A stretch of 64,000 bases of DNA from Vicinamibacterales bacterium (GTDB taxonomy: Bacteria; Acidobacteriota; Vicinamibacteria; Vicinamibacterales; UBA8438). The translations under genes and the position numbers were made by a program. The stretch spans positions 6,481,112 through 6,545,111 of the forward strand of contig CBDHGC010000004.1 of the NCBI GenBank assembly GCA_965262925.1, written 5' to 3'. A model generated the notes under the pieces. It did no database searches and had not been told where the DNA came from. It saw nothing but the letters and a program-made list of their open reading frames with translations. How positions within the stretch are numbered: position 1 is the stretch's first letter; the number at the start of each line of letters is the position of its first letter. Positions 1 to 64,000 of the stretch are shown one piece after another.

Positions 1-85
1 TCAAAGAGTGGACCATCCTCCGGCCCGTCGGGTTCAGCCAGTCGGCAAGTCTCCTCGGTCGCTGATGTTGGGGTCTTTCACTCAT
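1..85 (-). CDS. First 28 codons of the retroelement ORF (putative RT/maturase), partial
   Basis: ATG at 85-83 lies 8 nt after GAGGTGG. Translation is MSERPQHQRPRRLADWLNPTGRRMVHSL..., still open at the window edge. Too short to confirm an RT domain. Confidence 0.3.
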   Translation of the reverse strand, partial: MSERPQHQRPRRLADWLNPTGRRMVHSL

Positions 86-1136
86 GGAACTGTCCACCTC
101 AGCGCCCTTGCTCATCTCACCGTCCTGTCTGGTCCCGACCGTCTTCGCCGGCCGCCTTCCCCAACCCACTCGGTTGCCGCCCCCTGACGGTCACGCGGCT
201 TTCACCGCGCTTCAGGTACTATTCGGCCGTCCGACTCCTCGACGAGCATCCCTTCCCACTTCGCTCTCGCTTATAGGGTCAGTTGCCGCGGCGCCACCCG
301 CGGACCCGCCGAGGTCTCCCAGGGTCACGCACTGGTCTTCCATACCGTGCCGCCCGCAAACACCTTGGTGCGGTGGGTGGATGAGATCGCCTTCGCCTCT
401 GTAGTGCAGGCTCGACCTTGCCCCACCTTTGGCCGACCGGTTCGTCATGGGGTCGCCCCCTCGACTACGGCCCGGTACTGCTCCGCAAACCCTTCGGACC
501 CCACCTCACGGTGGGCGCCCTGTCCTCCGCAGTTCCGTCGTGGCGGCTCCAGGTCCACCTTGGCTGTGTCCGGCTTTCGCCTGCGTGCCCGTGTAGGTGT
601 CTCCATACCTGCCACCTGCGGCCGGCGAGGCATTACCCCCGCCTTTGGATACGGCCCCCCTCATCCGGGGGCCGGAGGGACTTCAACCCTCCTGACCAGT
701 GCGCTGCCTGGCGCACACTACGGGCCTCTCCGCCACCCTCGCCGGCCCGACCTGACCCTCACGGGCTGTCGGTTGGCACCGTGCCACGCCGCCGGCAGGG
801 CTTCCCGTGTTGCGTCCATTCCCCTCTTCCATGCGTGCCGCCGCCAATACCCCGGCGGAACCGGCCGGTGCTTCCGTCGCTCGCTTCCCGGCCCGTGGCA
901 GCCTTCCCCGTATTGTGGGCGGGTCGGCTTCCGCATTCGACGTTTCGAGGCCTGCTCGGCGTTCACTCGCGTTGCGGCCCGCATGGTCGCTGAGCCGCCC
1001 AATGGCGACCCGTGTCGTCGGAGTGCTTCAGGCGATGTCGTTGCCTCCATCGTCCGCTCCGACTGCTACCGGCTGGAACGACAGTTGCCGGGCGGGATTC
1101 GCACCCGCTGAGGAATGGCGCCTTCGCACGGCGCAC
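1..1136 (-). mobile_element. Group II intron-like retroelement, 5' part (ribozyme domains plus first codons of the intron-encoded ORF); continues beyond window start
   Basis: About 1 kb has no credible ORF. The minus strand is GC-rich with many GNRA-capped hairpins (GCGAAAGC, GGTGAAAGCC). GTGCG motifs (group II 5' consensus GUGYG) lie at 1136 and 716. A Shine-Dalgarno (GAGGTGG) plus ATG at 85 opens an ORF that leaves the window. The element interrupts the LuxR HTH reading frame at ~1137-1150. Domains V/VI and the RT body are off-window, so class and identity are unverified. Confidence 0.5.
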
Positions 1137-1891
1137 CACAATGATGTCGTGCACCCCTTGCTGACGCCCGCCTTGCGGTAGATGTTCTTCAGGTGGTAGC
1201 GGACCCCCTCGTACGAGATGCCCAGGCGACCGCCTATCTCCTTGCCCCGCAGACCGCGTGCCGCCTCCGACAGCACGTCCAGCTCGCGCCTCGAGAAGAG
1301 TTGCCGGTCGCTGGCCGAGTCGATGCTGACGACAATGCCTTCTCGCGGTTCCGCTCGAGATCGAGCTCGATCAGCAGCACGTCGGTGCTCACCGTGAGGC
1401 AGGGATTGGAGGAGAAGAACTTCCGGACTCCCCGCCGCGCCCGGCGGTATCTTCGGCCGGCCTCCTCCACACGTCCCTGCGCCATGGCCGCCATACCCAG
1501 GCAGGTATCGACGAAGACCTCTCCGAACCGCGTGTCCTCGGTAGAGCAGGCCTGCGCCTGCAGACCGTGCCGGCGGCTCTCCTCGAATCGGGCGCGCTCG
1601 TAACACGCGACGCACAGCAGGGTGTGCCGGGCACAGGCCAGCGTCCGGCACATCCGCCAGCACCGTCGTCTTGCCGAATCCGGCGGGTGCCTGCAACACC
1701 GTCAGCCGCCGTTCCAGCACCCCCTCGAGGCGCTGCAGCAACGATGCACGGCTGACGTATCCTGCGGGCAACTCCGGCGCCAGCACCTTCTGCTGCAGCA
1801 GCCAGGACCCGCCGCTCGGCGCCGAGACGCCAGGACCGCCCGACCTGCGGAGACCGAACGTCACCTTGGATGGAGATGGCTGGGGGCGCAT
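1137..1891 (-). pseudogene. LuxR/MalT-family regulator remnant
   Basis: Three pieces lie in different frames: a P-loop N-terminus (LTVLQAPAGFGKTTVLADV), a TPR-like piece (frame of ORF 1234-1653) and a LuxR HTH (LSRRELDVLSEAARGLRGKEIGGRLGISYEGVRYHLKNIYRKAGVS). Only ~250 of the ~900 aa expected remain. The HTH is cut right after KAGVSKG by the retroelement. Confidence 0.6.
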
Positions 1892-2157
1892 GAACGCCAA
1901 GAAGCTCCTGCTACCTTGAGTTCCTGCTCGTTGGCAACCATGAACGACATAATCGCAGCGCGCAACCCTACTACGAAACGCAGCACGGGCGCGACGGCAA
2001 AATTCCTCATGCCTCACGCTAGCAGAGCCTGGGACCTTGGCGCTCTCGCTAAATTCCTCTACGCTGAGCACTGAATGAGAGAAGGCCTTGCATGGTCGGA
2101 ACCGCCTGCTCGGCATGCGCGATTTGCCAAGTTTGGCCTCCATACTCTTTGCAGACG

Positions 2158-3099
2158 ATGTCTCTTCCTGATTTTCCACCCCTCAACGCGCTGCGCTTCT
2201 TCGAGGCGGCCGCGCGCCACGGCAGCTTCGCTGCGGCTGCTCGGGAGTTGCGCGTCACGCCAGCCTCCGTTTCGTATCGCGTCAAGACCGTCGAGAGACA
2301 TCTTGGAACGACCCTGTTCTTGCGATTCGCACACGGCGTGCGTCTGAACCCGCAGGGCAAAGCCTATCTGAAGGATATCCAACGCATCTTCGCGGATTTC
2401 AATCACGCGACCGAGCGCCACCGCCACCGCCGCAAGACGCCGCTTCTGAAACTGGTTGCTATCGAGGTGGTTGCCGAGAAATGGTTGATGCCGCAGCTTG
2501 CCCATTTCAAGACCCTGCACCCCGACATCGCCATCGAGTTCGAAGTCGACCACGGCGACGTCGACCCCGATCGGCGGGATTTCGACGTTTGGATAGCCTT
2601 TGCCGACGAGGTACCCGACACGGTTCATTCGGAGAAGCTGCTCGAGGAGACACTGTTTCCCGTCTGCAGTCCGAGCCTGCTCCAGGCCCGGGGCCGGCCC
2701 CGGAAACCAAAGGATTTACATGCCTGGCCGCTCGTTTACGACCTTCACTGGACCACCGACTGGTCCCACTGGTTCGCTCATCACGGCGTGGCATCCGCGG
2801 ACTTGTCTGAGGCCTCCGGGTTTCGTCTCTACACGATGGTCGTTCAGGCTGCGCTCGACGGTATCGGCGTGGCTCTCGGCCACTCATTGATGATCGCCCG
2901 CGAGCTGGAACAGGGAACACTTGTCACGCTGTTCGACTCTCCGGTCGCCGCACCCGCCCCGTATTTGCTCGTGACCGCTGAGGCCTCCCGCGAGAAACCG
3001 CAGGTCGTGGCGTTCCGCAACTGGATCTTCCGTCAAGCGTCCTCGAAGACGCTCGATTTCCATACAGGGCCGATAGCACCGGTGACGCGACATGTCTGA
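2158..3099 (+). CDS. LysR-family transcriptional regulator (GcvA/AmpR-like)
   Basis: N-terminal wHTH LNALRFFEAAARHGSFAAAARELRVTPASVSYRVKTVE followed by a LysR substrate-binding domain. ATG 2158 is preferred to the upstream ORF start at 2092. Confidence 0.9.
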   Translation: MSLPDFPPLNALRFFEAAARHGSFAAAARELRVTPASVSYRVKTVERHLGTTLFLRFAHGVRLNPQGKAYLKDIQRIFADFNHATERHRHRRKTPLLKLVAIEVVAEKWLMPQLAHFKTLHPDIAIEFEVDHGDVDPDRRDFDVWIAFADEVPDTVHSEKLLEETLFPVCSPSLLQARGRPRKPKDLHAWPLVYDLHWTTDWSHWFAHHGVASADLSEASGFRLYTMVVQAALDGIGVALGHSLMIARELEQGTLVTLFDSPVAAPAPYLLVTAEASREKPQVVAFRNWIFRQASSKTLDFHTGPIAPVTRHV

Positions 3100-3179
3100 G
3101 TGGTTCTGTCCGAGTCCAGGCAGATCGATGCCGCCGCGAACGCCCACCGCGCGCTCATGCATCCCCTCATTTTGCAGCA

Positions 3180-3362
3180 TCAGATCACGCCGAAAACCTC
3201 CCGATACACCCGCTGTTCCATGAGCATGCTTCCGAACGTCTCCATCAACGGACGAATCCGATCCTCGGGCCAATTGGGGAGATGGTGGTACAGCATCAGC
3301 CCCTGCCGAAACAGCGAATGCGTCCGCCGCTTCACCGTGTTCGCCTTCAACCAGCGGTCATA
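3180..3362 (-). pseudogene. 3'-terminal remnant of an unidentified gene, truncated at the AT-rich IS flank
   Basis: Open frame without a start: YDRWLKANTVKRRTHSLFRQGLMLYHHLPNWPEDRIRPLMETFGSMLMEQRVYREVFGVI*. It begins directly after a stop at the GC/AT composition break at ~3363. Family not recognised. Confidence 0.25.
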
Positions 3363-3415
3363 TTAATAGGGTCATTGGTTGCCTGACAGCATACAGGTAA
3401 TTTCCGGTTTGATTT

Positions 3416-4573
3416 CCTCATATTTCGGCATACTGTGAGGTCAGGATACTTATTTCCAGCTTAATAACCGATGCGCTCGCCAGCCGCACCCAGCAACGAC
3501 AGAACGGCGATCGCCAACGCGCTGATCAACAACAGACGGTCCCGCCGGTCCGGGCGCGAAACATGCATCGACGAGAGTCCCATCCCGAAGCGCATGTCCT
3601 TGATGTCCCGAAAGCCCGCCTCAATCCCCCAGCGCTTGCCGTAGTACCGAATCAGGACCCGCGTCGGGACTGTCGCTTCGCTGGCCACCAGGCACCACGG
3701 TTCGTCCATCTTCGGATCCTGTACGCACACGACCACGCCGACCGGCAGCTCGTACGCGTCGGTCACCCGAGCACCCACCAACCGCCGCGCACGCCCCTTG
3801 TCGCCGACCCACGCGGCGGCCGCTCGCCGCTCGCCGCGCGCATTCGTCACATAGATGTCTCCACGCAGCCGAATCACGTATTCGAAGGCCAGCTCCGTCG
3901 TCAACGCGTAGAACAGCTTGCAATCCGCAAAGCCCCGGTCCGCCACGACGGTGACTTTCACCCCGGCCGGCAGCACCTCCCGCAACCGGCACAGCACCTC
4001 GTACTCATAGCGCCGCTGATTACCCTTCAGCGTCGAGGACGCCACCGTCTTCCACAGCAGGGGCGTCGCGCGCCCATGGCCAGTCACCATCGACAGCACG
4101 ATCGTGTCCTGCCCGTCGGCCGCAAAGCTGGTCCAATCCAGCGCAACGATCACCTCCGTGCGGGCGCCGACGATGAACGGCGTCCAGTATGCGAAAAAGG
4201 TCCAGACGTCGACGCCTCGATTGCTCAGGAGCCGATCCACCTGCTTCACACCATGCTTGGTCAACGTACCCAGGGCCTGGGCCAAGCCGCGGCCCACTGC
4301 ATGGATTGCCAGCGAAGCGCTCGTCAGCACGCCCAGGGTGGCGTTGGCCAACGACAGCACCCGTTTGGCATGCAGGTCGCCTTCATACAAGGTGGCGATG
4401 AAGTTCAGGAGGTCGTGTCTCCGGAGCGATTGCCCGGATGAGGCCGGCAGATCTTGATGTAGATGCATGCAATATTATTCTAATTCAAAGTGCGCCACCT
4501 TGCAAACTTTTCTAATGCGAGATGTCTGTTCAAGAAGGGTTTCTTCTTATTGATTTCATATGGCAAAATGAGG
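3416..4573 (-). mobile_element. IS4-family insertion sequence (approximate ends)
   Basis: AT-rich flanks contrast with the GC-rich surroundings. Imperfect terminal inverted repeat: CCTCATATTTCGGCATA (3416-3432) versus the reverse complement of CATATGGCAAAATGAGG (4557-4573). Encloses one DDE transposase gene. No clear target duplication seen. Confidence 0.55.
3461..4468 (-). CDS. IS4-family DDE transposase
   Basis: DDE signature VALDWTSF ... VVADRGF ... YGKRWGIEAGFRDIKD, matching the IS4 Y-x2-R-x3-E-x6-K motif. 335 aa. Confidence 0.85.
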   Translation of the reverse strand: MHLHQDLPASSGQSLRRHDLLNFIATLYEGDLHAKRVLSLANATLGVLTSASLAIHAVGRGLAQALGTLTKHGVKQVDRLLSNRGVDVWTFFAYWTPFIVGARTEVIVALDWTSFAADGQDTIVLSMVTGHGRATPLLWKTVASSTLKGNQRRYEYEVLCRLREVLPAGVKVTVVADRGFADCKLFYALTTELAFEYVIRLRGDIYVTNARGERRAAAAWVGDKGRARRLVGARVTDAYELPVGVVVCVQDPKMDEPWCLVASEATVPTRVLIRYYGKRWGIEAGFRDIKDMRFGMGLSSMHVSRPDRRDRLLLISALAIAVLSLLGAAGERIGY

Positions 4574-4996
4574 GGATCTCTGAGCACCGCGCGAGCGCAT
4601 GGCGCGTCACGTTGGCGACACGGAGCTTGGCGAGACCGGGCGTCGATTCTGCGGCGGTCTCACGCGCCGGGCAGTGAAGTTGGATCGCCCCCCGCCGTCT
4701 TGCGCGCGGGATACGGAATCTCTACAGTTCGGGTATGACCCGAACCGAGGAATGGGTCGCTTTCGGCACTCTCGCCCTGACGATCATCGGGGCCGTGCGG
4801 AAGTGTCGGGCGTGGACGGCGAGCCCGGCCGCGTCCCACAGGTGATTCTGGCGCCCCTCGATTTACTTCCACCGGAGTTTCCCGCGGTCGATGAAGAGGC
4901 CTGTTGCCGAGCTGCGAAGTTCTGAAGGAAACTGGACTCCGGTCGACCGCAAGATGTTGTGGTTACCGGCGGCATCGTCAAGCCAACAGCGTGCGC

Positions 4997-5080
4997 GTGC
5001 GCGGAGCCGGCGTCAAGGCGCGTCGCTTCGCTCCGCCCCCGCTCCGCGGGGCTGACGGCCCTGACGCCGGCTCCGCGCAC
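4997..5080. repeat. Perfect 19-bp inverted repeat with nested hairpin (REP/MITE-like or terminator-like)
   Basis: GTGCGCGGAGCCGGCGTCA (4997-5015) and its exact reverse complement TGACGCCGGCTCCGCGCAC (5062-5080), 46 nt apart. Inner hairpin CCCCGC-TCC-GCGGGG. Confidence 0.6.
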
Positions 5081-5346
5081 GCTCGTCCAGACTGGCTCTT
5101 GCTGACGATGCCCACTCATACGCCCCCTACATGTTGTGGTCGCCCGTCCTGTCCAGGATGACACGCTTTCCGGAGACCGTTGACAAGGCCTTCTGAGGCG
5201 CACATCTCGCCGATCTCCGACCGGGTGCGTCTCTCGCCCCGGATCATCATCGACCGGCAGCGTACCACGTCGCAGGCGTGCTCGAAATCCACCCGGAGCC
5301 CGCCCAGGAGCCAAGAAAACCGCTTAGAGCGGCAGTTTCTGGACCG

Positions 5347-7085
5347 CCTAGCCCGGAAAATTCGTGGCGTGTTCTGATTCCGGTACAGACACAAGAGCCC
5401 CCGTGTGGTACAAGTGCAGTGTTAACAACCACTTGCGCCACCACGGAGGCCCTTGCGTGACGACCGACACTGTACCACAGACTGTTCTGTTCCCGGATCT
5501 GTTTGACAAGCCGCTGTTCGCCCAGTTCAACCAGGAGCAGGCCAGTTCCGACGGCGGGGCGATCCTGCTGAAGGCCGCCGAGCGCATCTACGGCCTGGTC
5601 AAGGCGTTCGCCGGGTGTCTGTTCGACAAGCGGGCGCCGGACAAGACCCGGCACTCGCTCGCGGACCTGATCGGCCAGCGCATCTTTGGCATCGCCTGCG
5701 GCCATCCCGACTGCAATGATGGCGACCGTCTCGCCGACGACCCCATCCACAAGCTGCTGCTCGACAGAGACCCGGTTTCGGGCGAGCGCCTGGCGTCGCA
5801 GCCGACGCTGTCGCGGTTCGAGAACGCGGTCAACGGCTGCGCGCTCTACCGCATGGCGGACGAGTTGGCCACGCGGGTCATCGCGCGGCATCGCCGCCGC
5901 CTGGACGGGCGGGCGCGGTGCATCACGATCGATCTGGACCCGACGGACGACCCGACGCACGGGGCGCAGCAGTACACGCTCTTCAACGGCTACTACGACA
6001 ACTGGTGCTACCTGCCGCTGCTTGGCTTCCTGACCTTCGACCGCGAATCCGAGCAGTATCTGTGCGCGGCGCTGTTGCGGCACGGCAAGGCGGTCGCCTC
6101 GGAGGGGACGGTCGGGCTGTTGTCGCGGTTGCTGCCGCGGCTGCGCCGGGCGTTTCCGCGGGCGCGCATTCTCGTTCGGCTCGACGGAGGCTTTGCCAGC
6201 CCGGCGGTCTTTGCCTTCCTGGAGGCGCAGCCGCGGCTCGATTACGTGATCGCGATGGCGAAGAACGCGGTGTTGGAGCGGTACGCCGAGCCGGCCATGC
6301 TGGTGGCGCGGGCGCGGACGTGGCGCAGCGAACAGACCGAGCACGTCTACACCGAGACCAACGAGTACCAGGCCGGCACGTGGAACCACGCGCGCCGCGT
6401 GGTGATCAAGGCCGAAGTCGTCCGCCACCGAGACCGCGAGCCGCGGGACAATCCGCGCTTCGTCGTGACCAACATGCGGCAGACGCCGCGTTTCCTCTAC
6501 GAGAAGGTCTACTGCGCCCGCGGGGACGCCGAGAACCGGATCAAGGAACTGAAGGCCCTACAGATCGACCGCACGAGTTGCCAGGCGTTTTCGGCGAATC
6601 AGTTGCGCGTCCTGCTGACGGCGGCGGCCTACGTGCTGATGCAGGAGTTGCGGCTGCGCGCCGCAGACACCGCGTGCGCCCGCGCGCAGGTGCCTTGGCT
6701 GCGCGACCGGCTGCTGAAGCTCGGCGTCCAGGTGGTGTGCTCGGTGCGTCGCATCGTCCTGCGCCTGCCGCGCGCGACACCGGACCTGGCGGCGTGGCGA
6801 CACATTGCGTTCGCGCTCGGGGCGCGCGCCGGATAGCCGCTCAACGAGCATCGCATCGCTGCCGGCCGGAGGGCTGTCAACCGCCTGACGGGTGGAACTG
6901 TCGTTGCCCGCCTCTTGCCGCCCTCATCACTACGGCGGTCGGCCGCTTGACCACACCATCACCCGCGGTCGGCGACGTTCGAAGGGCCGCCCACCCGTCG
7001 ATCACCCTCTACCGGTGACCGAATCGGGTGCTGTCACCTCCTGCCGGTGACCGCGGCGGGGTCGCCGTGAATAATCCAGGCTAGA
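5347..7085 (+). mobile_element. IS1380-family insertion sequence
   Basis: Terminal inverted repeats CTAGCCCGGAAAATTCGTGGCG (5348-5369) and the reverse complement of CGCCGTGAATAATCCAGGCTAG (7063-7084) match at 17/22. Size ~1.74 kb fits the family. Single transposase gene. Confidence 0.75.
5457..6836 (+). CDS. IS1380-family (DDE group 1) transposase
   Basis: Family-typical blocks: DGGAILL, QPTLSRFEN, IDLDPTDDPTHGAQQ...FNGYY, VRLDGGFASP, YCARGDAENRIKELK. GTG 5457 gives the usual N-terminus (TTDTVPQTVLFPD); the ORF track also allows 5364. Confidence 0.85.
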   Translation: MTTDTVPQTVLFPDLFDKPLFAQFNQEQASSDGGAILLKAAERIYGLVKAFAGCLFDKRAPDKTRHSLADLIGQRIFGIACGHPDCNDGDRLADDPIHKLLLDRDPVSGERLASQPTLSRFENAVNGCALYRMADELATRVIARHRRRLDGRARCITIDLDPTDDPTHGAQQYTLFNGYYDNWCYLPLLGFLTFDRESEQYLCAALLRHGKAVASEGTVGLLSRLLPRLRRAFPRARILVRLDGGFASPAVFAFLEAQPRLDYVIAMAKNAVLERYAEPAMLVARARTWRSEQTEHVYTETNEYQAGTWNHARRVVIKAEVVRHRDREPRDNPRFVVTNMRQTPRFLYEKVYCARGDAENRIKELKALQIDRTSCQAFSANQLRVLLTAAAYVLMQELRLRAADTACARAQVPWLRDRLLKLGVQVVCSVRRIVLRLPRATPDLAAWRHIAFALGARAG

Positions 7086-7181
7086 GGGCGAAAGTCTCCC
7101 GATCAGCAGCGGATCGGCCGATCCGGCCAATGCGCACGAGCCTGGATTCCGCCCGCGCCGCGAATCTGCTGCCGCCTAGCT

Positions 7182-9637
7182 CTGCCCGTGCCCCATATTT
7201 TTTCGCTGAACTTCATGCAGCCACTTCGCTACGGTGGCCGGCATGGAGATTCAGAATCAGGTCTCACGTATTCTACGGGACAACCTCGCCCGCCTGCGCG
7301 ACGTGCTGGACGGAGCGGTGTCGCAGAGCGTCGGCAGCCTCGGGCAGGTCGCCGACCGCGTCTGTGAAGCGTTCGATTTCCGCGACGGGCGGGGCCGGTG
7401 GCAGCGCGCGAGCTGCTGCCGGGCGTTGTCCGACCTGCAAGCGGCCGGCCACGTTTCGCTGCCTGCGGGCCAGCCGGCTCGCGGCGTTGGGGGCCGGGCG
7501 CGGGTGCTTCCGCACCCGATGGCGCCGGCCGTGGACGTGCCGGGCACGGTCGGCAAGGTTGCGGGTCTGACCCTGGCGCTGGTTGAGACCGACGCGCAGC
7601 GCCAAGTCTGGAACACGCTGATGGCGTACGAGCACCCGCGCGGCGCCGGTCCGTTCGTCGGCCCGCAACTGCGGTATCTGGTGGGTTCGGCGCATGGTTG
7701 GCTGGGCGGCGTCGGGTTCGCGGCGAGTGCGCGGCGGCTGCGGTCCCGCGACGCCTGGGTCGGGTGGGACGACACGGGCCGGCGCGCGCACCTGCACCGG
7801 GTGTTGGGACTGTGCCGGCTGCTGGTGCGCCCCGGCATTGTGTGTCGCAACCTGGCCTCGCACGTGCTGGGCCGGGTCGTCCGGGCAGTCGGCGACGACT
7901 GCGAGGGTCTGTATGGCTATCGCCCCTGGCTGCTGGAGACGTTCGTCGACGAGACCGAACAGACGGGGGCGAGCGTGCGCGCGGCCAACTGGGTTCGGGT
8001 GGGCGCAACCTGCGGTCGCGGTCGCGGGGACCGCAGGCACGCGGCACTGGAAACGCGCAAGGCGGTGTATATGTATGCCTTGGAGCCGGCGTGGCGCACC
8101 CGCCTCGCGGCGCCCGCAGCGGTCGTGGCGCCGCTGGCGGTTGGCGACGGTCTCGACGCCGCGGTCTGGGCGGACCACGAGTTCGGCGGGGCGCGGTTGG
8201 GCGACGCGCGTCTGAGCGCGCGGCTGGTACAGAGCGCGCAGCAAATGGCAGAGTCTCCGATGCGCGCCATCACCGGCGCCGCCCACGGCGCCCGCGCCCT
8301 GGTCAAGGGCCATTACCGGCTGATCGACCAGCCCGCCGACAGCGCGGTGACGGTCGGCAACATTCTCGCGCCGCATCGCGAGCGCACGCTGCGCCGGATG
8401 CAGGCGCACGACACGGTGCTGTGCATCCAGGACGGCACCCGCCTGAACTTCACCCGGCGCGGCCGGACGCAGGGGCTGGGGGCCATCGGCTCGAACCAGA
8501 CCGGCGCGGTGGCGCGCGGCCTGGAGTTGCACACGACCTTGGCCGCCAATCCCGACGGGGTGGCGTTGGGCGTGCTGCGGGCCGCCTTCGACGCGCCCGC
8601 GTCCCCGAACCCCGCGGCGGAAGGCGAGCCGCCCCCGAAGCCGCGCGAGGAGCGCAAGTCGTTCCGTTGGATCGAGGGACTGCGCGACTGCGCGCAAGCG
8701 GCCGAGTCATTGTCCGAGACCCGCGTGGTGTGCGTGATGGACCGCGAGGCCGATTTCCTCGACCTGTTCGTCGAGCACCGCGCGGCTGCCCCGCAGGTCG
8801 ACCTGTTGGTCCGCGCCAAGGCCGACCGCGTCCTCGGCAGGGAGCAGACGCCCGACGGGCAGACAGTCTCGCGCCGTCTGTTCGATACGGTGCGCAACGC
8901 GCCGGCCCGAGGCGCCGCCAAGGTCGAGGTGCAGCGGCTGAGCGCGCGCGTGAAGGCCAGCAAACAGGCCCGCAAGGACCGCCGCGAGGCGCGTGTCGCC
9001 GACGTGACGCTGCGCTACCAGCAGGTGGCGCTGCCCTGCCCCGGCGCCGCGCCGGTCGAACTGTGGGTCGTCCATGTACGCGAGCAACAGCCGCCGCCTG
9101 CGGCCGAGCCGCTGGAGTGGTTCCTGCTGACCACGTTGCGTGTGAGCAGCGCCGCTGACGCCACGCGCATCCTGCAATGGTACGCTCGGCGCTGGCGCAT
9201 CGAAGAATACTTCCGGGTGCTCAAGTCGGGCTGCAGCGTCGAGGAGTTGCAGCACCACACGGCCGAGCGGCTCGAACGCGCCATGGCCATCAAGATGGTC
9301 ATCGGGTGGCGCATCCAGTTGATGGTTCAACTCGGGCGCGAAGTGCCCGACCTGCCGGGCGACCTGCTGTTCTCCGATGGCGAGTTGCGCGTGCTCGCCA
9401 CCTTCGCCCGCTCACGCAAGCTGCCGCCGCCGGCGCGCCTCGGCGACGCTGTCGGTCTGGTCGGGCGCCTCGGCGGTTGGCTCGGACGCCAACGCGACCC
9501 GCCCGGCGCACAGTTGATGTGGCACGGCTACACCCAACTGGTTGCCATGGCCTTCGCCTTCGAACTACGGGACGAATTCGGGTGACCTCCTGCTCATTAC
9601 ATTACAGTTCAGCCTCGGACATCCGGGGCACGGGTAG
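7182..9637 (+). mobile_element. Tn5/IS50-like (IS4 family) insertion sequence, 2456 bp
   Basis: IRL is CTGCCCGTGCCCC...CTGAACT (7182-7212). IRR (reverse complement of 9606-9637) is CTACCCGTGCCCC...CTGAACT. Flanks are nearly identical: GCCTAGCT (7174-7181) versus GCGTAGCT (9638-9645), consistent with an 8-9-bp target duplication. Confidence 0.8.
7234..9585 (+). CDS. Tn5-like DDE transposase with ~300-aa N-terminal DUF4338/DruA-like extension
   Basis: The C-terminal 470 aa resemble Tn5 Tnp: WADHEFGGARLGDARLSARLV..., VLCIQDGTRL, VCVMDREADF, WYARRWRIEEYFRVLKSGC. The N-terminal block has LRYLV...GWLGGVGF..RD.WVGW...RNLASHVLGR...YGYRPWLLETFVD, recalled as the DUF4338 pattern. Not HMM-verified. Confidence 0.85.
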   Translation: MAGMEIQNQVSRILRDNLARLRDVLDGAVSQSVGSLGQVADRVCEAFDFRDGRGRWQRASCCRALSDLQAAGHVSLPAGQPARGVGGRARVLPHPMAPAVDVPGTVGKVAGLTLALVETDAQRQVWNTLMAYEHPRGAGPFVGPQLRYLVGSAHGWLGGVGFAASARRLRSRDAWVGWDDTGRRAHLHRVLGLCRLLVRPGIVCRNLASHVLGRVVRAVGDDCEGLYGYRPWLLETFVDETEQTGASVRAANWVRVGATCGRGRGDRRHAALETRKAVYMYALEPAWRTRLAAPAAVVAPLAVGDGLDAAVWADHEFGGARLGDARLSARLVQSAQQMAESPMRAITGAAHGARALVKGHYRLIDQPADSAVTVGNILAPHRERTLRRMQAHDTVLCIQDGTRLNFTRRGRTQGLGAIGSNQTGAVARGLELHTTLAANPDGVALGVLRAAFDAPASPNPAAEGEPPPKPREERKSFRWIEGLRDCAQAAESLSETRVVCVMDREADFLDLFVEHRAAAPQVDLLVRAKADRVLGREQTPDGQTVSRRLFDTVRNAPARGAAKVEVQRLSARVKASKQARKDRREARVADVTLRYQQVALPCPGAAPVELWVVHVREQQPPPAAEPLEWFLLTTLRVSSAADATRILQWYARRWRIEEYFRVLKSGCSVEELQHHTAERLERAMAIKMVIGWRIQLMVQLGREVPDLPGDLLFSDGELRVLATFARSRKLPPPARLGDAVGLVGRLGGWLGRQRDPPGAQLMWHGYTQLVAMAFAFELRDEFG

Positions 9638-9679
9638 GCGTAGCTCGGCGCGGACCCGCGCGACCTCGAAGAGCGACCT

Positions 9680-9898
9680 TCGCCTCTCGAGGCCAAATGA
9701 AGCGAAAGCGGAATTCTCAAAGCAGGGATTCGAGCCCGGAGCCGCGGGAGCGGCGGAGCGCCTGAAGCCCACTCTCGCCGCCAAAACACACGGCAGGCAA
9801 CGGCGGAATTCTCAAAGCAGGGATTCGAGCCCGGAGCCGCGGGAGCGGCGGAGCGCCTGAATCCCACTCTCGCCGCCAAATGAAGCGAAAGCGGAATT
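9680..9898. repeat. tRNA-Ser(GGA) 3'-end-derived palindromic tandem repeats (~2.3 units, period ~95 bp)
   Basis: Units are anchored on GGGATTCGAGCCC at 9725 and 9820. Each contains CCTGAA(G/T)CCCACTCTCGCCGCCAAA, the sense copy of the tRNA 3' end, on the strand opposite the gene. The array directly abuts the tRNA 3' end. Confidence 0.85.
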
Positions 9899-9991
9899 TG
9901 GCGGAGAGAGTGGGATTCGAACCCACGGTAGGAGGATTACCCCTACACACGCTTTCCAAGCGTGCACCTTCAACCTCTCGGACATCTCTCC
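9899..9991 (-). tRNA. tRNA-Ser (anticodon GGA), CCA encoded
   Basis: GGAGAGATGTCCGAGAGGTTGAAGGTGCACGCTTGGAAAGCGTGTGTAGGGGTAATCCTCCTACCGTGGGTTCGAATCCCACTCTCTCCGCCA. 7-bp acceptor stem, anticodon loop TTGGAAA, long variable arm, T-loop TTCGAAT. Confidence 0.92.
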
Positions 9992-10081
9992 GCGCGCATC
10001 GGCATCCGATGCTCTTGACAGTCTACCAGCCCGGCGGATGACTCAGGCAGCGCAACGCACGCGGACCGCGGCCGGCAACCG

Positions 10082-10762
10082 TCAGAATTCCCGTAGGCGC
10101 GACGACACGATGACATCCATCGCGCGGATATCCCTCTGCTGCACGAGGAGAGCCTTGTACGCGTGGTTGTACGCCTGCAGCATGTAGCCGAGCCGGGTCG
10201 TCCGGGCCAGACGGATCAGTCCTCCCCCGGAAGCGAGTTCCACGTAAACCTCGTCGCCGTCCTGCACCCGGCGGCTCGGGACTGCGATCGCGACGGTCTT
10301 CGGCCGGTGAGCTGGAACCATCGAGTCGCCACTGATCAGAATCCCGTAGGCGTCCGGATCGCGCAGGTCTCTCGGCCGGGACACCCAGTGCACGACGCCG
10401 GTCCGCTCTGCCCCCCGGTCGTCCCACGAGAGACCCGCCGGCGAAGCATCGCCCTCTGCCACCACCGGAATGCCGGCGGGTGTCACGATCGGGGATTCGA
10501 TACGCTCAGGTGCCGCACCAGCCACTCCGCACGCCTCCCGCACCCGGTCGTAGTCCGGATCGACCCCTACGAGCAACTCATCGACTGAGCAGCGGAGACC
10601 CTTCGCGATCTTGACGAGAGTCAGCGTTTCCAGGACGGAATAGCGGTCATTCTCCCAGTCAGAGACCTGGGGCTGCGGGACGCCCAGCAGGTCGGCCAAC
10701 GCCTTCTGCGTGTCAAGCCCCGCGTCCCGGCGCAACCGCCTGATGTTCTGGCCCAGCGACAC
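10082..10762 (-). CDS. XRE-HTH / S24 (LexA/CI-like) repressor, paralog A
   Basis: N-terminal HTH QKALADLLGVPQPQVSDWENDRY. C-terminal S24 fold with GDSM serine motif. The position aligned to LexA K156 (Ser+37) reads LIRLA, i.e. Arg. GTG start. Confidence 0.85.
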   Translation of the reverse strand: MSLGQNIRRLRRDAGLDTQKALADLLGVPQPQVSDWENDRYSVLETLTLVKIAKGLRCSVDELLVGVDPDYDRVREACGVAGAAPERIESPIVTPAGIPVVAEGDASPAGLSWDDRGAERTGVVHWVSRPRDLRDPDAYGILISGDSMVPAHRPKTVAIAVPSRRVQDGDEVYVELASGGGLIRLARTTRLGYMLQAYNHAYKALLVQQRDIRAMDVIVSSRLREF

Positions 10763-10872
10763 AAGAGACAGATTACCGCACCGACGACCAAACGTGAAAG
10801 AACTTACACGCGCGGAATCAATCAGTTAACGTAGAACCTGCCGTTCGTCCGACGAACGTCGCGAGGGCCTCG
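10763..10872. promoter_or_regulatory. Control region upstream of repressor A with ACGT-core boxes and a conserved leader box
   Basis: AT-richer spacer with AAACGTGA, TAACGTAG and GAACGTCG. The leader ACAGATTACCGCA (10768-10780) is identical to 11558-11570. A CGTTCG-N5-CGAACG hairpin (10842-10858) follows the stop of paralog B. Confidence 0.3.
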
Positions 10873-11559
10873 TCAGAAGTCCCGGCGGCGCGAGTACAGA
10901 ATGACGTGCATGGAATGAATGTCTTTCGCCTTGACGAAGCGCGCCGTGTAGACGTGATTGTACGTCTGCAGCATGTAGCCGCCGTGGGTCGCGTACGCCA
11001 AGCGGACCAGACACTCGCCGGACGGCAACCTGACGTAAACCTCGTCACCGTCCTGCACCCGACGGCCGGGAGACACGATCACGATGGAGCTCGGCCGGTG
11101 CGCCGGGGCCATCGAGTCGCCACGGATCTGAACGCCGTAAGCGTTCGGATCACGCAGATCCCCGGGGCGCGATATCCACTGCACGATGTCGGCTCGCTCT
11201 CTGCCCCGGTCGTCCGAGGTGACACCGTCCGGCAACGCCTCGCCTTCCGCCACCACGGGAATGTCAACGGGCACTTCGACCAGGAGATCGACGCTGGCAG
11301 CCTCGCGGACGGCGGCGCCGGTAGCCTCCCGAACCCGGTCGTAGTCCGGATCGATGCCCGCAAGCAACTGGTCCACGGAGCAGCGGAGGCCTTTCGCGAT
11401 CTTGACGAGGGTCAGGGTTTCCAGGACCGCGTAGCGGTCGTTCTCCCAGTCGGACACCTGGGGTTGCGGGACGCCCAGCAGGTCTGCCAGCGCCTTCTGG
11501 GTCTGGAGACCGGCCTCCCAACGCAGCCGCTTGATGTTCTGACCGAGCGACACGACCAC
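10873..11559 (-). CDS. XRE-HTH / S24 (LexA/CI-like) repressor, paralog B
   Basis: About 65-70% identical to paralog A, with a nearly identical HTH. Has GDSM; the Lys-equivalent position reads LVRLA (Arg). Start is GTG 11559 or GTG 11553. Confidence 0.85.
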   Translation of the reverse strand: MVVSLGQNIKRLRWEAGLQTQKALADLLGVPQPQVSDWENDRYAVLETLTLVKIAKGLRCSVDQLLAGIDPDYDRVREATGAAVREAASVDLLVEVPVDIPVVAEGEALPDGVTSDDRGRERADIVQWISRPGDLRDPNAYGVQIRGDSMAPAHRPSSIVIVSPGRRVQDGDEVYVRLPSGECLVRLAYATHGGYMLQTYNHVYTARFVKAKDIHSMHVILYSRRRDF

Positions 11560-11674
11560 AGATTACCGCATTTGAGGGTTCACGTTCAAAAACGTACCTC
11601 AATTCAATCAATGACTTACCGCTCAAAAAAATAGTCTTTACACGTTACTCCCGACCACATATAGTCAGAACCCG
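11560..11674. promoter_or_regulatory. Divergent control region between repressor B and the Cro-like gene
   Basis: AT-rich 115 bp. Contains CACGTTCAAAAACGTAC (arms ACGTT/AACGT, 11581-11597) and CACGTTAC (11641-11648). ATTGATTGA-like -35 candidates are shared with the paralog A upstream region. Confidence 0.35.
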
Positions 11675-11926
11675 ATGCTCACCAAGCAGCAACTCGAGAT
11701 CCTCCGTTCCGAGCCCGGCACCAACCGCGTGGCGAAGGCTATCGCCCTGGCCGGAGTCACGCAGGTGACCGTCGCCGAGGGACTCGGTTTGCCGCAGCCC
11801 TACGTCAGCGACGTGGCGCGACAACGCTACAAGACTATTACCGTCGAGAACGCCAGAAAGTTCGCAAAATTTTTCGGCTGCTCGATCGAGGACCTGTTCC
11901 CGCCGGCCGACGGGGGCAACTCGTGA
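11675..11926 (+). CDS. Small XRE/Cro-type HTH protein
   Basis: 83 aa. HTH GVTQVTVAEGLGLPQPYVSDVARQRY shares the LG.PQP.VSD...RY signature with both S24 repressors. Divergently transcribed from repressor B. Confidence 0.75.
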   Translation: MLTKQQLEILRSEPGTNRVAKAIALAGVTQVTVAEGLGLPQPYVSDVARQRYKTITVENARKFAKFFGCSIEDLFPPADGGNS

Positions 11927-11963
11927 CCCGGCGCATCGTCCGGCGGCCGTCGCCGAGGCGCCC

Positions 11964-12290
11964 GTGACGAGCCCGGCTCAACGCGATCGCGAGTTCACCT
12001 TCGGAAGCACGCCCTGCTACGTTGTCGTCCGGGCAGGCACGCCGCCGACCACGAGCGCGGCGATCGCCGACGTCTTCATCGTCGAAGAAGGGGGACGGGC
12101 TCTCCGCCGGATCGCCAACGCCCAAGGTACGCCGAGAACATTCAATGCCGATGGCGCCGACGAGGCGCTCGCCCTCGCGGCCCTGTACCTGGAGCGCCAT
12201 TTCGGACCACTTCGAGACGCCCCGGTCCCCGTCCCCGAACACGGTCCCGCCCGCCCCGTTCGCGAGCCGCCCCTGCGCCGGACCGACTGA
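11964..12290 (+). CDS. Hypothetical protein (108 aa)
   Basis: GTG-initiated ORF with high third-position GC. Lies downstream of and co-oriented with the Cro-like gene. No recognisable motif. Confidence 0.35.
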   Translation: MTSPAQRDREFTFGSTPCYVVVRAGTPPTTSAAIADVFIVEEGGRALRRIANAQGTPRTFNADGADEALALAALYLERHFGPLRDAPVPVPEHGPARPVREPPLRRTD

Positions 12291-12329
12291 CGGAACCGGC
12301 GAGTCCAGCGCCGGCAAGCATGGACGGGG

Positions 12330-12801
12330 CAAGGGATTCGTGCCCGAAGCGGCGCGAGCCGCGCAGCGCCTGAATCCCACCCTCTCCGCCAAATGGAGCG
12401 AATGCGGAATTTGGCGAAAAAACGAGCAGGGATTCGTGCCCGAAGCGGCGCGAGCCGCGCAGCGCCTGAATCCCACCCTCTCCGCCAAATGGAGCGAATG
12501 CGGAAATTTGGCGGAGAAAACGAGCAGGGATTCGTGCCCGGAGCGGCGGGAGCCGCGCAGCGCCTGAATCCCACCCTCTCCGCCAAATGGAGCGAATGCG
12601 GAAATTTGGCGGAGAAAACGAGCAGGGATTCGTGCCCGGAGCGGCGGGAGCCGCGCAGCGCCTGAATCCCACCCTCTCCGCCAAATGGAGCGAATGCGGA
12701 AATTTGGCGGAGAAAACGAGCAGGGATTCGTGCCCGGAGCGGCGGGAGCCGCGGAGCGCCTGAATCCCACCCTCTCCACCAAATGGAGCGAATGCGGAAT
12801 T
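12330..12801. repeat. tRNA-Ser(CGA) 3'-end-derived palindromic tandem repeats (~4.8 units, period 96-98 bp)
   Basis: GGGATTCGTGCCC anchors at 12333, 12429, 12527, 12625 and 12723. Each unit carries GAATCCCACCCTCTCCGCCA, the last 20 nt of the adjacent tRNA, on the opposite strand, plus a degenerate antisense arm TTTGGCGGAGAAAACGAGCAGGGATTC. Ends exactly at the tRNA 3' end. Confidence 0.9.
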
Positions 12802-12892
12802 TGGCGGAGAGGGTGGGATTCGAACCCACGTGCCGGTTTCCCGACAAGACGCTTTCGAGGCGCCCCCGTTACGACCACTTCGGTACCTCTCC
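12802..12892 (-). tRNA. tRNA-Ser (anticodon CGA), CCA encoded
   Basis: GGAGAGGTACCGAAGTGGTCGTAACGGGGGCGCCTCGAAAGCGTCTTGTCGGGAAACCGGCACGTGGGTTCGAATCCCACCCTCTCCGCCA. Anticodon loop CTCGAAA, long variable arm. Confidence 0.9.
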
Positions 12893-12933
12893 GCGTGGTG
12901 GCCTTCCATTGTACGCCGGCCGGCGTCCCCGCG

Positions 12934-13413
12934 TCAGCCGGCCGGCGCATCCGCCGCGTGCCGCCGCGCGCTGAAGAACGCCTGCATCCTGCCGCGGCAC
13001 TCGTCGCCGAGGACGCCGGCGACCACCGCCACGCGATGATTCAGCGCCGGATGCTCGAGCGCGCGCATCACGGAACGCACGGCTCCCGCCTTCGGCTCGG
13101 GGGCGCCGTACACCAGCGTGCCAATCCGCGCATGAACCAGCGCACCGGCGCACATCAGACACGGCTCGACGGTCACGTACAGCGTCGCGCCGGTCAGCCG
13201 GTAATTGCCCGCGCGACGGGCCGCGTCGCGCAGAGCCACGACCTCGGCGTGCGCCGTCGGATCGACCTCCCCGATCGGGTGGTTGAAGCCGCGGCCGATG
13301 ATGCGCCCCGTGTCGCGCTCGACCACGACGGCGCCCACCGGCACCTCGTCGCTGGCCATCGCCCTGGATGCTTCCGCCAGGGCCTCCCGCATGTACGCCT
13401 CGTGCTCGACCAT
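12934..13413 (-). CDS. tadA: tRNA-specific adenosine deaminase
   Basis: CDA zinc motifs HAEVVAL and [15 protein letters not shown] at 13413 ([12 protein letters not shown]) is preferred to the long ORF start at 13560, which would overlap the next gene. Confidence 0.9.
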
Positions 13414-13468
13414 CGGAATCGCGGGGGCGGCGGTTCGCCGATGCAGCCCGCTATGATTATCCTCCACG

Positions 13469-14533
13469 ATGAAGGGACTCATCCTCAGCGGCGGCAGGGG
13501 CACGCGCCTGCGGCCGCTCACGTTCACCAGCGCCAAGCAGCTCGTCCCGGTGGCGAACAAGCCGGTGCTGTTCTACGGCATCGAAACGCTGGCCGCGGCC
13601 GGGATCCGCGAGATCGGCATCGTCGTGGGCGATACGCAGGCGGAAATCGAGGCAGCGGTCGGCGACGGGTCGCAATGGGGGGTGACGGTCAGCTACATTC
13701 CGCAGGACGCGCCGCGCGGACTCGCGCATGCCGTGCGGATCGCCGAACCGTTCATCGGAGACGATCCCTTCGTGATGTACCTGGGCGACAACCTGCTCGC
13801 GAAAGGCATCGTCCCGTTCGTCGAGGAATTCGCGGCGACGCGGCCGGCGGCCCAGATTCTGCTCACGCCGGTGCCGCACCCGGAGCAGTACGGCGTGGCC
13901 GAGACCGACGGCGACCGGGTTGTCCGGCTGATCGAGAAGCCGAAGATCCCCAGGAGCAACCTGGCCCTGGTGGGCGTCTACATGTTCGGCCCCGCGATCT
14001 TCGAATCGGTCCGGCGGATCGCGCCGAGCCTCAGGAACGAGCTCGAGATCACGGACGCGATACAGGACCTGATCGACCGCGGTCTGGAGGTCCGCCGCCA
14101 CATCGTCGACGGGTGGTGGAAGGACACCGGGCGCCTGGAGGACCTGCTGGAGGCCAACCGGCTGATCCTCGACACCCTGACCCGGCGGATCGACGGCGCG
14201 GTGGACGCTGAATCGCGTGTCGAGGGCAAGGTCGTGGTCGAGCCGGGCGCGGTCATTTCGGGGTCGGTGGTCCGCGGCCCGGTCATCATCGGACATGATG
14301 CACGCATCCGCGACGCGTACATCGGGCCGTTCACCGCGATCATGCGCGACGTGGAGATCAGCGGGTCCGAGATCGAGCACAGCATCGTGATGGAGGGCAG
14401 CCGCATCACGGACCTGACCGGCCGCGTCACCGACAGCCTGATCGGCCGCAGCGTCACCATCGCCCGCCATTCCGGCAAGCCGGCGGCGCTGCGGTTCATG
14501 CTCGGCGACCGCTCGGAAGTGGGCCTTCGCTGA
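13469..14533 (+). CDS. Glucose-1-phosphate thymidylyltransferase, long form with left-handed beta-helix C-terminus
   Basis: [30 protein letters not shown] nucleotidyltransferase signature. 354 aa. Sits in the rml gene context. Confidence 0.85.
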
Positions 14534-14559
14534 GTTCCGCGCCCGGAAAGGAACTACTC

Positions 14560-15051
14560 GTGGCCGATCCTGTCAAGTACGCCACCGTCCATCGCGAGCC
14601 GATCGACGGCGTCCGGACGAAGGCGTTGCGCCTGATCCCGGACGAGCGCGGCTGGTTGATGGAGGTCCTGCGCGCCGACGACGCGCTCTTCGAGAAGTTC
14701 GGGCAGGTGTACGTGTCCGGCACGTATCCCGGCGTGGTCAAGGCGTGGCACTACCACCGGCGCCAGGTCGACCACTTCGCCTGCGTCGCCGGCATGATCA
14801 AGCTGGTGCTGGTCGACACGCGGGAGGACTCGCCGACCCGGGGACGCGTCAACGAGTTCTTCATCGGCGCCCAGAACCCCACGCTGGTGCGGATACCGAG
14901 CCTCGTCTACCACGGCTGGAAGTGCATCGGCCGCGATGCGGCGCTCGTCGTCAACGTACCGACCGAGCCCTACCGGTACGACGATCCCGACGAATACCGC
15001 CTGGAGCCTCACGGCTCCCTGCCGTACGACTGGAGCCGCAAGGATGGTTGA
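14560..15051 (+). CDS. dTDP-4-dehydrorhamnose 3,5-epimerase-like cupin (RmlC family)
   Basis: DERGWLMEV...VKAWHYHRRQVDHF...GWKCIG cupin motifs. GTG start. Overlaps the rmlB start. Confidence 0.75.
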   Translation: MADPVKYATVHREPIDGVRTKALRLIPDERGWLMEVLRADDALFEKFGQVYVSGTYPGVVKAWHYHRRQVDHFACVAGMIKLVLVDTREDSPTRGRVNEFFIGAQNPTLVRIPSLVYHGWKCIGRDAALVVNVPTEPYRYDDPDEYRLEPHGSLPYDWSRKDG

Positions 15052-16057
15052 GGTAGTCGTCACGGGCGGGGCCGGCTTCATCGGCAGCAACTTCGTCCAC
15101 CACGCGCTCGACGCGCACCCCGACTGGCGCGTGACGACGCTGGACAAGCTGACCTACGCCGGCCGGCGCGAGAACCTGCAGGACCTCGACACCCATGCGC
15201 GGCACCGGTTCGTCCACGGGGACGTCGCGGACGCCTCGGTCGCGTCCCCCCTTGTTCGCAACGCGGATCTCGTGGTGCATTTCGCGGCCGAGACGCACGT
15301 CGACCGCTCTCTGATGAGCGCCGCGGAGTTCATCCGGACCGACGTGCACGGCACGTTCGTGCTCCTCGACGCCGCCCGTGAAGCCCCACGCCTGCGCCGC
15401 TTCGTGCAGATCTCGACGGACGAGGTCTATGGCAGCGTCCCGGACGGGGCCAGTCGGGAGACCGACGAGCTGCGGCCGCGCAACCCCTACGCGGCCAGCA
15501 AGGCGGGGGCGGACCGCCTCGCCTACAGCTACTGGGCCAGTTATCGAGTGCCGGTGGTGATCACGCGCGCCTCGAACAACTACGGCCCCCGACAGTACCC
15601 GGAGAAGATCATTCCGCTGTTCATCACGAACGCCATCGACAAGCGGCCGCTCCCGCTCTACGGCGACGGCTTGAACGTCCGCGACTGGCTGCACGTCGAC
15701 GACCACTGCCGAGCGCTCGATCTGCTGATCGAGAGGGGCCGGCCCGGCGAGACCTACAACATCGGCGGTGGAAACGCGGTGACGAACCTCGACCTGACGC
15801 ACCGCATCCTGGATCGGCTCGAGCGGCCCGCCGCCCTGATCCTGCCGGTGGCGGATCGACCGGGTCACGATCGCCGCTACTGCCTGGACACCGCGAAGCT
15901 GCGTGCGCTGGGCTGGGAGCCGCGGACCGCCTTCGAGGCCGGCCTGAACGCCACCGTCGACTGGTACGCGACGAACGAATGGTGGTGGCGGCCGATCAAG
16001 GAGGACAGCGAGGCCTACAGCGCTTACTACGACCGGCAGTACGCCCGGCGCGGATGA
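15044..16057 (+). CDS. rmlB: dTDP-glucose 4,6-dehydratase
   Basis: VVVTGGAGFIGSNF Rossmann motif, YAASKAGAD (YxxxK), extended SDR fold. ATG 15044 overlaps the preceding stop. Confidence 0.9.
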   Translation: MVEVVVTGGAGFIGSNFVHHALDAHPDWRVTTLDKLTYAGRRENLQDLDTHARHRFVHGDVADASVASPLVRNADLVVHFAAETHVDRSLMSAAEFIRTDVHGTFVLLDAAREAPRLRRFVQISTDEVYGSVPDGASRETDELRPRNPYAASKAGADRLAYSYWASYRVPVVITRASNNYGPRQYPEKIIPLFITNAIDKRPLPLYGDGLNVRDWLHVDDHCRALDLLIERGRPGETYNIGGGNAVTNLDLTHRILDRLERPAALILPVADRPGHDRRYCLDTAKLRALGWEPRTAFEAGLNATVDWYATNEWWWRPIKEDSEAYSAYYDRQYARRG

Positions 16058-16085
16058 ATGGCCGGCGGTCGCCGGCGCGTGTCCG

Positions 16086-18836
16086 TCAGCGTTCCCCGGA
16101 CGGCTGCAGGTCGAGGACGTCGGGATTGGCTTCCTCGCCCGGGGTCGGTTCCGGACCGCCGATCACCGGCGGGCGCCTGATCAACGGGCGGGTCGATTCG
16201 GATCCCGCGGCCGGCGCCCTGGCCGCCAGCTCCTTGCCGCGCATCACCAGCATGCCGTGCTGGCCCGCCACCTCCGTGACTACCGCGCGCACGCCCGCGT
16301 CGACCTGCGCGATCCGGCGGCACATGCCGGCGGCGGCGGCCAGGCCGCTGCCGAGGAACAGCGCCGCGGTCAGGCCGGCGTCGAGAACCAGGCTCGCCGC
16401 GAGCCCGGCGCCGGCCAGCATCCCCACCGTGGCGCCGAAGGGGGCCAGCCGGTGGCGCGCGCTGACGCGGAACAGACAACGGCCCTCCTCGTGTTCTTCC
16501 AGCAACGTCCGCAGGTCGAGCCAGCCCCAGCGGCCGGTCGCCACGGCCAGATCGCGCTCCTGCTGCCAGGTGTCGTGCGCGTCTATCGCACGCCCGACGG
16601 CCCGCGCCTGAAGGCCGCGGGTGATACGCGTCAGCAGGGCGGCGCGGTCGACCCACCGCTCGCTCCAGAGCGCCATCCGGTCCTGCCCACGGCACATCAG
16701 GCGGATCGCCCGGCCGATCTCCAGCCGCTCACCGGCGCCGCGGCTGCGGGTCGCGGCGGCGGCGCGCCGGGTGCCGATGTCCGGGGGCCAGAGCTTGCCG
16801 CGCAGGCGGCCCCAGCCGCGCGCGATCGGCTGCAGCAGGTGCAGCCAGGCGATCGTCGTCCGGTAGAGGACACGACTCGCCAGGGGACCGAACGGACCGA
16901 CGGCGGGAAGGCCCCGGACGTCCGTGCGCCGACCGTAGCCGACGCACTTCAGAAGCGTGGTGGCCAGACCCGCGACGGCGCCCAGGCCCGCCGCGACGGC
17001 CAGCGCCGGCTGGCCGAACCAGACGCTCGCGCCGGCGGCGCACGCCAGCAGGACGGACCCGAGCTGCCACTCCATCAGATGCGGTGCGTAGGTCATCGAC
17101 GGAATGTGGGCGCTGTACACCGAGGGAAACGCCGCCGTGCCCCACACCCCCGCGTTGACGCGGACCCGGGAGATGGCGCGGACAAAGGGCAGCGAGCTGT
17201 AGATCCGCCCCTTCCAGACCGCGTGGCCGTTCAGGAAGCGTTCCGGGTGGTTGTCCATCAGTTGGGTCTCGGCTTCGCCGTAGCCCACCTGCTGGCGCCA
17301 GTAGCCCCGCATCGTACGGCGATGGCGATGCCAGACAATCGCCGACGGCGCGAAACCGATCTGCTGGCCGCGCGCCTGCAGCCGCCAGCAGACGTCGACG
17401 TCGTCCCCCGCGGCGTGGTAGGCGGGATCGAACCCGCCGATGGCCAGCAGCGCATCGCGGCGGTAGGCCATGTTGCAGCCCGGCACGTGCTCGGCCGCCC
17501 GGTCGTCGAGCAGCACGTGGGTCGGCGCGCCGGGCGACCGGGCGACGCATTGCGCCATCCAGGGATCGTCCTCCGGCACCACGTTGGGGCCGCCGGCCCC
17601 GACGACGTCGGACCGCAGGAACGGCTGGACGAGGTAGATCAGCCAGGACGGATCGACGCACACGTCGGCGTCGGTGTACGCGACGATCGAACCGCTCGCG
17701 CGAACCAGCGCCGCGTTGCGCGCCGCACTCAGTCCGCCGTGCGGCGTATCGATGACCGTCACCCGCGCGTGTCCCCGTGCGATCTCCCCGGTAGCGTCGG
17801 TCGAGCCGTCGTTGACGACGAGCACCTCGTAGTCGGGATAGTCCAGTTCCCCGACCGAGCGCAGGCACTCGTCGAGGGTCTCGGCCGCGTTGCGGGCGCA
17901 AATCAGTACGGACACCTTCGGCCAGTCGCGACGGCGGTCCGGCGGAAAGCCGGCATCCGCGAACTCGAGCGCCACGTCGGCCAGGGCGGGCTTGGGACGG
18001 CGCAGCTCGTCGGTCAGTCCGAACCGCCAGTCGTCGACGGCGTGGCCGCCGCGCCACCAGTCGTCGGTCCAGGAAAACGCGACCGCACCGCAGGCGCCCT
18101 CCTCGAACGCGATGCGGATCTGCGCCGCGGTGAGCGCGGCCTGCCCCTCCTCGCCCTCGCGCAGACTGTCGGCGCCCCCCTCGGCCAGCAGCAGGGGCCG
18201 ATTGCCGGCCACGACCTGCAGATGCGCGAGGTACTCCCGCAGATCGTCGCCGCGATGCAGGTAGACGTTGAACGCACAGAGATCGAAGAACGACAGATCG
18301 AGGTAGTCCGTCGGCGGGTAATTGACGTAGGTGAGCAGCGCGTCGGGCGCGGCCTGCTTCGCGTCGTCGTACACGTCCCGCAGGAACCGTTCGATACGGG
18401 ACGCGCCGTGCCAGCGCACGACGCCGGACGGAATCTCGTTGCCGATGGCGATGAGCAGGGTCGCGCGATGCCCGGCGAGCTGCCGGACCTCCCTGACGAG
18501 GTCCCGCCGCACGGCGCGGGCGAGCCTGCGGTCGTCGAGAAAGGCGACATGCTGCGCCCACGGAACCCCCGCCGCCACGCGCAGCCCCTGGTCGGCCGCC
18601 GCGTCCAGCAGCTCCGCCCGCGGCACGGTATAGGTCCGCACCGTGTTGATGCCGGACTGCTCCATCAGCGCGAAGTCCTCGGCGACCCGGGCCAACGGCG
18701 GAAACTGGTAGCCGCCCGCGTCGGGAGCGAACGTGCCGTAGGCCACGCCCTTGATCAGGAAGCGCTCCGAGCCGACCCGGAGGAACTTGCCGACCACGCC
18801 GGGAAACGGTGCGACGGCTGCGTTCTTGGGCGACAT
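16086..18836 (-). CDS. Fusion protein: N-terminal TIM-barrel glycoside hydrolase-like domain + family-2 glycosyltransferase + C-terminal transmembrane region
   Basis: GH-like block FLIKGVAYGTF...GNEIP...LLAEGGADS. GT2 block VSVLICARNAAETLDECLRSV..YEVLVVNDGSTD...DAD. Hydrophobic helices after residue ~650. ATG 18836 (MSPKNAAV) chosen. Confidence 0.8.
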   Translation of the reverse strand: MSPKNAAVAPFPGVVGKFLRVGSERFLIKGVAYGTFAPDAGGYQFPPLARVAEDFALMEQSGINTVRTYTVPRAELLDAAADQGLRVAAGVPWAQHVAFLDDRRLARAVRRDLVREVRQLAGHRATLLIAIGNEIPSGVVRWHGASRIERFLRDVYDDAKQAAPDALLTYVNYPPTDYLDLSFFDLCAFNVYLHRGDDLREYLAHLQVVAGNRPLLLAEGGADSLREGEEGQAALTAAQIRIAFEEGACGAVAFSWTDDWWRGGHAVDDWRFGLTDELRRPKPALADVALEFADAGFPPDRRRDWPKVSVLICARNAAETLDECLRSVGELDYPDYEVLVVNDGSTDATGEIARGHARVTVIDTPHGGLSAARNAALVRASGSIVAYTDADVCVDPSWLIYLVQPFLRSDVVGAGGPNVVPEDDPWMAQCVARSPGAPTHVLLDDRAAEHVPGCNMAYRRDALLAIGGFDPAYHAAGDDVDVCWRLQARGQQIGFAPSAIVWHRHRRTMRGYWRQQVGYGEAETQLMDNHPERFLNGHAVWKGRIYSSLPFVRAISRVRVNAGVWGTAAFPSVYSAHIPSMTYAPHLMEWQLGSVLLACAAGASVWFGQPALAVAAGLGAVAGLATTLLKCVGYGRRTDVRGLPAVGPFGPLASRVLYRTTIAWLHLLQPIARGWGRLRGKLWPPDIGTRRAAAATRSRGAGERLEIGRAIRLMCRGQDRMALWSERWVDRAALLTRITRGLQARAVGRAIDAHDTWQQERDLAVATGRWGWLDLRTLLEEHEEGRCLFRVSARHRLAPFGATVGMLAGAGLAASLVLDAGLTAALFLGSGLAAAAGMCRRIAQVDAGVRAVVTEVAGQHGMLVMRGKELAARAPAAGSESTRPLIRRPPVIGGPEPTPGEEANPDVLDLQPSGER

Positions 18837-18933
18837 GATGGTCCCTGTAATGGTACCAGCACCGGAGGAACGCTGCCGGGCGGCGGGCGCACGGCGGCCC
18901 CGCCGGCCACTGCGACGTATAATCCGGCCGCCC

Positions 18934-20034
18934 ATGCCTCGCCCGTCCGAACATACGGCGCTGTCGGCCGGCGGTGGCCTCGTCCTGCTCTTCCTGGCCA
19001 TGGTGGCGCCCGCGATAGCCCAGCAGCAGGCGACGCTGCTGGCCGACGTTGCCATCTACGGCGACAACACCGAGTTCTTCAACCCCTTCCGGGACGGCGA
19101 GACGCTGCTGGGGGCGGCCGCCACGGTGGGAGTCGACCTCGAGCTGACGGACCAGGCGAGCCTTCGCGGCGGGCTGTTCCTGAACCATCGGTACGGCTCC
19201 GCCCGAATCGCCGAGCAGTGGCGGCCGGTGATCAGCCTGACCGTCGAGAGCGGGCCGTCGCGTTTCGTGTTCGGCACGCTCGACACCGTCCCCCACGACT
19301 TCGTGGCCGCCCCCGACCTCGGCGGGCCACACGGCCTGCTGCCGCCGCTGCAGGTCGAGACGCTGGCGTTCACGCGTCCCTACGAGGGGGGACTCCAGTG
19401 GCAGGTGGCGGCGGAGCGGTTCGCGCAGGACGCCTGGATCGACTGGCAACGCCTGAACACCGCCGAGCACCGCGAGCGCTTCGACGCCGGCTTCCGCGGC
19501 CGCCTGGCCTTCGGAGCCGAATCATCGGTCGCGCTCGGGTACCAGCTTCAGATCGTGCACGAGGGCGGACAGCTCTTCGATCCCGGTCCGGTCAACGACA
19601 GCGTCGCCGGGGGGCCGGGGCTGGTGATCGAGCCGCGCATCGACTTCTTCGACGCCACGTCGATAGAGGCCTACATGATGTGGTCCAGGCACGTCCCGGA
19701 TCGGGCCGCGTCGGAGCTGAGCAGCCATGGCCACGGTCTCTTCCTGCGCGCCGCCGCATCGAAGCACGGCTGGCGCGGACACGCCATCTTCTGGAACGCC
19801 TGCCTGTGGCTGAAGGAGGAAGGCGACCTCAACTACGGCTCGCGCCTGCAGGACGGCACCGTGTTCCGGCCGACCCGCCGCTACGGAGAAGTCGGGCTGT
19901 CGAAGGCGTTCTACGAGGCAGACGGCGTCATGCTCGCCGGCTCGCTGCGCGTGCATCGCGTAGAGCAGGCCTACAACTACTCGTTCCGGATCCTCGCCCA
20001 CGTCGGCGTTGCGCTGCCGCTCTTCACGCGTTGA
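18934..20034 (+). CDS. Secreted hypothetical protein, possibly beta-barrel
   Basis: Signal peptide GGLVLLFLAMVAPAIAQQ, then alternating beta-strand-like pattern. TATAAT at 18918-18923. Divergent from the GH-GT2 gene. Confidence 0.6.
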   Translation: MPRPSEHTALSAGGGLVLLFLAMVAPAIAQQQATLLADVAIYGDNTEFFNPFRDGETLLGAAATVGVDLELTDQASLRGGLFLNHRYGSARIAEQWRPVISLTVESGPSRFVFGTLDTVPHDFVAAPDLGGPHGLLPPLQVETLAFTRPYEGGLQWQVAAERFAQDAWIDWQRLNTAEHRERFDAGFRGRLAFGAESSVALGYQLQIVHEGGQLFDPGPVNDSVAGGPGLVIEPRIDFFDATSIEAYMMWSRHVPDRAASELSSHGHGLFLRAAASKHGWRGHAIFWNACLWLKEEGDLNYGSRLQDGTVFRPTRRYGEVGLSKAFYEADGVMLAGSLRVHRVEQAYNYSFRILAHVGVALPLFTR

Positions 20035-20122
20035 GTGCCGCCGCGGGGCACGAACCGCCGCCGGAGGCCGGCACCGGGTCGCGAGAGCTGAGCCGGGGGC
20101 CGGAATGGGCAAGAACAAGAAG

Positions 20123-20199
20123 TGGCGCGCCCTGCAGGATTCGAACCTGCGGCCTCCTGGTTCGTAGCCAGACGCTCTATCCAGCTGAGCTAAGGGCGC
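20123..20199 (-). tRNA. tRNA-Arg (anticodon ACG), CCA encoded
   Basis: GCGCCCTTAGCTCAGCTGGATAGAGCGTCTGGCTACGAACCAGGAGGCCGCAGGTTCGAATCCTGCAGGGCGCGCCA. Anticodon loop CTACGAA. Confidence 0.92.
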
Positions 20200-20435
20200 G
20201 TTCGTACGCGGCGGAACATTTCATTATACCCGACTGGTGGCCGTATCAGCGCGGGCAGTCTCTTCCAATGACACATGAGCCTGAACGAGGAGTTGTTTCC
20301 AACGACACATGAGTATCCATGTTGTCAAGGGTCCGGATCGAGGGAAGAGCTCGTCCGCCGCGGGTGGTGTGAGGTGGTCTCGGTTTTTCGGACAACCGGC
20401 TAAGGTGTATTCCAGGGCCTTGGGGAGGCACTGGG

Positions 20436-20723
20436 ATGACGACGAAACGGCGCCGCCGGTTCACGGCGGACTTCAAGAAACGGGTGGCGCTCGAGGCGTT
20501 GCGGGGGGACCGAACGGTGCAGGCTATCGCGGCCAAGCACGAGGTCCATCCGAACCAGGTGGGCACCTGGAAGCGGCAGGCGGTCGAGGGGTTGGACGAG
20601 GTGTTCGCCCGCGGCGGATCGCCCGGCCCGTCGGAGCACGAGGCGACGATCCGCGACCTGCACGCGAAGATCGGCGAGTTGACGATGGAACGGGATTTTT
20701 TTCAGCGGGGGTTGCAGCGCTGA
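20436..20723 (+). CDS. IS3-family transposase OrfA (HTH)
   Basis: [41 protein letters not shown] plus a leucine-zipper-like tail, typical of IS3 OrfA. Confidence 0.85.
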   Translation: MTTKRRRRFTADFKKRVALEALRGDRTVQAIAAKHEVHPNQVGTWKRQAVEGLDEVFARGGSPGPSEHEATIRDLHAKIGELTMERDFFQRGLQR

Positions 20724-21556
20724 GCCGGCCGGCGCGGCGGAACCTGGTCGACCGGGCCGGCGCGTTGAGCATCAGGCGGCAATGCGCGCTGCTGGGCATC
20801 AGCCGCTCATCGGTGTACTACGCGCCGCGGGGAGAGAGCGCGGAGAACCTGGCGTTGATGCGGCGGATGGACGCCTTGTCGCTCCAGTACCCGTTCTACG
20901 GCAGTCGGCAGATGGCGCGCCACCTGCGGCGCGAGGGCGTGGCGGCGGGGCGCCGTCGAGTCCGGCGCCTGCTGCGCCTGATGGGCCTGGAGGCGATCTA
21001 CCGCAAGCCGCGCACGAGCGACGCGCAGCCGGATCACCACGTCTACCCGTACCTGCTGCGCGAACTGACGATCGACCGTCCGGACCAGGTGTGGTGCGCG
21101 GACATCACGTACATCCCGGTGACGACCGGCTTTCTGTACCTGGTCGCGATCATGGACTGGGCCAGCCGACATGTGCTGTCGTGGCGGTTGTCGAACACGA
21201 TGGACAGCAGCTTCTGCGTCGAGGCTCTGGAGGCGGCGCTGCAAACGGGGACGCCCGGCATCTTCAACACCGACCAGGGGTCGCAGTTTACGAGCGCGGC
21301 GTTCACCGACCGTGTCCAGGCTGCGGGCGCGCGGTGCTCGATGGACGGCCGCGGTCGGTGCCTGGATAACGTCTTCATCGAGCGGCTCTGGCGGTCGCTG
21401 AAGTATGAAGCGGTGTATCTTCACGAACTGTCGGACGGGTTTGCGGCCGAGCAGGTGATCTCGGAATGGATGACGTTTTACAGCGACGTGCGTCCGCACT
21501 CGGCGCGCGGCGGACGCACGCCGGCCGAAGCCTACCGCGAGGAGCGGGCGGCGTGA
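20436..21556 (+). CDS. IS3-family transposase OrfAB (programmed -1 frameshift fusion)
   Basis: OrfB is in the -1 frame relative to OrfA. It carries the rve DDE core: [36 protein letters not shown]. Confidence 0.8.
20696..20702 (+). promoter_or_regulatory. Slippery heptamer T TTT TTT for -1 frameshifting
   Basis: A run of seven T in the orfA/orfB overlap. Shifting -1 here joins ...ERDFF to [11 protein letters not shown]... of OrfB. Confidence 0.6.
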
Positions 21557-22103
21557 ACACGCGGGCAGCGGGGCGTGGGACCACCACGGCGGGCATCGCG
21601 GCCACGACCGACGCCGTGACGACCGTGGCAGCCGCCGGCGAGCGTGGGAGGCAAGGGACGAGGCGGGGCGTGATTTACCAACCGGGGTACACCTTGACCA
21701 AGTCCGCGACCTTTCCGGAGAACCGGACCACGTCGGTGAGCCGGTTGTTGACCGGCTCCAGCACGGTCCCGTTTCATCGGGGTGGACGGTGTTTCGTCCG
21801 GCTACCGGTGAGCCGGTCGTTGACCGGCTCCAGCACCGTTCCAGTTCATCGAGAAGGAGGAAGCCGTCAGCGCATGAGCGGACCGAGCACCATGTCCCAC
21901 CCGGCACTGTGGACCTGCCCGGCCTGTGGACGCCCGCTCACCGTCGCGCTGAATCCGGAGGGAGGCGAGGCGGGCGCCCACAGGCCGTTGGAAATCTCGC
22001 GGGCGAGCGCCGCCGCCCATGCCTGCACACCGGCCGCGAGATTCCCACAGCTCCACAGCGCATCATCATCATCGATAACCGGGTACGAACCGGCCTCGTG
22101 CCA

Positions 22104-22215
22104 ACCGTGGCAGCCGCCGGTCAGTGCAGGAGCAGAGGACGACGAGGGCGTGATTTCGCAATCGGAATACACCTTAACCAAGCCCTCGAGTTGTCCAAAC
22201 CACCGGGACCACGTC
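22104..22215 (+). mobile_element. Solo right-end remnant of a second IS3-family copy
   Basis: About 112 bp collinear with 21624-21735 of the intact IS (ACCGTGGCAGCCGCCGG ... CGTGATTT ... ACACCTT.ACCAAG ... GGACCACGTCA). Ends in the canonical CA. Confidence 0.65.
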
Positions 22216-22530
22216 AGTGAATCCGTACATTCGGGCACCGGCGCCGACCTGTACGTACGATGGTCGAACGTCGCGGCCAATCCCGACGTCACCTCCGGTG
22301 AGCGTACGTACCGACAGGGGAGTGACCGTCCCTGCGCGGGGCTCCGATGGCCGCGCACGGCGAACCCGGCGTCCCGCCAATCCTTGCACTTGCCGAGCGC
22401 GCTCCATGACGCGCATCCTCTGTGGCGGACTCCGAAAATCCGGACAGTCATCGACATCGAGGTCGTGAGCCAGCATGCGAACGCTGCCGACGTGACGACG
22501 GCACAGCGCGGCGTTCCACTGCAAGCGTTG

Positions 22531-22705
22531 CAGGCACGGGCGCCGACGACGATTCCGTCCAGCCGCCGTCGACCCTCTCACAGCTCCTCGCGTAGTAACG
22601 CTCGGCCAAATCCCCGCCGTGGTCGTGCGCTCGGCTACCGCGCTACGCGCACGCCCGCAGACGGACGTGCACTTCACTTGGTCTTCTGCTGCTCGAATCC
22701 GACCC
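22531..22705 (+). repeat. Structured repeat R (copy 1)
   Basis: About 75% identical to 25461-25645. Contains hairpin CACGCCCG-CAGA-CGGACGTG (22650-22669). Weaker similarity extends upstream to ~22232. Confidence 0.7.
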
Positions 22706-22730
22706 GCGAGGCGTGGAGCCCACGGACTGG

Positions 22731-23717
22731 TCATGCGGCGACGAACGGCGCGCTTCCCGCCGGCGCCGCCGCGCTGCCGCGCCCGGGCCGGTCGGGCAAC
22801 CAGGAGCGGTTCTGTTCGAGCAGGGCGTTGGCCAGCAGGAGGAGCTTGCGCATGACGGCGGTCAGAGCGACCTTCGGCGGCTTCCCCAGGCCGCGGAGCT
22901 GGCGGTACTTCGCACGCAGGCCAGGGTTGCAACGGATCGCCGCCAGGGCCGGCATGTAGAGAAGCCGCCGCACCCGCGGCCGGCCGCCCTGGATGAAGCT
23001 GCGGCCCTGCCAGGCGCCGGACTGGCGCGTGACCGGCGCGAGACCCGCCAGGCTGGCGACCGCCTTGGCGTCGAGGCGGCCGAGTTCGGGCATCCGGGTG
23101 AGCAGGCCCGCCGCGGTGATGCTCGACACGCCCGGGATCGAGGTCAGGATCTCGGTCCGGCGGGCCAATACCACATCTTCGGCCAACCCCTTGCCGATTG
23201 CGGCATCGACGGCGGCCAGATGCCGGTCAATCTGGGACAGCCGCGTCTTGCTCTGCTGCTTCAGCAGCGGATGTCGAAGGTGCTTCTGGCGGTTCCGTGC
23301 GGCGGTGCGGTCCGTGACCAGCGCGTCGCGCGCCACTTGCAGTTCCTCGAGGGCGCGCCGCGCCGGCGGCGACGCCGCGGTCGGCCGCAGAGGCAACGCT
23401 GTCCCCATTTGCGCCAGCACCCGCGCGTCTACGGCGTCGGTCTTGGCGCGCTGTCCCATCGCCTGCGCAAAACGCCGCGCCTGCAACGGATTGGCTCGCG
23501 CCAGCGGCAGGCCCGCCTGCAGGAGCGCCTCCTCGAAGGCGCGGTGCCAAGGTCCGGTGGGCTCGTACACGACCGAGCGGACCGGCTGGTCGATCCACGC
23601 GATCAGCGCGTTGAATCCCGCCGAGTCATTGGTGAATCGCGCGGCCTTGCCGGCAGGAGCCATGCAGGCATCGAGATGCGTCTTCGAAATGTCAACACCT
23701 ACGGTACAATCGGGCAT
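22731..23717 (-). CDS. IS110-family DEDD recombinase/transposase
   Basis: N-terminal RuvC-like DEDD block (VGVDISKTHLDAC, YEPTG, KTDAVDA). C-terminal Transposase_20-like block (IPGVSSITAAGLL...LAGLAPVTRQSG). Confidence 0.88.
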   Translation of the reverse strand: MPDCTVGVDISKTHLDACMAPAGKAARFTNDSAGFNALIAWIDQPVRSVVYEPTGPWHRAFEEALLQAGLPLARANPLQARRFAQAMGQRAKTDAVDARVLAQMGTALPLRPTAASPPARRALEELQVARDALVTDRTAARNRQKHLRHPLLKQQSKTRLSQIDRHLAAVDAAIGKGLAEDVVLARRTEILTSIPGVSSITAAGLLTRMPELGRLDAKAVASLAGLAPVTRQSGAWQGRSFIQGGRPRVRRLLYMPALAAIRCNPGLRAKYRQLRGLGKPPKVALTAVMRKLLLLANALLEQNRSWLPDRPGRGSAAAPAGSAPFVAA

Positions 23718-23900
23718 CTTTTCCTTCTCCTGTGCTTGTCTTGCGAGCCTTCACGCTCATGTATCCATTCAGGACGTAGGAAAAGACGGTGGCGACCAAA
23801 CTCATGTACGGCCCTGATCGGCCTGGCCTGACGCGGTCCGACCACCGTCACCCCTTGGCGTCCCAACCGGATGCCAGGGGGTGAACCTCTCCCGAAGTCC
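23718..23900 (-). ncRNA. Candidate IS110 bridge-RNA region (5' non-coding flank); hypothesis only
   Basis: About 180 nt of non-coding leader upstream of the recombinase. It has an 11-bp stem (CACCCCTTGGC...GCCAGGGGGTG, 23849-23883). IS110-group elements are known to encode a ~150-250-nt bridge RNA in this flank. No covariance model was run and the element ends are unmapped. Confidence 0.2.
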
Positions 23901-23958
23901 ACGGCGGCAAAACTAACAGACAAGCCTGAACGGGGGCCGGGTCGAGGATCATCGGAGG

Positions 23959-25209
23959 ATGATCGTGAGACTCGACACGCACCGTCTGCAGACCCTGGAT
24001 CAGGTTCGGGAATTCCTCGACGGAAGCGAGCAGGTCGACCTGCAACCACAGACCCGCGCCGACTCCTACGCGTTCGTGGCGAAAACCGTGCGACGGTTCG
24101 ACTACGCCCTGCGGGGGAAGGCCGACAAGGGCCTGCTGCGCCGCTTCCTGGCCAAGGTGGCCGGCCTGTCACGGGCCCAGATCACACGCCTGTTGCAGCA
24201 ACACCGGACCACGGGAGAGATCGCCGACCGCCGCGACACCCCGCGCCGACCGTTCCCGCGCCGCTACTCCAACGCCGACATCGGGCTGCTGGCCGAGCTC
24301 GACGTTCTCCACGGCACGCTGTCCGGTCCGGCCACGCGCAAGCTCTGCGCCCGCGCTTTCCATCTGTTCGGCGACCGCCGCTTCGAACGCCTGGCCGGCA
24401 TCTCCAACGGCCATCTGTACAACCTGCGGCACACGACAAGCTATCAACGGCGCCGCGGAACGACGCCGCTGCCGACGCGCCCGGTGCATGTCGCGATCGG
24501 GGAACGCCGCCGCCCGCAGCCGTTCGGACAACCTGGCTGGGTGCGGGTCGATACCGTCCATCAAGGCGACCTGGACGGCATCAAGGGCCTCTACCACGTG
24601 AACCTGGTGGATGAGGTCACCCAGTTCCAGTGCATCGGCTCGGTCGAGCATATCCACGCCGCCTGCCTGGCCCCGGTCCTCGACGCTCTGCTGCGGGCGT
24701 TCCCCTTCACGCTCCACGGCTTCCACGCCGACAACGGCTCGGAGTTCATCAACCGCGAGGTCGCGGCGCTGCTCCAGGGGCTGCACATCGACGCATTCAC
24801 CAAGTCCCGCGCCCGTCGCAGCACCGACAACGCCCTGGTCGAGAGCAAGAACGGCTCGGTCATCCGCAAGCAGCTCGGTCACGGCCACATCCCCAGCCGC
24901 TGTGCCGCGCAGGTCAACGCCTTCACCCAGCAGGTCCTCTCGCCCTATCTCAACTTCCACCGCCCCTGCTTCTTCCCCACCGAGGAGGTCGACGCGCGCG
25001 GCCGAGTACGCAAGCGCTACCGCGACGCCGACATCATGACCCCCTACGAGAAGCTCAAGTCGTTACCCAATGCCGCCGCCTGCCTGAAGCCGGGAACCAC
25101 ATTCGTAAAGCTCGACGCGGCCGCGTTCGCGATGAGCGACAACGAGGCCGCGCAGGCGCTCGACGAGGCCCGCACGCGGTTGTTCCGGTCCATCGACCCG
25201 GCGGCCTGA
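23959..25209 (+). CDS. rve (integrase-core) DDE transposase, IS481/ISNCY-like
   Basis: DDE spacing VRVDTVHQGD ... FHADNGSEF ... NALVESKNG, about 37 aa between the second D and the E. 416 aa. Confidence 0.8.
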   Translation: MIVRLDTHRLQTLDQVREFLDGSEQVDLQPQTRADSYAFVAKTVRRFDYALRGKADKGLLRRFLAKVAGLSRAQITRLLQQHRTTGEIADRRDTPRRPFPRRYSNADIGLLAELDVLHGTLSGPATRKLCARAFHLFGDRRFERLAGISNGHLYNLRHTTSYQRRRGTTPLPTRPVHVAIGERRRPQPFGQPGWVRVDTVHQGDLDGIKGLYHVNLVDEVTQFQCIGSVEHIHAACLAPVLDALLRAFPFTLHGFHADNGSEFINREVAALLQGLHIDAFTKSRARRSTDNALVESKNGSVIRKQLGHGHIPSRCAAQVNAFTQQVLSPYLNFHRPCFFPTEEVDARGRVRKRYRDADIMTPYEKLKSLPNAAACLKPGTTFVKLDAAAFAMSDNEAAQALDEARTRLFRSIDPAA

Positions 25210-25314
25210 AGGTTTGCTCACGGCCGCTACCGCCGTCTGTCGGTCGTCGTGTTGTTGACGAGCAGGCGCGAGGAAGCTCGAACACCGGACGTACCAACTC
25301 GCGCGGGCGCTGGC

Positions 25315-25426
25315 GAGCCCGGATCGCCGGCGCCGACTCGCGTCGTCACCGGCTGCGGTCGAATACCGACGGACAGCGATGTCGTCGAGCCCGGATCGCC
25401 GGCGCCGACTCGCGTCGTCACCGGCT
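25315..25426 (+). repeat. Two identical 40-bp direct repeats (period 72 bp)
   Basis: GAGCCCGGATCGCCGGCGCCGACTCGCGTCGTCACCGGCT occurs at 25315-25354 and 25387-25426. Confidence 0.85.
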
Positions 25427-25460
25427 TCAGCACCACCGAAAGGCGGAAACGCGACGCCAT

Positions 25461-25645
25461 CAGGCACGAGCGCCGACGACGATCCATCCAGCCGTTGCCG
25501 GCCGTTTCACAGCCCCTCGCGTAGTCACGTCCAGCCCCTCTGCTGCCGGTTCCGCGCTCGGCTACCGCACTCCGCAAACGTCCGCAGACGGACGTTCGCT
25601 CCGCTTGGTCTCCTGCTGTTCAGAACTCGGCAAACCAGACCCTCA
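25461..25645 (+). repeat. Structured repeat R' (copy 2)
   Basis: Homologous to 22531-22705. Its hairpin AACGTCCG-CAGA-CGGACGTT (25577-25596) shows a compensatory C-G to A-T change relative to copy 1. Confidence 0.7.
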
Positions 25646-25891
25646 CCGTTCGGTTGCCACGGCAGCGGCTACAGAACCTTCGCCCTGAACCACGACGCGC
25701 CCAGCGCCGCGTCGTACACCGTAACGGTTCCGCCGCCATGAGCGATAATGCTGCGGTCACGCGCGCCCTCAACGCGGCCCGCGCCAGGACCTGTTTCGAT
25801 CCGTCGGTTCGGTCGCCTGACAGGCTCGGCTCACGTGCCCCGCTTCAGGCTCATTTCTGGATTGGAAAGGACTCGGGCGGCCGAAACACCA

Positions 25892-27769
25892 CTACCCGCC
25901 GAAGCGGATCAACCCGTGCCCGGCCGGGAGGCCCTCGTCGAGACCGACCGGCAACCGCCCCCGAATCGGAATCTCCCCGGCGATGGCCTTCACCGCCGTC
26001 ACCTCCGACACCCCGCGGTAATCGTAGGTCAGGAGCACCGACGGCAGCTCGGGCAGGGACCGCGTCACGTACGGGTTGCCGAAGAGGACGACGACGAGCG
26101 GCTGGCCGCGCTCCGCCGCATCGCCGGCCAGGTCCCGTAGAAGAGCAACGAGGTCGTCGTCCAGATCCATCCGGCCGCTGAACGAGGCGGTACGCACGAA
26201 GACGCCGGCGACGATGGCGTCGTAGCGCGAAGCCGTCTCGCGCACGAACTCCAGGTCGGACGGCGGCGTCCGGTCCGACAGCTCGATAGCCGTCACGTCG
26301 GGCCAGCGCTCCCGGAGCTCGGGAATCAGGAAGCGGCTCGGCGCGCCGATGCCCCAGCCCGACGGGTAGTCGAGAACCGAGAGATAGAGGATCGACCCGG
26401 CCCGCGGCGTCCGCAACGGCACGTTCTCGGGGCGGTCCCTGATCAGCGTGATGGATCGCTCGCTCACCTCGCTGGCGACGGCGGCGTGCGCTCGGGCGCC
26501 GACGATCTCCGGCAGGAGGTCGAGGTCGACCCGGGAGCGGCGGTGCAGGCCGAGCCGCGCCTTCGCCTCCAGGACGCGGCGCACGGAGCGGTCGAGCTGC
26601 GCCATGCCGATCGTCCCGTCGGCCACCGCCGCCTTGACGCCGGCGAGGGCGGCCCGATCGTCCGGCGAATGAAGGACCACGTCGTGCCCGGCCGCCACCG
26701 CCCGCGCCGCCGCCGCTGCCGGCGGCAGCATGCGGGTGATGGCGCGCATGCGCATCGAGTCGGTGAAGACCAGGCCGCCGAATCCCATCTCGTCCCGCAA
26801 CAGCCCAGTCGTGATCGGCCGGCTGAATGTCGCCGGCCTGCGCACGTCCGGGTCGAGCGCCGGCAGCGCGACGTGCGCCGTCATCAACCCGCCCGCCCCG
26901 GCCGCGATACCCGCCCGGAACGGCGGCAACTCGACCGATTCGAGGCGCTCCCGCGGGTGGCGGAGGATCGGCAGCGCGAGGTGCGAATCGACGTCGGTGT
27001 CGCCGTGGCCCGGAAAGTGCTTCACCGCGGCGATCATCCCGCCGGCCGCAAGTCCCTCGATGTACGCCGCCGCCAGCCGGCCCACCGTCGCCGGATCCTC
27101 ACCGAACGACCGGGTGTTGATCACTGGATTGCGCGGGTTGTTGTTGACGTCGACCACCGGGGCGAAGTTCACATGGATGCCGATCGCCCGCGCTTCGATC
27201 GCCGTGATGCGGCCCGCCTCGAAAGCCAGCCGCGGATCTCCTGCGGCCCCGAACGCCATGGCGCGGGGGAAGTTCGTGGCGCCGGCCATCCGGAACCCGA
27301 CCCCCGTCTCGAAATCGGAGGTGACCAGCAGCGGGATCTCCGCCGCCGCCTGCAAGCGGTTCAGAAGCGACGCGGCGGCCAGAGGCTGGCCGAGGACGGA
27401 CCGCGCGTACGTCGGGTTGAGCAGGACATCCGGCGTCGCCCGCCGCGCCCCGAACACGTGCACGCCGCCGACGCGGAAGTCCTGTAAGAGCTCGGCCAGA
27501 TCGTCGTAGGTCGCGCTGTCGGTGCTGGTGTAGACCGACCGGAACGAGGGCGTGACGAGCTGGCCGACCTTCTCGTCGACGGTCAGCCGGCCGAGCGTCT
27601 CCTCGACCCAGCGCCGCGCGGGCGGGTCCAGATCGTCCTGGGCCAGCAGGCTCCCGATGCCGAGGGTCGCTAGCAGGAACGCGGCGACCGCCAGCGGCAC
27701 AGCTCGCGAGCGCGACCCCGACGCCGGCGCTCCCGGGAAACGCCGCCGCGCGGGTTCGGTCCGCATCAC
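25892..27769 (-). CDS. Glycoside hydrolase family 3 (beta-N-acetylhexosaminidase/beta-glucosidase-like), secreted
   Basis: KVGQL, NFAPVVDV, KHFPGHGDTDVDSH motifs. N-terminal signal peptide. Confidence 0.88.
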   Translation of the reverse strand: MMRTEPARRRFPGAPASGSRSRAVPLAVAAFLLATLGIGSLLAQDDLDPPARRWVEETLGRLTVDEKVGQLVTPSFRSVYTSTDSATYDDLAELLQDFRVGGVHVFGARRATPDVLLNPTYARSVLGQPLAAASLLNRLQAAAEIPLLVTSDFETGVGFRMAGATNFPRAMAFGAAGDPRLAFEAGRITAIEARAIGIHVNFAPVVDVNNNPRNPVINTRSFGEDPATVGRLAAAYIEGLAAGGMIAAVKHFPGHGDTDVDSHLALPILRHPRERLESVELPPFRAGIAAGAGGLMTAHVALPALDPDVRRPATFSRPITTGLLRDEMGFGGLVFTDSMRMRAITRMLPPAAAAARAVAAGHDVVLHSPDDRAALAGVKAAVADGTIGMAQLDRSVRRVLEAKARLGLHRRSRVDLDLLPEIVGARAHAAVASEVSERSITLIRDRPENVPLRTPRAGSILYLSVLDYPSGWGIGAPSRFLIPELRERWPDVTAIELSDRTPPSDLEFVRETASRYDAIVAGVFVRTASFSGRMDLDDDLVALLRDLAGDAAERGQPLVVVLFGNPYVTRSLPELPSVLLTYDYRGVSEVTAVKAIAGEIPIRGRLPVGLDEGLPAGHGLIRFGG

Positions 27770-27802
27770 CGGATTCTACAGCCCATCGCTATAATCGCCC
27801 CT

Positions 27803-28306
27803 GTGAGCCACGTAGCCCACCGCGCCGCGGCGCCGAAGACCACCCGTTGCCGCGTCGTCACGGTCAGCGACACCCGGACCGAGGAGACCGACCGCGGCGG
27901 CGGCGCCATCATGGAGTTGCTGGCTCGGGACGGTCACGACGTCGCGGGCAAGACCATCGTGCCGGACGATCCGGAGCGGGTGCGCGAAGCGCTGCAGGTG
28001 GGGATCGAGAGTCCGGACGTCGACGTCGTCATCGCCACCGGCGGCACGGGCATCACGCGGCGCGACGGCACCTACGAGGTGGTCTCCGCACTGCTCGACA
28101 AGCGCATCGACGGCTTCGGCGAGCTGTTCAGGGCCCTCAGCTACGAGGAGATCGGACCTGCCGCGATGCTCAGCCGCGCCTGCGCCGGCCTCGCCGCCGG
28201 CACCATCGTCATCAGCCTGCCCGGCTCCGAGAACGCGGTGCGGCTGGCGATGACGAAGCTGATCCTGCCCGAGCTCGGTCACCTGGTCCGCGAGGCGCGC
28301 CGGTGA
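27803..28306 (+). CDS. moaB: Molybdenum cofactor biosynthesis protein B (MoaB/MogA family)
   Basis: VVTVSDTR...DVVIATGGTGITRRD...SLPGSENAV motifs. GTG start. Confidence 0.88.
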   Translation: MSHVAHRAAAPKTTRCRVVTVSDTRTEETDRGGGAIMELLARDGHDVAGKTIVPDDPERVREALQVGIESPDVDVVIATGGTGITRRDGTYEVVSALLDKRIDGFGELFRALSYEEIGPAAMLSRACAGLAAGTIVISLPGSENAVRLAMTKLILPELGHLVREARR

Positions 28307-28344
28307 CCGGCGACGGGCCTGGCACGAACGGGCGCGGCACCAGG

Positions 28345-29556
28345 ATGCGTCCCTTCCGGGAGACGATCCCGATCGTCGAGGCGCTGCGCATCGTCCACGA
28401 CGCGGCCCGGCCGCTGGACCGCACCGCGCGGGTCGGGCTGGCCGCGGCAAACGGCAGGGTGCTCGCCGCCGGCATCGTTGCGGACCGCGACGTGCCGCCG
28501 TTCGACCGCGCGGCGATGGACGGCTACGCGGTGGTGGCGGCCGACACGTCCGGCGCAAGCCGGGAGGAACCCGCGCGGCTCCGTTGCGTCGCCACGCTCC
28601 ATACCGGCGAGGTCGCGACCCGCGCCGTCGGCCGCGGGGAATGCATCCAGATCGCGACCGGGGCGCCGCTTCCCGACGGCGCCGACGCCGTGGTGATGGT
28701 CGAGCAGACCGACCGCCGCGGCGACGCGGTCGACGTGTTCACCGCGGTCCACGCGCGCCAACACATCGGCCGGCGGGGCGCCGACATCGCGGCCGGCCAG
28801 ACCGTGCTCCACTCCGGCGACGTGCTGACCCCGAGCCGCGTCGGCTCGATCGCCGCCCTCGGCATCCCGGAGGTAGAGGTCTACGATCGGCCGCGGATCG
28901 GCATCGTCTCCACCGGCGACGAGATCGTCGAGCCCGGGCAGCCGCTCGCACCGGGCCAGATCTACGACATCAACCGCTTCACCCTGGGTGCGGTCATCGC
29001 CGAGCACGGCGGGGTCGCCGCCGCACATCCCATCACCGGGGATTCCCTCGCGGCGCTCGGCGCCGCGGTCGACGCCATCATCGCGCAGGGAACGGATGTC
29101 CTCGTCTTCTCGGGCGGCAGCTCCGTCGGCGAGCGCGACCTGACCCGCGACGTCCTCCGCCAGAAGGGGAACGTGGCGTTCCACGGCATCGCGGTCAAGC
29201 CGGGCAAACCGACGGCGTTCGGCCACATCGGATCGACGCCCGTGCTCGGCATGCCGGGCTATCCGACTTCGTGCCTGTCGAACGCCTACCTGCTGCTCGT
29301 CCCGCTGCTCCGACGCATGGCGCACCTGCCCCCGCTCCGGACGCGGACGGTCACGGTGCCGGCCGGGCACCGCTTCGTCTCGGTCGGCAATCGACACCAG
29401 TTCTACACGGTGCGTGTGGTCGACGGCGCCGCCGTCGGCGCTTTCAAGGCCTCGGGCGACATCACCAGCATGTCGCAGGCCGATGGGTACATCGAGATCC
29501 CGATGGGGGTCGACGCGGTGGAGGAAGGCGAGCGGGTCCACGTCACGCTGTTCTGA
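28345..29556 (+). CDS. moeA: Molybdopterin molybdenumtransferase
   Basis: PPFDRAAMDGYAV, TGAPLP, VLVFSGGSSVGERD, GMPGYPTS motifs. An alternative GTG start at 28303 overlaps the moaB stop. Confidence 0.88.
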   Translation: MRPFRETIPIVEALRIVHDAARPLDRTARVGLAAANGRVLAAGIVADRDVPPFDRAAMDGYAVVAADTSGASREEPARLRCVATLHTGEVATRAVGRGECIQIATGAPLPDGADAVVMVEQTDRRGDAVDVFTAVHARQHIGRRGADIAAGQTVLHSGDVLTPSRVGSIAALGIPEVEVYDRPRIGIVSTGDEIVEPGQPLAPGQIYDINRFTLGAVIAEHGGVAAAHPITGDSLAALGAAVDAIIAQGTDVLVFSGGSSVGERDLTRDVLRQKGNVAFHGIAVKPGKPTAFGHIGSTPVLGMPGYPTSCLSNAYLLLVPLLRRMAHLPPLRTRTVTVPAGHRFVSVGNRHQFYTVRVVDGAAVGAFKASGDITSMSQADGYIEIPMGVDAVEEGERVHVTLF

Positions 29557-29558
29557 GC

Positions 29559-30137
29559 TCAGTCCACCTCATCGACGACGAAGGACTGCGCCATGTCGAT
29601 CTGAAACAACGGAACCGTAAGAGGCGGGAATTCCAGACGGGCCAGCGACGAGTGCACGAACTCTCGCCAGTATCCCCAAACGTGAAACGGGCAGTAGTGC
29701 AGCGCAAACGTCTTCAACTGCTCATCGCTAAAGTCCGGCGAACCATCCTTGAGCGCGTACGAGGCTTCCAGCGTCGCCTTGACGACGACGCATGGCTCGC
29801 TTTCGTCCCGCTGCTCCGAAGAGGGTGCCGGGGCATCCAGTCGAAACACCAAGGTGCTCGTCGCCTTGAACCCGGCGTTCTTCCCGTCGCCGGCCGAATC
29901 GACGCTTGGCGTGCGGAAGTTGGTTGATGCCCGCAGACGCGCGTCAATATCGACTTCCTCTATTGCCATCCGTGCGTGCGCCGAGAACCCAGAGAATCGG
30001 ACGCGTTCCAGGCGGGTATGAGTCACAACCTCGTTCGCCGCCTGGATCGGGGTCGGTTTGCGCTTCGACGCGCGAGCGGGCGCCGACCCCGTCTTCGGTC
30101 TGCCGTTGGTCGCTGAACCTGGGGTCTTCCTTGCCAT
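29559..30137 (-). CDS. SecB-like chaperone (TA-associated)
   Basis: C-terminal half aligns with E. coli SecB: LKTFALHYCPFHVWGYWREFVHSSLARLEFPPLTVPLFQID versus [41 protein letters not shown]. ATG 30137 overlaps the antitoxin stop (TGATG). Confidence 0.75.
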   Translation of the reverse strand: MARKTPGSATNGRPKTGSAPARASKRKPTPIQAANEVVTHTRLERVRFSGFSAHARMAIEEVDIDARLRASTNFRTPSVDSAGDGKNAGFKATSTLVFRLDAPAPSSEQRDESEPCVVVKATLEASYALKDGSPDFSDEQLKTFALHYCPFHVWGYWREFVHSSLARLEFPPLTVPLFQIDMAQSFVVDEVD

Positions 30138-30697
30138 CACGCTGCCAGGGGACTCTCCTGGGTGACCACTGAGTCGCTCCAAGAATCAGAACCGCGGCCC
30201 AACGAACTGACCGCCACACGTCGAGTCGCGTGGCCGAAGGCATCCAACTCGAACACTGAACGCGCGAGCGCATCGCGCGTCATGGCAACACGCGCCAGAC
30301 GCGCACGCAACTCACTGACCGCTCTTTCCGCATACTGAAGGTCCGCCCGCAGTCGAACCAGACGGTCCAACGCCTCCGTCTGAATCTCTCCCCGCCGCCA
30401 GCGCTTGAGCGTTGCGATGCCGACGGAAACGTAGCCGGCGAACTCCGGCCACTTCATGTCCAACTTGCGGCGCAGGCTCTCGATCTCGTCAATCGTCAGC
30501 AAGCCGACCTTTCGGCGGTACGCGTCGGAAACCGCCCGGTGGTAAGCCCGAACATGCTTCCCAAGAATTACGACTTCACCGCAGTTCGCACACTGTGGTG
30601 CGTTCAACTCCACTGAAACGTGCTCGCCCTTCAGTTCCGCTTCAACAGTTCTGGGCGCTTCCGGTTCAACATCGTGCCCACACGCTATGCACTTCAT
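30137..30697 (-). CDS. MqsA-family antitoxin (Zn-ribbon + HTH) with ~65-aa C-terminal extension
   Basis: MKCIACGH...QCANCGE zinc ribbon. HTH LDMKWPEFAGYVSVGIATLKRWRRGE. 186 aa versus ~131 aa for E. coli MqsA. Confidence 0.8.
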   Translation of the reverse strand: MKCIACGHDVEPEAPRTVEAELKGEHVSVELNAPQCANCGEVVILGKHVRAYHRAVSDAYRRKVGLLTIDEIESLRRKLDMKWPEFAGYVSVGIATLKRWRRGEIQTEALDRLVRLRADLQYAERAVSELRARLARVAMTRDALARSVFELDAFGHATRRVAVSSLGRGSDSWSDSVVTQESPLAA

Positions 30698-30718
30698 CCT
30701 GCATACCCCAGCGAGAGT

Positions 30719-31102
30719 CTAGAAGTCTACGTTCTTGGTGGATTCATGAAAGCTCACGATGATCAGCCGCTCGTTGAACAGCGAGAACTTCAGGTACATC
30801 CTGCGCCCGACGTGCGCAGAGAACCACGCGGCCTCGTACAGATCGTGTCCCTCGCACAGACCGTCGTACCCTGGATCGTCTCGGGCGTGGAGATCCTGAA
30901 CCGTGATCTCATTGAGACACTCCCGGAGGGCAACGGTGATGGTCGGCTCGCCGCGGATGCCGATCTCGTCGCAGTGTTGACGAAGACGGTCGTAGTGGGC
31001 CCGCGACGCCTGCCAGCCATCCCCGCGTCGGATACACGAACGGGCCGCCTCGAGTACCGCACCAAGGTCGCCTCGGCCATCGGGCCTGGACTCGTCCGCC
31101 AT
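30719..31102 (-). CDS. MqsR-family toxin
   Basis: C-terminus YLKFSLFNERLIIVSFHES matches MqsR YLKITVIHDVLIVSFKEK. The middle block CDEIGIRGEPTITVALRECL matches ADELGLDFDGMCNVIIGL. Confidence 0.75.
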   Translation of the reverse strand: MADESRPDGRGDLGAVLEAARSCIRRGDGWQASRAHYDRLRQHCDEIGIRGEPTITVALRECLNEITVQDLHARDDPGYDGLCEGHDLYEAAWFSAHVGRRMYLKFSLFNERLIIVSFHESTKNVDF

Positions 31103-31165
31103 GGAGACAACGCAAGCCTAGTCGACAACTGGACCCTCAGGACCGTCCCCGGCCCGAAGCCCCAT

Positions 31166-31181
31166 GGTATCAATCGATACC
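31166..31181. promoter_or_regulatory. Palindrome GGTATC-AATC-GATACC upstream of mqsR (candidate operator)
   Basis: Lies 64-79 nt upstream of the toxin start. The half-site GGTATCAAT recurs at 31240-31248. Confidence 0.25.
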
Positions 31182-31312
31182 CCTCGGGTCAAGCCAGACC
31201 GCCGCCGGCTGCTCCGGCGGGGGGCACCACGAAGTCCGTGGTATCAATTGGCGTCTCCAAGGCCCACATCGGCGAGCGGCGCGTGGTTGAAACCGGCCGG
31301 AGTAGAGCAAGG

Positions 31313-31777
31313 TTACCGCTTGCCCATCCGCCGCGCCCACTCCAGCTCGAGTTCGTCCGCCGTGTGGAGGTCGAAGACGTCCCCGCTCCGCCGCTGGTCG
31401 CCGCGGAACTCGGTATGGCAGCGGTAGCACACCTCGAGGTCGGGCAGTCGGCCGTAGACGATGAGGTCGAGCAGCGCGGCGCCGCCGAGCACGCCGTAGG
31501 CGACCAGGTCCATCTGGTACCAGTAGAAGCCGGCGCTGATGAGCGCGCCGGTGATGATCACGGCCAGGCCGAGCTTCGGGTCGAAGTCCTTCCGGACGTA
31601 GACTTCGCCGCCCTCGCAGACCGGACAGACATCGACCTCCTCGCCGGCGCGGACCTTGTCGCTCACCGCGAGCGAGATCGCGCGGTCGCACCCGCCGCAC
31701 AGGACGGCGGTCGGCGCTTCGGCCGCGGCGATCGGCAGGCGGCTCGCGCACTCAGGGCAGATGATGGTCAGATTCAT
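31313..31777 (-). CDS. Membrane protein with four CxxC pairs (double zinc ribbon flanking two TM helices)
   Basis: CPEC...CGGC...CPVC...[two hydrophobic helices]...CYRC. The start overlaps the stop of the upstream gene. Confidence 0.6.
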   Translation of the reverse strand: MNLTIICPECASRLPIAAAEAPTAVLCGGCDRAISLAVSDKVRAGEEVDVCPVCEGGEVYVRKDFDPKLGLAVIITGALISAGFYWYQMDLVAYGVLGGAALLDLIVYGRLPDLEVCYRCHTEFRGDQRRSGDVFDLHTADELELEWARRMGKR

Positions 31778-32574
31778 AGCGGCACCCGCTGCGAGATCAG
31801 CAGGTACTTCGCGAGCACCTCGCCGACGATGACGGTGAAGAAATCGACGTACAGGATGCCGGTAGCCGACTGCGTGGAGCGGATCTTGGCCGTCTCCCAC
31901 GTCAGGTAGGAAAGGACGGCCGGCCCGAGCAGCCCGAACAGCACCCGCTGCCACAGGAAGACCCCCTCTATCGACAGCGCGTAGCGGTCGAAGCCGGCCC
32001 CCGACGGCGCCTGCCAGGTCGCGAGCGCCCACAGGGTGACCGCGCCGACGACCGCGATCCGCACGGCGGTCGACGCGATGTGGAACTTCACGATCCGCTG
32101 CAGCAGGGAGACGTCCATCGACGGCAGCACGAGGTACCAGTGACCCAGGATCATCGCCGTGCAGCTTCCCCCGAGCAGCGCCGCCGACGAGAGGAAGCTG
32201 GCGGCGGTGAGCCACGCGGACGGCCCCGCCTCGACCACCGACCAGCTCGCCGCCTGCGCCACCAGCGCGGCCCCGCCCCCCAGCGCCGTGGTCCAGAGCA
32301 ACAGCGGGCGCAGCCGCGCGAGCGCGCGGCCGATCGTAGCCCAGTAGACGAGCAGAGCGCCCGTCGCCACGAGCAGGGCGCCGAACCCGAAGGCGGCGGC
32401 CGGCGCAGCGGCCGGCGGGTCGGGCCGGAACGCCAGCGCGATCAGCAGGAGGATGGCAGCCAGCCCGGCGTTGAAGCGGAAGAACTTGACGCCCGCCGTC
32501 TGCCCTACCAGCAACAGCGACGCGGCGATGCCGACCGCGAGGTGGGCGAGAAACAGGAAGAGCACCGAGGCCAT
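31774..32574 (-). CDS. Polytopic integral membrane protein, unknown function
   Basis: 266 aa with ~8 hydrophobic segments. Translationally coupled to the zinc-ribbon membrane gene. Confidence 0.6.
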   Translation of the reverse strand: MASVLFLFLAHLAVGIAASLLLVGQTAGVKFFRFNAGLAAILLLIALAFRPDPPAAAPAAAFGFGALLVATGALLVYWATIGRALARLRPLLLWTTALGGGAALVAQAASWSVVEAGPSAWLTAASFLSSAALLGGSCTAMILGHWYLVLPSMDVSLLQRIVKFHIASTAVRIAVVGAVTLWALATWQAPSGAGFDRYALSIEGVFLWQRVLFGLLGPAVLSYLTWETAKIRSTQSATGILYVDFFTVIVGEVLAKYLLISQRVPL

Positions 32575-32657
32575 GACGCGGCGATCTCCTCCTGGTCCCC
32601 TCTATGTCGCAGAGCTGCGAGCGTCTCGCGGATTTCCGTCGAGCGTCTCGTCGCGGG

Positions 32658-33257
<600 letters not shown>

Positions 33258-33353
33258 GAACTGAATCTCTCCTTGGGGATCGGATCGCCCAGCCTCATCG
33301 AGCGCCGGGCGTTGCGGTGCAGCCAATGAGTCTAGCAGACGGCATGGGAGCCG

Positions 33354-34484
33354 CTAACGGATCTCCAACATGCGGTCGAGGGCCACGCGGGTCCATTCCT
33401 TCTCGCGCTCCGGGACGACGATCCGGTTGTGGACAACGCCCTCGCGCAGCGCGTCGAGCACCCAGAGCAGGTGGTTGGGCGACACGCGGAACATGGTCGA
33501 GCAGAGGCACCCGATCGGGTCGAGGGTCAGGATGGTGCGCTCGGGGGCGAGCTCGGCCGCCAGCCGGCTGACGAGGTGGATCTCGGTGCCTATCGCCCAG
33601 GTGGATCCGGGCGGGCTGCCGGCGACCTTGTCGATGATGTACTCCGTGGAGCCGCTGTCGTCGGCCGCCTGCACGACGTCCCAGGTGCACTCGGGGTGCA
33701 CGATGACCCGCGCGCCGGGATGGCTGCGCCGCACGTGCTCCACCTGCGGGACGGTGAACCGGGTGTGCACCGAGCAGTGCCCCTTCCACAGGATCATCCG
33801 GGCGTTGCGCAGCGCGTCGGACTCCACCCCACCGTACGGCAGATCCGGATCCCAGACAACCATCTCGTCGAGCGGCACCCCCATCCGCCAGGCGGTGTTG
33901 CGTCCCAGGTGCTGATCGGGCAGGAACAGGATCTGCCGCCCTCGCGCCCACGCCCAGCGCAGCGTCGGCTCGGCGTTGCCCGACGTGCACACCACCCCGC
34001 GCCGCTCGCCGCAGAACGCCTTTATGGACGCCGCCGAGTTGATGTACGTCACCGGAACGACGTCGGTGGCGCCCAGAGCCTGCAGCTCGTCCCAGCAGAC
34101 CTCGAGCTGATCCGCGGCCGCCATGTCCGCCATCGAGCAGCCCGCGGCCAGATCCGGCAGTATCACCTGCTGGTGCGGCGCGCTCAGCACGTCGGCGCTC
34201 TCCGCCATGAAGTGGACGCCGCAGAACACGATGTAGTCCGCGTCGTGCCGGCCGGCCGCCTGCCGCGCCAGCTTGAACGAGTCGCCCGTGCAGTCCGCGA
34301 ACCGGATCACCTCGTCGCGCTGGTAGTGGTGGCCCAGGATCAGCAGGCGCTCGCCGAGGTCCGCGCGGGCCTGCGCGATCCGCTCGGCCATCTCGTCGTC
34401 GGAGAGCCCCAGATAACGGTCCGGCAAAGGCTGCCGCTCTCCGATCTCCGTGTTCTCGAACCGGGTCAGTTGCTCGACGTCCAT
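33354..34484 (-). CDS. nadA: Quinolinate synthase
   Basis: LILGHHYQ, FCGVHFMAE, MILWKGHCSVH, VIVHPEC family blocks. ATG 34484. Confidence 0.88.
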   Translation of the reverse strand: MDVEQLTRFENTEIGERQPLPDRYLGLSDDEMAERIAQARADLGERLLILGHHYQRDEVIRFADCTGDSFKLARQAAGRHDADYIVFCGVHFMAESADVLSAPHQQVILPDLAAGCSMADMAAADQLEVCWDELQALGATDVVPVTYINSAASIKAFCGERRGVVCTSGNAEPTLRWAWARGRQILFLPDQHLGRNTAWRMGVPLDEMVVWDPDLPYGGVESDALRNARMILWKGHCSVHTRFTVPQVEHVRRSHPGARVIVHPECTWDVVQAADDSGSTEYIIDKVAGSPPGSTWAIGTEIHLVSRLAAELAPERTILTLDPIGCLCSTMFRVSPNHLLWVLDALREGVVHNRIVVPEREKEWTRVALDRMLEIR

Positions 34485-34516
34485 CTCCGTGCTCCGTGCT
34501 CGATTTTGCGCTCCAG

Positions 34517-34536
34517 CTTGTGAAATTTTTCTCAAG
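34517..34536. promoter_or_regulatory. 20-bp imperfect palindrome upstream of nadA (box 1)
   Basis: CTTGTGAAATTTTTCTCAAG is self-complementary at 16/20 and lies 33-52 nt upstream of the nadA start. It is part of a ~47-bp direct repeat with 34648-34694. Confidence 0.3.
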
Positions 34537-34647
34537 CCGGCGTCGACAAAAGGCGCCGACCCCATCCCGGGAGTCGACGCCAAGCGTCCTTCTAAGGCCG
34601 CCCGCCGCGTTTCCTGCTGTCAGCTTCGGCAGGTTGCCGCTGTCAAC

Positions 34648-34667
34648 TTTGTGAAAAGTTTCTCAAT
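34648..34667. promoter_or_regulatory. Second copy of the nadA-upstream box (box 2)
   Basis: TTTGTGAAAAGTTTCTCAAT matches box 1 at 16/20. Both copies are followed by CAAAA(A)GGC...CCCC. Confidence 0.3.
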
Positions 34668-34843
34668 CGCAGGTCATCAAAAAGGCCAAGCCCCACTGTG
34701 GAACCTGACGCTGTCTTGAATTTTACCACGCATCCCCACCTGCCCTGTCGGCTCCGGAGTGCGCCGTGCATCATCGCGACCCTCACGGCCCCGGCGGCCA
34801 CCGACGTGCCGGGGAGTGCGAGAGGCGCGCGGCGCGGCGACGC

Positions 34844-35944
34844 TCACGCCGGCTGCGAGACGACGTTGTAGAGGGTGTCGCGCTCGACCGGCTCTCGGCC
34901 GGCGATGCGGATCAGGCGGCTGATCTCCGCCGGGGTCATCGCCTCGGGAGTCGGGGCGCCGGCCATGTGGTAGATGCGCTCTTCCTGCACCGTGCCGTCG
35001 AGGTCGTCGACCCCGAACCAGAGGGAGGTCTGGGCGACGCCGACGCCGGTGGCGATCCAGAACGCCTTGACGTGGGGCACGTTGTCGAGCATCAGGCGGG
35101 CGACGGCGTGGACGCGCAACGTGTCGGCCGCGGTCGGGGCGGGCAGCTTCTCCATCCGGTTGTTGTCGGGATGGAACGCCAGCGGAATGAACGCCTGGAA
35201 GCCGCCGGTCTCGTCCTGCAGGGCGCGGGCGCGCAGCATGTGGTCGACCCGTTCCTCGTCGGTCTCGATGTGGCCGTAGAGCATCGTCACGTTCGAGCGC
35301 ATGCCGAGTCCGTGGGCCAGCCGGTGGATCGCCAGGTAGCGGTCGGCGTCCGCCTTGTCGTGGCAGATCTTGCGGCGGACGCGTTCGGAGAAGACCTCGG
35401 CCCCACCGCCGGGCAGCGAGTCGAGTCCCGCGTCCATCAGGTCGCGGAGTACCTGCTCGTCGGTCATCCCATAGAGCTCGGCGAAGAACGCGATCTCGAT
35501 CGCCGTGAAGCACTTCAGGTGGATGTCGGGCCGGATCCGCTTGAAGCCGCGCAGCAGCTCCAGGTAGTAGTCCCAGGGCAGATCCGGGTGCAGGCCGTTG
35601 ACCACATGCACCTCGGTCAGGGGCCGGTCGGCCCGCTCGCGCAGCTTGCCCCAGGCCTGCTCGTGGCTCATGGTGTACGCGCCCACGTCGCCCGGCTGCA
35701 GGCGGGCGAACGCGCAGAACAGGCAGCTCGCGACGCACACGTTGGTCGCTTCGAGGCGGATGTTGTGGTTGAAGAACGTGCGGTCGCCGTGTCGTTTCTC
35801 GCGCTCCCGGTTGGCCAACCACCCGACCGCCAGCAGGTCCGGAGCGTCGAACAACCGGATCCCGTCATCGAGGTCGAGGCGGATGCCGCCGTCCAGCTTG
35901 TCGGCGACGTCCCGCAGCCCCACCGAGGCAATCCGCGCGTACAT
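34844..35944 (-). CDS. Radical-SAM menaquinone (futalosine pathway) enzyme, MqnE/MqnC family
   Basis: CVASCLFCAF radical-SAM cluster motif and CofH/MqnC-like length (366 aa). Adjacent to mqnD. Confidence 0.8.
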   Translation of the reverse strand: MYARIASVGLRDVADKLDGGIRLDLDDGIRLFDAPDLLAVGWLANREREKRHGDRTFFNHNIRLEATNVCVASCLFCAFARLQPGDVGAYTMSHEQAWGKLRERADRPLTEVHVVNGLHPDLPWDYYLELLRGFKRIRPDIHLKCFTAIEIAFFAELYGMTDEQVLRDLMDAGLDSLPGGGAEVFSERVRRKICHDKADADRYLAIHRLAHGLGMRSNVTMLYGHIETDEERVDHMLRARALQDETGGFQAFIPLAFHPDNNRMEKLPAPTAADTLRVHAVARLMLDNVPHVKAFWIATGVGVAQTSLWFGVDDLDGTVQEERIYHMAGAPTPEAMTPAEISRLIRIAGREPVERDTLYNVVSQPA

Positions 35945-35965
35945 GGCTCCCCCTGCGCCCTCCCG

Positions 35966-36793
35966 TCAGTCGACGAACTCGACCGGCACGGGTGCAGGAA
36001 TCACCTTTCGATCGTAGGCGTCGGCGAACAGGCGCTCCACCGCGGCGCGTCCCCGATCTCCGTAGTCGAGAGTCAGACCGTTCACGTACATGCCGACGAA
36101 GCGGTCGGTCCGTTCGACGTCGAGGCCCCGGCCGAAGTCGAGCGCGTATTCGATCGCGGCCTCGCGGTGATCGAGCGCGTGCGCGATGCTCGCCCGCAGC
36201 AGGCGCGACACCTCGCGCATCGGGCCGGCCCCGAGATCGCGCCGGATGACGTTGCACCCGAGCGGTAGCGGCAGACCTGCGGTCCGGTCGGCCCACCAGA
36301 CGCCGAGGTCGACCAGGCACCGCAGCCCATCGTCGCCGTAGGTCAACTGCCCTTCGTGGATCAGCAGTCCTGCCTCCACCGTGCCGTCGACGACCGCGGG
36401 CTGAATCTCGTCGAACGGCATCACGCGGTAGGCGACGCCGGGATGGAACAGTTGCAGCGCGAGATACGCCGTCGTCAGCTCGCCCGGAATGGCAACCGTC
36501 ACGCCGTCGAGCGAGCGCGGGCCATCCGCCTGCGTCACCACGATCGGCCCGTAGCGATCACCCATGCTGGCGCCGTGCGGCAACAGGGCATAGCGGTCGA
36601 GGAGGTGGGCGTAGGCGTGAAACGAGACCGCGGTCACCTCGTAGCGCCCCTCGAAAGCCGCGCGGTTCAGGCTCTCGATGTCGGCCAGCACCTGATCGAT
36701 TTCGAACCCGTCCGCGGCCACCGCGCCGCAGGCGAAGCCGTAGAACATGAACGCGTCGTCCGAGTCGGGACTGTGAGCAACCGTGATACGCAT
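35966..36793 (-). CDS. mqnD: 1,4-dihydroxy-6-naphthoate synthase
   Basis: MRITVAHSPDSDDAFMFYGF...VTAVSFHAYA...GPIVV closely follows the MqnD N-terminal pattern. An alternative start lies at 36838. Confidence 0.8.
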   Translation of the reverse strand: MRITVAHSPDSDDAFMFYGFACGAVAADGFEIDQVLADIESLNRAAFEGRYEVTAVSFHAYAHLLDRYALLPHGASMGDRYGPIVVTQADGPRSLDGVTVAIPGELTTAYLALQLFHPGVAYRVMPFDEIQPAVVDGTVEAGLLIHEGQLTYGDDGLRCLVDLGVWWADRTAGLPLPLGCNVIRRDLGAGPMREVSRLLRASIAHALDHREAAIEYALDFGRGLDVERTDRFVGMYVNGLTLDYGDRGRAAVERLFADAYDRKVIPAPVPVEFVD

Positions 36794-36824
36794 GAGAGAT
36801 GAAAGGGAATGCCGCGCGCCGGGC

Positions 36825-37319
36825 TCAGGCGTCGTCATCCTCGGATACGGCGTAAGGCGTCGCGGTCTGTCGCACGACGATGGTCATGCCGAACAGCACG
36901 ATGACGCCGGCCGCCGCGAGCGCCAGATAGCCGCCGGGCGCCATCGTGGGGTCCGGCAACGCGACGGCGGTCCGGCTGCCCTGCACGATCGCGCGCGCCT
37001 GCGACTGCGCCCAGACCTGATCGGCGGTCGTCCGCTCCATCCACTGCTCGCTGACCAGGATGACCCCGAACGCCGCCAGGCCGACCAGCAGTAGCGGATG
37101 GCGAGAGTTCTTGCGGGTGATCACGCTCAGGATGGCCAGGACGGCGGCCAGAATCCCGAGCCCGAGGACCCATAGCCCGGCGATGTTCGGGAAGCCTCCG
37201 AGACCGCGCCCGCCGACGAGCATCCACGGCATGAAGGCGCTTCCCGCCAGCACCAGCCCGGCGGTGAGAGGGAGGTAGTACGCGCGCATGCTGTGCGAGA
37301 GAACGCCGGCCGCAGCCAT
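36825..37319 (-). CDS. Small integral membrane protein, unknown function
   Basis: 164 aa with 4-5 hydrophobic helices. Confidence 0.55.
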   Translation of the reverse strand: MAAAGVLSHSMRAYYLPLTAGLVLAGSAFMPWMLVGGRGLGGFPNIAGLWVLGLGILAAVLAILSVITRKNSRHPLLLVGLAAFGVILVSEQWMERTTADQVWAQSQARAIVQGSRTAVALPDPTMAPGGYLALAAAGVIVLFGMTIVVRQTATPYAVSEDDDA

Positions 37320-37349
37320 CGTCGGAGTCTAGCACGGCGCCGCGGCAGC

Positions 37350-38888
<1,539 letters not shown>

Positions 38889-38939
38889 GACCGAGCAACG
38901 GCGGTGGACAGCAGACCCGCGACGGCGTCCGGCCCCCGG

Positions 38940-39263
38940 CTACACGTCGAACGACAATCCGCACCCGCACTCGCTCTTGGCGTTCGGGTTGCGGAAGATC
39001 AACGACTGCCCGAGCATGGACGCATCGCAGTCGAGGACGGTGCCGCACAGGTACTTGTAGCTCTTCGGGTCGACGAAGATCTTCATCTCGTCGCCCTCGA
39101 AGACCTCGTCGTCCGGCCGGGGCTCCGTCTCCCACCGGAACACGTAGCTGAAGCCGGAGCACCCGCCCGCCTTGACGCCGACCCGCAGCCCACCGTCGGC
39201 CACGCCGTCGCTCGCCATCGCCTCGCGGATCCGCTTTGCCGCCGCTGCAGTGACCTCAATCAT
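38940..39263 (-). CDS. A-type Fe-S cluster carrier (IscA/HesB/ErpA family)
   Basis: GGCSGFSY ... CGCGLSFDV conserved cysteines. 107 aa. Confidence 0.9.
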   Translation of the reverse strand: MIEVTAAAAKRIREAMASDGVADGGLRVGVKAGGCSGFSYVFRWETEPRPDDEVFEGDEMKIFVDPKSYKYLCGTVLDCDASMLGQSLIFRNPNAKSECGCGLSFDV

Positions 39264-39302
39264 CGTCGGGCACTCCAGTGTACCCGATTGCCCGCGGCGG
39301 CG

Positions 39303-40472
39303 TCAGGCGGCGTACGGCGACAACTGACGGAGGCGGACGACCAGGCTGGCCACCTTGTCGACCGCGTAGTCGACATCCTCCTGCGTCGTCGTGCGCCCGA
39401 GACCGAAGCGGATGGAGGCATGGGCCAGCTCGTCGCCGACCCCGATGGCGTTCAGCACGTGCGACGGCTCCGGGTTCACCGACGTGCAGGCCGCCCCCGA
39501 GGAGACGGCCACGTCGTCGAGTCCCACGAGCAGCGACTCGCCCTCGATGCCCTCGAAGCTCACGTTGAGGTTGTGCGGCAGGCGCGCGGCCAGCGACCCG
39601 TTGACGCTCACGCCGTCCAGGCGCTCGCGCAACCCCGCCAGCAGCCGGTCGCGCAGCCGTCCCACGCGGGCGCCCTCCGCCTCCAGATCGGCCCGGCAGA
39701 TCGCGGCCGCGGCGCCGAAGCCGACGATGCCCGGCACGTTCAGCGTCCCCGAGCGCAAGCCCTGCTCGTGTCCCCCGCCGTCGACGAGCGGAACGATTGC
39801 CAGGCGCGGTCGGCGGCGCCGGACGTACAGTGCGCCGATCCCCTTCGGGCCGCACATCTTGTGCGCCGTCAGCGACAGCAGGTCCACGCCGAGCTCGTCG
39901 ACGTCGACCGGCACCTTTCCGACCGCCTGCGCCGCGTCGGTGTGCAGCACGATGCCGCGCGGCCGCGTCAGCTCGGCTATCCGCGCCACCGGCTGGAGGA
40001 CCCCAATCTCGTTGTTGGCGGCCATCACCGACACGAGGCGGGTGTGGGGCCGCAGCGCGCGCTCGACGTCGGCCGCGTCGCACAGCCCGTCCGGCCGGGG
40101 CGCGACGCGCGTCACCTCGACGCCCTCGCTTTCGAGCCGGCGGCACGGATCGAGCACCGCGTGATGCTCGGTGGTCATCGTCACGACGTGCAGCGGCCGG
40201 CGCGGATCCGCCGCCACCACGCCCCGCACCGCGAGATTGTCGGACTCGGTGGCACCGCTCGTGAAGCAAATCTCGCGCGGGTCGGCGCCGATCAGCTCGG
40301 CGACCTGCCGGCGCGCCGCCGCCACCGCGTCGCGGGCGGTCCAGCCGAACGCGTGGTGGCGACTCGACGCGTTCCCGAAACGCTCGGAGAAGAACGGCAG
40401 CATCGCCTCGACCACCCGGGGGTCGACGGGCGTCGTCGCGTGGTGATCCAGGTAGATGGGCAACTCGGGCAT
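39303..40472 (-). CDS. Cysteine desulfurase (IscS/NifS class)
   Basis: [32 protein letters not shown] (PLP lysine) and SSGAACTS (active-site Cys) motifs. An alternative GTG start lies at 40511. Confidence 0.9.
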
Positions 40473-40587
40473 GGCGCGTTTCGCTTCGGGTTTCCGGAGA
40501 GCCGGCGGCACCGGATCCCGCGGTAGGAGACGGAATCTAGCCCGAAAACCGTCGCCTGCGGCTCCGATTTCCGCCCAACCGGGCCTG

Positions 40588-40620
40588 TCTAGGAGTCTGC
40601 GCCGTTTCTACGGCGCAGAC
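40588..40620. promoter_or_regulatory. Repeated box TCTAGGAGTCTGCGCCGT plus 11-bp-stem hairpin between the Rrf2 and desulfurase genes
   Basis: The box at 40588-40605 recurs at 41144-41161 (one mismatch). Hairpin GTCTGCGCCGT-TTCT-ACGGCGCAGAC lies at 40595-40620, immediately after the Rrf2 stop. Confidence 0.35.
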
Positions 40621-40622
40621 GC

Positions 40623-41108
40623 CTAGCGACCGGCCGCGGCCGGCGTGGAGAACGCGGACTCGGCGGGCCGGCGCGCCACGGTGAGCGGCAACGGCTCGGA
40701 CCCGTCGTCGCTGACCAGCTCGTCGACCGTGAAGGCAGCCAGCGACTGCACGATGCGATCCTTGAGCCGCCAGAGGGGATCGCGCACATTGCATTTGGCG
40801 TACTGCTCGCAGCTCTCGTCCTCGTCCGAGCAGGCGGTCACCAGGACCGGCCCGTCGATCGCCTGGATCACGTCGGCGACCGAGATCAGGGTCGCATCGC
40901 GCGCGAGCTGGTAGCCGCCGCGCGTCCCTTGGTGCGAGGCGACCATCCCCATCCGGACGAGCCGCTGCAGCACCTTGGCCATCAACTCGACCGGGATGTC
41001 GTAGCGGCCGGCGATCTCGCGGGCGTTGGAAGAGCTTCCGGGAGGACCCGACGCGAGATCCTTCAGTGCGATGAGCGCGTAGTCGGCCTTCTTCGAGAAT
41101 CGCAGCAT
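40623..41108 (-). CDS. Rrf2-family transcriptional regulator (IscR-like)
   Basis: MLRFSKKADYALIAL...RGGYQLAR wHTH. Cysteines are CSDEDESCEQYAKC. Confidence 0.88.
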   Translation of the reverse strand: MLRFSKKADYALIALKDLASGPPGSSSNAREIAGRYDIPVELMAKVLQRLVRMGMVASHQGTRGGYQLARDATLISVADVIQAIDGPVLVTACSDEDESCEQYAKCNVRDPLWRLKDRIVQSLAAFTVDELVSDDGSEPLPLTVARRPAESAFSTPAAAGR

Positions 41109-41143
41109 CGGGAACCCGCCGCGGACGGAGAGCTACCGGTCAT

Positions 41144-41161
41144 TCTAGGAGCCTGCGCCGT
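41144..41161. promoter_or_regulatory. Second copy of the box TCTAGGAGCCTGCGCCGT, upstream of the Rrf2 gene
   Basis: Lies 36-53 nt upstream of the regulator start. 17/18 identical to 40588-40605. Confidence 0.35.
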
Positions 41162-41321
41162 AGAACGCAACGGAGTGAGTTCCGCGGCGCAAGCTCCTGG
41201 GGCGGTGGGGGCTGGGGCCAAACACGGAGCCCTGCGACGCGTTTGGCGGCGCTAGATCGCGCCGGCCGGTGCGCCAAACCGGGCGCAAAGAAGGACCGAC
41301 GCTGTAGTACTGTCGGCCGGC

Positions 41322-41738
41322 ATGGACGTCGAACGGCACCTTCTTGCCTTGCGCCAATCGGTCGCCGCGCTGCGCCGGCACGGCGACCTGTCCTCGCTGA
41401 GGCTTCTCTTCGACGCCAGCCGCCGCAGGTCCGTCGAACGCGGCCTGCAGCTCTGCGCCCGGAGCATCTTCGAGCTGAGTCGCCGGATCGGTCCCGCCGC
41501 CGGCCGCAATCCGGCGGTCTACCGGTCGTCCATCGAGTGCCTCGTCGCCTCGAAGGTACTGCCGCCGGACCTCGGCGAGCGGCTCGGGACCTTCGCCGCC
41601 GTGGGGGATGCGTTCGGAAGCGGCAGGGCCAGACTCGGCCGCAAGGAGATGGCCCGGGTGCTGGCCGAGCACCTCGACGACTTCGACGAGCTGGCAGACC
41701 ACGTCGAGCGGTGGCGCACGGAGCGCCGCACTCAGTGA
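41322..41738 (+). CDS. DUF86/HepT-like (HEPN) protein, apparently degenerate and without an MNT partner
   Basis: Length and helical layout resemble DUF86 (LRRHGDL...GLQLCARSIFEL...VLPPDLGERLGTF...LDDFDEL). At the expected R-x4-6-H position the sequence reads VGDAFGSGRARLGRKEM. Confidence 0.45.
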   Translation: MDVERHLLALRQSVAALRRHGDLSSLRLLFDASRRRSVERGLQLCARSIFELSRRIGPAAGRNPAVYRSSIECLVASKVLPPDLGERLGTFAAVGDAFGSGRARLGRKEMARVLAEHLDDFDELADHVERWRTERRTQ

Positions 41739-44735
41739 TCGTGCTGCCGCAGATAGGCCAGCAGGTCCGCGAGACCGTCCGCGTCGAGCCCCTGCTCGAG
41801 TCCGTCCGGCATCAGGGACAGACCTTCCGCCCGCAGCTCGCGGATGCGGCTGCGCGGCACCGTGTCGGTCTCGCCGTTCGCCCGCGACAGCGTGACCGCG
41901 GCGTCGGTCTCGGCGGCGAGGATTCCGTTGAGCAGCTCGCCCTGCTCCGTCTCGACCAAGTAGTTGGCGTACTCGGGCGCAAACGCCGCGCTCGGATCCA
42001 GGATCGAGGTCAGCAGATCCTCCTCCCCCCGGAAGAACGACATGTCGAGACTCGGACCGACCGGATGGCCGGCGCCGCGGAACCGGTGGCACTGGGCGCA
42101 GAGGTTCCGAAAGTGCGCTTCGCCGCGCTCGGCGCTGCCCCGTCCGCCGACCACCTGCGGCAACCACTCGTCGACTACCGCCTGCCGGTTGCCGAATTCG
42201 TGGTCGGTGAAGAAGGCGGCGGCCCGGGTCTGCACGTCCTCGCTGGAGCGGCGCAGCAACCGGCGGCGCTGTCCGAAGTCGAGATCCAGCTCGCCAGCGG
42301 TCAGATCGCCGTTCTCCAACGCCTCGATCAGGAGCACGTGGAACGGCTGGTTCCCCAGCAGCATCTCGATCACGATCTCCTTGACCGCCGGCCCGTAGCG
42401 GCGCCAGCGAACCAGCGACTCGGTACCGCGCGCGGGGTCGTCCAGACCGGCCACGGCGCGGGCCGCTTCGACCTGGACCGCCGGCGGCGCCTGCGGCTCC
42501 ATCAGCGCCAGCAGCGTGTCGCCGACCTGTGCGTAGGAGCCCAGGCCAAGCAGTGCGATCTCCGCGGTACGGGCCTCGACCGCCAACGCCTCGTCCAGGG
42601 CGCGGCCGCGGGCGCGGGCGATCGCCCGGTCCACCGTGGCGAGATCCGTCGTTCCGGCGGCGGAGACGACCCGTAGCGCAGCCCTGACGATCCCGGTGTG
42701 GTCCGAATCGAGAAGTCGCGAGACACTGCGCGCTGCCCGGGCGGCGGCGGCCGGCTCCGGATTGGCCCGCTCCAAACCGTCCGCGAGCCCGTCGAGCAGC
42801 GCTGCCCGCGCCGCGTCCCCCAGGGTCGGCCGGACAGCCAGACCGACCAGGCCGCGGAGTTCCTCCGCACCGCCGGCGGCAACCGCCATCGCCGCGAGAT
42901 GACGCACGGCGTCCAGCAGTCCGGCCGTGTGATCGGGCGGGCGCAAGCGGCTATCCGAACCGAGCAGCCCGTCGAGCACCTCCGCGTGGTCCTCTTCGAT
43001 GCCGGCCAGCACCGCGTAGCGCGTCCAGTCGTGGTGCGCGTCCTCCCGGAGAACCCACTGCAGCGCTTCTCTCGCCTGCGTCGTGTTCACGCCGGCCAGC
43101 GCCAACGCAGCCTGCATTCGGACGCGCGCGTCCGAATGCAGGCCAGTTGCGTGACCAGGTCGACAACGCTCGGATCGTCCGGGTAGTCCGCGGCCAGCAC
43201 CGCGGCGTTCTCGCGCGCCCCGCTCGGCCCCGGCTGCACGGCCAAACGGAGATCGCCCACCTCCAGCGCATCCAATCCCCGTAGCGTCCAGAGGGCGTGC
43301 AGCCGCGCGAGCGGGTCCCGGCTGTCGCGGAACACGTAACGCAGCGGCGGCACGGCGGCCGCATCGCCCCGCTCCACCAGGATGCGTTGCGCCGTGTCGC
43401 GCCACCACTTGTTGGGACGGGCCAGGCCGTCGATCAGCGCCGGCACGCCGGCGTCGGCCAGCTCCGGGCGCACCGTGGGCAATCCCTCGTGGGGGACGAT
43501 CCGGTAGATCCGCCCCTTGTCGTCGCCGGCCCGCAGGTCGAGCGTCTCTTCGACCGTGTCCGGAATCCACTCCGGGTGCTCGATGACCGCCCGGTGCATG
43601 TCGACGACGTAGAGCGCCCCTTCGGGTCCGGTCGCCACGGTGACCGGCCGGAACCAGTTGTCCCGCCCCGCCAGCAGCTCTGCCCCGTCGACCCGGCGGC
43701 TCGCCGTGAAGCTGGGCCCGTCCGGCGTCAGCACGTCCTGGTGCACGACGTTGACGACCACGTCGTTCACGAGGAGGCTGCCCTCGTACGCTTCCGGCAG
43801 GGCGCCGCCGCCGTAGTACGCGATCCCGGATCCGCCCGAGAAGTGCCCGGACTGATCCGGGTTGTTGACGCGGGTCTGCGCATCGGACACCTGGAAGAGT
43901 TGCGCCGAGCGGCCGTGGTCCGAGATCGTGTCGCGCGTCGTCGGCAGCGCCAGCCCCGGGTTGCTCCGCAGCCGGCGGATCGGGAACACCATGTGCTGGA
44001 CGTGGTTGACGTTGTGGGTACCGAACATCCGACCCCAGGCGTCGAACGCGATGCCGTGTCCTCCGGTGGTCTCGTACGACGTCTCCAGCTCCCCGGTGTC
44101 GGGCCGGAAGCGGAAGTCGGCGCCGCGGATCGAGACCGCCGCCCCGGGCCGGCCGGCCGGATGGCCGCTGCCGTGGTTGCCCCCGTTGGCCGCGTAGACC
44201 CAGTTGTCGATGCCCCAAGTGAGGCCGTTGATGTTGTGCTGCGTGTTGGCGACCGGGAAGCCGGTGAAGAGCACCTCGCGCAGGTCGGCCACCCCGTCGC
44301 CGTCGGGGTCGCGCAGGTGGACGACGTCGGGCGGTGCGGTCACCAGCACGCCGTCCCGTCGCGCCAGGGCAGGACCGACGTCGGGTAGGGCAGCCCGTCG
44401 GCGAAGAGCGTCCAGGTCTCGTAGTAGCCGTCGCGGTCCGCGTCGACCAGCCGCTTGACGCGGCCTCGCGGCGGCGATCCCTCCGGCCGCTGCGGGTAGC
44501 CGCCCATCTCCACGACGAACATCCGGCCGTCGGCGTCGAAGGCGACGCCCACCGGATCGACGACGGCGGGCTCGCTGGCCGCCAGCTCGAGCCGGAGGTC
44601 GTCCGGAAGCTGCGCCGTCGCGATGAACTCGTCTGGATCCAGCGACACGCCCCGGACGTCGCCGTGCAGGCACCCCGAGACGGCCAGGACGAGCGCGAGA
44701 AAGCCGGCCGACCGACCGAGCATGATGGTTCGCAT
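41732..44735 (-). pseudogene. Membrane-bound-dehydrogenase-domain / HEAT-repeat / cytochrome c protein, interrupted by two frameshifts
   Basis: One homologous protein is spread over three frames. Signal peptide and beta-propeller start run 44735-44345, the propeller 44350-43145, and HEAT repeats plus CAQCH haem motif 43145-41732. The shifts lie at ~44352 (WRDG|VLVTAPP) and ~43145 (VTQLA|LHSDARV). Confidence 0.65.
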
Positions 44736-44767
44736 ACGTCTGCTCCGGCGGAGGACGCCCGGTCGCC

Positions 44768-46018
44768 TCACGGCGTCCCCCGTCCCTTCCAGGTTCCCTG
44801 CGCCACCGCCGGCACGAACGCGTCGAGTCCGTCCGGCCGAAACGGCAGCGTCCGCCCCTGCTCGGCGCTCATGTAGGCGGTCATCAGCAGCTCGACCACC
44901 TCGACCCCGTCGTCGAACGTCACGTCCGGGGTCTCCTCGCGCAGGAACGCCCGCACCATGTGGCGGTTCTCCGCGGTGTAGCCGTACTCGGCCGTCTCGT
45001 CGACCACCACCGGCATCAAGCCGACCTCGGCGTTCTGCTTCTCTACCAGGTCCTCGCCCGCCGCGCCCCGCACCTCGCGGCTGAAGAACAGCTTCACGCC
45101 ACTGTCGAGCGAGTTGACGGCCAACGAGTACTCGGGACCGAGCAGCTCCATGCTCAGCCGCAGCCCGGCCCCGACGTAGCTCCACGAAGTGCTGGCCTCC
45201 CCGATCAGCGGCGCCCCGTCGTCCGCCTCGTACTCGATGGTGACGCCGGCGAAGTCTTCGGCCGGCCGGGTGGCGTAGTCGACGGCCGCCCCCATGGTCC
45301 GCCGCAGCCGGTCGCTGTACTCGGGTCGGCTCCACTTCAGCGACGCGATGCGTCCGGTCACACCCCGCGGCCGGATGGAGGCGCGCGGCGCGCCGGGCGC
45401 GGTCAGCAGGTGCCGCACCACCTCGACCGAGTGGCACGCCATGTCGTTCAGCACCCCGCCGCCCTGCAGGTCGCCCCGCCAGAACCACGGGCTGTGCGGC
45501 CCGCTGTGCTCCTCGGCGGCGCGGGCCAGGTACGGCCGCCCGGTCAGGGCGGCGCCGCGCCGCCAGATCAGCTCCCGGCCGCGAGTCACCGCCGGCGCGA
45601 AGAGTTGATTCTCCAGGTAACCGTGCCGCAGACCCGCCCGCTCGGCCAGCGCGAGCATCCGCTTGGCCTCGGCCACAGTGCGCGCGAGCGGCTTCTCGCA
45701 GGCGACGCCGCGCAACGACGCGCCAGCGGTCACGGCGGCGCAGACCGCCTCCAGGTTCGCGACCCGCGCGTGGTTCGGCCCGCAGATCCAGACGGCATCG
45801 ACCGTCGGATCGGCCACCAGCGCCTCGATGGACGGAAACGCGCGTGCCTCCCCCACGTCGAGCTCGCGCGCCAGCGCCGCGGCCGACTCGGCGTGCCCGG
45901 CGTTCGGGCTCCAGCATCCGCGCACGTCGGCGTCACGTACCCCGACCAGGGACCGGATGTGAAAGCGGGTGATGAACCCGCTGCCGATGAAGCCGATGCC
46001 GAGGCGCCGGAAGGTCAC
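44768..46018 (-). CDS. Gfo/Idh/MocA-family oxidoreductase
   Basis: IGFIGSGFITRFH Rossmann N-terminus and ACEKPLA motif. 416 aa. Confidence 0.88.
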   Translation of the reverse strand: MTFRRLGIGFIGSGFITRFHIRSLVGVRDADVRGCWSPNAGHAESAAALARELDVGEARAFPSIEALVADPTVDAVWICGPNHARVANLEAVCAAVTAGASLRGVACEKPLARTVAEAKRMLALAERAGLRHGYLENQLFAPAVTRGRELIWRRGAALTGRPYLARAAEEHSGPHSPWFWRGDLQGGGVLNDMACHSVEVVRHLLTAPGAPRASIRPRGVTGRIASLKWSRPEYSDRLRRTMGAAVDYATRPAEDFAGVTIEYEADDGAPLIGEASTSWSYVGAGLRLSMELLGPEYSLAVNSLDSGVKLFFSREVRGAAGEDLVEKQNAEVGLMPVVVDETAEYGYTAENRHMVRAFLREETPDVTFDDGVEVVELLMTAYMSAEQGRTLPFRPDGLDAFVPAVAQGTWKGRGTP

Positions 46019-46052
46019 GTCGCGGACAGGCTACTGCAGGGGAGCGGCGCGC

Positions 46053-46204
46053 TCAAGATCCGACCCGGCGCGCCGACTGTCGATCGTTGCTGTAGATCTC
46101 CGTCAGCCCATGCTCGCGGGCAGACAGCAGGTGGACGACACCTGCTCCCAGCCCGGCTCCGCGACGTAGCACTTGAGTACGTACGCCGTGTCGAAGTACG
46201 TCAT
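46053..46204 (-). pseudogene. VapC (PIN) toxin remnant with internal deletion
   Basis: N-terminal MTYFDTAYVLKCYVAEPGWEQV (ATG overlapping the antitoxin stop) and, in another frame, C-terminal VVHLLSAREHGLTEIYSNDRQ. Only ~50 of ~130 codons remain. Confidence 0.6.
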
Positions 46205-46443
46205 CCGCGATCCCGGTCGTCGGACACGTCAGCCGTAGAATCGCCGGGGACCGCGGGCAAGGCTTCGAACTCGGGCAGTAGAATGCGGTCGCGAAACGAC
46301 CGGCCCGCATCACCCTCGCGAAACGGAACCAGAGACGCCACGGGACGCCCTCGCTCGGTAACGACAACGCCCTCGCCACGCGCTGAGCGGCGCACCCATT
46401 CGCCCGTCTTCATGTGCAGGTCGCGAATCCCGATGCGCTCCAT
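46201..46443 (-). CDS. Phd/YefM-type antitoxin
   Basis: MERIGIRDLHMKTGEWVRRSARGEGVVVTERGRPVASLVPF, the typical Phd N-terminal fold signature. 80 aa. Confidence 0.75.
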   Translation of the reverse strand: MERIGIRDLHMKTGEWVRRSARGEGVVVTERGRPVASLVPFREGDAGRSFRDRILLPEFEALPAVPGDSTADVSDDRDRG

Positions 46444-46541
46444 TTGCACCAATGTGATACATCGTGCCGAACGGGTCAACGTGCCGAGGTCCCGCCGGAT
46501 GCGGCCTTGCTCCGACCGAAGCGATACCGCATGATGCGGAC

Positions 46542-46727
46542 ATGGAACCCGGGCAGGCCGACCGGTCGCTCGTGGAGCGCGTGAAGCGGGCGCTGGAGCC
46601 CCGGGTAGAGATCCTGGAGGCCTGTCTGTTCGGTTCGCACGCCCGCGGGGATGCGCACGGCCAAAGCGACATCGACATCGCCGTCTACGTCGACGAAGCC
46701 CGCACCGAGGCCGGTCAATTCGGATAA
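46542..46727 (+). pseudogene. MNT-type minimal nucleotidyltransferase (antitoxin-like), 3'-truncated
   Basis: GSHARGDAHGQSDIDIAVYV motif. The frame ends after ~60 aa exactly at the GC-to-AT composition break at ~46720. Confidence 0.6.
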
Positions 46728-47262
46728 AGCCCTCGTCAAAGCGCTTGGTGAGGTCGTGCATGAACCACTTGAAGTCCCCCTGAAAGACGACGTGCCTGTG
46801 CTCTTCCGGGTTGAGCGGCACGGTATACGAATTGATGCGTCGGAATGTCTCACGAATCTGGTCCGGAGTAGCCCCAACCATCAGATCGACGGCTAGTCCG
46901 TAGTCAAGAAAGCGTTTACGGTCATCCTCTTCGAGCTCCTCCAGACTACGACCTGCAAACCTGTCTTCTTCACTATGCCTCGAAATCCGGAACTCTCCGT
47001 CAAAATACGACAGGATGGCCCGGCTTCTCTGCTGACCATCCACAATCTCCTTGTGAGACCGTCGTGTCCTCAGGTCCGTGTGCTGCGAGAGAAGCAACTT
47101 CGGGATAGGATAGTCGAGAAGAATCGTTTCGATCAAGAAGGACTTGGCAGCCGGTGGCCACACTTTGTCACTTCGCTGGTAGTTGCGATTTATCCGTACT
47201 TCGTTCGACTTGATGTCATTACAGAAATCGACGACCGGTATTCGTTGATTGTTTATGTTCAC
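46716..47262 (-). pseudogene. DUF262 (ParB-like nuclease, GmrSD/type IV restriction-like N-domain) gene, 3'-truncated
   Basis: AAGGAG then GTG at 47262. NYQRSDKVW...LIETILLDYPIPKLLL...IVDGQQRSRAI (DGQQR motif). Homology stops at ~46716, where it abuts the truncated MNT gene. Lower GC than the surroundings. Confidence 0.65.
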
Positions 47263-47508
47263 AAGACCTACTCCTTGCACCCCACAGGCAAACTTTACCA
47301 CACAGCAGTTCGGCCGCCAAGTGCAACGATGCGGCCAAGAGTGGATACAATGAAATCCAACACAGCCCTGAACTTGGTCGCCACAAGCCCGAAGATCTTC
47401 GAGGTCTACGGCGTTGTAAGACTCTCGCACACGACATCAGCCGCTTCGGAGCCAGCACGAGTCGTAGTGCCAGTCACTCGGTGGAGCACCTCGCACGGTT
47501 CATGCTGG

Positions 47509-48475
47509 TTAGTGCCTGCCTCGACTCTCGCATGGGTCGGCAAACCTCCGGTTTCTGGGCCGCAGACGCTGCAATCCCTGTTCGAAATACACAGGGTCGA
47601 CCTCGATTCCGAGGGTGTTCCTGCCGCACGCGGCAGCAGCCACTTGCGTGGAGGCCGTTCCGGTGAAGGGGTCGAGCACGGTGTCTCCCACGAAGCTGAA
47701 CATCCGAATGAGACGATCGGCCAGGGCGACCGGATAGGGGGCGGGATGGTCCCTCGTCGACGCCCCTGCGATGTCGGTCCAGATCTGTCGGAACATGGTC
47801 CTGAAGCTCGCCTCCGACAGCAGGCTGAGGGTACGCGAAGGACGGCTCGGGCGCCGGTAGCCGCCCGGCTTCCGCTGCATCAGGATGAACTCGACGTCGT
47901 TCTTTATCACGGCGTTGGGCTCGTACGGCTTGCCCAGGAAACCGCCGGTGCCCCGCTCCACCTCGTGCGCCGCGTTCGCGATCTTGTGCCAGATGATCGG
48001 CGCGAGGTTGTCGAACCCGAGCGCCCGGCAGCGCTCCTGGATGGAAGCGTGTAGGGGAACGACGGTATGCCGGCCGCCGTTCCTTCTCCTTGACAGGCAG
48101 ACATCACCGACGACGCAGATCAGCCGTCCCCCGGGCACCAGCGCCCTGTGACACATGCGCCAGACCTCGTCGAGCTGGTTCGAGAAACTCGTCGTAGTCG
48201 GCGACCCAGCCCAGTTGGCCCGCCGAACGGCGGTACTCCTTCAGGGTCCAGTACGGCGGCGAGGTCAGGACGAGGTGGACCGACTCCGACGGCAGAACGG
48301 CGCGGCGGGCGTCTCCCAGCAACAGCCGGTGACGCGTCGGCACCTGCGCCACCGCAGCCCCGATCTTCGCCATCGCGGAGGGATCCTTCGCGAGCCGCGG
48401 CAGATCCCGCGCCGGGTCCTCCAGATGCCGGTACGGCTCCGAGACGAAAGCATCGATTGGCGCGTCGGCGTTCAT
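47509..48475 (-). pseudogene. Beta-class DNA methyltransferase (SPPY motif; N4-C or N6-A), one frameshift
   Basis: N-part VHLVLTSPPYWTLKEY...DYDEFL (frame of ORF 48104-48508). C-part HRALVPGGRL...DPFTGTASTQVAA (FxGxG-like) in the frame of ORF 47509-48156. The frames switch at ~48150-48170. Confidence 0.65.
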
Positions 48476-48530
48476 GTCGCTTGCGTCCCAGGAGCCCGAT
48501 CGACCCAATACTCCGCCGAACGTCGGGGCC

Positions 48531-49700
48531 TCAGTACTTCGGCAGCGACGAGTCGACGGCGTCGATCCAGCGCAGAATGCCGCCGCGCAGGTTCTTCGCC
48601 TGCGCGAAACCCGCCTCGCGGAGCAGCTTGACCGCCTTGGCGCTGCGCACGCCCGACTTGCAGTGGACGATCATCTCGCCGCGCCCCTCGAGCTCGTGGA
48701 GGCGGCTGGGGAGGTCGCCGAGCGGGATCAGCGTCGAGCCGGGTATGGCGCAGATCTGGTACTCCTGCGGCTCGCGCACGTCGAGGATGAAGACGCCGTC
48801 GCGGCCGTCGAGGCGCGCCTTGAGTTGCTCGACCGTGGCGTCGTCCGCGGCGCCGGCGGCCGGCTCGGGAGCCGGGGCGGACGGGGTGATGCCGCAGAAC
48901 TGCTCGTAGTCGATCAGCTCGGTGACGGTGGGGCTGTCGCCGCAGACCGGGCAGTCCGGGTCCTTGCGCAGCTTCAGCTCGCGGAAGCGCATGCGGAGCG
49001 CGTCGTAGACCAGGAAGCGGCCGACGAGCGGCTCGCCGACGCCCATGATCAGCTTGACCGCCTCGGTCGCCTGGATGGTGCCGACCACGCCGGGCAGGAT
49101 CCCGAGCACCCCGCCCTCGGCGCAGCTCGGCACGAGACCGGGCGGCGGCGGCTCCGGGTAGAGGCAGCGGTAGCACGGCCCGTCCTTGGCCGCGAAGACC
49201 GAGGCCTGCCCCTCGAAGCGGAAGATGCTGCCGTAGGCGTTCGGAATGCCGAGGATCACGCAGGCGTCGTTGACCAGATAGCGGGTCGGAAAGTTGTCCG
49301 TGCCGTCGACGATCACGTCGTAACCGCGGAGCACGTCGAGCGCGTTGCTCGACGAGAGCGCCACGTCGTGGGTCTCGATGTGCACCTCGGGATTGATGGC
49401 GTTCAGCGTGTCGCGCGCCGAATCGAGCTTCGAGCGCCCCACGTCCGGCGTCCCGTGGATCACCTGCCGCTGCAGATTGCTGTAGTCGACCACGTCGAAA
49501 TCGACGATGCCGAGCCGGCCGACGCCGGCCGCGGCCAGGTACATCGCCACCGGCGAGCCGAGCCCCCCGGCGCCGATGCAGAGCACGCTGGCCGCCTTCA
49601 GCTTCAACTGCCCGTCCATGCCGACCTCCGGCATGATCAGGTGGCGGCTGTAACGGGCGACCTCCTGGTTGCTGAGCGCCGGCGGCGCGGCGACGGTCAT
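48531..49700 (-). CDS. MoeB/ThiF-type adenylyltransferase fused to rhodanese (MoeZ-like)
   Basis: YSRHLIMPEVG..GQ..L, CIGAGGLGSP, CYRCL...CPVCG, then a rhodanese domain with HCKSGVRS. Confidence 0.88.
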   Translation of the reverse strand: MTVAAPPALSNQEVARYSRHLIMPEVGMDGQLKLKAASVLCIGAGGLGSPVAMYLAAAGVGRLGIVDFDVVDYSNLQRQVIHGTPDVGRSKLDSARDTLNAINPEVHIETHDVALSSSNALDVLRGYDVIVDGTDNFPTRYLVNDACVILGIPNAYGSIFRFEGQASVFAAKDGPCYRCLYPEPPPPGLVPSCAEGGVLGILPGVVGTIQATEAVKLIMGVGEPLVGRFLVYDALRMRFRELKLRKDPDCPVCGDSPTVTELIDYEQFCGITPSAPAPEPAAGAADDATVEQLKARLDGRDGVFILDVREPQEYQICAIPGSTLIPLGDLPSRLHELEGRGEMIVHCKSGVRSAKAVKLLREAGFAQAKNLRGGILRWIDAVDSSLPKY

Positions 49701-49981
49701 GACCGCACCCCCCCCGCCACCGACGGGATGATGCTGACGGTGTCGCCGTCCTTGAGCGGCGTCGCTTCCCTCTCCAGGAAACGGATGTCGTCGTCGTTGA
49801 CGTAGATGGCGACGAAGCTGCGCAGCTTGCCTTCCTCGTTGTAGAGGTGCTTGCGCAGATCCGAGTATCGCGCCGTCATGTTGGCGAGCAGCTCCCCGAC
49901 CGTCGCGCCCTCCGCCTCGACGACGTCCTGCTTGTCGGCGTAGACGCGCAACGGCGTCGGAATCAGAATCCTGGTTGGCAT
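49697..49981 (-). CDS. ThiS/MoaD-family sulfur carrier (CysO-like) ending ...AGGVRS
   Basis: 94 aa with beta-grasp pattern. The diglycine is followed by three extra residues. The start overlaps the JAMM gene and the stop overlaps the MoeZ-like gene. Confidence 0.8.
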   Translation of the reverse strand: MPTRILIPTPLRVYADKQDVVEAEGATVGELLANMTARYSDLRKHLYNEEGKLRSFVAIYVNDDDIRFLEREATPLKDGDTVSIIPSVAGGVRS

Positions 49982-50406
49982 GGTGTTTCCTCGATAGCGA
50001 CCTGCTCTTCGTCGAACGCCGACCGATCCTCGCGCAACCGCCACGAGGTCAGCGCGCCCGGCTCGCCGCCCGCGACCGCGACGATGACGTAGGCGAACAC
50101 CGGCCAGGCGTGGTCGAGGTCGTACTGCGACGGACGCGCCGGATGGTCCGGGTGCGAGTGATAGAAGCCCAGCAGGTCGGCGCCCAGCGCATCGGCCCGC
50201 TGCTCCGCCGCGCGGTAGTCGGCTGGCCGCACCCGGAACCGGCGCCGCGATCCCTCCTCGGTGGTGTTGGGCAGGGCCAGCGCCTCGACCACCCGGTCGT
50301 GCCGGCCGATGAGCGCCCCGCAGCACTCGTGCGGGTACGTCTCGCGGCCATGGCGCCGGATGCCGGCGTCGGCCTCGGCGCAGAGCGTCAGCATCGGTCG
50401 CCCCAC
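49963..50406 (-). CDS. JAMM/MPN+ metalloprotease (Mec-like)
   Basis: HECCG (Glu) and HSHPDHPARPSQYD (H-x-H-x7-S-x2-D) JAMM motif. Confidence 0.88.
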   Translation of the reverse strand: MGRPMLTLCAEADAGIRRHGRETYPHECCGALIGRHDRVVEALALPNTTEEGSRRRFRVRPADYRAAEQRADALGADLLGFYHSHPDHPARPSQYDLDHAWPVFAYVIVAVAGGEPGALTSWRLREDRSAFDEEQVAIEETPCQPGF

Positions 50407-50412
50407 GTCCGC

Positions 50413-51765
50413 TCAGTCCGACTCCGGCCCGGACTCGGTGACGAAGCCCTTGTCCCGCCACGCCAGCGTCCCGCCGGTGATGCTCCGCACGTTGCGATAG
50501 CCGAGCGACTTCAGGAACAGCAGCCCCGAGAGCGAGGCGTTCCCGCGCTGGCAGACGCTGAGAATCGGCGCGTCGCGATCCTCCGGGAGCCCGGCGTGAT
50601 TGTCCGGAAGCTCGGCGAGCGGCCGGTTGACGGCGCCCGGCACGTGCGCCTCCTCGTACTGCTTCCGCGGCCGGACGTCGAGCACGAAGGGCCTTCCGTT
50701 CTGCAACTGCGCGTGGGCCGCCTCGACGCCGATGGTCAGGTCGGGGTTGCCCCGCACGTTCTCCACCATGGTGTCGAGCAGCGGGTTGCGGGCCGGCGCG
50801 GCCGGCTTCGCCTCCTGCGCCACGAGCCCCGGCAGGTGCTTGACCACCGACGACGCGTACTTGAAGGCGTTGTCCGGGAAGATCACGACGACGACGCTCC
50901 CCGGCTCGTCCGGCACCAGCTCGAACGCCCCCTGCAGGGCCATCGCCGAGCTCGGTCCCGCGACGATGCTCTCCTCCCGGTTCAGGCGCAGGCAGAGATC
51001 GAACGCGGCCTGGTTGTGGACCTCGACCATGTCGTCGTACTCGTCCGGAAAGAACAGCTTCGTCTGCTTGAGTTGCCGGAAGCTGCGCACACCGGGAATG
51101 TCGTGCCCCTCGTTCGGATAGACGCCGAGCACCTTCACCTCCGGACGCCGGGCCTTGAGAAAGCGGCCCGTGCCCGTGATGGTGCCGCAGGTGCCGAGAC
51201 CGGCGACGAAGTGCGTGACGCTGCCCTGCGTCTGTTTCCAGATCTCCGGCCCCGTCGTCTTGTAGTGCGCCTCGGGGTTCGCCTCGTTGACGTACTGGTT
51301 GAGCATGTGAAAATCGGGACGACCCCCGATCTCCATCGCCTTCGCGATGGCCCCCTCCGGCGCCCCGGGAGCCGGACACAGGGTGTCGGCCAGCTCCATC
51401 ACGTCGGCGCCGAAGAACCGCAGCATGGTCCGCTTCTCGAGCGGGATCTCGCTCGACAGCGGCGTCGTCAGCGAGTAGCCCCTGGCGTTCGCGATCATCG
51501 CCAGCGCCATGCCGGTGTTCCCCGACGTCGGCTCCACCAGCTTCTGCTTCTCCTGCACCGTCTGCCGCGCCTCGCCGTCCGCGACGAGGTTGGCCGCGAC
51601 GCGGTCCTTGACCGCCCCGAACGGGTTGTACCACTCCAGCTTGCCGTAGACCCGCGTGTGGCGGAAGGGCGTCACCCGGTTCAGGCGGACCAGCGGCGTC
51701 GGATTGTCGGCGCCGGAAAGCAGACCGAGAATGGAGTCGTAGACGCGCAGCCCGTGGTCATCCAT
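50413..51765 (-). CDS. PLP-dependent cysteine synthase (CysM/CysK family) fused to C-terminal rhodanese
   Basis: NPFGAVKDR (PLP Lys), PTSGNTG, GLGTCGTITG. C-terminal rhodanese domain with CQRGNAS. Confidence 0.85.
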   Translation of the reverse strand: MDDHGLRVYDSILGLLSGADNPTPLVRLNRVTPFRHTRVYGKLEWYNPFGAVKDRVAANLVADGEARQTVQEKQKLVEPTSGNTGMALAMIANARGYSLTTPLSSEIPLEKRTMLRFFGADVMELADTLCPAPGAPEGAIAKAMEIGGRPDFHMLNQYVNEANPEAHYKTTGPEIWKQTQGSVTHFVAGLGTCGTITGTGRFLKARRPEVKVLGVYPNEGHDIPGVRSFRQLKQTKLFFPDEYDDMVEVHNQAAFDLCLRLNREESIVAGPSSAMALQGAFELVPDEPGSVVVVIFPDNAFKYASSVVKHLPGLVAQEAKPAAPARNPLLDTMVENVRGNPDLTIGVEAAHAQLQNGRPFVLDVRPRKQYEEAHVPGAVNRPLAELPDNHAGLPEDRDAPILSVCQRGNASLSGLLFLKSLGYRNVRSITGGTLAWRDKGFVTESGPESD

Positions 51766-51924
51766 ACCCCCCTGATCCTACCCGATCGCGGGGCCGGACC
51801 ACGCTCCCGGCGACCGCCTGCGCGGGACGCTCGGGGGCGAGGGCGGACCGGTGGCCGGGCGCAATATCGACGGTGCGCAACCGGCTCGGTTGGCGTATGG
51901 TACGGGCAACCAAGGAGAGTGACC

Positions 51925-53031
51925 ATGCGCGAGTGCCCGCACCGTTCCGCAACCGTGACGCGTCGCGACGCACTGAGACGGATCGGCGCCGTCGGCATGG
52001 GGATCGTCGCGGCTCCGGGGCTGACGGCCGCTCCCCTGTCTGCGGCGCGCCGGCAGGGCGGCGAGGGCGTGACGTTCCCCGACGGGGCGATCATCCGCAC
52101 CGTGCTCCGCGACATCGATCCCGAGGAGCTCGCCGGCGGAGCGACTCTCTTCCACGAGCACCTGTCCATCGGCGACCCGCTTCCACCCTGGGTGACTCCG
52201 CCGGAGGACCCCCGGTCGCCCTTCACCGCCGACCTCGACCTGATGGCCGACGAGGTGAACGCGACGGCGCAGGAAGGTGTGAGCTGCATCGTCAACGGCG
52301 GAACGAAGGACCTCGGCCAGAACTTCGAGCGCCTGCGCGCGCTGGCCGGGCGGGTGAACCTGCACATCGTCATGGCCGGCGGACTGTGGACGCAGCCGCG
52401 GTATCCACCGGAGATCGCGCGGCAGACCGAGGAGGAGGTGGCGGCGGACTTCCAGCGCGACGCCGTGGCGGAGCGCTGGGGCGGCATCGGCGAGATCGGC
52501 TCGTCGATGACGATGCATCCCGACGAACGGAAGGTGCTGCGCGCCAGTTGCCTGGTCCACCAGCGAACCGGGCTGCCGCTCTTCACGCACACCCCGCACG
52601 ACGGCTGCTCGTCGTGCGCGGTCGAACAGCTCGACATCATCGAGGAAATGGGCGTGGATCCGCGGCTCACCTGCATCGGACACCTCGCCGACATCCGGGA
52701 CGACCCGGGCGCCGAGGTGCACATCGCGCTGGCCCGGCGCGGCGCCTTCCTCGGCTTCGACACGGTGGGCCACCAGATCACGCAGGGCGACGCGGAGAAG
52801 GTGCGGATGATCGTGTCGGTCATCGACGCGGGGTACGAAGACCACGTGCTGCTGTCCGCGGACTTCGCCCGCGAGGCGGAGCTGAAAGCGAAGGGCGGCG
52901 CGGGCTATTCCTCCGTCGTGACGATCTTCGTGCCCAAGCTGCGCTACGCGGGGGTGCCGGAGGAGACGATCCAGAAGATCCTGGTGGACAACCCGCGACG
53001 GTTCCTGGCTTTCGTGCCGCAGGACGCGTAA
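51925..53031 (+). CDS. Phosphotriesterase-family metal hydrolase with Tat-type signal
   Basis: AAGGAG then ATG 51925. TRRDALRRIG twin-arginine signal. TLFHEHL metal-binding motif. Confidence 0.82.
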   Translation: MRECPHRSATVTRRDALRRIGAVGMGIVAAPGLTAAPLSAARRQGGEGVTFPDGAIIRTVLRDIDPEELAGGATLFHEHLSIGDPLPPWVTPPEDPRSPFTADLDLMADEVNATAQEGVSCIVNGGTKDLGQNFERLRALAGRVNLHIVMAGGLWTQPRYPPEIARQTEEEVAADFQRDAVAERWGGIGEIGSSMTMHPDERKVLRASCLVHQRTGLPLFTHTPHDGCSSCAVEQLDIIEEMGVDPRLTCIGHLADIRDDPGAEVHIALARRGAFLGFDTVGHQITQGDAEKVRMIVSVIDAGYEDHVLLSADFAREAELKAKGGAGYSSVVTIFVPKLRYAGVPEETIQKILVDNPRRFLAFVPQDA

Positions 53032-53101
53032 GGCGCAGTCGTGCCGTGACGGCCGAGTCGAAAGCACCGCTGCAGGAAGCCCGTTGTTTCAGGAGATGAC
53101 C

Positions 53102-54916
53102 ATGCCGAACCGATACCTGACTTTCGCGAGCCTGCTTCTCGGCTTCGCCGTCCTGTCCTTCTCGCCCCTGCTGAGCGCCCAGCAGGGCGAGACGATCACC
53201 CGCGAGGTGCGGCCGTTTGTACCCGTCACGGACGAGATGCTGCGCGATCCCGACCCCGGGGATTGGCTGATGACCCACCGGACGTACGACTTCCAGGCCT
53301 ACAGCCCGCTGGACGAGATCAACCGGGACAACGTGCACCAGTTGCAGGTGGCCTGGATGCGGGCGATGGACGACGGGCCGCAGCAGACCCAGCCGCTCGT
53401 CCACGGCGGCGTGATGTACCTCGCCAACAACGACGACCATATCCAGGCGCTCGACGCGACGACCGGCGACCTGCTCTGGGACTACCGGCGGCGGCTGCCC
53501 GACGACCTGCGCCAGTACGTCACGCTGGGCAACCGGACCCGGAACCTGGCCATCTACGGCAACCACATCTACCACCTGACCGCCGACGCGCACCTGCTGG
53601 CTCTCGACGCGCGCACCGGCGAGGTGGCCTTCGACACCGAGATGGCCGACTACCGCGCGGGGATCACCCACTCCTCGGGCGCCATGATCATCGATGGCAG
53701 GGTGCTCGCCGGACGCGCCTGCTTCCCCACCGAAATCCCGGCGCGCTGCTTCATCTCGGCCCACGATGCGGACACCGGTGAGGAGCTCTGGCGGGTCTAC
53801 ACGGCGGCCGGCGCGGACGACCCCGGCGGGCAGACCTGGGGCAACGTGCCGACGTCGCAACGGGGCCACGTGTCGGCGTGGGGCTCGCCGGGCAGCTACG
53901 ACCCCGAGCTCGGGCTCATCTACTGGGGCATCGCCGTCCCGATGCCCTACACCCGGATCATGCGCCGCGGCACCTGGGACGTCGGAGACCGCACCCCGTG
54001 CGAGCTGTACTCGAACTCCACGGTCGCCCTCGGCGTCGAGACCGGCGAGATGGAGTGGTACTACCAGCACCTGCCGTGCGACGACTGGGACCAGGACTTC
54101 GTCCAGGAGCGCACCCTCATCGACACGGTGGTCGCCCCCGACCCCGAGTCGGTGATGTGGATCAACCCGCGGATCGCCGGCGCCGCCGAGGAGCGCAAGA
54201 TCGCGGTCACAATAGGAGAGCCGGGCGGGCTGTTCGTGCTCGACCGTGTGACCGGCGAGTTCCTGTGGGCGACGCCGCTGCCCTACGAGAGCACCGAGCG
54301 CTTCGTCATCCGGGACATCGATCCGGCGACCGGGCAGGTCTTCATCAACATGGACCTGGTGGCGCGCGAGGTCGGCCAGCAGTTCGTCATCTGCGGACAC
54401 AACGTGAAGGGTTGGTGGTCGTGGTCGTACAGCCCGCGGACCGGGCTGCTCTACATCCCGATCAATCGCTCCTGTCTCAACCAGACCGCCAACGATCGGT
54501 CGGCCACGGGAACCGGCCCGAGGTTCACGCAGCCCGAACCGGGGCTCGAGGAGGATGGCCACCTCACCGAGGTGCGGGCTCTCGACATCTCGACCGGCCG
54601 GGAGGCGTGGCGCTACACGCAGCGGGCCCCGAACGCGGGGTCGACGCTCGCCACCGCCGGCGACGTCGTCTTCCATGGCGATCTCAACCGCCGCTACCGG
54701 GCCTTCGACGCCGAGACCGGTGACGTGCTGTGGGAGACGATCCTGGGCAGCCAGATCACCGGCTTTCCGGTCACCTATACGGCGGGCGGGAGGCAGTACC
54801 TGACCGTGCCGGTGGGTGGTGCGGCGATTTTTCGAATGAACAACTACGCGCCGGAGCTGGAGGCGCCGATGGGCAGCAACATGCTCGTCACGTTCGCGCT
54901 GCCGCCGGCGCCATGA
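53102..54916 (+). CDS. PQQ-dependent dehydrogenase (quinoprotein alcohol dehydrogenase family)
   Basis: Signal peptide and eight-bladed propeller W-motifs (DATTGDLLW, DARTGEV, DADTGEELW, DAETGDVLW). Confidence 0.85.
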   Translation: MPNRYLTFASLLLGFAVLSFSPLLSAQQGETITREVRPFVPVTDEMLRDPDPGDWLMTHRTYDFQAYSPLDEINRDNVHQLQVAWMRAMDDGPQQTQPLVHGGVMYLANNDDHIQALDATTGDLLWDYRRRLPDDLRQYVTLGNRTRNLAIYGNHIYHLTADAHLLALDARTGEVAFDTEMADYRAGITHSSGAMIIDGRVLAGRACFPTEIPARCFISAHDADTGEELWRVYTAAGADDPGGQTWGNVPTSQRGHVSAWGSPGSYDPELGLIYWGIAVPMPYTRIMRRGTWDVGDRTPCELYSNSTVALGVETGEMEWYYQHLPCDDWDQDFVQERTLIDTVVAPDPESVMWINPRIAGAAEERKIAVTIGEPGGLFVLDRVTGEFLWATPLPYESTERFVIRDIDPATGQVFINMDLVAREVGQQFVICGHNVKGWWSWSYSPRTGLLYIPINRSCLNQTANDRSATGTGPRFTQPEPGLEEDGHLTEVRALDISTGREAWRYTQRAPNAGSTLATAGDVVFHGDLNRRYRAFDAETGDVLWETILGSQITGFPVTYTAGGRQYLTVPVGGAAIFRMNNYAPELEAPMGSNMLVTFALPPAP

Positions 54917-54951
54917 ACGGGCCCGTTCCGCCGGAGAGAAGGAGAACGGCA

Positions 54952-56907
54952 ATGCCGGCATTCCGAGTGTCGTTGGCGGGATCCTGCGTCCTCGGCGCGC
55001 TCGTGCTGTGGGGAGCTCCTCCCGTGGCCGCGCAGCAGGGAGCGGCGGGCGGAGAATGGCGCAGCTACACGGGCGAGTCGGGTGGCACGAAGTACTCGAC
55101 GCTGGATCAGATCGGCCCCGACAACGTGCAGGACCTCCACGTCGCCTGGCGGTGGCGATCGGTCGACTACGACTTGGTCGACGAGGACCCCGACCTGCGT
55201 TTCAATCCGACGCTGCTCGCCACGCCGCTGATGGTCGGCGGCCGGCTGTTCATGGGCACCAACCTGGGGCAGGCGGCCGCCATCGACCCGGCCACCGGCG
55301 AGACGGTGTGGACCTACCGCGCGCTCGAGGACGGCGCCGGCCGGCCGCGCGGGGGCCCCACCCGCGGCGTCGGCTACTGGGAAGACCCGGAACGCGACGA
55401 CGAGCGGATCTTCATCGTGAGCGGCGAGCACCTCGTCGCCCTCGACGCCCGGACCGGCGATCCGCTGCGCGAGTTCGGGCAGGGAGGCAAGATCGACCTG
55501 ACGCAGGGCGTGCCCCACCTGGACGAATATCGCTGGACGGCGGCCCCGCTGGTATGCCGCGACACCATCATCGTCGGCATCTTCACCAGCGACCGCTTCG
55601 AGCAGCGGGAGCAGGCGCCCGGCTACATCCGGGGTTTCGACGCCGTCACCGGGCGACTGAAGTGGCGCTTCAACCCCGTCCCCCAGCCGGGCGAGTTCGG
55701 GAACGAGACGTGGGAGGACGGATCCTGGGAGCACACCGGGGCCAGCAACGTCTGGACGGTGATGAGCGCCGACGAGGAGCTGGGCTACGCGTATCTCCCG
55801 ACCGCCACGCCGACCCACAACTGGTACGGCGGACACCGGCCGGGCGACAACCTGTTCGCCGAGAGCCTGGTCTGCCTCGAGTGCGAGACCGGGCGCCGCG
55901 TCTGGCACTACCAGATGATCCATCACGGCATCTGGGACTACGACACCGCGTCCACGCCGATCCTGGCCGACATCACCGTGGACGGGCGGCCGATCAAGGC
56001 GGTGGTGCAGGTCACCAAGCAGGCGTTCGCGTACGTCTTCGACCGCGTCACGGGCGAACCGGTCTGGCCGATCGAGGAACGGCCGGTCCCGCAATCCGAC
56101 GTGCCCGGCGAGCGAACCTCGCCGACGCAGCCGTTCCCGACCCGGCCGGCGCCGTTCGACCGGCAGGGGATCACGGTCGACGACCTGATCGACTTCACGC
56201 CGGAGCTGCGGGCCGAGGCGCTCGATATCTTCAACCGCTACCGCTCGGGGCCGATCTTCACCCCGCCGTCCCTGCGCGACGAATCGCCGGGCGGCACGCT
56301 GGGGACGCTGCAGCTTCCCGGCTGGGTCGGCGGCGCCAATTGGAACGGCGCGGCGTACGACCCCGAGACGCAGATGCTCTACGTGCCTTCGATCACCGCA
56401 CCGATCCAGATCTGGCTGCGCGAGGCCGACCCGGAGGCGTCGCCGTTCCGGTACCTGCAGGGACCGAGCAGCGTCTGGATCGACGGGCCGCGGGGTCTGC
56501 CGCTCGTCAAGCCGCCGTGGGGACGGATCACGGCGATCGATCTCAATACCGGCGAGCACGTCTGGATGCGGCCCAACGGACCCGGACCGCGTGACCACGT
56601 CGCCCTACAGGACCTGCCGCTCCCGTGGCTCGGGGCCCCCGGACGGGCGGCGCCGCTGCTGACGAAGACGCTGCTCTTCCTGGGCGACGGCTCCCGGTCG
56701 ATGCAGGTGGTGCCGCCCAACGGCGGCGGACGCATGTTCCGCGCCTGGGACAAGGCGACCGGCCGGGTGTTGTGGCAGACCGAGCTGCCCGCCGGCACGT
56801 CCGGCGCTCCGATGACGTACCTGCACGACGGCACGCAATACGTCGTGGTCGCCGTGAGCGAACGCGACCACGAGGGCGAGCTGATCGCTTTTTCGGTGCA
56901 GCAGTAG
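54952..56907 (+). CDS. PQQ-dependent dehydrogenase, second paralog
   Basis: GAAGGAGAA then ATG 54952. Signal peptide. Repeated D..TG...W propeller motifs (DPATGETVW, DARTGDPL, DAVTGRLKW, ECETGRRVW, DLNTGEHVW, DKATGRVLW). Confidence 0.85.
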   Translation: MPAFRVSLAGSCVLGALVLWGAPPVAAQQGAAGGEWRSYTGESGGTKYSTLDQIGPDNVQDLHVAWRWRSVDYDLVDEDPDLRFNPTLLATPLMVGGRLFMGTNLGQAAAIDPATGETVWTYRALEDGAGRPRGGPTRGVGYWEDPERDDERIFIVSGEHLVALDARTGDPLREFGQGGKIDLTQGVPHLDEYRWTAAPLVCRDTIIVGIFTSDRFEQREQAPGYIRGFDAVTGRLKWRFNPVPQPGEFGNETWEDGSWEHTGASNVWTVMSADEELGYAYLPTATPTHNWYGGHRPGDNLFAESLVCLECETGRRVWHYQMIHHGIWDYDTASTPILADITVDGRPIKAVVQVTKQAFAYVFDRVTGEPVWPIEERPVPQSDVPGERTSPTQPFPTRPAPFDRQGITVDDLIDFTPELRAEALDIFNRYRSGPIFTPPSLRDESPGGTLGTLQLPGWVGGANWNGAAYDPETQMLYVPSITAPIQIWLREADPEASPFRYLQGPSSVWIDGPRGLPLVKPPWGRITAIDLNTGEHVWMRPNGPGPRDHVALQDLPLPWLGAPGRAAPLLTKTLLFLGDGSRSMQVVPPNGGGRMFRAWDKATGRVLWQTELPAGTSGAPMTYLHDGTQYVVVAVSERDHEGELIAFSVQQ

Positions 56908-56910
56908 CTC

Positions 56911-57141
56911 TCACTCGACCGCTATGAGGTCCTCGTAACCCAGTAGATCGAGGTACTCCCGGACCTGCTGCACTGCATCCGCCGCCGACGGCGCCGTGAG
57001 GGAAGCCGTAACCGGCGGCATGTCGTCGTCGAGCACGAGGAAGGCTTGCGCTTCGAACGTCTGGTCGGCGATGCCGCTTGGCTGCGGGTTGCACGCGATC
57101 TCGATGCGATGCGGTCCGGACTGGTAGCGCAGTGCGTCCAT
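56911..57141 (-). CDS. Small hypothetical protein (76 aa)
   Basis: ORF MDALRYQSGPHRIEIACNP... convergent with the PQQ gene. No motif recognised. Confidence 0.3.
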   Translation of the reverse strand: MDALRYQSGPHRIEIACNPQPSGIADQTFEAQAFLVLDDDMPPVTASLTAPSAADAVQQVREYLDLLGYEDLIAVE

Positions 57142-57350
57142 TCGTCTCCTCCGAATGACGGCGGCCCGTTCGGGTGCGAGGCGCGGCCCCCGCGACCGGA
57201 TCCCACCCGCAGGCGCGCGGTCCCATCGGTTCCCGTTATCGGACCGACACGAAGTCTCCGACACCCCCGCCGATCTCCGCGGTTCCGCGCCGTCCGATCC
57301 GCGTTGTACGATCGGCTGCCAGCGGGCAACCAGAATTGCGAGGTCCGGCC

Positions 57351-58508
57351 ATGAGAATCCCCCCCTTCGAGCTCGAGCGCTTCCAGTCGGTCCACGAGCA
57401 CCGGGTCGAGATCAACCTGACGGAGAGCGGCGTGGAGCCGCTGGAAGTGCGTGAGCTCCTCGGCCCGGACGCCGCCGGCGTGCTGCTGGACCAGCCGCTC
57501 GCCTACACCCAGTCCAACGGCACGCCGGAGCTGCGCGCCGCCGTCGCGGCCACCCTCCCCGGCGCCACCGAAAACCACGTGCTCGTCGCCAACGGCGGTG
57601 CGGAAGCCAACTTCGTCGCCTGCTGGCGCCTGATCGAGCCGGGCGACGAGGTCGTGGTGATGCAGCCGAACTACGGGCAGGTGCAGGGGCTGGCCGAGGG
57701 GTTCGGCGCCATTGTACGGCCCTGGCCGCTACGCGAGGAGCGCGCCGCCCCAGCATCCCGCTGGGCGCCCGACATCGACGAGCTGCGTGCGCTGGTGACG
57801 GATCGTGCGAAGCTCATCGCCGTCTGCAACCCGAACAATCCCACCGGGGCGCGGCTGACCGAGGCGGAGGTGGCCGCGGTCTGCGAGGTCGCGGGGCGTC
57901 ACGGCGCATGGGTGTTGTCGGACGAGATCTATCGCGGCGTCGAGCGCGACGGCGTCGAGACACCGACGGTGTGGGGACGGACCGAGCGGGTGATCGTCAC
58001 CGGGGGCCTGTCGAAAGCCTACGGCCTGCCCGGCCTGCGTATCGGCTGGGCGGTCGCCGCCCCGCCCATGGCCGCCGAACTCTGGAGCCGCCGCGACTAC
58101 ACGACGATTGCACCGAGTGCGCTGAGCGACCGGCTCGCCCGCCACGCCCTGGCCCCGGACCGCCGGACGGCGCTGCTGGAGCGCACCCGACGGATGATCG
58201 CCGCCAACTTCCCGATCGTCGTCGCCTGGCTCGACGCGCACGCCGGGAATCTCGCGTGGGTGCCCCCCGAGGCCGGCGCCATGGCGTTCGTCCGCTACCA
58301 CCAGGACATCGGCTCCACCGCGCTCGCCAATCGGCTCCGCGAGACCGAGGGCGTGCTGGTCGTTCCCGGCGACCACTTCGGTCTCGACGGCTACCTGCGG
58401 ATCGGGTACGGCGGCCGCGCCGCGTCCCTGCGGGAAGGACTGGCCCGGCTCGACCGCGTGCTGGCCGATCTGCCGCAAGCGGCCGCCCGATTCCCGGCCG
58501 GCGCCTGA
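57351..58508 (+). CDS. Class I/II PLP aminotransferase
   Basis: NPNNPTG and SLSKAYGLPGLRIGW (PLP Lys) motifs. ATG 57351. Confidence 0.88.
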   Translation: MRIPPFELERFQSVHEHRVEINLTESGVEPLEVRELLGPDAAGVLLDQPLAYTQSNGTPELRAAVAATLPGATENHVLVANGGAEANFVACWRLIEPGDEVVVMQPNYGQVQGLAEGFGAIVRPWPLREERAAPASRWAPDIDELRALVTDRAKLIAVCNPNNPTGARLTEAEVAAVCEVAGRHGAWVLSDEIYRGVERDGVETPTVWGRTERVIVTGGLSKAYGLPGLRIGWAVAAPPMAAELWSRRDYTTIAPSALSDRLARHALAPDRRTALLERTRRMIAANFPIVVAWLDAHAGNLAWVPPEAGAMAFVRYHQDIGSTALANRLRETEGVLVVPGDHFGLDGYLRIGYGGRAASLREGLARLDRVLADLPQAAARFPAGA

Positions 58509-58536
58509 CATCGAAAGTAGAATCACGCCACTGACA

Positions 58537-59745
58537 ATGACAGAGTCACAGACCGCTACGCCCGGCGCCCTCGACGGCCTGACCGTCCTCGACCTGACCC
58601 GCGTGCTCTCCGGCCCCTACTGCACGATGATGCTCGCCGACATGGGCGCCCGCGTCATCAAGGTGGAGCAGCCCGGCAAGGGCGACGACACCCGCGCCTG
58701 GGGGCCTCCGTTCCAGGACGGCGAGAGCGCCTACTTCATGAGCATCAACCGCAACAAGGAGAGCATCACGCTCAACCTGAAGCATCCGGACGGGCGGCGG
58801 GTGCTGGACGCACTGATCGAGCGGGCGGACGTCCTGGTCGAGAACTTTCGGCCCGGCACGCTGGACCGGATGGGGCTCGGCTACGCGGATCTGTCGAAGC
58901 GGCGTCCGGGTCTCGTCTACTGCTCCATCTCCGGCTTCGGCCAGACCGGCCCCCGGCGGCGCGAGCCGGGCTACGACGCGGTCATGCAGGGCGAAGGCGG
59001 TCTGATGAGCATCACCGGCGCACCGGACGGCCCCGGCTACCGGCTGGGAGTGGCCATCGCGGACATCGCTTCCGGGATGTTCTCGGCCTTCGGCGTCGCC
59101 GTCGCCCTGCTCGCCCGGCACCGCACCGGCCGCGGGCAGCTCGTCGACGTCGGCATGCTGGACTCGGTGGCGGCGCTGCTCACGTATCAGGCGGGGATCT
59201 ACTTCGCCACCGGCACACCGCCCGGCCGGCTCGGCAACCTGCACCCGACGATCACGCCCTACGAGACCCTCGAGGCGGCCGACGGCGATCTGGTTGTCGC
59301 GGCCGGCAACGACCAGCTCTGGCGGACGTTCTGCGGCGTGATCGGCCTCGAGGCGCTGGCCGACGACCCGCGCTTCCGGACCAACAAGGACCGGGTCGGC
59401 GCGCGCGAGGCGCTGCGCCCGCTGCTCGTCGAGCGGCTGCGCACGCGGCCGGCCGGGGAATGGTTGACGGAGCTGAAGGCCGCCGGGGTCCCCTGCGGCG
59501 GCGTCCGGGACTTCGAGCAGGTGCTGACCGACCCGCAGATCGTCGAGCGCGCGATGGTGATCGCGCTCGACCATCCGGTAGCCGGCGCGATCCGCCAGCT
59601 CGGCGTCCCGGTCAAGCTGGGCGACACGCCCGGAGCGGTCCGCACCCCGCCGCCGGTGCTCGGGCAGCATACCGGCGCCATTCTCGGCGAGCTCGGCTTC
59701 CCGGACGCAGAGGTGGAACGCCTGAAGCGCGACGGCGCGGTCTGA
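58537..59745 (+). CDS. Family III CoA-transferase (CaiB/BaiF)
   Basis: LDGLTVLDLTRVLSGPYCTMMLADMGARVIKVE and ENFRPGTLDRMGLGY motifs. Confidence 0.9.
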   Translation: MTESQTATPGALDGLTVLDLTRVLSGPYCTMMLADMGARVIKVEQPGKGDDTRAWGPPFQDGESAYFMSINRNKESITLNLKHPDGRRVLDALIERADVLVENFRPGTLDRMGLGYADLSKRRPGLVYCSISGFGQTGPRRREPGYDAVMQGEGGLMSITGAPDGPGYRLGVAIADIASGMFSAFGVAVALLARHRTGRGQLVDVGMLDSVAALLTYQAGIYFATGTPPGRLGNLHPTITPYETLEAADGDLVVAAGNDQLWRTFCGVIGLEALADDPRFRTNKDRVGAREALRPLLVERLRTRPAGEWLTELKAAGVPCGGVRDFEQVLTDPQIVERAMVIALDHPVAGAIRQLGVPVKLGDTPGAVRTPPPVLGQHTGAILGELGFPDAEVERLKRDGAV

Positions 59746-59748
59746 TTG

Positions 59749-60177
59749 TCACCGCTCCACCATCGGGGTCAGCGCCGACAGCACGAAGGCCAGCAGGTCC
59801 TCCGCGGCGAGGTCGCCGAGGGCCGGGTGCTCGGCGACGACCCGCTCCTCGCTCAGCACGCGGCGGCCCCGCACGTACGCCATCCGCCCCATCAGCGCGG
59901 GCGGATGCCGGGTGGTGTCGAGGGCAAGCTCGATAACGTCCTCGCTCGCACCCCCGGGCGATAGGCGCACCGCTCCCGCCGGCGTCTCCACCGCGAAGCG
60001 GTAGCCTTCCGCCTTGAGCGCGGATGCCACGGTCCTGAAAAGCGGCGCCGCCACCGCGCGCAGGACTCTGTCGCCGTCCGCCTCGGCCGCCGCCGCGTCC
60101 TCGCGTCGCGCCCCGGCCCGCGCGCGCGCATCCTCTATGGTCCGCCGCACGCGGCGCTTGACGTCTCCGGTATCCAT
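59749..60177 (-). CDS. Hypothetical protein (142 aa)
   Basis: High-GC3 ORF, last gene of an apparent dtxR-led operon. No motif recognised. Confidence 0.45.
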   Translation of the reverse strand: MDTGDVKRRVRRTIEDARARAGARREDAAAAEADGDRVLRAVAAPLFRTVASALKAEGYRFAVETPAGAVRLSPGGASEDVIELALDTTRHPPALMGRMAYVRGRRVLSEERVVAEHPALGDLAAEDLLAFVLSALTPMVER

Positions 60178-60186
60178 GTCGCCCCG

Positions 60187-60615
60187 TCAGTCCCGCGGAC
60201 CGGCGCCCGCCTCGTAGATCCGCACCAGCTCGATCAGCTTGTAACCCCTGGTCTGGTAGGGCGGGATCACCCGCTGGGTGTACAGATACTGGATCATGCC
60301 CTCGTCCGCGTAGTCCGGCGCGCCCAGCTCCGGGTCGTCCGCCAGGGCGGTCTCGAGCGTCTCCATCGTCGTCACCTTCTCGGCCACGGTCCGCCGGACG
60401 GGGAAAACGCCCCACAGGCGGCGCCGCTCCTGCCGGTCGCGCGTACGGAAGCCGACGTAGATCTCGTTGCTGATGAAGTTGTAGTCGACCTCCGCCCGCG
60501 CCGCCACGGCGTCCTCGACCCGCAGGAAGACGATGTCGTCGCGCTCGGCGAGCCACGCCAGCAAGTGCTCCGTGAAGTCTCCCTCACCCGACCACTGCTC
60601 CCGGTCGATGTCCAT
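60187..60615 (-). CDS. Hypothetical protein (142 aa)
   Basis: MDIDREQWSGEGDFTEHLLAWL... ORF between dtxR and the 59749-60177 gene. No motif recognised. Confidence 0.45.
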   Translation of the reverse strand: MDIDREQWSGEGDFTEHLLAWLAERDDIVFLRVEDAVAARAEVDYNFISNEIYVGFRTRDRQERRRLWGVFPVRRTVAEKVTTMETLETALADDPELGAPDYADEGMIQYLYTQRVIPPYQTRGYKLIELVRIYEAGAGPRD

Positions 60616-60632
60616 CGCCTCCGCACCCGCAC

Positions 60633-61307
60633 TCAACCACGCGGCGCCACGAGCAGCTTCGCCGCCGCCCGCATGCCGATCATGACCGGACGATCCGGCG
60701 CGACGCGGACCTGCACGTGGTCGGCCGCCTCGTGACGCACCGCGACGCGGATCGACTGGCCGGGCGTCAGATCGTGGCTCTCCAGGAAACGGAGGAACTC
60801 CGCGTCCTGGTCGGTAACCCGGGCCAGAACGACCGGCGTGTCCAGCGGACAGGTCAGCAGGCTCTGGTACCGCGGCGTCGCGATGGCGCCGTCGGGGTCC
60901 GGAATCGGATCCCCGTGGGGGTCGACCGCGGGCCGTCCGAGCATGGCGTCGATCCGGTCGATGAGACGGTCGGACGCCGCATGCTCGAGCCGCTCGGCCT
61001 CGTCGTGCACCTCGGCCCAGCTCATGTCGAGCACCTTCACCAGGAACAGCTCGATCAGCCGGTGGCGCCGCAGCACCAGCGCGGCCAGCTTCTGTCCCGA
61101 CGGCGTCAACCGCACACCGGCGTACGGCTCGTAGCGCACCAACCCGGAGTCGGCCAGAGCCTTCACCATGGTCGTGGCGGTGCCGGGCACGACGCCCAGC
61201 GCGCTCGCGAGCCGCCCCATCGGCACCAGCGCGCAGTCGTCGCCGTGGGCGATTTCGGCCTGATAGATGGCCTTGAGGTAGTTCTCGACGGTGCTGGAAG
61301 GCGGCAT
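60633..61307 (-). CDS. DtxR/IdeR/MntR-family metal-dependent regulator
   Basis: VENYLKAIY, PGTATTMVKAL, LRRHRLIELFL, EAERLEH motifs, plus a C-terminal FeoA/SH3-like domain. Confidence 0.9.
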   Translation of the reverse strand: MPPSSTVENYLKAIYQAEIAHGDDCALVPMGRLASALGVVPGTATTMVKALADSGLVRYEPYAGVRLTPSGQKLAALVLRRHRLIELFLVKVLDMSWAEVHDEAERLEHAASDRLIDRIDAMLGRPAVDPHGDPIPDPDGAIATPRYQSLLTCPLDTPVVLARVTDQDAEFLRFLESHDLTPGQSIRVAVRHEAADHVQVRVAPDRPVMIGMRAAAKLLVAPRG

Positions 61308-61408
61308 GCGCGCAAAAGCGTACCACGGCGGCCGGCAGGCCGGACACGTGAAAGCTGCAACCCGTGTCGGTCACGCGTCGAGGGGTCGGGGGCTCTACGT
61401 CGGTCCAT

Positions 61409-62662
61409 CTACAACGAGTGGAGAAACGCTGCCAGCGCCTCCCGGTCGGCGGGGGAGAGCCGCTCGAAGCCCTCCCGCGCCAGGTTCGCCTCGTTGGCGT
61501 GCCGCCGGACCGCCTCGACCGCCGTCGCGGCGCTGCCGTCGTGCAGCAAAGGACGCCGGAAGCGCAGCCCCCAGAGTGGCGGGGTCCGGATCTCGCCGGG
61601 CTCGGCGCCGGCCTGCCGGATACCGTCGCCGGTACCGACGTCATGCAGCAGGAGGTCCGAGAACAGCGGCACCGGCCGGCGGTCGAACAGCGGATTGCTG
61701 CTCGGTCCGGTCGTGAGCGCCGGCGCGTGGCACGCCGCGCAGCCAATGGCCTCGAACACTTGGCGGCCGAGCGTCGCCAGCCGCGAGAGCGGACCACGGG
61801 CCGGCGGCGCCAGCAACCGCATGAACGACTCGAAGTTGTCGATGCCGCGCCGGCCGGTGGACGGCTCCGCGATGTCCTCGGGGTCCGGCGTCTCGTCGCA
61901 GAGCGCGAGCTGCCGCGCCGACAACCGAAACGTGAGCTCGGCCGGGAACAGGTCGTTCGTGATCCCCATCTCGTTCCGATAGGCGTCCGCCCCGAAATCG
62001 AGCAGGGTCGCCCGCTGCGACTTCCACCCGAAGCGGCCCACCCGCGGCTCGCCCGTCAGCAGGTCGAGGACGATCGGAGCCCGCCCGCTGACGCCGTCGC
62101 GGTCGAGATCGTCGGGATCGGCAAGCGCCTCGAGCGTCGCGTCGGGAATCGCCTCGATCAGGCCGGCCCCGAACAGCGGGACCGGAACCCGCTTGGCGAT
62201 GACGTTCGCCTCGGGCGGAATCACCGACTGGCAGGCGTGGGTCGGGATGGAGAAAATCTGGAAGAGCGAGCCGCGGCCCGGCTCGATGTCGCGGTAGTCC
62301 CCGTCCGGCTCCCGGATACCGGCGCGCGTCGTGGTCATCGGCGCTATCCCGCCGATGGCCGGCACGTTGTGGCAGCCCGCGCAACTCGTGTTGTTGTAGG
62401 CCGGACCGAGTCCTTCCTCGGCATCCTCGACCTCCAGGAAGTCGTCGAGGCCGAGCACGAACTCCTCGAACTCGACCGGGGTCAGGCCCGGCAGCGGATC
62501 GCCCGGCACGACCTGCTGCCGCGCAGCCGATTGCGTGACCGCCAGGAGAACAAGGGTTACCACCGCCGACCCCACCGCGCGCGGCCGGGTTCCGCGCTCA
62601 CGAGACATCGGGACTCGGCTCCGCTCGCTCCGCCGGACGCCCTGTCGCCGATGCCCGGCCAC
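61409..62662 (-). CDS. DUF1111 di-haem cytochrome c peroxidase-like oxidoreductase
   Basis: Two CxxCH motifs (CAGCH, CAACH), GRFGWK and PPLWG blocks. The likely true start is ATG 62608 (MSRERGT..., signal-like). Confidence 0.8.
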   Translation of the reverse strand: MAGHRRQGVRRSERSRVPMSRERGTRPRAVGSAVVTLVLLAVTQSAARQQVVPGDPLPGLTPVEFEEFVLGLDDFLEVEDAEEGLGPAYNNTSCAGCHNVPAIGGIAPMTTTRAGIREPDGDYRDIEPGRGSLFQIFSIPTHACQSVIPPEANVIAKRVPVPLFGAGLIEAIPDATLEALADPDDLDRDGVSGRAPIVLDLLTGEPRVGRFGWKSQRATLLDFGADAYRNEMGITNDLFPAELTFRLSARQLALCDETPDPEDIAEPSTGRRGIDNFESFMRLLAPPARGPLSRLATLGRQVFEAIGCAACHAPALTTGPSSNPLFDRRPVPLFSDLLLHDVGTGDGIRQAGAEPGEIRTPPLWGLRFRRPLLHDGSAATAVEAVRRHANEANLAREGFERLSPADREALAAFLHSL

Positions 62663-63122
62663 CGGCGCTTCTGCCCGGATCCGGGGTGTCCTCGACGACG
62701 ATCGCGCCCCGCATGAAGTTGTGGCCGGCGCCGCACAGCCGCGAGCACTCGAACGCGTACCGCCCGGCCTCCGTCGCCTCGAAGACCACCACCGCCTCGC
62801 CCTGCCGCCGCTTCGGCACCAGCAGGTTCACGCTGCGGCCCACGATGCGGAACCCGTGCATCGTGTCGTCGCTCCGAATGCGGAGCTCCAGCGTCACGCC
62901 ACGCGGCACGCGGATCTCGGACGGCGTGAAGCTGAACCGCTCGGCCAGGATCCGCACGACGCGGCGCTCGCCGTCAATCGGCCGGCCGGCCGCCGCGTGC
63001 ACGCCCGGACCGCCGGTCGGCTCCCCCGGCGCCGGCGCCGGGACCGGCCGGTACGCCCCGGCATCGACGCCGAGCAGGAGCACGCCCGCCACCAGGACAC
63101 CCGCTGCCGGACTTCCCCGCAT
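62598..63122 (-). CDS. Cupredoxin-fold protein (CoxII/plastocyanin-like)
   Basis: Signal peptide, then HGF...CSRLCGAGHNFM copper-ligand pattern. The start overlaps the porin stop. Confidence 0.75.
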   Translation of the reverse strand: MRGSPAAGVLVAGVLLLGVDAGAYRPVPAPAPGEPTGGPGVHAAAGRPIDGERRVVRILAERFSFTPSEIRVPRGVTLELRIRSDDTMHGFRIVGRSVNLLVPKRRQGEAVVVFEATEAGRYAFECSRLCGAGHNFMRGAIVVEDTPDPGRSAGGRASATGRPAERAEPSPDVS

Positions 63123-64000
63123 CAGAACCACCACCCCAACCCGACGTTGAAGGAGTTCGGCGCCTGGATGACGTTGCTCCGGTTGCGCAAAACCGTGTAG
63201 TCCACCTTGACGGCGACGTCGGGATCCGGGAACCACGTAGCGCCGACGATCCAGGCGGTGCGGTCGAACGCGGGCAGGGGCTCGAACCCGGCCGGCATCC
63301 GATGCTGCGTGTCGAAGTTCTCGTAGCGCAGGAACAGGGCCACCTCGCGCGGCGCGGGCCGCGGGACGATGAAGTACGACCCTTCCAGGTAGAAGCCGCG
63401 CATCTGCTCGGCGACGTTGGGGCCGACCCCCGTCAGGCGCTGCACGGCGCGGTTCAGCGCCCCCATTCCGTCGAGGAACGCGTGCGCGTATAGTCCGCGC
63501 ACGGCAAGCTCACCTCTGCGATAGCGCCCGTCGGCCTCGACCAGGGTCAGGCTCGAGTCCACGCGCGGAAACGCGAAGCCGGTGTCTCCGCTCCACACGC
63601 TGGCGCCGAGCACCAGGCCCGGCGTGCCGACGTACTCCACGCGGGCGGTTCCGGCGACGTTGCGGCCGTTCGCCTCGGCCCCCTTCTGCCGCCCGTCGCG
63701 CAGCCCCTCGTCGGCGCCGAACCGCGCCGCGTCGAGCGTCTCCATCGCGTACGCCCGGTAGCGGAAACCGCCGCGGAGCTCGCCGTGCACGCCGGCCCCG
63801 GCCCCGAACCAGGTGGTCGGGATGATCACGGTCTCCACGAACGGGCGCTCGACGCCGTGGAACACGGGTGGCTCGTGCCGCTCGTTGATGACGCCGACCG
63901 GCGCCAGCACCATCCCGGCCCGCAGGTTGAACGGCCGGCTGATGAGAAAGTCGACGTACGCCTGCTCCAGCTCCAGCTCCCCATCCGTCTCCGGCGACAC
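63122..64000 (-). CDS. Outer-membrane beta-barrel porin-like protein, N-terminus outside window
   Basis: Alternating beta-strand pattern and C-terminal ...FNVGLGWWF aromatic terminus. Confidence 0.7.
   Translation of the reverse strand: MSPETDGELELEQAYVDFLISRPFNLRAGMVLAPVGVINERHEPPVFHGVERPFVETVIIPTTWFGAGAGVHGELRGGFRYRAYAMETLDAARFGADEGLRDGRQKGAEANGRNVAGTARVEYVGTPGLVLGASVWSGDTGFAFPRVDSSLTLVEADGRYRRGELAVRGLYAHAFLDGMGALNRAVQRLTGVGPNVAEQMRGFYLEGSYFIVPRPAPREVALFLRYENFDTQHRMPAGFEPLPAFDRTAWIVGATWFPDPDVAVKVDYTVLRNRSNVIQAPNSFNVGLGWWF

Follow-up and report, generated by a model that had tools for sequence, protein, structure and literature searches.

Hairpin units with inverted copies of the adjoining tRNA 3' end form tandem arrays behind tRNA genes of Vicinamibacteria

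The E. coli tyrT/tyrV 178-bp repeats, known for RtT RNA (rttR; RF00391), are arranged in tandem directly 3' of a tRNA gene, and each unit closes with a copy of the tRNA 3' end, taken from the T loop onwards. In the Rfam consensus, the T-stem part of this 3' copy is paired to a 5' arm inside the unit (GGGGAAGGAU); the paired arms close a core with GC hairpins and GNA loops, and the acceptor-CCA tail stays unpaired. Here we analysed a window of 64,000 nucleotides (the whole stretch of DNA under study) from a Vicinamibacterales bacterium, in which repeats of the same design adjoin two tRNA-Ser genes, and RtT is their closest known relative. The window unit, however, has half the size of RtT, its module is inverted relative to the tRNA, and its well-kept copy of the tRNA end lies on the strand opposite the tRNA. 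Unlike in RtT, the arm is full length (20–23 nt), stands 14 nt from the tRNA in a near-perfect palindrome, and has been rewritten for each of at least six tRNA species. Local similarity between RtT and the window module was weak and orientation-specific (z = 3.7). RF00391 gave no match in the window at its gathering score (45 bits) or at E≤10, and a covariance model of the window module found nothing significant in RtT or in a further group of elements from metagenomes and other lineages (family II, ~170 nt; best E 0.4). As there was no covariance-model match in either direction, the kinship with RtT rests on architecture and on the weak local similarity. Our literature searches did not return a description of the family.

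At the minus-strand tRNA-Ser(GGA) gene (9899..9991; CCA encoded; called by ARAGORN and by Rfam RF00005 with 53 bits), roughly 2.3 units of 95 bp follow directly 3' of the gene at 9684–9898, and Tandem Repeats Finder described 9708–9880 as period 95 with 1.8 copies and 98% matches. The tRNA-side arm of a 23-bp palindrome (9896..9918, no strand assigned) consists of 3 nt plus the final 20 nt of the tRNA, T loop to CCA. Its loop is the spacer S (GAAGCGAAAGCGGA; 9882..9895, + strand), with a mini-hairpin GCGAAAGC on the + strand, a motif that we compared across loci. The proximal arm GAATCCCACTCTCGCCGCCAAAT (9859..9881, +) copies the tRNA 3' end on the + strand with one mismatch. The two arms are 96% complementary over 23 nt with 14 nt between them, which confirms the inverted repeat that a preliminary description had proposed. 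Next comes the proximal module (9820..9861, +), GGGATTCG-A-GCCC-GGA-GCCGC-GGGA-GCGGC-GGA-GCGCC-TGAA, to which the distal module (9725..9766, +) is identical; the distal arm GAAGCCCACTCTCGCCGCCAAA (9764..9785, +) has two mismatches to the tRNA end. A truncated remnant of a third unit, with a degenerate arm and an S-like spacer (CTCTCGAGGCCAAATGAAGCGAAAGCGGAATT; 9684..9715, +), is ancestral and was not cut by an insertion sequence; the relatives L019 and L159 have it too.

The sister array lies directly 3' of tRNA-Ser(CGA) (12802..12892, minus strand; ARAGORN and Rfam) and comprises five units of 96–98 bp (12318..12801, +), given by Tandem Repeats Finder as period 98 with 4.9 copies and 97% matches at 12332–12810. 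Its arms are at 12372–12394, 12468–12490, 12566–12588, 12664–12686 and 12762–12784; the last of these pairs with 12799–12821, and the four others are 100% complementary to that tRNA end. The core GGGATTCGNGCCCG..GCGCCTGAA occurs seven times in the window, twice at the GGA locus (9725, 9820) and at each of the five module starts of the CGA array (12333, 12429, 12527, 12625, 12723). It is absent from the rest of the window, and the expectation from 100 shuffles is 0.00 matches. Core copies and repeat periods hence agree with the earlier report of about 2.3 units sharing one core between both tRNA-Ser loci. Also as reported there, the arms differ as the tRNAs do, the sequence being CCCACTCTC next to tRNA-Ser(GGA) and CCCACCCTC next to tRNA-Ser(CGA). 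This difference is kept in ten sister-strain assemblies, so that the single distinguishing position is neither a sequencing error nor a polymorphism.

Several other identities were considered for the units and rejected. ARAGORN and Rfam detected no cloverleaf in the window units, which are thus not tRNA or pseudo-tRNA genes, and Rfam searches at gathering scores, E≤1 and E≤10 returned only tRNA and sub-threshold noise (sX4, miRNA families). They are no CRISPR array, as whole 95–98-bp units repeat at 97–98% identity without variable spacers. REP/BIME elements would be expected as tens to hundreds of scattered copies, but all seven in 64 kb sit at the two tRNA-Ser genes; this and the lack of dispersed copies in 34 loci also speak against a derivative of a MITE or insertion sequence. 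Coding potential was rejected on the basis of the periods, since neither 95 nor 98 nt is divisible by 3; spurious high-GC ORFs run through the repeats. Degraded inverted tRNA genes, CRISPR-like guides, TnpB/IscB guide RNAs, group I/II intron guide pairings and retrons were dropped since associated proteins were missing and size or layout was wrong. The tRNA-sense arm, TGG plus the complement of the final 18–20 nt and ending in the T loop, has exactly the form of a retroelement primer-binding site. This is a resemblance only, as the arm always matches the adjoining tRNA and no reverse transcriptase or retroelement is attached.

The repeats are a conserved family of ~95-base hairpins of soil Acidobacteria and are found lineage-wide in Vicinamibacteria. 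In related genomes the same arrangement was present behind six tRNA species, tRNA-Ser(CGA, GGA, TGA, GCT), tRNA-Gln and tRNA-Glu, at 24 loci in >20 Vicinamibacteria MAGs, a set that was found by search patterns with a corresponding detection bias and whose loci are phylogenetically non-independent. The search pattern did not include the arm positions that were tested, i.e., TGG, discriminator, acceptor stem and the first two T-stem bases. At these positions the arm matched the local tRNA at every locus (permutation 0/20000), and among non-bait bystander tRNAs, too small a sample for a background frequency, 0/16 had an inverted arm. Matching extends to differences within one isoacceptor: in Ser-TGA the arm tracks the T stem (CAGGG/CCCTG vs CGGGG/CCCCG), and in Gln it tracks CCTCCCA vs CGTCCCA. 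The arm thus follows changes of the tRNA. This supports the earlier proposal that each arm has its source in the tRNA gene next to it and does not derive from a single fixed mobile sequence. The locus L016 received one spurious tRNA-Thr call.

The last 20–23 nt of the adjoining tRNA, T loop to CCA, served as template for each arm, which copies them in inverted orientation. Differences between arms come in blocks of 6–9 positions, and the T loop marks a sharp end of homology; both point to templated copying rather than point mutation. Quasi-palindrome template switching would explain rewriting of the arm in one step, the sharp homology boundaries and the direction of change, since the tRNA is constrained and it is thus the arm that changes. 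Published work (PMC8604942, PMC13100816, PMC7202029) describes that template switching homogenises and lengthens inverted-repeat arms. One may therefore ask whether the units are only a neutral by-product, in which template switches at the terminator/S hairpin and at the T arm GGGTTCGAATCCC, both of them quasi-palindromes, duplicated the tRNA end in inverted orientation (a tandem-inversion-duplication type of event) and slippage amplified the result without any function. That mechanism is on record, also in PMC5941160, the arm boundary lies inside the palindromic T-loop TTCGAA in several unrelated lineages, and copy number is highly unstable. We nevertheless regard this as very unlikely. Template switching is a mutational mechanism and not an element; it leaves unexplained why the same S and module stand behind six different tRNAs, why the unit is 92–95% conserved beside an unalignable spacer, and why loop motifs are strand-specific. 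It probably accounts for arm rewriting, but not for the persistence of the element.

The unit is under purifying selection. It is ~92% identical between species (93–95% to the loci L028, L003 and L012), whereas the adjacent ORF108 reaches only 80–87% and the spacer beside the unit cannot be aligned. Copy number varies among strains with an identical neighbouring protein from 1 to 7 units at the CGA locus and from about 1 to 5 at the GGA locus. Arrays expand and contract fast by unequal recombination at the short direct repeat CGAATCC(C), which is found in the tRNA T loop and at every module end. The core type goes with lineage and not with tRNA identity, which implies spread between tRNA loci. 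There was no neighbouring protein conserved across tRNA types, only locus-specific synteny.

Such spread could be the work of a mobile element, namely a miniature integrative or cassette-like unit or a decayed one of which the arms have fused. It would have the tRNA T loop as its target and bring a replacement tRNA 3' end. Its inverted arm would fold one strand into a duplex att site, as in integron attC or CTXphi attP, a recombinase would act in trans, and arrays would arise by repeated insertion beside the tRNA. Like attL/attR of the T-loop class, the window unit contains a tRNA 3'-end copy from T loop through CCA, a T-arm-like half-site (GGGCNCGAATCCC) and a tandem arrangement at a tRNA gene. 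In the arrays L017, L008 and L004 tRNA identity begins exactly in the T loop, where GGGCN gives way to CGAATCCC..CCA, and the corresponding block in L067 is GAATCCC..CCA. The layout of L067 (tRNA, terminator 1, arm, 150 nt, GAATCCCCCACTCTCCGCCA, then a different terminator 2) resembles attL/attR as well. With attC and CTXphi attP the unit shares the build of an imperfect palindrome of 60–100 nt, i.e., two paired boxes, an unpaired central spacer and a variable tip, as well as strand-specific structure and occurrence in tandem arrays. G·A-closed loops and GCGAAGC are moreover classic stable DNA hairpins, and the tRNAs concerned are integration hot spots. Real islands, however, occupy the same tRNAs in sister strains but cross over elsewhere (between CAC and CCTCTCC), and the integrase islands in L166 and L167 are insertions separate from the units. 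Integron attC itself was rejected, as the RYYYAAC/GTTRRRY boxes are missing, the boxes present are tRNA-derived (TGGCGGAGA / GGGATTC) and there are no cargo genes; an IntI/Xer association was absent, with no integron integrase among the window ORFs examined. Unlike att elements, the ~95-bp window unit has neither integrase nor cargo, and its conserved copy is inverted. Integrases or transposases were not consistently nearby, and the 34 loci held no split, dispersed or autonomous copies. No empty site was seen among 12 strain- or species-level copies, and the last unit of an array stops at CGAATCC with no displaced original tRNA end. Orthologous units are vertically inherited under constraint and more conserved than neighbouring coding DNA. 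Viral contigs and phage or plasmid collections contained no unit; the palindrome pattern matched four times in viral contigs, at one host-type tRNA-Ser locus and three times without a tRNA. Overall, a mobile element appears rather unlikely to us.

Each unit consists of the 14-nt spacer S, the 20–23-nt arm and a conserved module of ~42 nt, built from a stem and a GC hairpin. We derived stems and loops by per-sequence parsing and clade alignment, and hairpin lengths differ between clades. In the module, GGGAUUCG and UGAAUCCC form a stem of 8 bp, G·A pairs flank an internal loop, and a GC hairpin of 5 bp is capped by a loop of the GNRA or GNA type. When the + strand folds into this stem, the 13-nt tail ACCCUCUCCGCCA is left unpaired. 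The hairpin covaries, with GCGGC/GCCGC flipped to GCCGC/GCGGC and >6 different stems among the loci, and so do the pairs that flank S outside the tRNA (CAC/GTG, CAT/ATG, AAT/ATT, AACT/AGTT). Terminal loops read GCGA, GGGA, GAGA, GCA, GAA, GCCA, GTCA or GGCA on the + strand, where 14 loops are of the G..A type compared with 1 on the opposite strand. The internal loop is always GRA opposite GNA, and the centre of S is GCGAAGC, GCGAAAGC or GCGGAGC. These strand-specific motifs oppose the local GC skew, and every one of them lies on the anti-tRNA strand, on which the arm repeats the tRNA end instead of complementing it. Minimum free energies of the two strands gave a mixed result. The orientation of the motifs suggests that the strand opposite the tRNA is the active one, and not a tRNA co-transcript as in RtT.

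This bears on the earlier proposal that arms are selected for pairing with the tRNA 3' end, which the data did not sustain. In its explicit form, the arm would act as an antisense trailer on the tRNA-sense transcript and pair with the tRNA's own 3' end, with mature tRNA or with 3' fragments, and this would control tRNA folding, processing or abundance. Proximal arms are indeed 18–20/20 complementary at many loci, and in a read-through transcript of the tRNA-sense strand the long hairpin would beat the cloverleaf by 10–18 kcal/mol. RtT, according to what Bösl and Kersten (1991; cited in PMC3318445) reportedly found, is made from the tRNA transcript. Positions opposite NCCA, however, vary freely (TGGC to TCGC, TCTC, TGAC, TGTC, CATC or CGGC), conserved mismatches recur at arm positions 7–9 and 17, and distal arms decay. 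At the GGA locus the mismatch of the arm to its own tRNA (CTCGCC vs CTCTCC) is fixed and persists across species, being common to the relatives L019 and L029. In family II a canonical terminator stands between tRNA and arm, and the structural motifs are on the other strand, the tRNA-identical one. An antisense trailer therefore seems improbable, and the data are better explained by an arm that mimics the tRNA end, or that pairs with antisense-tRNA sequence, than by one that pairs with the tRNA itself.

Since the arm copies the tRNA 3' end on the + strand, the element would be a tRNA-3'-end mimic like RtT, but oriented tail to tail with the tRNA. Such a mimic might act in trans. An RNA of the + strand with a free acceptor-strand-CCA tail could act as a sensor or decoy towards factors that recognise the 3' ends of tRNAs. 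Examples would be RelA with the stringent response, which has been proposed for RtT, and also CCA-adding or trimming enzymes and toxins of the acceptor end. The RtT-like architecture includes the unpaired tail (13 nt, ACCCUCUCCGCCA, vs 9 nt in RtT), the motifs share a strand with the tRNA-identical form of the arm, and multi-copy arrays would raise dosage. We hold this to be of low probability, as a conserved upstream promoter is missing, the tail continues into S and the tRNA gene so that a defined 3' end at CCA could arise only by processing in which no acceptor helix is available, and the function of RtT itself is unproven. It is a quite unlikely, if wider, proposition that RtT, the Vicinamibacteria family and family II form one widespread, unrecognised class of tRNA-3'-end mimic RNAs acting in trans. 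The class would comprise tail-to-tail or tandem copies of the last 20–24 nt of a tRNA with a structured module, rewritten per tRNA, and it is with the same reserve that we would regard them as decoys or sensors of enzymes that recognise tRNA acceptor ends (stringent-response machinery, 3'-end processing enzymes, acceptor-end toxins).

As the best explanation we tentatively favour, with a little less than even confidence, a tRNA-3'-end-mimic unit that forms the structured end of transcripts converging on the tRNA gene. The active form would be the single strand opposite the tRNA (the + strand of the window), most likely as RNA; since loops rich in G·A also characterise stable DNA hairpins, DNA is another candidate for the active strand. 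Its most likely job would be to provide a structured 3' end for convergent transcripts. The arm would pair with the first 20–23 nt of the antisense-tRNA sequence to yield a hairpin of 23–27 bp, capped by the stable mini-hairpin and placed exactly at the gene boundary, where it may stop, process or insulate transcription in both directions. As the tRNA half of this hairpin is immutable, the arm would be obliged to follow the tRNA, and template switching at quasi-palindromes could rewrite it in one step. Convergent genes often adjoin the unit, and several loci have none nearby. A U tract after the long hairpin was found on neither strand, and in a terminator scan only a small internal hairpin of the CGA array (CGGGCACGAATCCCTGCTCG+TTTTCT) scored, at chance level (4 found vs 3.5 expected). 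Displacement of the cloverleaf by the long hairpin, if it were co-transcribed on the tRNA-sense strand, looks costly and counts against a boundary function.

There are practical consequences as well. Tandem arrays of the units expand and contract next to tRNA integration hot spots, annotation can mistake units for tRNAs or ORFs, and they may confuse the prediction of att sites and genomic islands. Should our interpretation be correct, the 45-year-old E. coli tyrT repeat would no longer be a curiosity but belong to a broad class whose elements carry a copied 3' end of the tRNA next to them. This class would gain a clean comparative handle, and its function would become testable through the rewriting of arms per tRNA, the conserved module and the strand-specific motifs. 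The family would then also be a natural case of a non-coding sequence made to co-evolve with an immutable neighbour, probably via quasi-palindrome template switching.

Both tRNA-Ser genes of the window lie on the minus strand and encode their CCA, tRNA-Ser(GGA) at 9899-9991 and tRNA-Ser(CGA) at 12802-12892, and each is followed directly downstream, on its lower-coordinate side, by a tandem array of units. The GGA-locus array (9708-9880; period 95, 1.8 copies, 98% matches) is accompanied by the truncated remnant of a third unit at 9684-9715; the CGA-locus array spans 12332-12810 (period 98, 4.9 copies, 97% matches). Seven copies of the core GGGATTCGNGCCCG(N)GCGCCTGAA are present in the window, all within these arrays, and none in shuffled sequence, which bears out the repeats that the preliminary description had placed behind both genes. 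Its inverted repeat of ~23 bp with one mismatch and a 14-nt loop, formed by the proximal GGA-locus unit and the tRNA end, was recovered at 9859-9881 versus 9896-9918 (23 nt, 96%, 14 nt between). Of the CGA-locus arms, four show 100% complementarity to the tRNA end and the proximal one 96%. The arm reads CCCACTCTC at the GGA locus versus CCCACCCTC at the CGA locus, as originally read, and this difference is kept in ten sister-strain assemblies. At four sites in the CGA array (12423-12736, minus strand), each internal junction carries on the tRNA-sense strand a small hairpin CGGGCACGAATCCCTGCTCG followed by TTTTCT, and the tRNA-end copy is remodelled there, with TGCTCGTTTTCTCCGCCA replacing ACCCTCTCCGCCA.

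In tRNA sense, the gene ends with ..GGTT|CGAATCCC, the acceptor 3' strand and NCCA, followed by a spacer S of 14-20 nt, the arm, the core and CGAATCC(C). The arm complements tRNA positions 57-76 and has the form TGG-N-(acceptor 5' strand)-(T-stem 5' strand)-ATTC; the core comprises AGGCGC, a variable GC hairpin and C(Y)(Y)CGGGCN. Most genomes contain a single unit that ends with CGAATCC(C), and the sequence beyond is not tRNA-like. The arrays consist of tandem duplicates of CGAATCCC..CCA plus S, arm and core, a segment delimited by copies of the short direct repeat CGAATCC(C), one in the T loop of the tRNA and one at the core end. In agreement with this, young arrays contain perfect internal tRNA-end copies (in L017, three complete units of four are identical), and the last unit of an array is always cut at CGAATCC.

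Array size changes by unequal recombination. Looking up the identical 83-aa HTH protein (window 11675-11926) yielded ten strain-level copies of the locus. At Ser-CGA, six strain assemblies and L019 have one unit, three strains two, the window five and L164 seven; at Ser-GGA, L159 has five, four strains and the window two, and L019 about one, all in metagenome assemblies, such that repeat numbers may include assembly error. Among the strains compared at these two loci, no tRNA was found without a unit. Apparent absence (L161, L163, L166, L167, L012 with L015, L005) reflects an island inserted in the tRNA 3' end that displaced the unit. Both tRNA-Ser genes are integration hot spots in the sister strains (about 4740-6300 in L166/L167; downstream of the tRNA at 2225 in L161, L163, L166 and L167); one island has a tyrosine integrase, and islands leave a 14-24-nt tRNA fragment and the unit array at their far side.

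Other mobile DNA is found nearby. An IS4/Tn5-type element at 7234-9641 (plus strand) encodes a 783-aa transposase with an N-terminal DruA-like domain (PF14236, PF14706, PF01609, PF02281); its right end, 9641, lies just past the repeat remnant, and it is present in L160 and absent from L019 and L159. L162, L164 and L165 have a different insertion a few bases from its site. Immediately upstream of tRNA-Ser(CGA) in these three, the palindrome GCCGGCCGGC lying between tadA and this gene is interrupted by an IS110-family element, whose transposase occupies 5565-6302 in L162. Positions 967-1110 (minus strand) match Group II intron domain D1-D4 (RF02003, 84 bits) and add another mobile element to the region. 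The conserved block that separates the tRNA-Ser genes (10082-12290) is shared with L004, L012, L019, L029 and L159-L168. It comprises a tandem pair of HTH-XRE/peptidase-S24 (LexA/CI-like) paralogs at a spacing of 791 bp, a Cro-like HTH gene and a 108-aa ORF without assigned function.

The arms are templated on the neighbouring tRNA. A scan of one genome per species for the module and T-loop-derived flanks, with the tested arm positions excluded from the pattern, returned 34 loci, of which 24 were real, all in Acidobacteriota and mostly in Vicinamibacterales MAGs. Units lie in constant orientation 3' of tRNA-Ser(CGA), Ser(GGA), Ser(TGA), Ser(GCT), Gln(CTG) and Glu(TTC), and in every case the arm is an inverted copy of the local tRNA end, e.g., TGGCTGGGAGGCAGGG-type for Gln, GGAGGGACAGGG for Ser-TGA and GGTGAGGCAGGG for Ser-GCT. 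Identities to the own tRNA sum to 205/260 at the 13 arm positions that the search left unconstrained, a value that none of 20000 permutations equalled. Tracking extends within isoacceptors: among Ser-TGA genes, the T stem CAGGG/CCCTG (L016, L024) goes with arms ..GACAG(A)GG and CGGGG/CCCCG (L002, L018, L034) with ..GACGGGG, and the arm follows each of the Gln acceptor variants CCTCCCA (L017) and CGTCCCA (L031). The earlier suggestion of locally derived arms thus holds across six tRNA species. From one tRNA type to another, arms change in blocks of 6-9 positions, and homology breaks off abruptly in the T loop; this pattern points to copying from a template and not to mutation in single steps. 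Units with a 7-nt loop are open to mis-annotation as tRNA genes; ARAGORN called a Ser-TGA-type unit tRNA-Thr(tgt) (L016, 2848-2921, minus strand). Separately, ARAGORN reported an unusually long, 95-nt tRNA-Arg(gcg) in L012 (5540-5634, minus strand).

The preliminary description further proposed selection for pairing with the tRNA 3' end; the corresponding model, an antisense trailer acting on the tRNA, ranks second in likelihood among four rival explanations. Such selection is unsupported: the GGA-locus arm mismatch is common to the window, L019 and L029, and distal arms decay (CCCACCCGCGACGCCA in L164 and L168). Both observations make continuous homogenisation, like strict selection for perfect pairing, unlikely.

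The unit is conserved. Between the window species (single-unit strain L161) and that of L012, ORF108, which converges on the unit, shows 80-87% identity and the 40-90-nt spacer from its stop codon to the unit is unalignable, whereas the unit is ~92% and the tRNA 100% identical. Arm and core are 93-95% identical to those of L028, L003 and L012; versus L029, the unit reaches 84-89% and tadA 83.5% at the nucleotide level. The core hairpin stem shows compensatory exchange (GCGGC/GCCGC versus GCCGC/GCGGC) with at least six different stems across clades, and the 3-4 bp that prolong the palindrome past the tRNA into S covary (CAC/GTG, CAT/ATG, AAT/ATT, AACT/AGTT, AATC/GATT). The unit is hence maintained and no decaying relic; a neutral by-product of template switching is the least likely of the four rivals. 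Core type sorts by lineage and not by tRNA identity: one set of MAGs has the long-hairpin clade B core behind Ser-CGA, Ser-GCT and Gln, and Vicinamibacterales have the short clade A core behind Ser-CGA, Ser-GGA, Ser-GCT and Gln. Units were thus spread, or homogenised, between tRNA loci within lineages.

Structural motifs are specific to the + strand, opposite the tRNA, where stem GGGAUUCG, module, UGAAUCCC and tail ACCCUCUCCGCCA follow each other and the arm reproduces the tRNA 3' end. Minimum-free-energy differences between strands were mixed. The terminal loop of the core hairpin reads GCGA, GGGA, GAGA, GCA, GAA, GCCA, GTCA or GGCA, and among 22 stem/loop variants G..A loops number 14 on the + strand versus one on the other. 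The internal loop always places 5'-GRA opposite 5'-GNA and thus has G·A pairs on its flanks; a G·U pair closes the outer stem on its inner side, where the other strand would have an A·C mismatch, and the centre of S forms a mini-hairpin of GCGAAGC, GCGAAAGC, GCGGAGC or GCCGAAGGC type. Since the + strand is C-rich, these motifs run counter to local GC skew.

The closest known counterpart is found downstream of E. coli K-12 tyrT/tyrV in the 178-bp RtT repeats (Rfam RF00391; rttR), each ending with AATCCTTCCCCCACCACCA, the tRNA-Tyr 3' end from the T loop on. In the Rfam consensus, internal GGGGAAGGA pairs with UCCUUCCCC of the tRNA-end copy and CCACCACCA is unpaired; a 5' arm pairing within the tRNA-end copy and an unpaired tail is also the design of the window unit on the + strand. 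Locally, RtT is weakly similar to the window module (z = 3.7), and an RF00391 covariance search of the window gave no match even at E<=10. The window element would thus work like RtT, yet falls outside the family as its covariance model defines it. RtT is reportedly processed from the tyrT transcript, with a possible role in the stringent response. Passages of bioRxiv 10.1101/2024.07.17.603846 and PMC3318445 echo both points.

Beyond Vicinamibacteria, a metagenome scan for CTCTCCGCCA-N10-30-TGGCGGAGAG gave at least 120 matches; among those listed, 21 lay at genuine tRNA-Ser 3' ends and most others were unrelated palindromes. In these family II elements, a canonical, bidirectional-looking terminator hairpin comes first after the tRNA; then follow an inverted tRNA-end copy stopping in the T loop (..GGGATTCGAA), a 40-150-nt structured insert, unrelated or distantly related, and a closing GAATCCC. 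Each arm follows its own tRNA's T-stem variant, and L059, L077, L081, L098 and L110 (period 199 bp) are tandem. In L059, L067, L080, L096 and L110, structured elements of 170-200 bp after the terminator begin with the inverted tRNA end and finish with GGAGGGAATCCC; no Rfam family matched them. The family II 3' module in tRNA sense resembles the window module on the + strand (z 7.7 and 4.4; opposite orientation is noise), and a covariance model of the latter found no significant match in family II (best E 0.4). L067 has a complete second tRNA-end copy, then a different terminator, an arrangement that looks like an attL/attR pair around a ~230-bp insertion. A miniature integrative or cassette-like element using folded single strand is the likeliest of the rivals.

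The active form is probably the + strand as RNA, with the unit imitating the tRNA 3' end in the manner of RtT, in tail-to-tail arrangement with the gene; a trans-acting decoy ranks third among the rivals. As to mechanism, a putative boundary element for convergent transcription appears most likely. The arm would pair with the first antisense-tRNA nucleotides into a 23-27-bp hairpin at the gene edge, capped by a stable mini-hairpin. The arm would have to follow the tRNA because the tRNA half of this hairpin is immutable, and it could be rewritten in one step through quasi-palindrome template switching, a route treated in passages of PMC8604942, PMC13100816 and PMC7202029. Weak points of this interpretation are that no U tract follows the long hairpin, that a convergent gene is absent at some loci and that the hairpin would compete with tRNA folding if co-transcribed. 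The element is a variant of a known but neglected kind; its description is solid, and its function we infer.

Follow-up and report, generated by a model that had tools for sequence, protein, structure and literature searches.

The question raised by the window studied here (the whole 64,000-nt stretch of DNA from a Vicinamibacterales bacterium) is whether a small set of phage-like regulatory genes lying between two tRNA-Ser genes is a leftover of a phage or a regulator kept by its host. The interval between tRNA-Ser(gga) and tRNA-Ser(cga), at 10082-12290, contained two XRE-HTH/S24 paralogs, a divergent gene for an 83-aa Cro-like HTH protein and a 108-aa ORF. An earlier note, made from the sequence alone, had described it as a stranded CI/Cro-type switch and had left three options: a decayed immunity region, a minimal satellite or a chromosomal regulator pair. 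The last one fits our results best. The interval is probably a domesticated temperate-phage cI/cro immunity region maintained as a chromosomal module, with repressors that are now pseudo-proteases.

Gene content of the interval

The tRNA-Ser(gga) gene (9899..9991, negative strand), called by ARAGORN and matched by the Rfam tRNA model with 53 bits, lies directly 3' of the A-type repressor gene and in the same orientation; this S24-then-tRNA-Ser(gga) order was also present in loci L010-L013, L015, L016, L018-L021 and L039-L041. The A-type repressor, S24A (10082..10762, negative strand), has 226 aa with an XRE-HTH and an S24-like domain according to its ORF, Pfam and alignments. Next in coordinate order come its control region (10763..10830, negative strand), the CI-like repressor S24B (10873..11559, negative strand; 228 aa as called; ORF, Pfam, AF2/Foldseek) and a divergent control region (11560..11674) delimited by promoter scan and phylogenetic footprints. 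In the positive strand are the Cro-like HTH gene (11675..11926), divergent from S24B, and, downstream of it, ORF108 (11964..12290), a small conserved protein recognized by its homologs. Outside the switch, five 98-nt palindromic trailer repeats (12318..12801, negative strand) stand behind tRNA-Ser(cga) (12802..12892, negative strand; ARAGORN, Rfam tRNA), which is itself downstream of tadA (12934-13560, negative strand). The ORF list and ARAGORN agreed with the ORF and tRNA positions reported before. The interval between the tRNAs contained, as the earlier note had it, no integrase, replication or structural genes, and a Tn5-type IS (7182-9637) adjoins tRNA-Ser(gga) just outside; neither an integrase between the tRNAs nor a direct duplication of the tRNA ends was seen in the ORF list and repeat search. 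PADLOC and NCBIfam gave only weak, sub-threshold HTH matches (RstR, DicA, HipB and HigA-type), with no defence-system or toxin-antitoxin assignment for the module.

The two repressors were 67% identical over 226 aa, in keeping with the ~65-70% estimated before, and both presented HTH_3 and Peptidase_S24 domains above the Pfam cut-offs (PF00717: 41.3 bits in S24B and 24.7 in S24A, barely passing the cut-off of 23.3). Of the lengths of 226-228 aa first proposed, that of S24A stood; S24B probably also has 226 aa, from its second GTG (11553), because only this start is conserved in relatives. The AF2 model of S24B (pLDDT 79.8) had lambda CI (3bdn), LexA and UmuD' as its top Foldseek matches, with probability 1.00, and the repressor search also gave PHROG 4, 'transcriptional repressor' (E 1e-32). 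A-type and B-type repressors formed separate, well-supported orthologous clades across species (support 100/99 for the A-type clade), and on this tree the lineages of orthologs to which S24A and S24B belong are both old. The dN/dS values across the module genes were 0.18-0.45, with 0.02-0.06 in the HTH, which indicates purifying selection: versus L013, S24A had an overall value of 0.32 and an HTH value of 0.06, and for S24B the two values were 0.29 and 0.02.

The 83-aa ORF, in which the signature LG.PQP.VSD...RY had been noticed before, has an HTH_3 domain, and LG(L/V)PQP.VSD...RY is common to it and the repressors, with which the Cro-like HTH shares 39-40% identity over ~50 aa. The Cro-like protein was 78-100% identical in relatives (dN/dS 0.18) and shared 51% identity with the product of the gene in the Cro position of a prophage locus (L037). 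Given the PQPxVSD recognition-helix motif present in S24A, S24B and Cro, the repressors and Cro are expected to bind the same operators with mutual repression. The same helix is found in ~30 Cro paralogs that sit on a repeated element in the 11.3-Mb genome; two other ORFs of this element, ORF107 and ORF206, had no Pfam, PHROG or PDB match and are supported as genes solely by the codon-phase bias of their substitutions.

ORF108, listed before as unknown, had no family match in Pfam, PHROG, NCBIfam or PADLOC, and its AF2 model (pLDDT 74) had no Foldseek match in PDB at E<0.1-0.2. Twelve homologs were found (dN/dS 0.45), 74-97% identical in L013 and L010, 55% in a Lys-bearing module (see below) and ~40% in genus g6, where the homolog is the divergent partner of S24. 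It was missing from most g1 genomes and all g3 genomes and therefore is not a universal output of the switch, which it may be here. Logan contigs of metatranscriptomes span 10572-12416 and constitute weak evidence of module expression, as they are unstranded, do not tell the two divergent transcripts apart, and may come from DNA carry-over.

Catalytic residues of the S24 domains

The key residues are Glu103-Gly104, Ser147 and Arg184 in S24A, and Glu105-Gly106, Ser149 and Arg186 in S24B. The two claims made earlier, that both domains keep the GDSM serine and that both have Arg at Ser+37, were confirmed: serine and arginine are 37 residues apart, like S119/K156 of LexA, and Arg fell on the column of LexA K156 and lambda CI K192 in the phmmer alignment to lambda CI 3bdn and in the MAFFT alignments with LexA, CI and UmuD. 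The presumed scissile strand, V-A-E-G, aligned with V-A-A-G of LexA, V-Q-A-G of CI and V-Q-C-G of UmuD; thus the linker strand of S24A and S24B presents AEG and lacks an Ala-Gly or Cys-Gly bond. No characterized S24 repressor is known to carry Glu where Ala or Cys normally precedes the presumed scissile bond.

These features extend to the relatives. Among 120 homologs, P1 was Glu in 119 and P1' was Gly in all; the base position had Arg in 113 and Lys in four, and the nucleophile position Ser in 104 and Ala in 16. Arg at the base position thus is, judging from the alignment, a family trait. In a set of 170 non-redundant homologs, Arg-bearing proteins had Ser in 102 and Ala in 17 cases, and Lys-bearing ones Ser in 46 and Ala in none (Fisher P = 0.004, calculated on rows that are not independent). 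On the tree, the change from Ser to Ala, found in the whole of genus g6 and in parts of g3 and g1, had at least four separate origins, all in an Arg background.

Because the base Lys is Arg, P1 is Glu and Ser has been repeatedly lost in the Arg lineage, S24A and S24B are most likely pseudo-proteases that no longer cleave themselves, and they are probably not SOS-inducible. The suggestion of the earlier note, that Arg would disable or alter canonical autocleavage, is supported as an argument against canonical self-cleavage. The C-terminal domain keeps the LexA/CI fold, probably for dimerization and cooperativity.

The most serious alternative, which we regard as unlikely, is that the repressors still cut themselves: a Ser-Arg pair would cleave Glu-Gly, perhaps requiring RecA* or high pH, and the switch would be stress-inducible with altered kinetics. 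GDSM is well conserved, in both window proteins and in the ~86% of Arg-bearing proteins that retain Ser (102 of 119), so some Ser-dependent activity may remain in Arg-bearing repressors. In the wider phage clade Glu-Gly goes together with an intact Ser/Lys dyad in presumably functional repressors, and in this clade Glu-Gly is therefore possibly a usable site rather than a block. LexA K156R is also reported to keep RecA-dependent cleavage (Lin & Little 1989) while losing autodigestion, in which case Arg need not abolish catalysis. Against this reading, Ser was lost in an Arg background only, and genus g6 has Ala throughout and yet retains the gene, Glu and Arg. Moreover, four to five LexA paralogs in the same 68%-GC genome keep the canonical Ala-Gly, Ser and Lys, and hence a Lys that is needed is not lost through GC pressure alone; the single LexA paralog that has Arg is also without the Ala of Ala-Gly. 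Weighing on the favored reading instead, a strain variant (P0001), 99% identical, has Cys at the Arg position, which speaks against Arg being strictly required by the structure.

Promoters and candidate operators

The divergent spacer between Cro and S24B has 115 bp. On the Cro side, the promoter scan gave Pcro with 10 of 12 consensus matches: a -35 TTTACA (11637-11642), a 17-nt spacer and a -10 TATAGT (11660-11665), 9 nt from the ATG; the Cro-like gene is probably leaderless. An invariant 13-mer, GTCTTTACACGTT (11634-11646), overlaps this -35. On the S24B side there is a -10 region GCGGTAATCT, within 11558-11570, and a TTGAAC -35 overlapped by a palindromic candidate operator, ACGTT-N4-AACGT (11582-11595). 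The footprints covered 10 g1 loci, genus g3 and the Lys-bearing lineage, and the 13-mer and ACGT-N6-ACGT operator were conserved through all of them, as were in relatives the predicted operator boxes overlapping both -35 regions.

The earlier note had also pointed out a repeated 13-mer, ACAGATTACCGCA, at 10768-10780 and 11558-11570; it occurs nowhere else in the 11.3-Mb genome, and the view that promoter and leader had been included in the duplication was borne out, since promoter and operator were carried along by the S24 duplication. The control region of S24A presented the 13-mer TGCGGTAATCTGT (10768-10780), 5 nt ahead of the GTG, and a box pair GTAAGTTCTTTCACGT at 10792-10807; on visual comparison with the region in front of S24B, its layout is that of a degenerate copy of the operator and promoter found there.

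Six ACGT cores were indeed present (10792, 10829, 10856, 11582, 11592 and 11642). The statement that fewer than one would be expected by chance holds only relative to the window-wide density (4.25 per kb, ~1 expected); when the two spacers, which are AT-richer, were shuffled with their dinucleotides preserved, the expectation was 2.4 (P ~0.01). Conservation in relatives is better evidence for these putative boxes than their counts. The box at 10856, assigned before to a control region, is actually in a hairpin 3' of S24B, an inverted repeat CGTTCGTC-G-GACGAACG (10837..10862, negative strand) read from the sequence just past the S24B stop; this repeat, possibly a terminator or attenuator, went uncalled in the terminator scan for lack of a T-run. 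In the genome the strict operator motif had a single copy, at the S24B promoter, and a genome-wide search with a looser motif revealed no regulon, only 13 GC-rich, chance-like sites.

In the domesticated switch that we favor, S24B, its paralog S24A and Cro, with one shared recognition helix, would compete for ACGT-core operators overlapping the -35 elements in a back-to-back pair of promoters, both probably leaderless. The result would be a CI/Cro-type two-state switch, chiefly regulating itself: the repressors would be on in one state, and Cro and ORF108 in the other, with ORF108, the sole non-regulator gene, as the likely output. If S24 self-cleavage has been lost, the switch is probably uncoupled from RecA/SOS, and any flipping would be left to the balance between repressor and Cro or to a further partner.

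Distribution, phage relatives and domestication

The module, chromosomal in these Acidobacteria of soils and sponges, was found in 39 of 104 genomes of one Vicinamibacterales family, distributed in three genera (13 of 15 genomes, all 20 with a match, and six of six); the family's 15 remaining genera lack it, as does the order outside this family. Thus, of the possibility raised before that the four-gene block is core genome in all relatives with a known function, conservation was found through three genera, and neither presence in all relatives nor a known function. In g1 its synteny beside tadA and rmlA is conserved, and in g3 the module occupies a different, stably syntenic chromosomal site. 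The synteny comparison proposed earlier had a mixed outcome, as the island is present across three genera and missing between the tRNAs in two genomes of the same genus (G209 and G214), where the tRNAs are 80-170 nt apart.

Distant relatives of the repressors (30-45% identical) retain Glu-Gly, Ser and Lys and are located in prophage immunity regions: in L035 and L036 an HTH gene is followed by S24 and this by an integrase, a long early operon also being present, and the early genes of L037 and L038 include ParB_N, YfdP and DUF2303. The CI/Cro-type switch proposed before is well founded, as Foldseek, PHROG 4 and the prophage-borne repressor and Cro relatives indicate a divergent module of phage ancestry. 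The window module itself does not reside in a prophage; the interval has no phage genes, and it forms a conserved chromosomal locus.

The 98-nt flanking repeats were considered as att sites and rejected, since their tRNA ends are inverted, not direct, and they occur only behind tRNA-Ser genes. The suggested tie of the regulators to these repeat arrays failed too: the repeats belong to tRNA trailers, and the g3 Cro-S24 pair has no tRNA within 5 kb and no repeats nearby. That pair also counts against another reading, improbable in our opinion, in which the module serves the tRNA-Ser genes or trailers, for example by controlling tRNA-Ser(gga) through read-through from the promoters with which the repressors regulate themselves. 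Such a role would agree with the co-oriented S24 gene immediately upstream of tRNA-Ser(gga), an arrangement that persists through rearrangements in almost all loci of g1, g6 and the Lys lineage and even in the split locus L019, but insertion between two tRNAs is enough to account for it. A -10-like element, TAGACT (10020..10025, negative strand), lies ~30 nt upstream of tRNA-Ser(gga) and is a conserved motif; CTG(A/G)TAGACTGTC is common to the S24A-tRNA gap of the window and the tRNA-tRNA spacer of an empty-site genome (L034), which suggests that tRNA-Ser(gga) has its own promoter. Dependence of this tRNA on the repressor promoters was accordingly dropped as the main reading.

We consider it quite improbable that the interval is a minimal island, still mobile and directed at the two tRNA-Ser genes, whose mobilization depends in trans on an integrase from another locus. 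The presence/absence polymorphism within one genus falls exactly between the two tRNAs, the orientation of the module relative to them varies among species, the module is split in G208, and a tyrosine integrase and AlpA adjoin the ORF108 homolog in L039/L042. However, att-like direct repeats are absent from the interval ends, repressor divergence grows along with that of RmlA and TadA, the g3 site is stable, and the inversions are explicable by recombination between two similar tRNA genes; there was no sign of the active satellite contemplated before. Least credible of all is the stranded, decaying prophage or satellite immunity region without current function of the earlier note, compatible with the missing phage genes, the IS elements accumulated beside the interval, the phage-borne relatives and the empty sites, and contradicted by three-genus conservation, intact ORFs, conserved operators, purifying selection and the separate A and B lineages.

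The domesticated module resembles the lambda CI/Cro switch (P22 C2 and 434 cI family) in having an HTH and S24-fold repressor divergent from a small HTH Cro, with a short spacer, back-to-back promoters and predicted operators over the -35 regions; its transcripts are probably leaderless, like that of lambda PRM, and lambda CI was the best structural match of the S24B model. Unlike lambda, the module is outside a prophage, has two repressor paralogs in tandem and only ORF108, with no lytic genes, downstream of Cro; its repressors have Arg for Lys192 and Glu for the Ala of Ala-Gly, and Ser is dispensable in the family. Retention of a phage immunity pair in the chromosome recalls DicA/DicC of Qin and RacR of Rac in E. 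coli, cryptic-prophage repressors kept by the host after loss of most phage genes, and the weak DicA and RstR matches of NCBIfam were mentioned above. Qin and Rac are recognizable, species-restricted cryptic prophages and these repressors have no S24 domain, whereas the window module spans three genera and has one non-regulator gene only. PrlP of Streptococcus suis is likewise a chromosomal XRE-HTH/S24 regulator outside a prophage; its site is the canonical Ala155-Gly156, at which stress leads it to cut itself (PMC12273997), whereas site and base are non-canonical in the window repressors and their cleavage is doubtful. The non-cleavable LexA of Synechocystis sp. PCC 6803, an S24-fold repressor with a Gly-Gly site and Ser changed to Asp, repurposed from SOS (PMC3091678), shares with them a drifted scissile site and catalytic residues. 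Different residues are changed in it, and it differs also in its winged-helix N-domain, global regulator role and lack of a Cro partner and of phage ancestry.

Two further readings, which even jointly seem unlikely, would add to the domesticated switch. In one, the invariant P1 Glu and the base-position Arg would form a salt-bridge latch by which the strand once cleaved stays locked for good in an active site that is dead; if so, a damage-inducible phage repressor would have become constitutive or partner-gated, by a defined route to a pseudoenzyme after domestication. In the other, as the recognition helix is shared with the ~30 Cro paralogs, the chromosomal pair could be a master immunity locus, sensing or restraining the phage-derived elements that carry them.

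Annotation pipelines would name S24A and S24B 'LexA-like peptidase S24', which is probably wrong as to function, and a whole clade of phage CI-like repressors is now flagged by Glu at the presumed scissile bond. The locus is a dated, comparative case of a phage lysis-lysogeny switch turning into a host regulator. Four states of the module are seen: prophage-borne, with Glu-Gly, Ser and Lys; chromosomal, still with Lys; with Arg; and with Arg and the Ser lost as well. This ordered series lets the fate of a CI-like SOS-sensing protease without an inducible prophage be tested.

Gene content of the tRNA-Ser interval

The genome carrying the window has 11.3 Mb and 68% GC, and the interval is bounded by two tRNA-Ser genes in the negative strand: tRNA-Ser(gga) at 9899-9991 and tRNA-Ser(cga) at 12802-12892, the latter with tadA (12934-13560, negative strand) directly upstream. 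ORF and tRNA calls agreed with the earlier note in placing four ORFs between them: S24A (226 aa, 10082-10762) and S24B (228 aa, 10873-11559) in the negative strand, and a Cro-like HTH gene (83 aa, 11675-11926) and ORF108 (11964-12290) in the positive strand. S24A and S24B, described in that note as tandem XRE-HTH/S24 paralogs ~65-70% identical, were 67% identical and both scored above the Pfam thresholds for HTH_3 and Peptidase_S24. The Cro-like protein (HTH_3) does have the recognition helix of the repressors, as had been claimed, the motif LG(V/L)PQPxVSD...RY being common to all three. Searches of Pfam, NCBIfam, PADLOC and PHROGs assigned ORF108 to no family.

On the other side of tRNA-Ser(gga) lies a Tn5-type IS transposase of 783 aa (7234-9585, positive strand; Tnp_DNA_bind, DDE_Tnp_1 and Dimer_Tnp_Tn5) whose N-terminus is a DruA/DUF4338-like domain (E 2e-20). 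Arrays of a 98-nt repeat at 9684-9898 and 12318-12801 contain the 3' end of the local tRNA in inverted copies; in this genome the repeat is found only at these two loci and one more site. We regard the arrays as surroundings of the module. The array in the tRNA-Ser(cga) trailer (12318-12801) has five 98-nt units in the window, and only ~125 nt separate this tRNA from ORF108 in a relative (L010:5149-5272), though the repressors of that genome are 98-99% identical to those of the window; thus, the repeat copy number shifts fast among close strains. Several studies, with more than 20 metagenome runs between them, yielded sequences nearly identical to window positions 9600-12950, as did sponge-associated or sponge-labelled and other metatranscriptomes; the organism, or strains close to it, is therefore widespread and may be sponge-associated. 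Metatranscriptome contigs covered 10572-12416 at modest depth, in unstranded data with possible DNA carry-over.

Catalytic positions of the S24 domain

MAFFT alignment with E. coli LexA, lambda CI and UmuD paired GDSM with the Ser119/149/60 motif and placed Arg184 of S24A and Arg186 of S24B in the K156/K192/K97 column, i.e., the general-base position. In a phmmer alignment to lambda CI (3bdn), the Arg of LVRLA was paired with K192, the first Lys of TFKKL. With a Ser-Arg spacing of 37 as in LexA, both alignments support the proposal that Arg occupies the LexA K156 position 37 residues after the Ser. In the MAFFT alignment V-A-E-G stood opposite the cleavage sites of LexA (V-A-A|G), CI (V-Q-A|G) and UmuD (V-Q-C|G); therefore, the residue preceding the presumed scissile bond (P1) is Glu, a feature overlooked in the earlier note. 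Judged from these alignments, the module lacks two defining features of a self-cleaving S24 repressor, the Lys and the Ala-Gly. An AF2 model from 63 homologs (pLDDT 79.8) presented the expected HTH, a low-confidence linker and a beta-domain, and its top Foldseek ranks were lambda CI, LexA and UmuD'. A 90%-cluster representative 99% identical to S24B (P0001) has Cys (LVCLA) at the Arg position, residue 186 (window 11002-11004); this Cys was not seen in four RNA runs compared with the window.

In a set of 120 homologs with identities of 57% or more, P1 was Glu in 119 and the following residue (P1') was Gly in all; the nucleophile was Ser in 104 and Ala in 16, and the base was Arg in 113 and Lys in four. 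Glu and Arg were retained in all 16 Ala variants, and the Glu/Arg state is a family trait rather than an accident of two genes. An exhaustive HMMER search revealed further relatives, of 30-45% identity, which retain Glu-Gly (EGEAS), Ser and the canonical Lys (GERLIKIA). In the 170 pooled sequences, Arg-bearing proteins had Ser in 102 cases and Ala in 17, and Lys-bearing ones Ser in 46 and Ala in none (Fisher P = 0.004, with phylogenetically non-independent rows). Three genera of one Vicinamibacterales family are concerned, g1 (that of the window), g3 and g6; on the tree, Ser had changed to Ala in the whole of g6, in g3 proteins close to Ser-bearing ones and in at least two g1 branches.

The window's genome also has five to six LexA-like paralogs (contig C4, 6852356-6852952, 4777778-4778377, 7941660-7942187, 1796276-1796872, 3836483-3837082 and 3552356-3552956, the last frameshifted in appearance), which served as an internal control. 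Four to five showed canonical Ala-Gly, Ser and Lys; since these retain Lys in a 68%-GC genome, high GC by itself does not oust a needed Lys. The paralog at 3836483-3837082 has Pro-Gly, Ser and Arg and looks like a second, independent non-cleavable S24 repressor; in the LexA paralogs, Arg goes with a non-canonical scissile site. The homolog counts, the tree and this control together indicate that the constraint on Ser was relaxed once Lys became Arg. The main rival explanation is that a Ser-Arg dyad still cleaves at Glu-Gly; Ser is mostly retained, and phage relatives with an intact dyad tolerate Glu at P1, both of which favor it, and we consider it improbable though not negligible. A relaxed Ser constraint in the Arg background is the signature of a pseudo-protease and suggests that cleavage has been lost.

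Promoters and predicted operators

A promoter scan located the Cro promoter (TTTACA-17-TATAGT, 11637-11665, 10/12 matches) in the 115-bp spacer between Cro and S24B, 9 nt before the ATG. In a footprint alignment of ten g1 loci, an invariant 13-mer, AACGTGTAAAGAC (S24B strand), overlapped the -35 of Cro, and a conserved TACGT-N5/6-ACGTG element (ACGTT-N4-AACGT in the window, 11582-11595) overlapped the TTGAAC -35 of S24B. Also conserved, a few nt 5' of a conserved GTG, was GCG(G/A)TAA(T/C)CT, the 13-mer of the earlier note, which we infer to be the -10/start region of a leaderless or nearly leaderless S24B transcript, with a weak hexamer and no promoter-scan call. The S24A spacer is a degenerate repeat of the S24B-side layout (GTAAGTTCTTTCACGT ... 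GCGGTAATCT), and TACGTGTTT(A/G)CACGTG is retained in g3 and in a Lys-bearing lineage (see below). The six ACGT cores reported against fewer than one expected were all present, but their number is only modestly unusual (shuffle mean 2.4, P ~0.01); the conservation of the boxes, rather than the raw ACGT count, is the real evidence for the predicted operators. The 11.3-Mb genome has a single strict operator. The module appears to be self-contained and not to head a regulon.

The 83-aa Cro-like gene has ~30 paralogs in the window's genome, with 60-83% amino acid identity (e.g., contig C4 3467850-3469800, equivalent to L009:1850-3800), 1-7 copies in other g1 genomes and one in g3. A core of ~2 kb with ORF107, the Cro-like gene and ORF206 is common to 17-22 copies, and 5-7 have ~6 kb in common; ORF107 and ORF206 had no match in Pfam, PHROGs or PDB. 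Several copies are interrupted by stops or frameshifts. The recognition helix LGLPQPYVSDVARQRY persists in nearly all of them, which also have ACGT boxes beside their -35 and -10; similarity to the window copy ends at the CDS ends.

Conservation, phage ancestry and the proposed switch

Sampling of 121 genomes from across the order found the repressor in the window's own family only; there, 39 of 104 genomes carry it: 13 of 15 in g1 (1-8 copies each) and 6 of 6 in g6 (single copy), with a match in 20 of 20 listed g3 genomes, 19 of them having a single full copy. The recurrent g1 order was rmlA, tadA, tRNA-Ser(cga), (ORF108), Cro, S24B, (S24A), tRNA-Ser(gga). Variants had one repressor only (L011, L012, L014), S24A beyond Cro (L015, L016, L018, L021), or an inversion of the module or of one tRNA-Ser between species (L014-L021 and genome G208 versus the window). 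In G208 the locus (L017, L019) is in two pieces, S24B-tRNA(cga)-tadA and S24A-tRNA(gga), with 1.7 Mb between them; recombination could account for the inversions and the split, either between the two tRNA genes, which are similar, or between the repressor paralogs. In g6 a lone S24 gene, divergent from an ORF108 homolog, lies between the same two tRNAs without Cro, and g3 has a Cro-S24 pair in another chromosomal neighborhood, which lacks a nearby tRNA and keeps its synteny over 10 kb. Two g1 genomes (G209, G214) showed an empty site: tadA, tRNA-Ser(cga), 80 or 170 nt, tRNA-Ser(gga).

In the maximum-likelihood tree every repressor adjoining tRNA-Ser(gga) fell in one 'A' clade (support 100/99) and those adjoining Cro were of 'B' type; thus, the duplication is old and both copies have been maintained. 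Between the window and L013, dN/dS was 0.32 for S24A (HTH only, 0.06), 0.29 for S24B (HTH only, 0.02), 0.18 for Cro and 0.45 for ORF108. The presence in 39 of 104 family genomes, the retained synteny, these ratios (0.18-0.45) and the maintenance of both paralogs contradict the view of a stranded or decayed immunity remnant. Four more full-length S24 paralogs of the window's genome (contig C4, 2831229-2831879, 8342445-8343095, 1614989-1615639 and 3355330-3355980) formed a third clade (support 100/100), with GC-rich upstream regions and neither a Cro partner nor ACGT operators. Fragments occur near 5970000, 3453500 and 8094322; the third-clade paralogs and several fragments are embedded in mosaic DNA that is highly repeated, adjoining segments having up to ~130 copies.

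The module and its operators recur in a sister lineage that bears Lys (P0045, P0052, P0057, P0058); the gene order there is ORF110, Cro84 divergent from S24, and tRNA-Ser(gga). One genome of this lineage has a tyrosine integrase and AlpA adjoining ORF110. The module tree is compatible with Lys being ancestral or reverted in this lineage. The Lys-bearing distant relatives occupy textbook temperate-phage immunity regions. In prophage loci L035/L036 a 91-aa HTH gene diverges from the S24 repressor, a tyrosine integrase follows straight after the repressor, and on the Cro side there is a run of ~17 small genes, including a PD-(D/E)XK nuclease. In L037/L038 the divergent HTH has 89 aa and the early genes include HTH_17, ParB_N, YfdP and DUF2303; over 63 residues, the Cro-position protein of L037 shares 51% identity with the window Cro. 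These contexts and this identity indicate that a phage cI/cro unit gave rise to the module's two halves. Across the prophage CI-like clade (~45 representative proteins, with L035-L038 among the relatives), Glu-Gly, or Glu-Ala or Glu-Val, replaces the Ala/Cys-Gly of LexA, CI and UmuD, and the Ser/Lys dyad is intact.

By analogy with lambda CI/Cro, the three regulators would compete for the ACGT operators, giving two states, repressors on or Cro and ORF108 on, with ORF108, where present, as the likely output. The S24 domain would now serve only dimerization and cooperativity, so that the switch would no longer be wired to RecA/SOS. The module departs from the definition of a prophage switch in one respect: there is no prophage. 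DicA/DicC and RacR, cryptic-prophage repressor pairs retained by the host, are among the nearest precedents. So are the non-cleavable Synechocystis LexA (PMC3091678) and chromosomal XRE-S24 regulators, of which PrlP does cleave, at Ala-Gly (PMC12273997). New here are an invariant Glu at P1, a whole cI/cro cassette conserved at genus level between two tRNA genes, and a graded series in one gene family, which starts with phage (Glu-Gly, Ser, Lys), continues with chromosome (Lys) and Arg, and ends with Arg plus Ala.

Follow-up and report, generated by a model that had tools for sequence, protein, structure and literature searches.

What are the tandem palindromic repeats that stand directly behind a tRNA-Ser(CGA) gene of a Vicinamibacterales bacterium, and to which class of element do they belong? 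We analysed the 64-kb stretch of DNA that contains them (hereafter the window), whose first-pass annotation had described five units of about 96-98 bp behind this gene, and we searched for related units in other genomes and metagenomes.

Results

Array A at tRNA-Ser(CGA)

The five units were recovered and are referred to as array A, which adjoins the 3′ end of the tRNA.

12802-12892, minus strand: tRNA-Ser(CGA) (ARAGORN; Rfam tRNA model, 52.3 bits)
12330-12801, no strand assigned: array A, five tandem units (Tandem Repeats Finder, repeat search, nhmmer)

Tandem Repeats Finder placed array A at 12332-12810 with a period of 98, 4.9 copies, 97% matches and a score of 888. The GGGATTCG anchors start at 12333, 12429, 12527, 12625 and 12723; the unit lengths are 96, 98, 98 and 98 bp, and the last unit continues into the tRNA end. 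Each unit scored 83-90 bits with nhmmer. A 22-nt core pattern had six matches in the window against 0.00 expected from shuffles, and the window contains seven units in total, all at two tRNA-Ser flanks.

The repeat arms are templated on the last 20 nt of tRNA-Ser(CGA), GAATCCCACCCTCTCCGCCA. The parts of the units are as follows.

12372-12394, plus strand: inverted arm of unit 1, an exact plus-strand copy of the tRNA 3′ end plus AAT
12349-12362, no strand assigned: central GC hairpin of unit 1, GCGGC-GCGA-GCCGC (sequence, folds)
12504-12532, plus strand: ATTTGGCGGAGAAAACGAGCAGGGATTC, one unit's direct but degenerate tRNA-end copy (sequence, alignment with relatives)
12785-12798, no strand assigned: conserved purine-rich spacer, GGAGCGAATGCGGA on the plus strand (repeat search)
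12717-12736, minus strand: terminator-like small hairpin followed by TTTTCT (promoter/terminator scan)

Further exact inverted arms (100%) were located at 12468-12490, 12566-12588 and 12664-12686. The four distal arms are 100% complementary over 23 nt to 12799-12821, that is, to the T-loop-to-CCA segment of tRNA-Ser(CGA) plus 3 nt. The tRNA-proximal arm at 12762-12784 is 96% complementary, with 14 nt between the arms, and is indeed the 23-bp inverted repeat with one mismatch that had been noticed between the unit nearest the gene and the tRNA. The spacer at 12785-12798 is the loop between the tRNA end, or the preceding unit, and the next inverted arm.

The other central hairpins lie at 12445-12458, 12543-12556, 12641-12654 and 12739-12752. 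The sequence first given for them, GCGGC-GGGA-GCCGC, is correct for units 3-5, but units 1 and 2 have GCGGC-GCGA-GCCGC instead. Units 1 and 2 share CCCGAAGC along with their GCGA loop, units 3 and 4 share CCCGGAGC along with GGGA, and unit 5 carries GGAG and CACCA. The remaining arm, earlier called a degenerate antisense copy, is present, but on the tRNA-sense strand it reads GAATCCCTGCTCGTTTTCTCCGCCAAAT, repeats every 98 bp and is a degenerate direct repeat of the tRNA 3′ end; the alignment showed that its counterpart in relatives is a perfect copy of the tRNA end. The terminator-like hairpin with TTTTCT recurs on the tRNA-sense strand at 12619-12638, 12521-12540 and 12423-12442. The original description of the unit as a palindrome made from the tRNA 3′ end and abutting the gene is supported.

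Array B at tRNA-Ser(GGA)

The element is not peculiar to tRNA-Ser(CGA): a second array of the same family, overlooked in the earlier reading, lies 2.9 kb away, and about 57 arrays were found at tRNA-Ser or tRNA-Gln.

9899-9991, minus strand: tRNA-Ser(GGA) (ARAGORN; Rfam tRNA model, 53 bits)
9684-9898, no strand assigned: array B, about 2.2 units of 95 bp, of the array A family (Tandem Repeats Finder, repeat search, nhmmer)

Array B directly adjoins tRNA-Ser(GGA). Tandem Repeats Finder reported it at 9708-9880 with a period of 95, and its cores at 9725 and 9820 scored 63 and 79 bits with nhmmer. Its inverted arms (9764-9785 and 9859-9881) carry the ACT variant of tRNA-Ser(GGA) itself. Arrays A and B have the GGGA loop and the spacer sequence in common, which are lineage-specific, while the arm variants are those of each array's own tRNA.

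Folding of the units

Array A folds far better than its shuffles, with z values of −8.3 for RNA in the tRNA sense, −5.5 for RNA of the plus strand and −7.1 for DNA. The predicted centroid has periodic inter-unit and central hairpins, as expected from the proposal that neighbouring units pair in one continuous fold. The consensus structure of the family has two short hairpins only, with one compensatory pair (a GC to CG swap). When whole units were folded as a consensus, the outer stem did not emerge, since degenerate arms fail to align. The pseudo-T stem of the unit has only 3 bp, and the inverted arm pairs also with the discriminator and CCA.

Copy number in near-identical contigs

Contigs 99.6-99.8% identical to the window, the window's own included, have 1, 2, 2 and 5 units. 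Copy number, which had been suggested as a check on the array, thus varies between the window (5 units) and independent contigs with 99.8% identity in the flanks (1 or 2 units).

The family in other genomes and metagenomes

Database scans yielded about 57 distinct arrays of palindromic modules of 90-125 bp, almost all of them from Acidobacteriota (Vicinamibacterales) genomes or from soil and wetland metagenome contigs of unassigned origin. The family was gathered with a 19-base exact pattern, which misses diverged copies, so that the conservation of the core and the restriction to Ser and Gln are partly a matter of ascertainment. Intact tRNAs are abutted by 34 of the 57 arrays (Ser: cga 14, gga 10, gct 4, tga 4; Gln: ctg 2), and 11 adjoin displaced tRNA 3′ fragments. 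Every unit that scored 40 bits or more has the strand and register of a tRNA 3′ flank. To the earlier question of whether the unit is confined to tRNA-Ser, the answer is that it was found at tRNA flanks only, but at tRNA-Gln(CTG) too. Single units predominate (44 arrays), followed by two (8), three (3), four (1) and five (1) units, array A being the largest array found; the periods are 98, 95, 94, 91, 111 and 125. An exact-pattern scan of 185,579 genomes gave eight loci with units, one or two in a genome and each at a tRNA end or fragment, and the complete Vicinamibacterales chromosomes OZ220736 and OZ251506 each had matches at one tRNA locus. No family match was found in the scanned viral contigs, nor in plasmids or phages by BLAST.

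Relatives with flanks only 77-88% identical also have the module at the orthologous Ser(CGA)-tadA locus, and one relative (L018) lacks it at Ser(GGA). Outside the bases fixed by the search pattern, the core sequence GCCGC-GGAGYGCCTGAAG is conserved in modules of five tRNA species, and a spacer of GAGCG/GAAGC type occurs in every family member. The direct copy of most relatives, 21 nt from T-loop C56 to CCA, is perfect, lies 89-101 bp from the tRNA end and is accompanied by a degenerate inverted copy. The window lineage is reversed in comparison: its inverted copy is exact, its direct copy is degenerate, and it has a U-tract. The direct arm shows no mismatches over 18-21 nt in 13 distinct intact-tRNA loci, and the identity ends at the same T-loop position, directly after ATTCG, in all five tRNA species. 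In 46 of 53 units the inverted arm was most similar to the tRNA class at its own locus. Both arms covary with the neighbouring tRNA.

Comparison with known classes

A CRISPR array, already discounted for want of spacers, can be rejected: units of 96-98 bp follow one another directly, with 97% identity along the full period, and no unique spacer was present. Nor is this a dispersed repeat of the REP/MITE type, since there are two tRNA-Ser flanks with units in the window and one or two loci per genome, and the arms change with the tRNA; the scans for exact 19-base matches hit tRNA flanks only. ARAGORN and the Rfam tRNA model predicted no tRNA in the units, and the inverted arm also spans the CCA and the T-stem complement, which argues against a tRNA or minihelix and led us to reject a degenerate tRNA-Ser pseudogene. 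A coding function was likewise rejected, since none of the periods is a multiple of 3 and the ORFs that cross the array arise from the repetition itself. So was a CsrA-type GGA sponge, because the linker is GGA, GAA or GCA. The C-rich bias expected of Rho utilisation is weak (GC skew about 0.08-0.1).

In Rfam, cmscan of 12250-12950 at E up to 10 returned the tRNA, sub-threshold sX4 and chance microRNA-type matches only. The sX4 threshold of 70 bits was not reached in the window (35.0) or at L095 (28.6) and L063 (27.9). Nine related loci gave the same outcome, with no unit family.

A direct copy from T-loop to CCA is the classical identity block of att sites. The first-pass annotation had denied a direct partial-tRNA duplication, but every unit also has a direct copy, perfect over 21 nt in most relatives and degenerate in the window units. 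Between these repeats lie about 75 bp of non-coding sequence with no recombinase or cargo gene. The window neighbours and same-species contigs revealed HTH/S24 repressors, tadA and IS transposases near the arrays but no integrase, and the called genes of the window region likewise included no integrase of the sort that an attC-type site requires.

Discussion

A possible trailer of the tRNA

The reading that we favour, with somewhat less than even confidence, is that the module is a co-transcribed tRNA trailer with a terminator-like hairpin, amplified by unequal recombination, whose arms are re-templated from the tRNA. Along the tRNA-sense strand, a module has first a pyrimidine-rich spacer (14-25 nt), next the last ~20 nt of the tRNA in inverted form, and then a conserved core of ~45 nt with a 5-7-bp GC hairpin, a pseudo-T-arm and the direct T-loop-to-CCA copy. 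The module is always co-oriented with the tRNA and is too near it for a promoter of its own or an intervening terminator; this proximity and constant co-orientation argue that it would be transcribed as the 3′ trailer. We infer its transcription, its termination and the strand used from sequence, and its function as a trailer or terminator is likewise putative. In the predicted fold of the trailer, pairing of the inverted with the direct copy would close a long irregular hairpin around the core, and a U-rich tail would come after it. Structural support is thin, consisting of the two short consensus hairpins with one compensatory pair.

The 20 nt past the distal CCA contain 30.6% T compared with 17% locus-wide in 27 relatives, and a T-run occurs within 30 nt of the distal CCA at 11 of 27 loci compared with 4 of 27 in a control window. 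U-tracts are missing from many family loci. In the window lineage the U-tract GUUUUCU seems to have shifted into the degenerate direct arm; with the tract there, each unit would be a terminator-like hairpin, and the array may be an iterated terminator or insulator facing the convergent HTH-ORF108 operon. An iterated terminator, as suggested before, fits the hairpin and GUUUUCU of each unit and the U-rich tail of relatives, but the terminator-like sites in the window (4, with 2.9 expected from shuffles) are not significant by count alone. Nor is it obvious why a terminator should require a perfect tRNA-end copy that ceases to be identical exactly in the T-loop.

Because tRNA-end-like direct repeats bound every unit, unequal recombination or replication slippage could make the array grow and shrink, as the observed polymorphism suggests. 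The arms may be kept matched to the tRNA by gene conversion and by hairpin-templated (quasi-palindrome) switching, with the selected tRNA gene as template. Where a mobile element has integrated into the tRNA, the module is left on the chromosomal side; at L038, 4.9 kb separate the intact tRNA-Gln from a fragment plus unit.

Alternative explanations

The att-like direct copy might instead mark a miniature, non-autonomous site-specific recombination module, in which it would be the identity block of a T-loop-crossover tyrosine recombinase. Arrays would then stem from tandem accretion or from recombination between att copies, and the palindrome, when single-stranded, might take on a shape that imitates the end of the tRNA gene, comparable with integron attC or CTX-phage attP. 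The perfect direct copy, with the same end point in all five tRNA species, speaks for this. A genuine integrated element (L055/L069) has the same T-loop junction, tRNA-Ser and tRNA-Gln are heavily used integration sites in these contigs, as the 11 displaced fragments with several junction types attest, an AbiEii/DUF6088 cassette directly follows the CCA of a unit at L099, L061 is broken within the spacer, and copy number is polymorphic within species. However, no recombinase gene or cargo lies between the repeats in the 34 intact-tRNA loci, and no full-length element with the core at one end was found. Three candidates for such an element were discarded: L079 has a truncated dehydrogenase-type gene, the neighbour at L061 was judged by eye to be the N-terminus of an IS256-type transposase, and the insert at L099 is the said cassette. 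Viral contigs, plasmids and phages gave no matches, the L038 unit is outside a true integrated element, a circle of ~95 bp is physically implausible as a substrate, and the copies per genome are very few. We therefore consider this explanation unlikely.

The free variation in copy number (1-5) and the lack of the module at Ser(GGA) in L018 would also suit a neutral by-product, namely a tRNA-flank palindrome duplicated by slippage, perfected by template switching and without function for the cell or a mobile element. Either arm, direct or inverted, can be the perfect one, which is expected if conversion against the tRNA gene were the sole constraint, and structural covariation is weak. Such a by-product, however, should hardly keep its core from one tRNA species to another and in lineages with coding flanks no more than ~77-88% identical, nor a conserved spacer motif, a non-random U-rich tail and a place at an orthologous locus across the order; we doubt this explanation to the same degree as the recombination module.

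A quite speculative and distinctly improbable suggestion is that the units represent a class of tRNA-end-templated elements, either decoy or complement trailer RNAs or recombination sites folding as single-stranded DNA, with arms re-templated on the adjacent tRNA. As trailer RNAs, they might be decoys or complements of the acceptor 3′ end of tRNA-Ser or tRNA-Gln that titrate end-acting enzymes, for example nucleotidyltransferase toxins of the AbiEii/MenT type; MenT3 prefers tRNA-Ser. At L099 the AbiEii toxin cassette is located between two units, an association seen at this locus only. As recombination sites, they could be non-autonomous, with a single-stranded DNA fold that imitates the end of the tRNA gene.

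The functional product could also be an RNA transcribed opposite to the tRNA, which in the window would come from read-through of the HTH-ORF108 operon. It would carry GNRA-capped hairpins and perfect complements (common units) or copies (window type) of the tRNA 3′ end, and it might act as an antisense regulator of the tRNA precursor or as a sponge. The hairpin loop is GNGA in most family members, with all four N seen, and is of GNRA type on this strand. Single units fold better there (mean −46.3 against −39.3 kcal/mol on the tRNA-sense strand; mean z −2.7 against −1.5, the latter modestly better than shuffles), although purine richness and tetraloop bonuses explain part of the asymmetry. The promoter/terminator scan identified a promoter-like site at 11637-11665 (plus strand) upstream of the HTH gene, with no terminator between it and array A, but no conserved promoter was found. 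Two non-Watson-Crick stem variants, G-U on the tRNA-sense strand and A-C on the opposite one, both favour the former, which is also where the U-rich tail lies. The perfect arm differs between the two unit types, so that they have no conserved antisense target in common. We regard an opposite-strand product as very unlikely.

That the repeat was over-expanded in the assembly of the window contig, as the one or two units of near-identical contigs could imply, is scarcely credible, since the internal differences between the five units argue against a simple artefact and arrays of 2-4 units arise independently in other genomes, complete chromosomes included.

Significance and comparison with known systems

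Literature on tRNA-flank repeats, on repeats of Acidobacteria and Vicinamibacter and on rtT yielded no description of this family, and a module family associated with tRNA-Ser and tRNA-Gln in soil Acidobacteria has apparently not been described before. It offers comparative material on tRNA gene termination in GC-rich Acidobacteria and on short repeats kept identical to a neighbour gene by gene conversion or template switching, and it bears on whether tRNA-end copies affect the frequent integration of mobile elements at these tRNAs. Within a species, the arrays are markers that differ in copy number. They also trap assemblers and gene callers, the latter placing spurious ORFs over the repeats, and a new entry in Rfam or a repeat library could be started from them.

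REP/BIME, ERIC and MITE sequences are likewise imperfect palindromes of ~35-130 bp, sometimes tandem, in intergenic DNA that is transcribed, as the module probably is. Unlike the module, they are dispersed in tens to hundreds of copies with constant ends, whereas the module occurs as a handful per genome at tRNA 3′ flanks only, with ends that vary with the tRNA.

Integrative elements reportedly leave partial tRNA duplications at attL/attR, and tandem accretion is said to occur in cis-mobilizable elements (CIMEs). Both resemble the present arrays in their direct repeat of a tRNA 3′ segment from the T-loop, at tRNA genes that are demonstrable integration hot spots in the organisms studied here. 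Here, in contrast, only ~75 bp lie between the repeats, with no integrase or cargo, an inverted copy is added, and the inter-repeat sequence is conserved across different target tRNAs.

A tRNA 3′ external transcribed spacer, 3′ETS-leuZ, is said to act as an RNA sponge. It too is a tRNA trailer of conserved sequence, and the trailer predicted here could, like it, be stable once processed, but the E. coli spacer is neither repeated nor tRNA-derived.

The Rfam model sX4 (RF02223) of Xanthomonas comprises tRNA-Ser(CGA) and its trailer, and its consensus pairs the T-stem and acceptor 3′ strand of the tRNA with a downstream G-run, which resembles the hairpin of tRNA end and inverted copy. sX4 was detected as a transcript in Xanthomonas (PMC3300014). 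It differs in having no tandem units and no conserved core and in belonging to another phylum, and most of the 35 bits in the window come from the tRNA. It may thus serve as a partial precedent for a tRNA-Ser(CGA) trailer that pairs with the tRNA 3′ strand.

The distal repeats of E. coli tyrT, the source of rtT RNA, reportedly consist of a 178-bp unit present 3.14 times, each unit ending with the last 19 nt of tRNA-Tyr. Repeats of this type have long been known and are still unexplained. They are similar in standing in tandem directly 3′ of a tRNA gene, in having a copy of the tRNA 3′ end including CCA in the unit, and in forming a trailer in the termination region, as co-transcription would make of the present arrays. 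The Rfam rtT model had no match in 12250-12950 at E up to 10. The E. coli repeats have direct copies only, are not palindromic, have a longer unit and are found at one locus in enterobacteria, whereas the present units have an inverted copy too and a core common to five tRNA species in many genera. The theme of the tRNA-end copy appears here as a recognisable family in an abundant, poorly studied soil phylum. It comprises dozens of loci at five tRNA species; its core is conserved, and its arms match the local tRNA in either orientation.

Array A and the tRNA genes of the window

Tandem Repeats Finder, complementarity and folding showed that the first-pass annotation was accurate in describing five palindromic units (array A), each with an exact tRNA-end arm, which adjoin tRNA-Ser(CGA). 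The array wholly occupies the gap between the ORF at 11964-12290 and the tRNA end. We also identified array B, which was absent from that annotation.

tRNA genes (ARAGORN) and arrays of the window
9684-9898: array B, about 2.2 units of 95 bp, adjoining tRNA-Ser(GGA)
9899-9991, minus strand: tRNA-Ser(GGA)
12332-12810: array A, 4.9 copies of a 98-bp unit, 97% matches (Tandem Repeats Finder)
12802-12892, minus strand: tRNA-Ser(CGA)
20123-20199, minus strand: tRNA-Arg(ACG)

On the plus strand, the array A unit consists of the tRNA end as a degenerate antisense copy, TGGCGGAGAAAACGAGCAGGGATTCG; a conserved segment, TGCCCGGAGC; the GC hairpin GCGGC-G(G/C)GA-GCCGC; GCAGCGCCT and, after it, the last 20 nt of the tRNA copied exactly in the sense direction, plus AAT, GAATCCCACCCTCTCCGCCAAAT; and the spacer GGAGCGAATGCGGAA. 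Of the five sense copies, four were complementary at 100% over 23 nt to 12799-12821, and the tRNA-proximal copy, 14 nt from the tRNA, had one mismatch. Array A folded far better than shuffled sequences (z = -8.3 and -5.5 for RNA of the two strands, -7.1 for DNA), in line with the cruciform-capable structure proposed for it earlier. The array is real and not a product of chance, and apparently represents an undescribed family of tRNA-linked palindromic modules in Acidobacteriota.

Arrays A and B have in common the core AGCAGGGATTCG(A/T)GCCCGGAGC, the GGGA loop and the spacer. The stem of array B is swapped (GCCGC/GCGGC, against GCGGC/GCCGC in array A), and its tRNA-like arm carries CCCACTCTC, the variant of its own tRNA, against CCCACCCTC in array A. 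The tRNA-Arg of the window has no module, and its trailer is CTTCTTGTTCTT.

Distribution of the module

A genome scan with the exact pattern GCAGGGATTCGNGCCCGNAGC, using one genome per species, returned 20 stretches, eight of which contained units. Seven of these were Acidobacteriota MAGs (three Vicinamibacterales, of which two are complete chromosomes; one Luteitalea; three unclassified Acidobacteriota), and the eighth was a short contig binned as Gammaproteobacteria. One complete Vicinamibacterales chromosome (L018, OZ220736) showed the same synteny as the window, with about 87% flank identity, which puts the window in Vicinamibacterales. A metagenome scan with the pattern GGGATTCGNGCCCGNAGCNGCG returned 79 stretches. 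True units were separated from chance matches in coding DNA by a profile search with a cut-off of at least 40 bits, and 57 arrays were left after removal of duplicates.

Location of the 57 arrays
Beside an intact tRNA-Ser: 14 (cga), 10 (gga), 4 (gct), 4 (tga)
Beside an intact tRNA-Gln: 2 (ctg)
Beside a displaced 3' piece of tRNA-Ser or tRNA-Gln: 11
At the end of a contig: 4
Broken up by gaps, insertions or truncations: 8

The orientation relative to the tRNA was identical in all 57. One copy was present in 44 arrays, two in eight, three in three, four in one and five in one, array A being the largest. No module matches were found among the viral contigs, plasmids and phages searched. By these exact-pattern scans, the unit belongs to a family at tRNA flanks with one orientation throughout, and is not the ordinary REP or MITE considered as an alternative in the first-pass annotation.

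Two unit types and their match to the local tRNA

In the common unit type, the direct arm is a perfect copy of the last 21 nt of the tRNA, reading TGG...ATTCG on the antisense strand (T-loop C56 through CCA); this arm is degenerate in the window. It was free of mismatches at 13 distinct loci with an intact tRNA and at most fragment loci, with a spacing of 89-101 bp, while the inverted arm matched at just 50-75%. In the other type, found in the window, L018, L026, L032, L062 and L082 (stretches from the scans), an A-rich segment, U-rich on the tRNA-sense strand, replaces the direct arm, alongside a near-perfect inverted arm. By our tally, four of the five arrays with at least three units are of the window type, the gap-split Ser(CGA) array of L026 included; common-type arrays of this size were L021 (three units) and L025 (four). 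In both types the tRNA identity ends at the same T-loop position, followed by (T/A/C)GCCCG(G/A)AGC. The best match of the inverted arm was its own tRNA class in 15/15 units for SerGGA, 18/21 for SerCGA, 7/8 for SerGCT, 6/6 for Gln and 0/3 for SerTGA. Therefore, both arms track the local tRNA, and the core is common across tRNAs.

Copy number within the species

Contigs of the same species were found among ENA metagenomes by looking up the neighbouring RmlA-like protein, and their flanks matched those of the window at 99.6-99.8% identity. At tRNA-Ser(CGA), there was one unit in L001 and L009, two in L002, L003 and L004, and five in the window; L001 and the window differ by 4 x 98 bp. Every same-species contig that covers array B had two cores in it. 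Mechanical over-expansion of array A by the assembler is unlikely because the five units are not identical: diagnostic positions separate units 1-2, units 3-4 and unit 5.

Neighbouring genes

Genes next to the arrays in the window
7234-9585, plus strand: Tn5/IS4-type transposase (DDE_Tnp_1, Dimer_Tnp_Tn5 and a DruA-domain match), stopping about 100 bp before array B; in L001 at 4165-6507
10082-10762 and 10873-11559, minus strand: tandem HTH_3 + Peptidase_S24 (LexA/CI-like) paralogues, between the two tRNA-Ser genes
11675-11926, plus strand: HTH_3 gene coding for 83 aa, after the S24 paralogues
11964-12290, plus strand: ORF of 108 aa lacking any Pfam match, likewise after the S24 paralogues

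The S24 paralogues form a DNA repeat 791 bp apart with 72-84% identity; L018 has a single S24 gene and no 108-aa ORF. L002 and L003 have another gene, of 472 aa, between the transposase and array B, which makes this flank polymorphic. In some populations of the species, the interval between tRNA-Ser(CGA) and tadA, 5' of the tRNA, contained IS110-family transposase genes and extra ORFs (L002, 6289-7026; L003, 5392-6246; L005, 1716-2702); the window has no IS110-family insertion there. Spurious ORFs of 255-508 aa run across array A and the tRNA (11838-12950, 12017-12847, 12142-12909, minus; 12685-14211, plus), and gene callers placed genes of 240-366 aa with no Pfam matches across the array in L001 (8760-9482) and L002 (5192-6292). 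The 95-nt tRNA-Arg(GCG) called by ARAGORN at L018 2191-2285, with its anticodon at position 38, is of unusual length and could be either a spurious call or an atypical gene.

RNA structure, strand and possible termination signals

The consensus fold of 52 units contained just two short hairpins: GGG/CCC around ATTCGNG, and the GC hairpin, with one compensatory change (GC to CG, four sequences in two lineages), in a core whose invariance is partly imposed by the search pattern itself. On the strand opposite the tRNA, most hairpin loops had the GNRA-type sequence GNGA, with each of the four bases occurring as N, and single-unit folds gave a mean z of -2.7 on that strand versus -1.5 on the tRNA-sense strand. 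The two non-Watson-Crick stem variants favour the tRNA-sense strand. On the latter, the 20 nt past the distal CCA contained 30.6% T, versus 17% locus-wide, and a T-run lay within 30 nt past this CCA in 11/27 loci, versus 4/27 in a control window. In the window lineage a hairpin followed by TTTTCT occurs in each unit, a count not above that of shuffled sequences. Judging from the sequence, the module should be part of the tRNA primary transcript because the 14-25-nt spacer is too short for separate transcription.

Integration at the tRNA genes

After integration of a mobile element into the tRNA, it is the displaced 3' fragment, on the chromosomal side, that keeps the unit; L038 has its intact tRNA-Gln at a distance of 4.9 kb, and no unit follows that gene. 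The displaced fragments showed at least four junction types, and these tRNAs are therefore busy integration sites. One of these junctions, ATTCG|TTCCCG in L055/L069, coincides with the unit's own boundary.

L017 (about 5400-5460), L049 and L100 (equivalent positions) shared the element end AACCCTAT(A/G)AA(T/C)GCGC..TTCTAAC..GGTGATG(A/G)CGCGCGACTTCTGG, which adjoins 3' fragments displaced from two tRNA-Ser species, one of GCT type and the other of GGA type. This appears to be one integrative-element family with several tRNA-Ser targets. In L099 (about 1105-3540, tRNA-antisense orientation), downstream of tRNA-Ser(CGA), a 2.4-kb cassette separates two units and directly follows the CCA that closes the tRNA-end copy of one of them. 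The cassette codes for a DUF6088 protein and for an AbiEii nucleotidyltransferase toxin (PF08843, 135 bits), and L099 is the only case of this kind. AbiEii/MenT toxins target tRNA acceptor ends.

Possible role and origin of the module

We tentatively favour, at somewhat short of even chances, a tRNA trailer hairpin that would serve as a terminator or insulator. Unequal recombination or slippage between tRNA-end-like repeats would amplify it, and the selected tRNA gene would act as template, gene conversion and hairpin-templated template switching keeping the arms matched. Both processes are reportedly established for quasi-palindromes (Ripley; Lovett and co-workers). The sequences themselves show the position, orientation, arm co-variation, copy-number polymorphism and U-rich tail of the module, while its transcription, its role in termination and the conversion of its arms are inferred. 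A miniature att or recombination module, the main rival, would account for the perfect tRNA-end copy bounded in the T-loop, but no recombinase, cargo or mobile-DNA match accompanies it, and at no intact-tRNA locus did the repeats enclose a recombinase or cargo; we consider it unlikely. The first-pass annotation had denied that the array is a direct partial-tRNA duplication of the kind integrases leave, but the units do contain a direct tRNA-end copy, degenerate in the window. We likewise give little credence to a neutral by-product, and an antisense RNA is very doubtful. The family is good comparative material, with a clear and reproducible pattern, and nothing yet points to an unusual mechanism.

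Comparison with known systems

No description of this module family was found in the searchable literature. The module lacks the defining properties of a CRISPR, as the first-pass annotation had stated, and those of a REP or MITE element, a tRNA-like gene or an integrated element with cargo; with att sites it shares the direct repeat and nothing else. At the array A locus, the Rfam model of rtT gave no match and that of sX4 (RF02223) scored 35 bits against a threshold of 70. The sX4 model aligned to 12771-12904 (minus) of the window, L095 1301-1438 and L063 1007-1157.

The sX4 RNA of Xanthomonas was detected by RNA-seq at 156 nt and on Northern blots at 280-300 nt (PMC3300014). Its 'sRNA' model is in effect tRNA-Ser(CGA) plus trailer, with a G-run in the trailer paired to the 3' strand of the tRNA in the consensus, and array A resembles it without being a member. 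The model suggests that tRNA-end/trailer hairpins also occur at tRNA-Ser(CGA) in Xanthomonas. The closest analogue is the distal repeat region of E. coli tyrT, the source of rtT RNA, whose tandem units likewise end with the tRNA 3' end. The family belongs with such tRNA-distal repeats bearing the tRNA 3' end, as a fresh variant.
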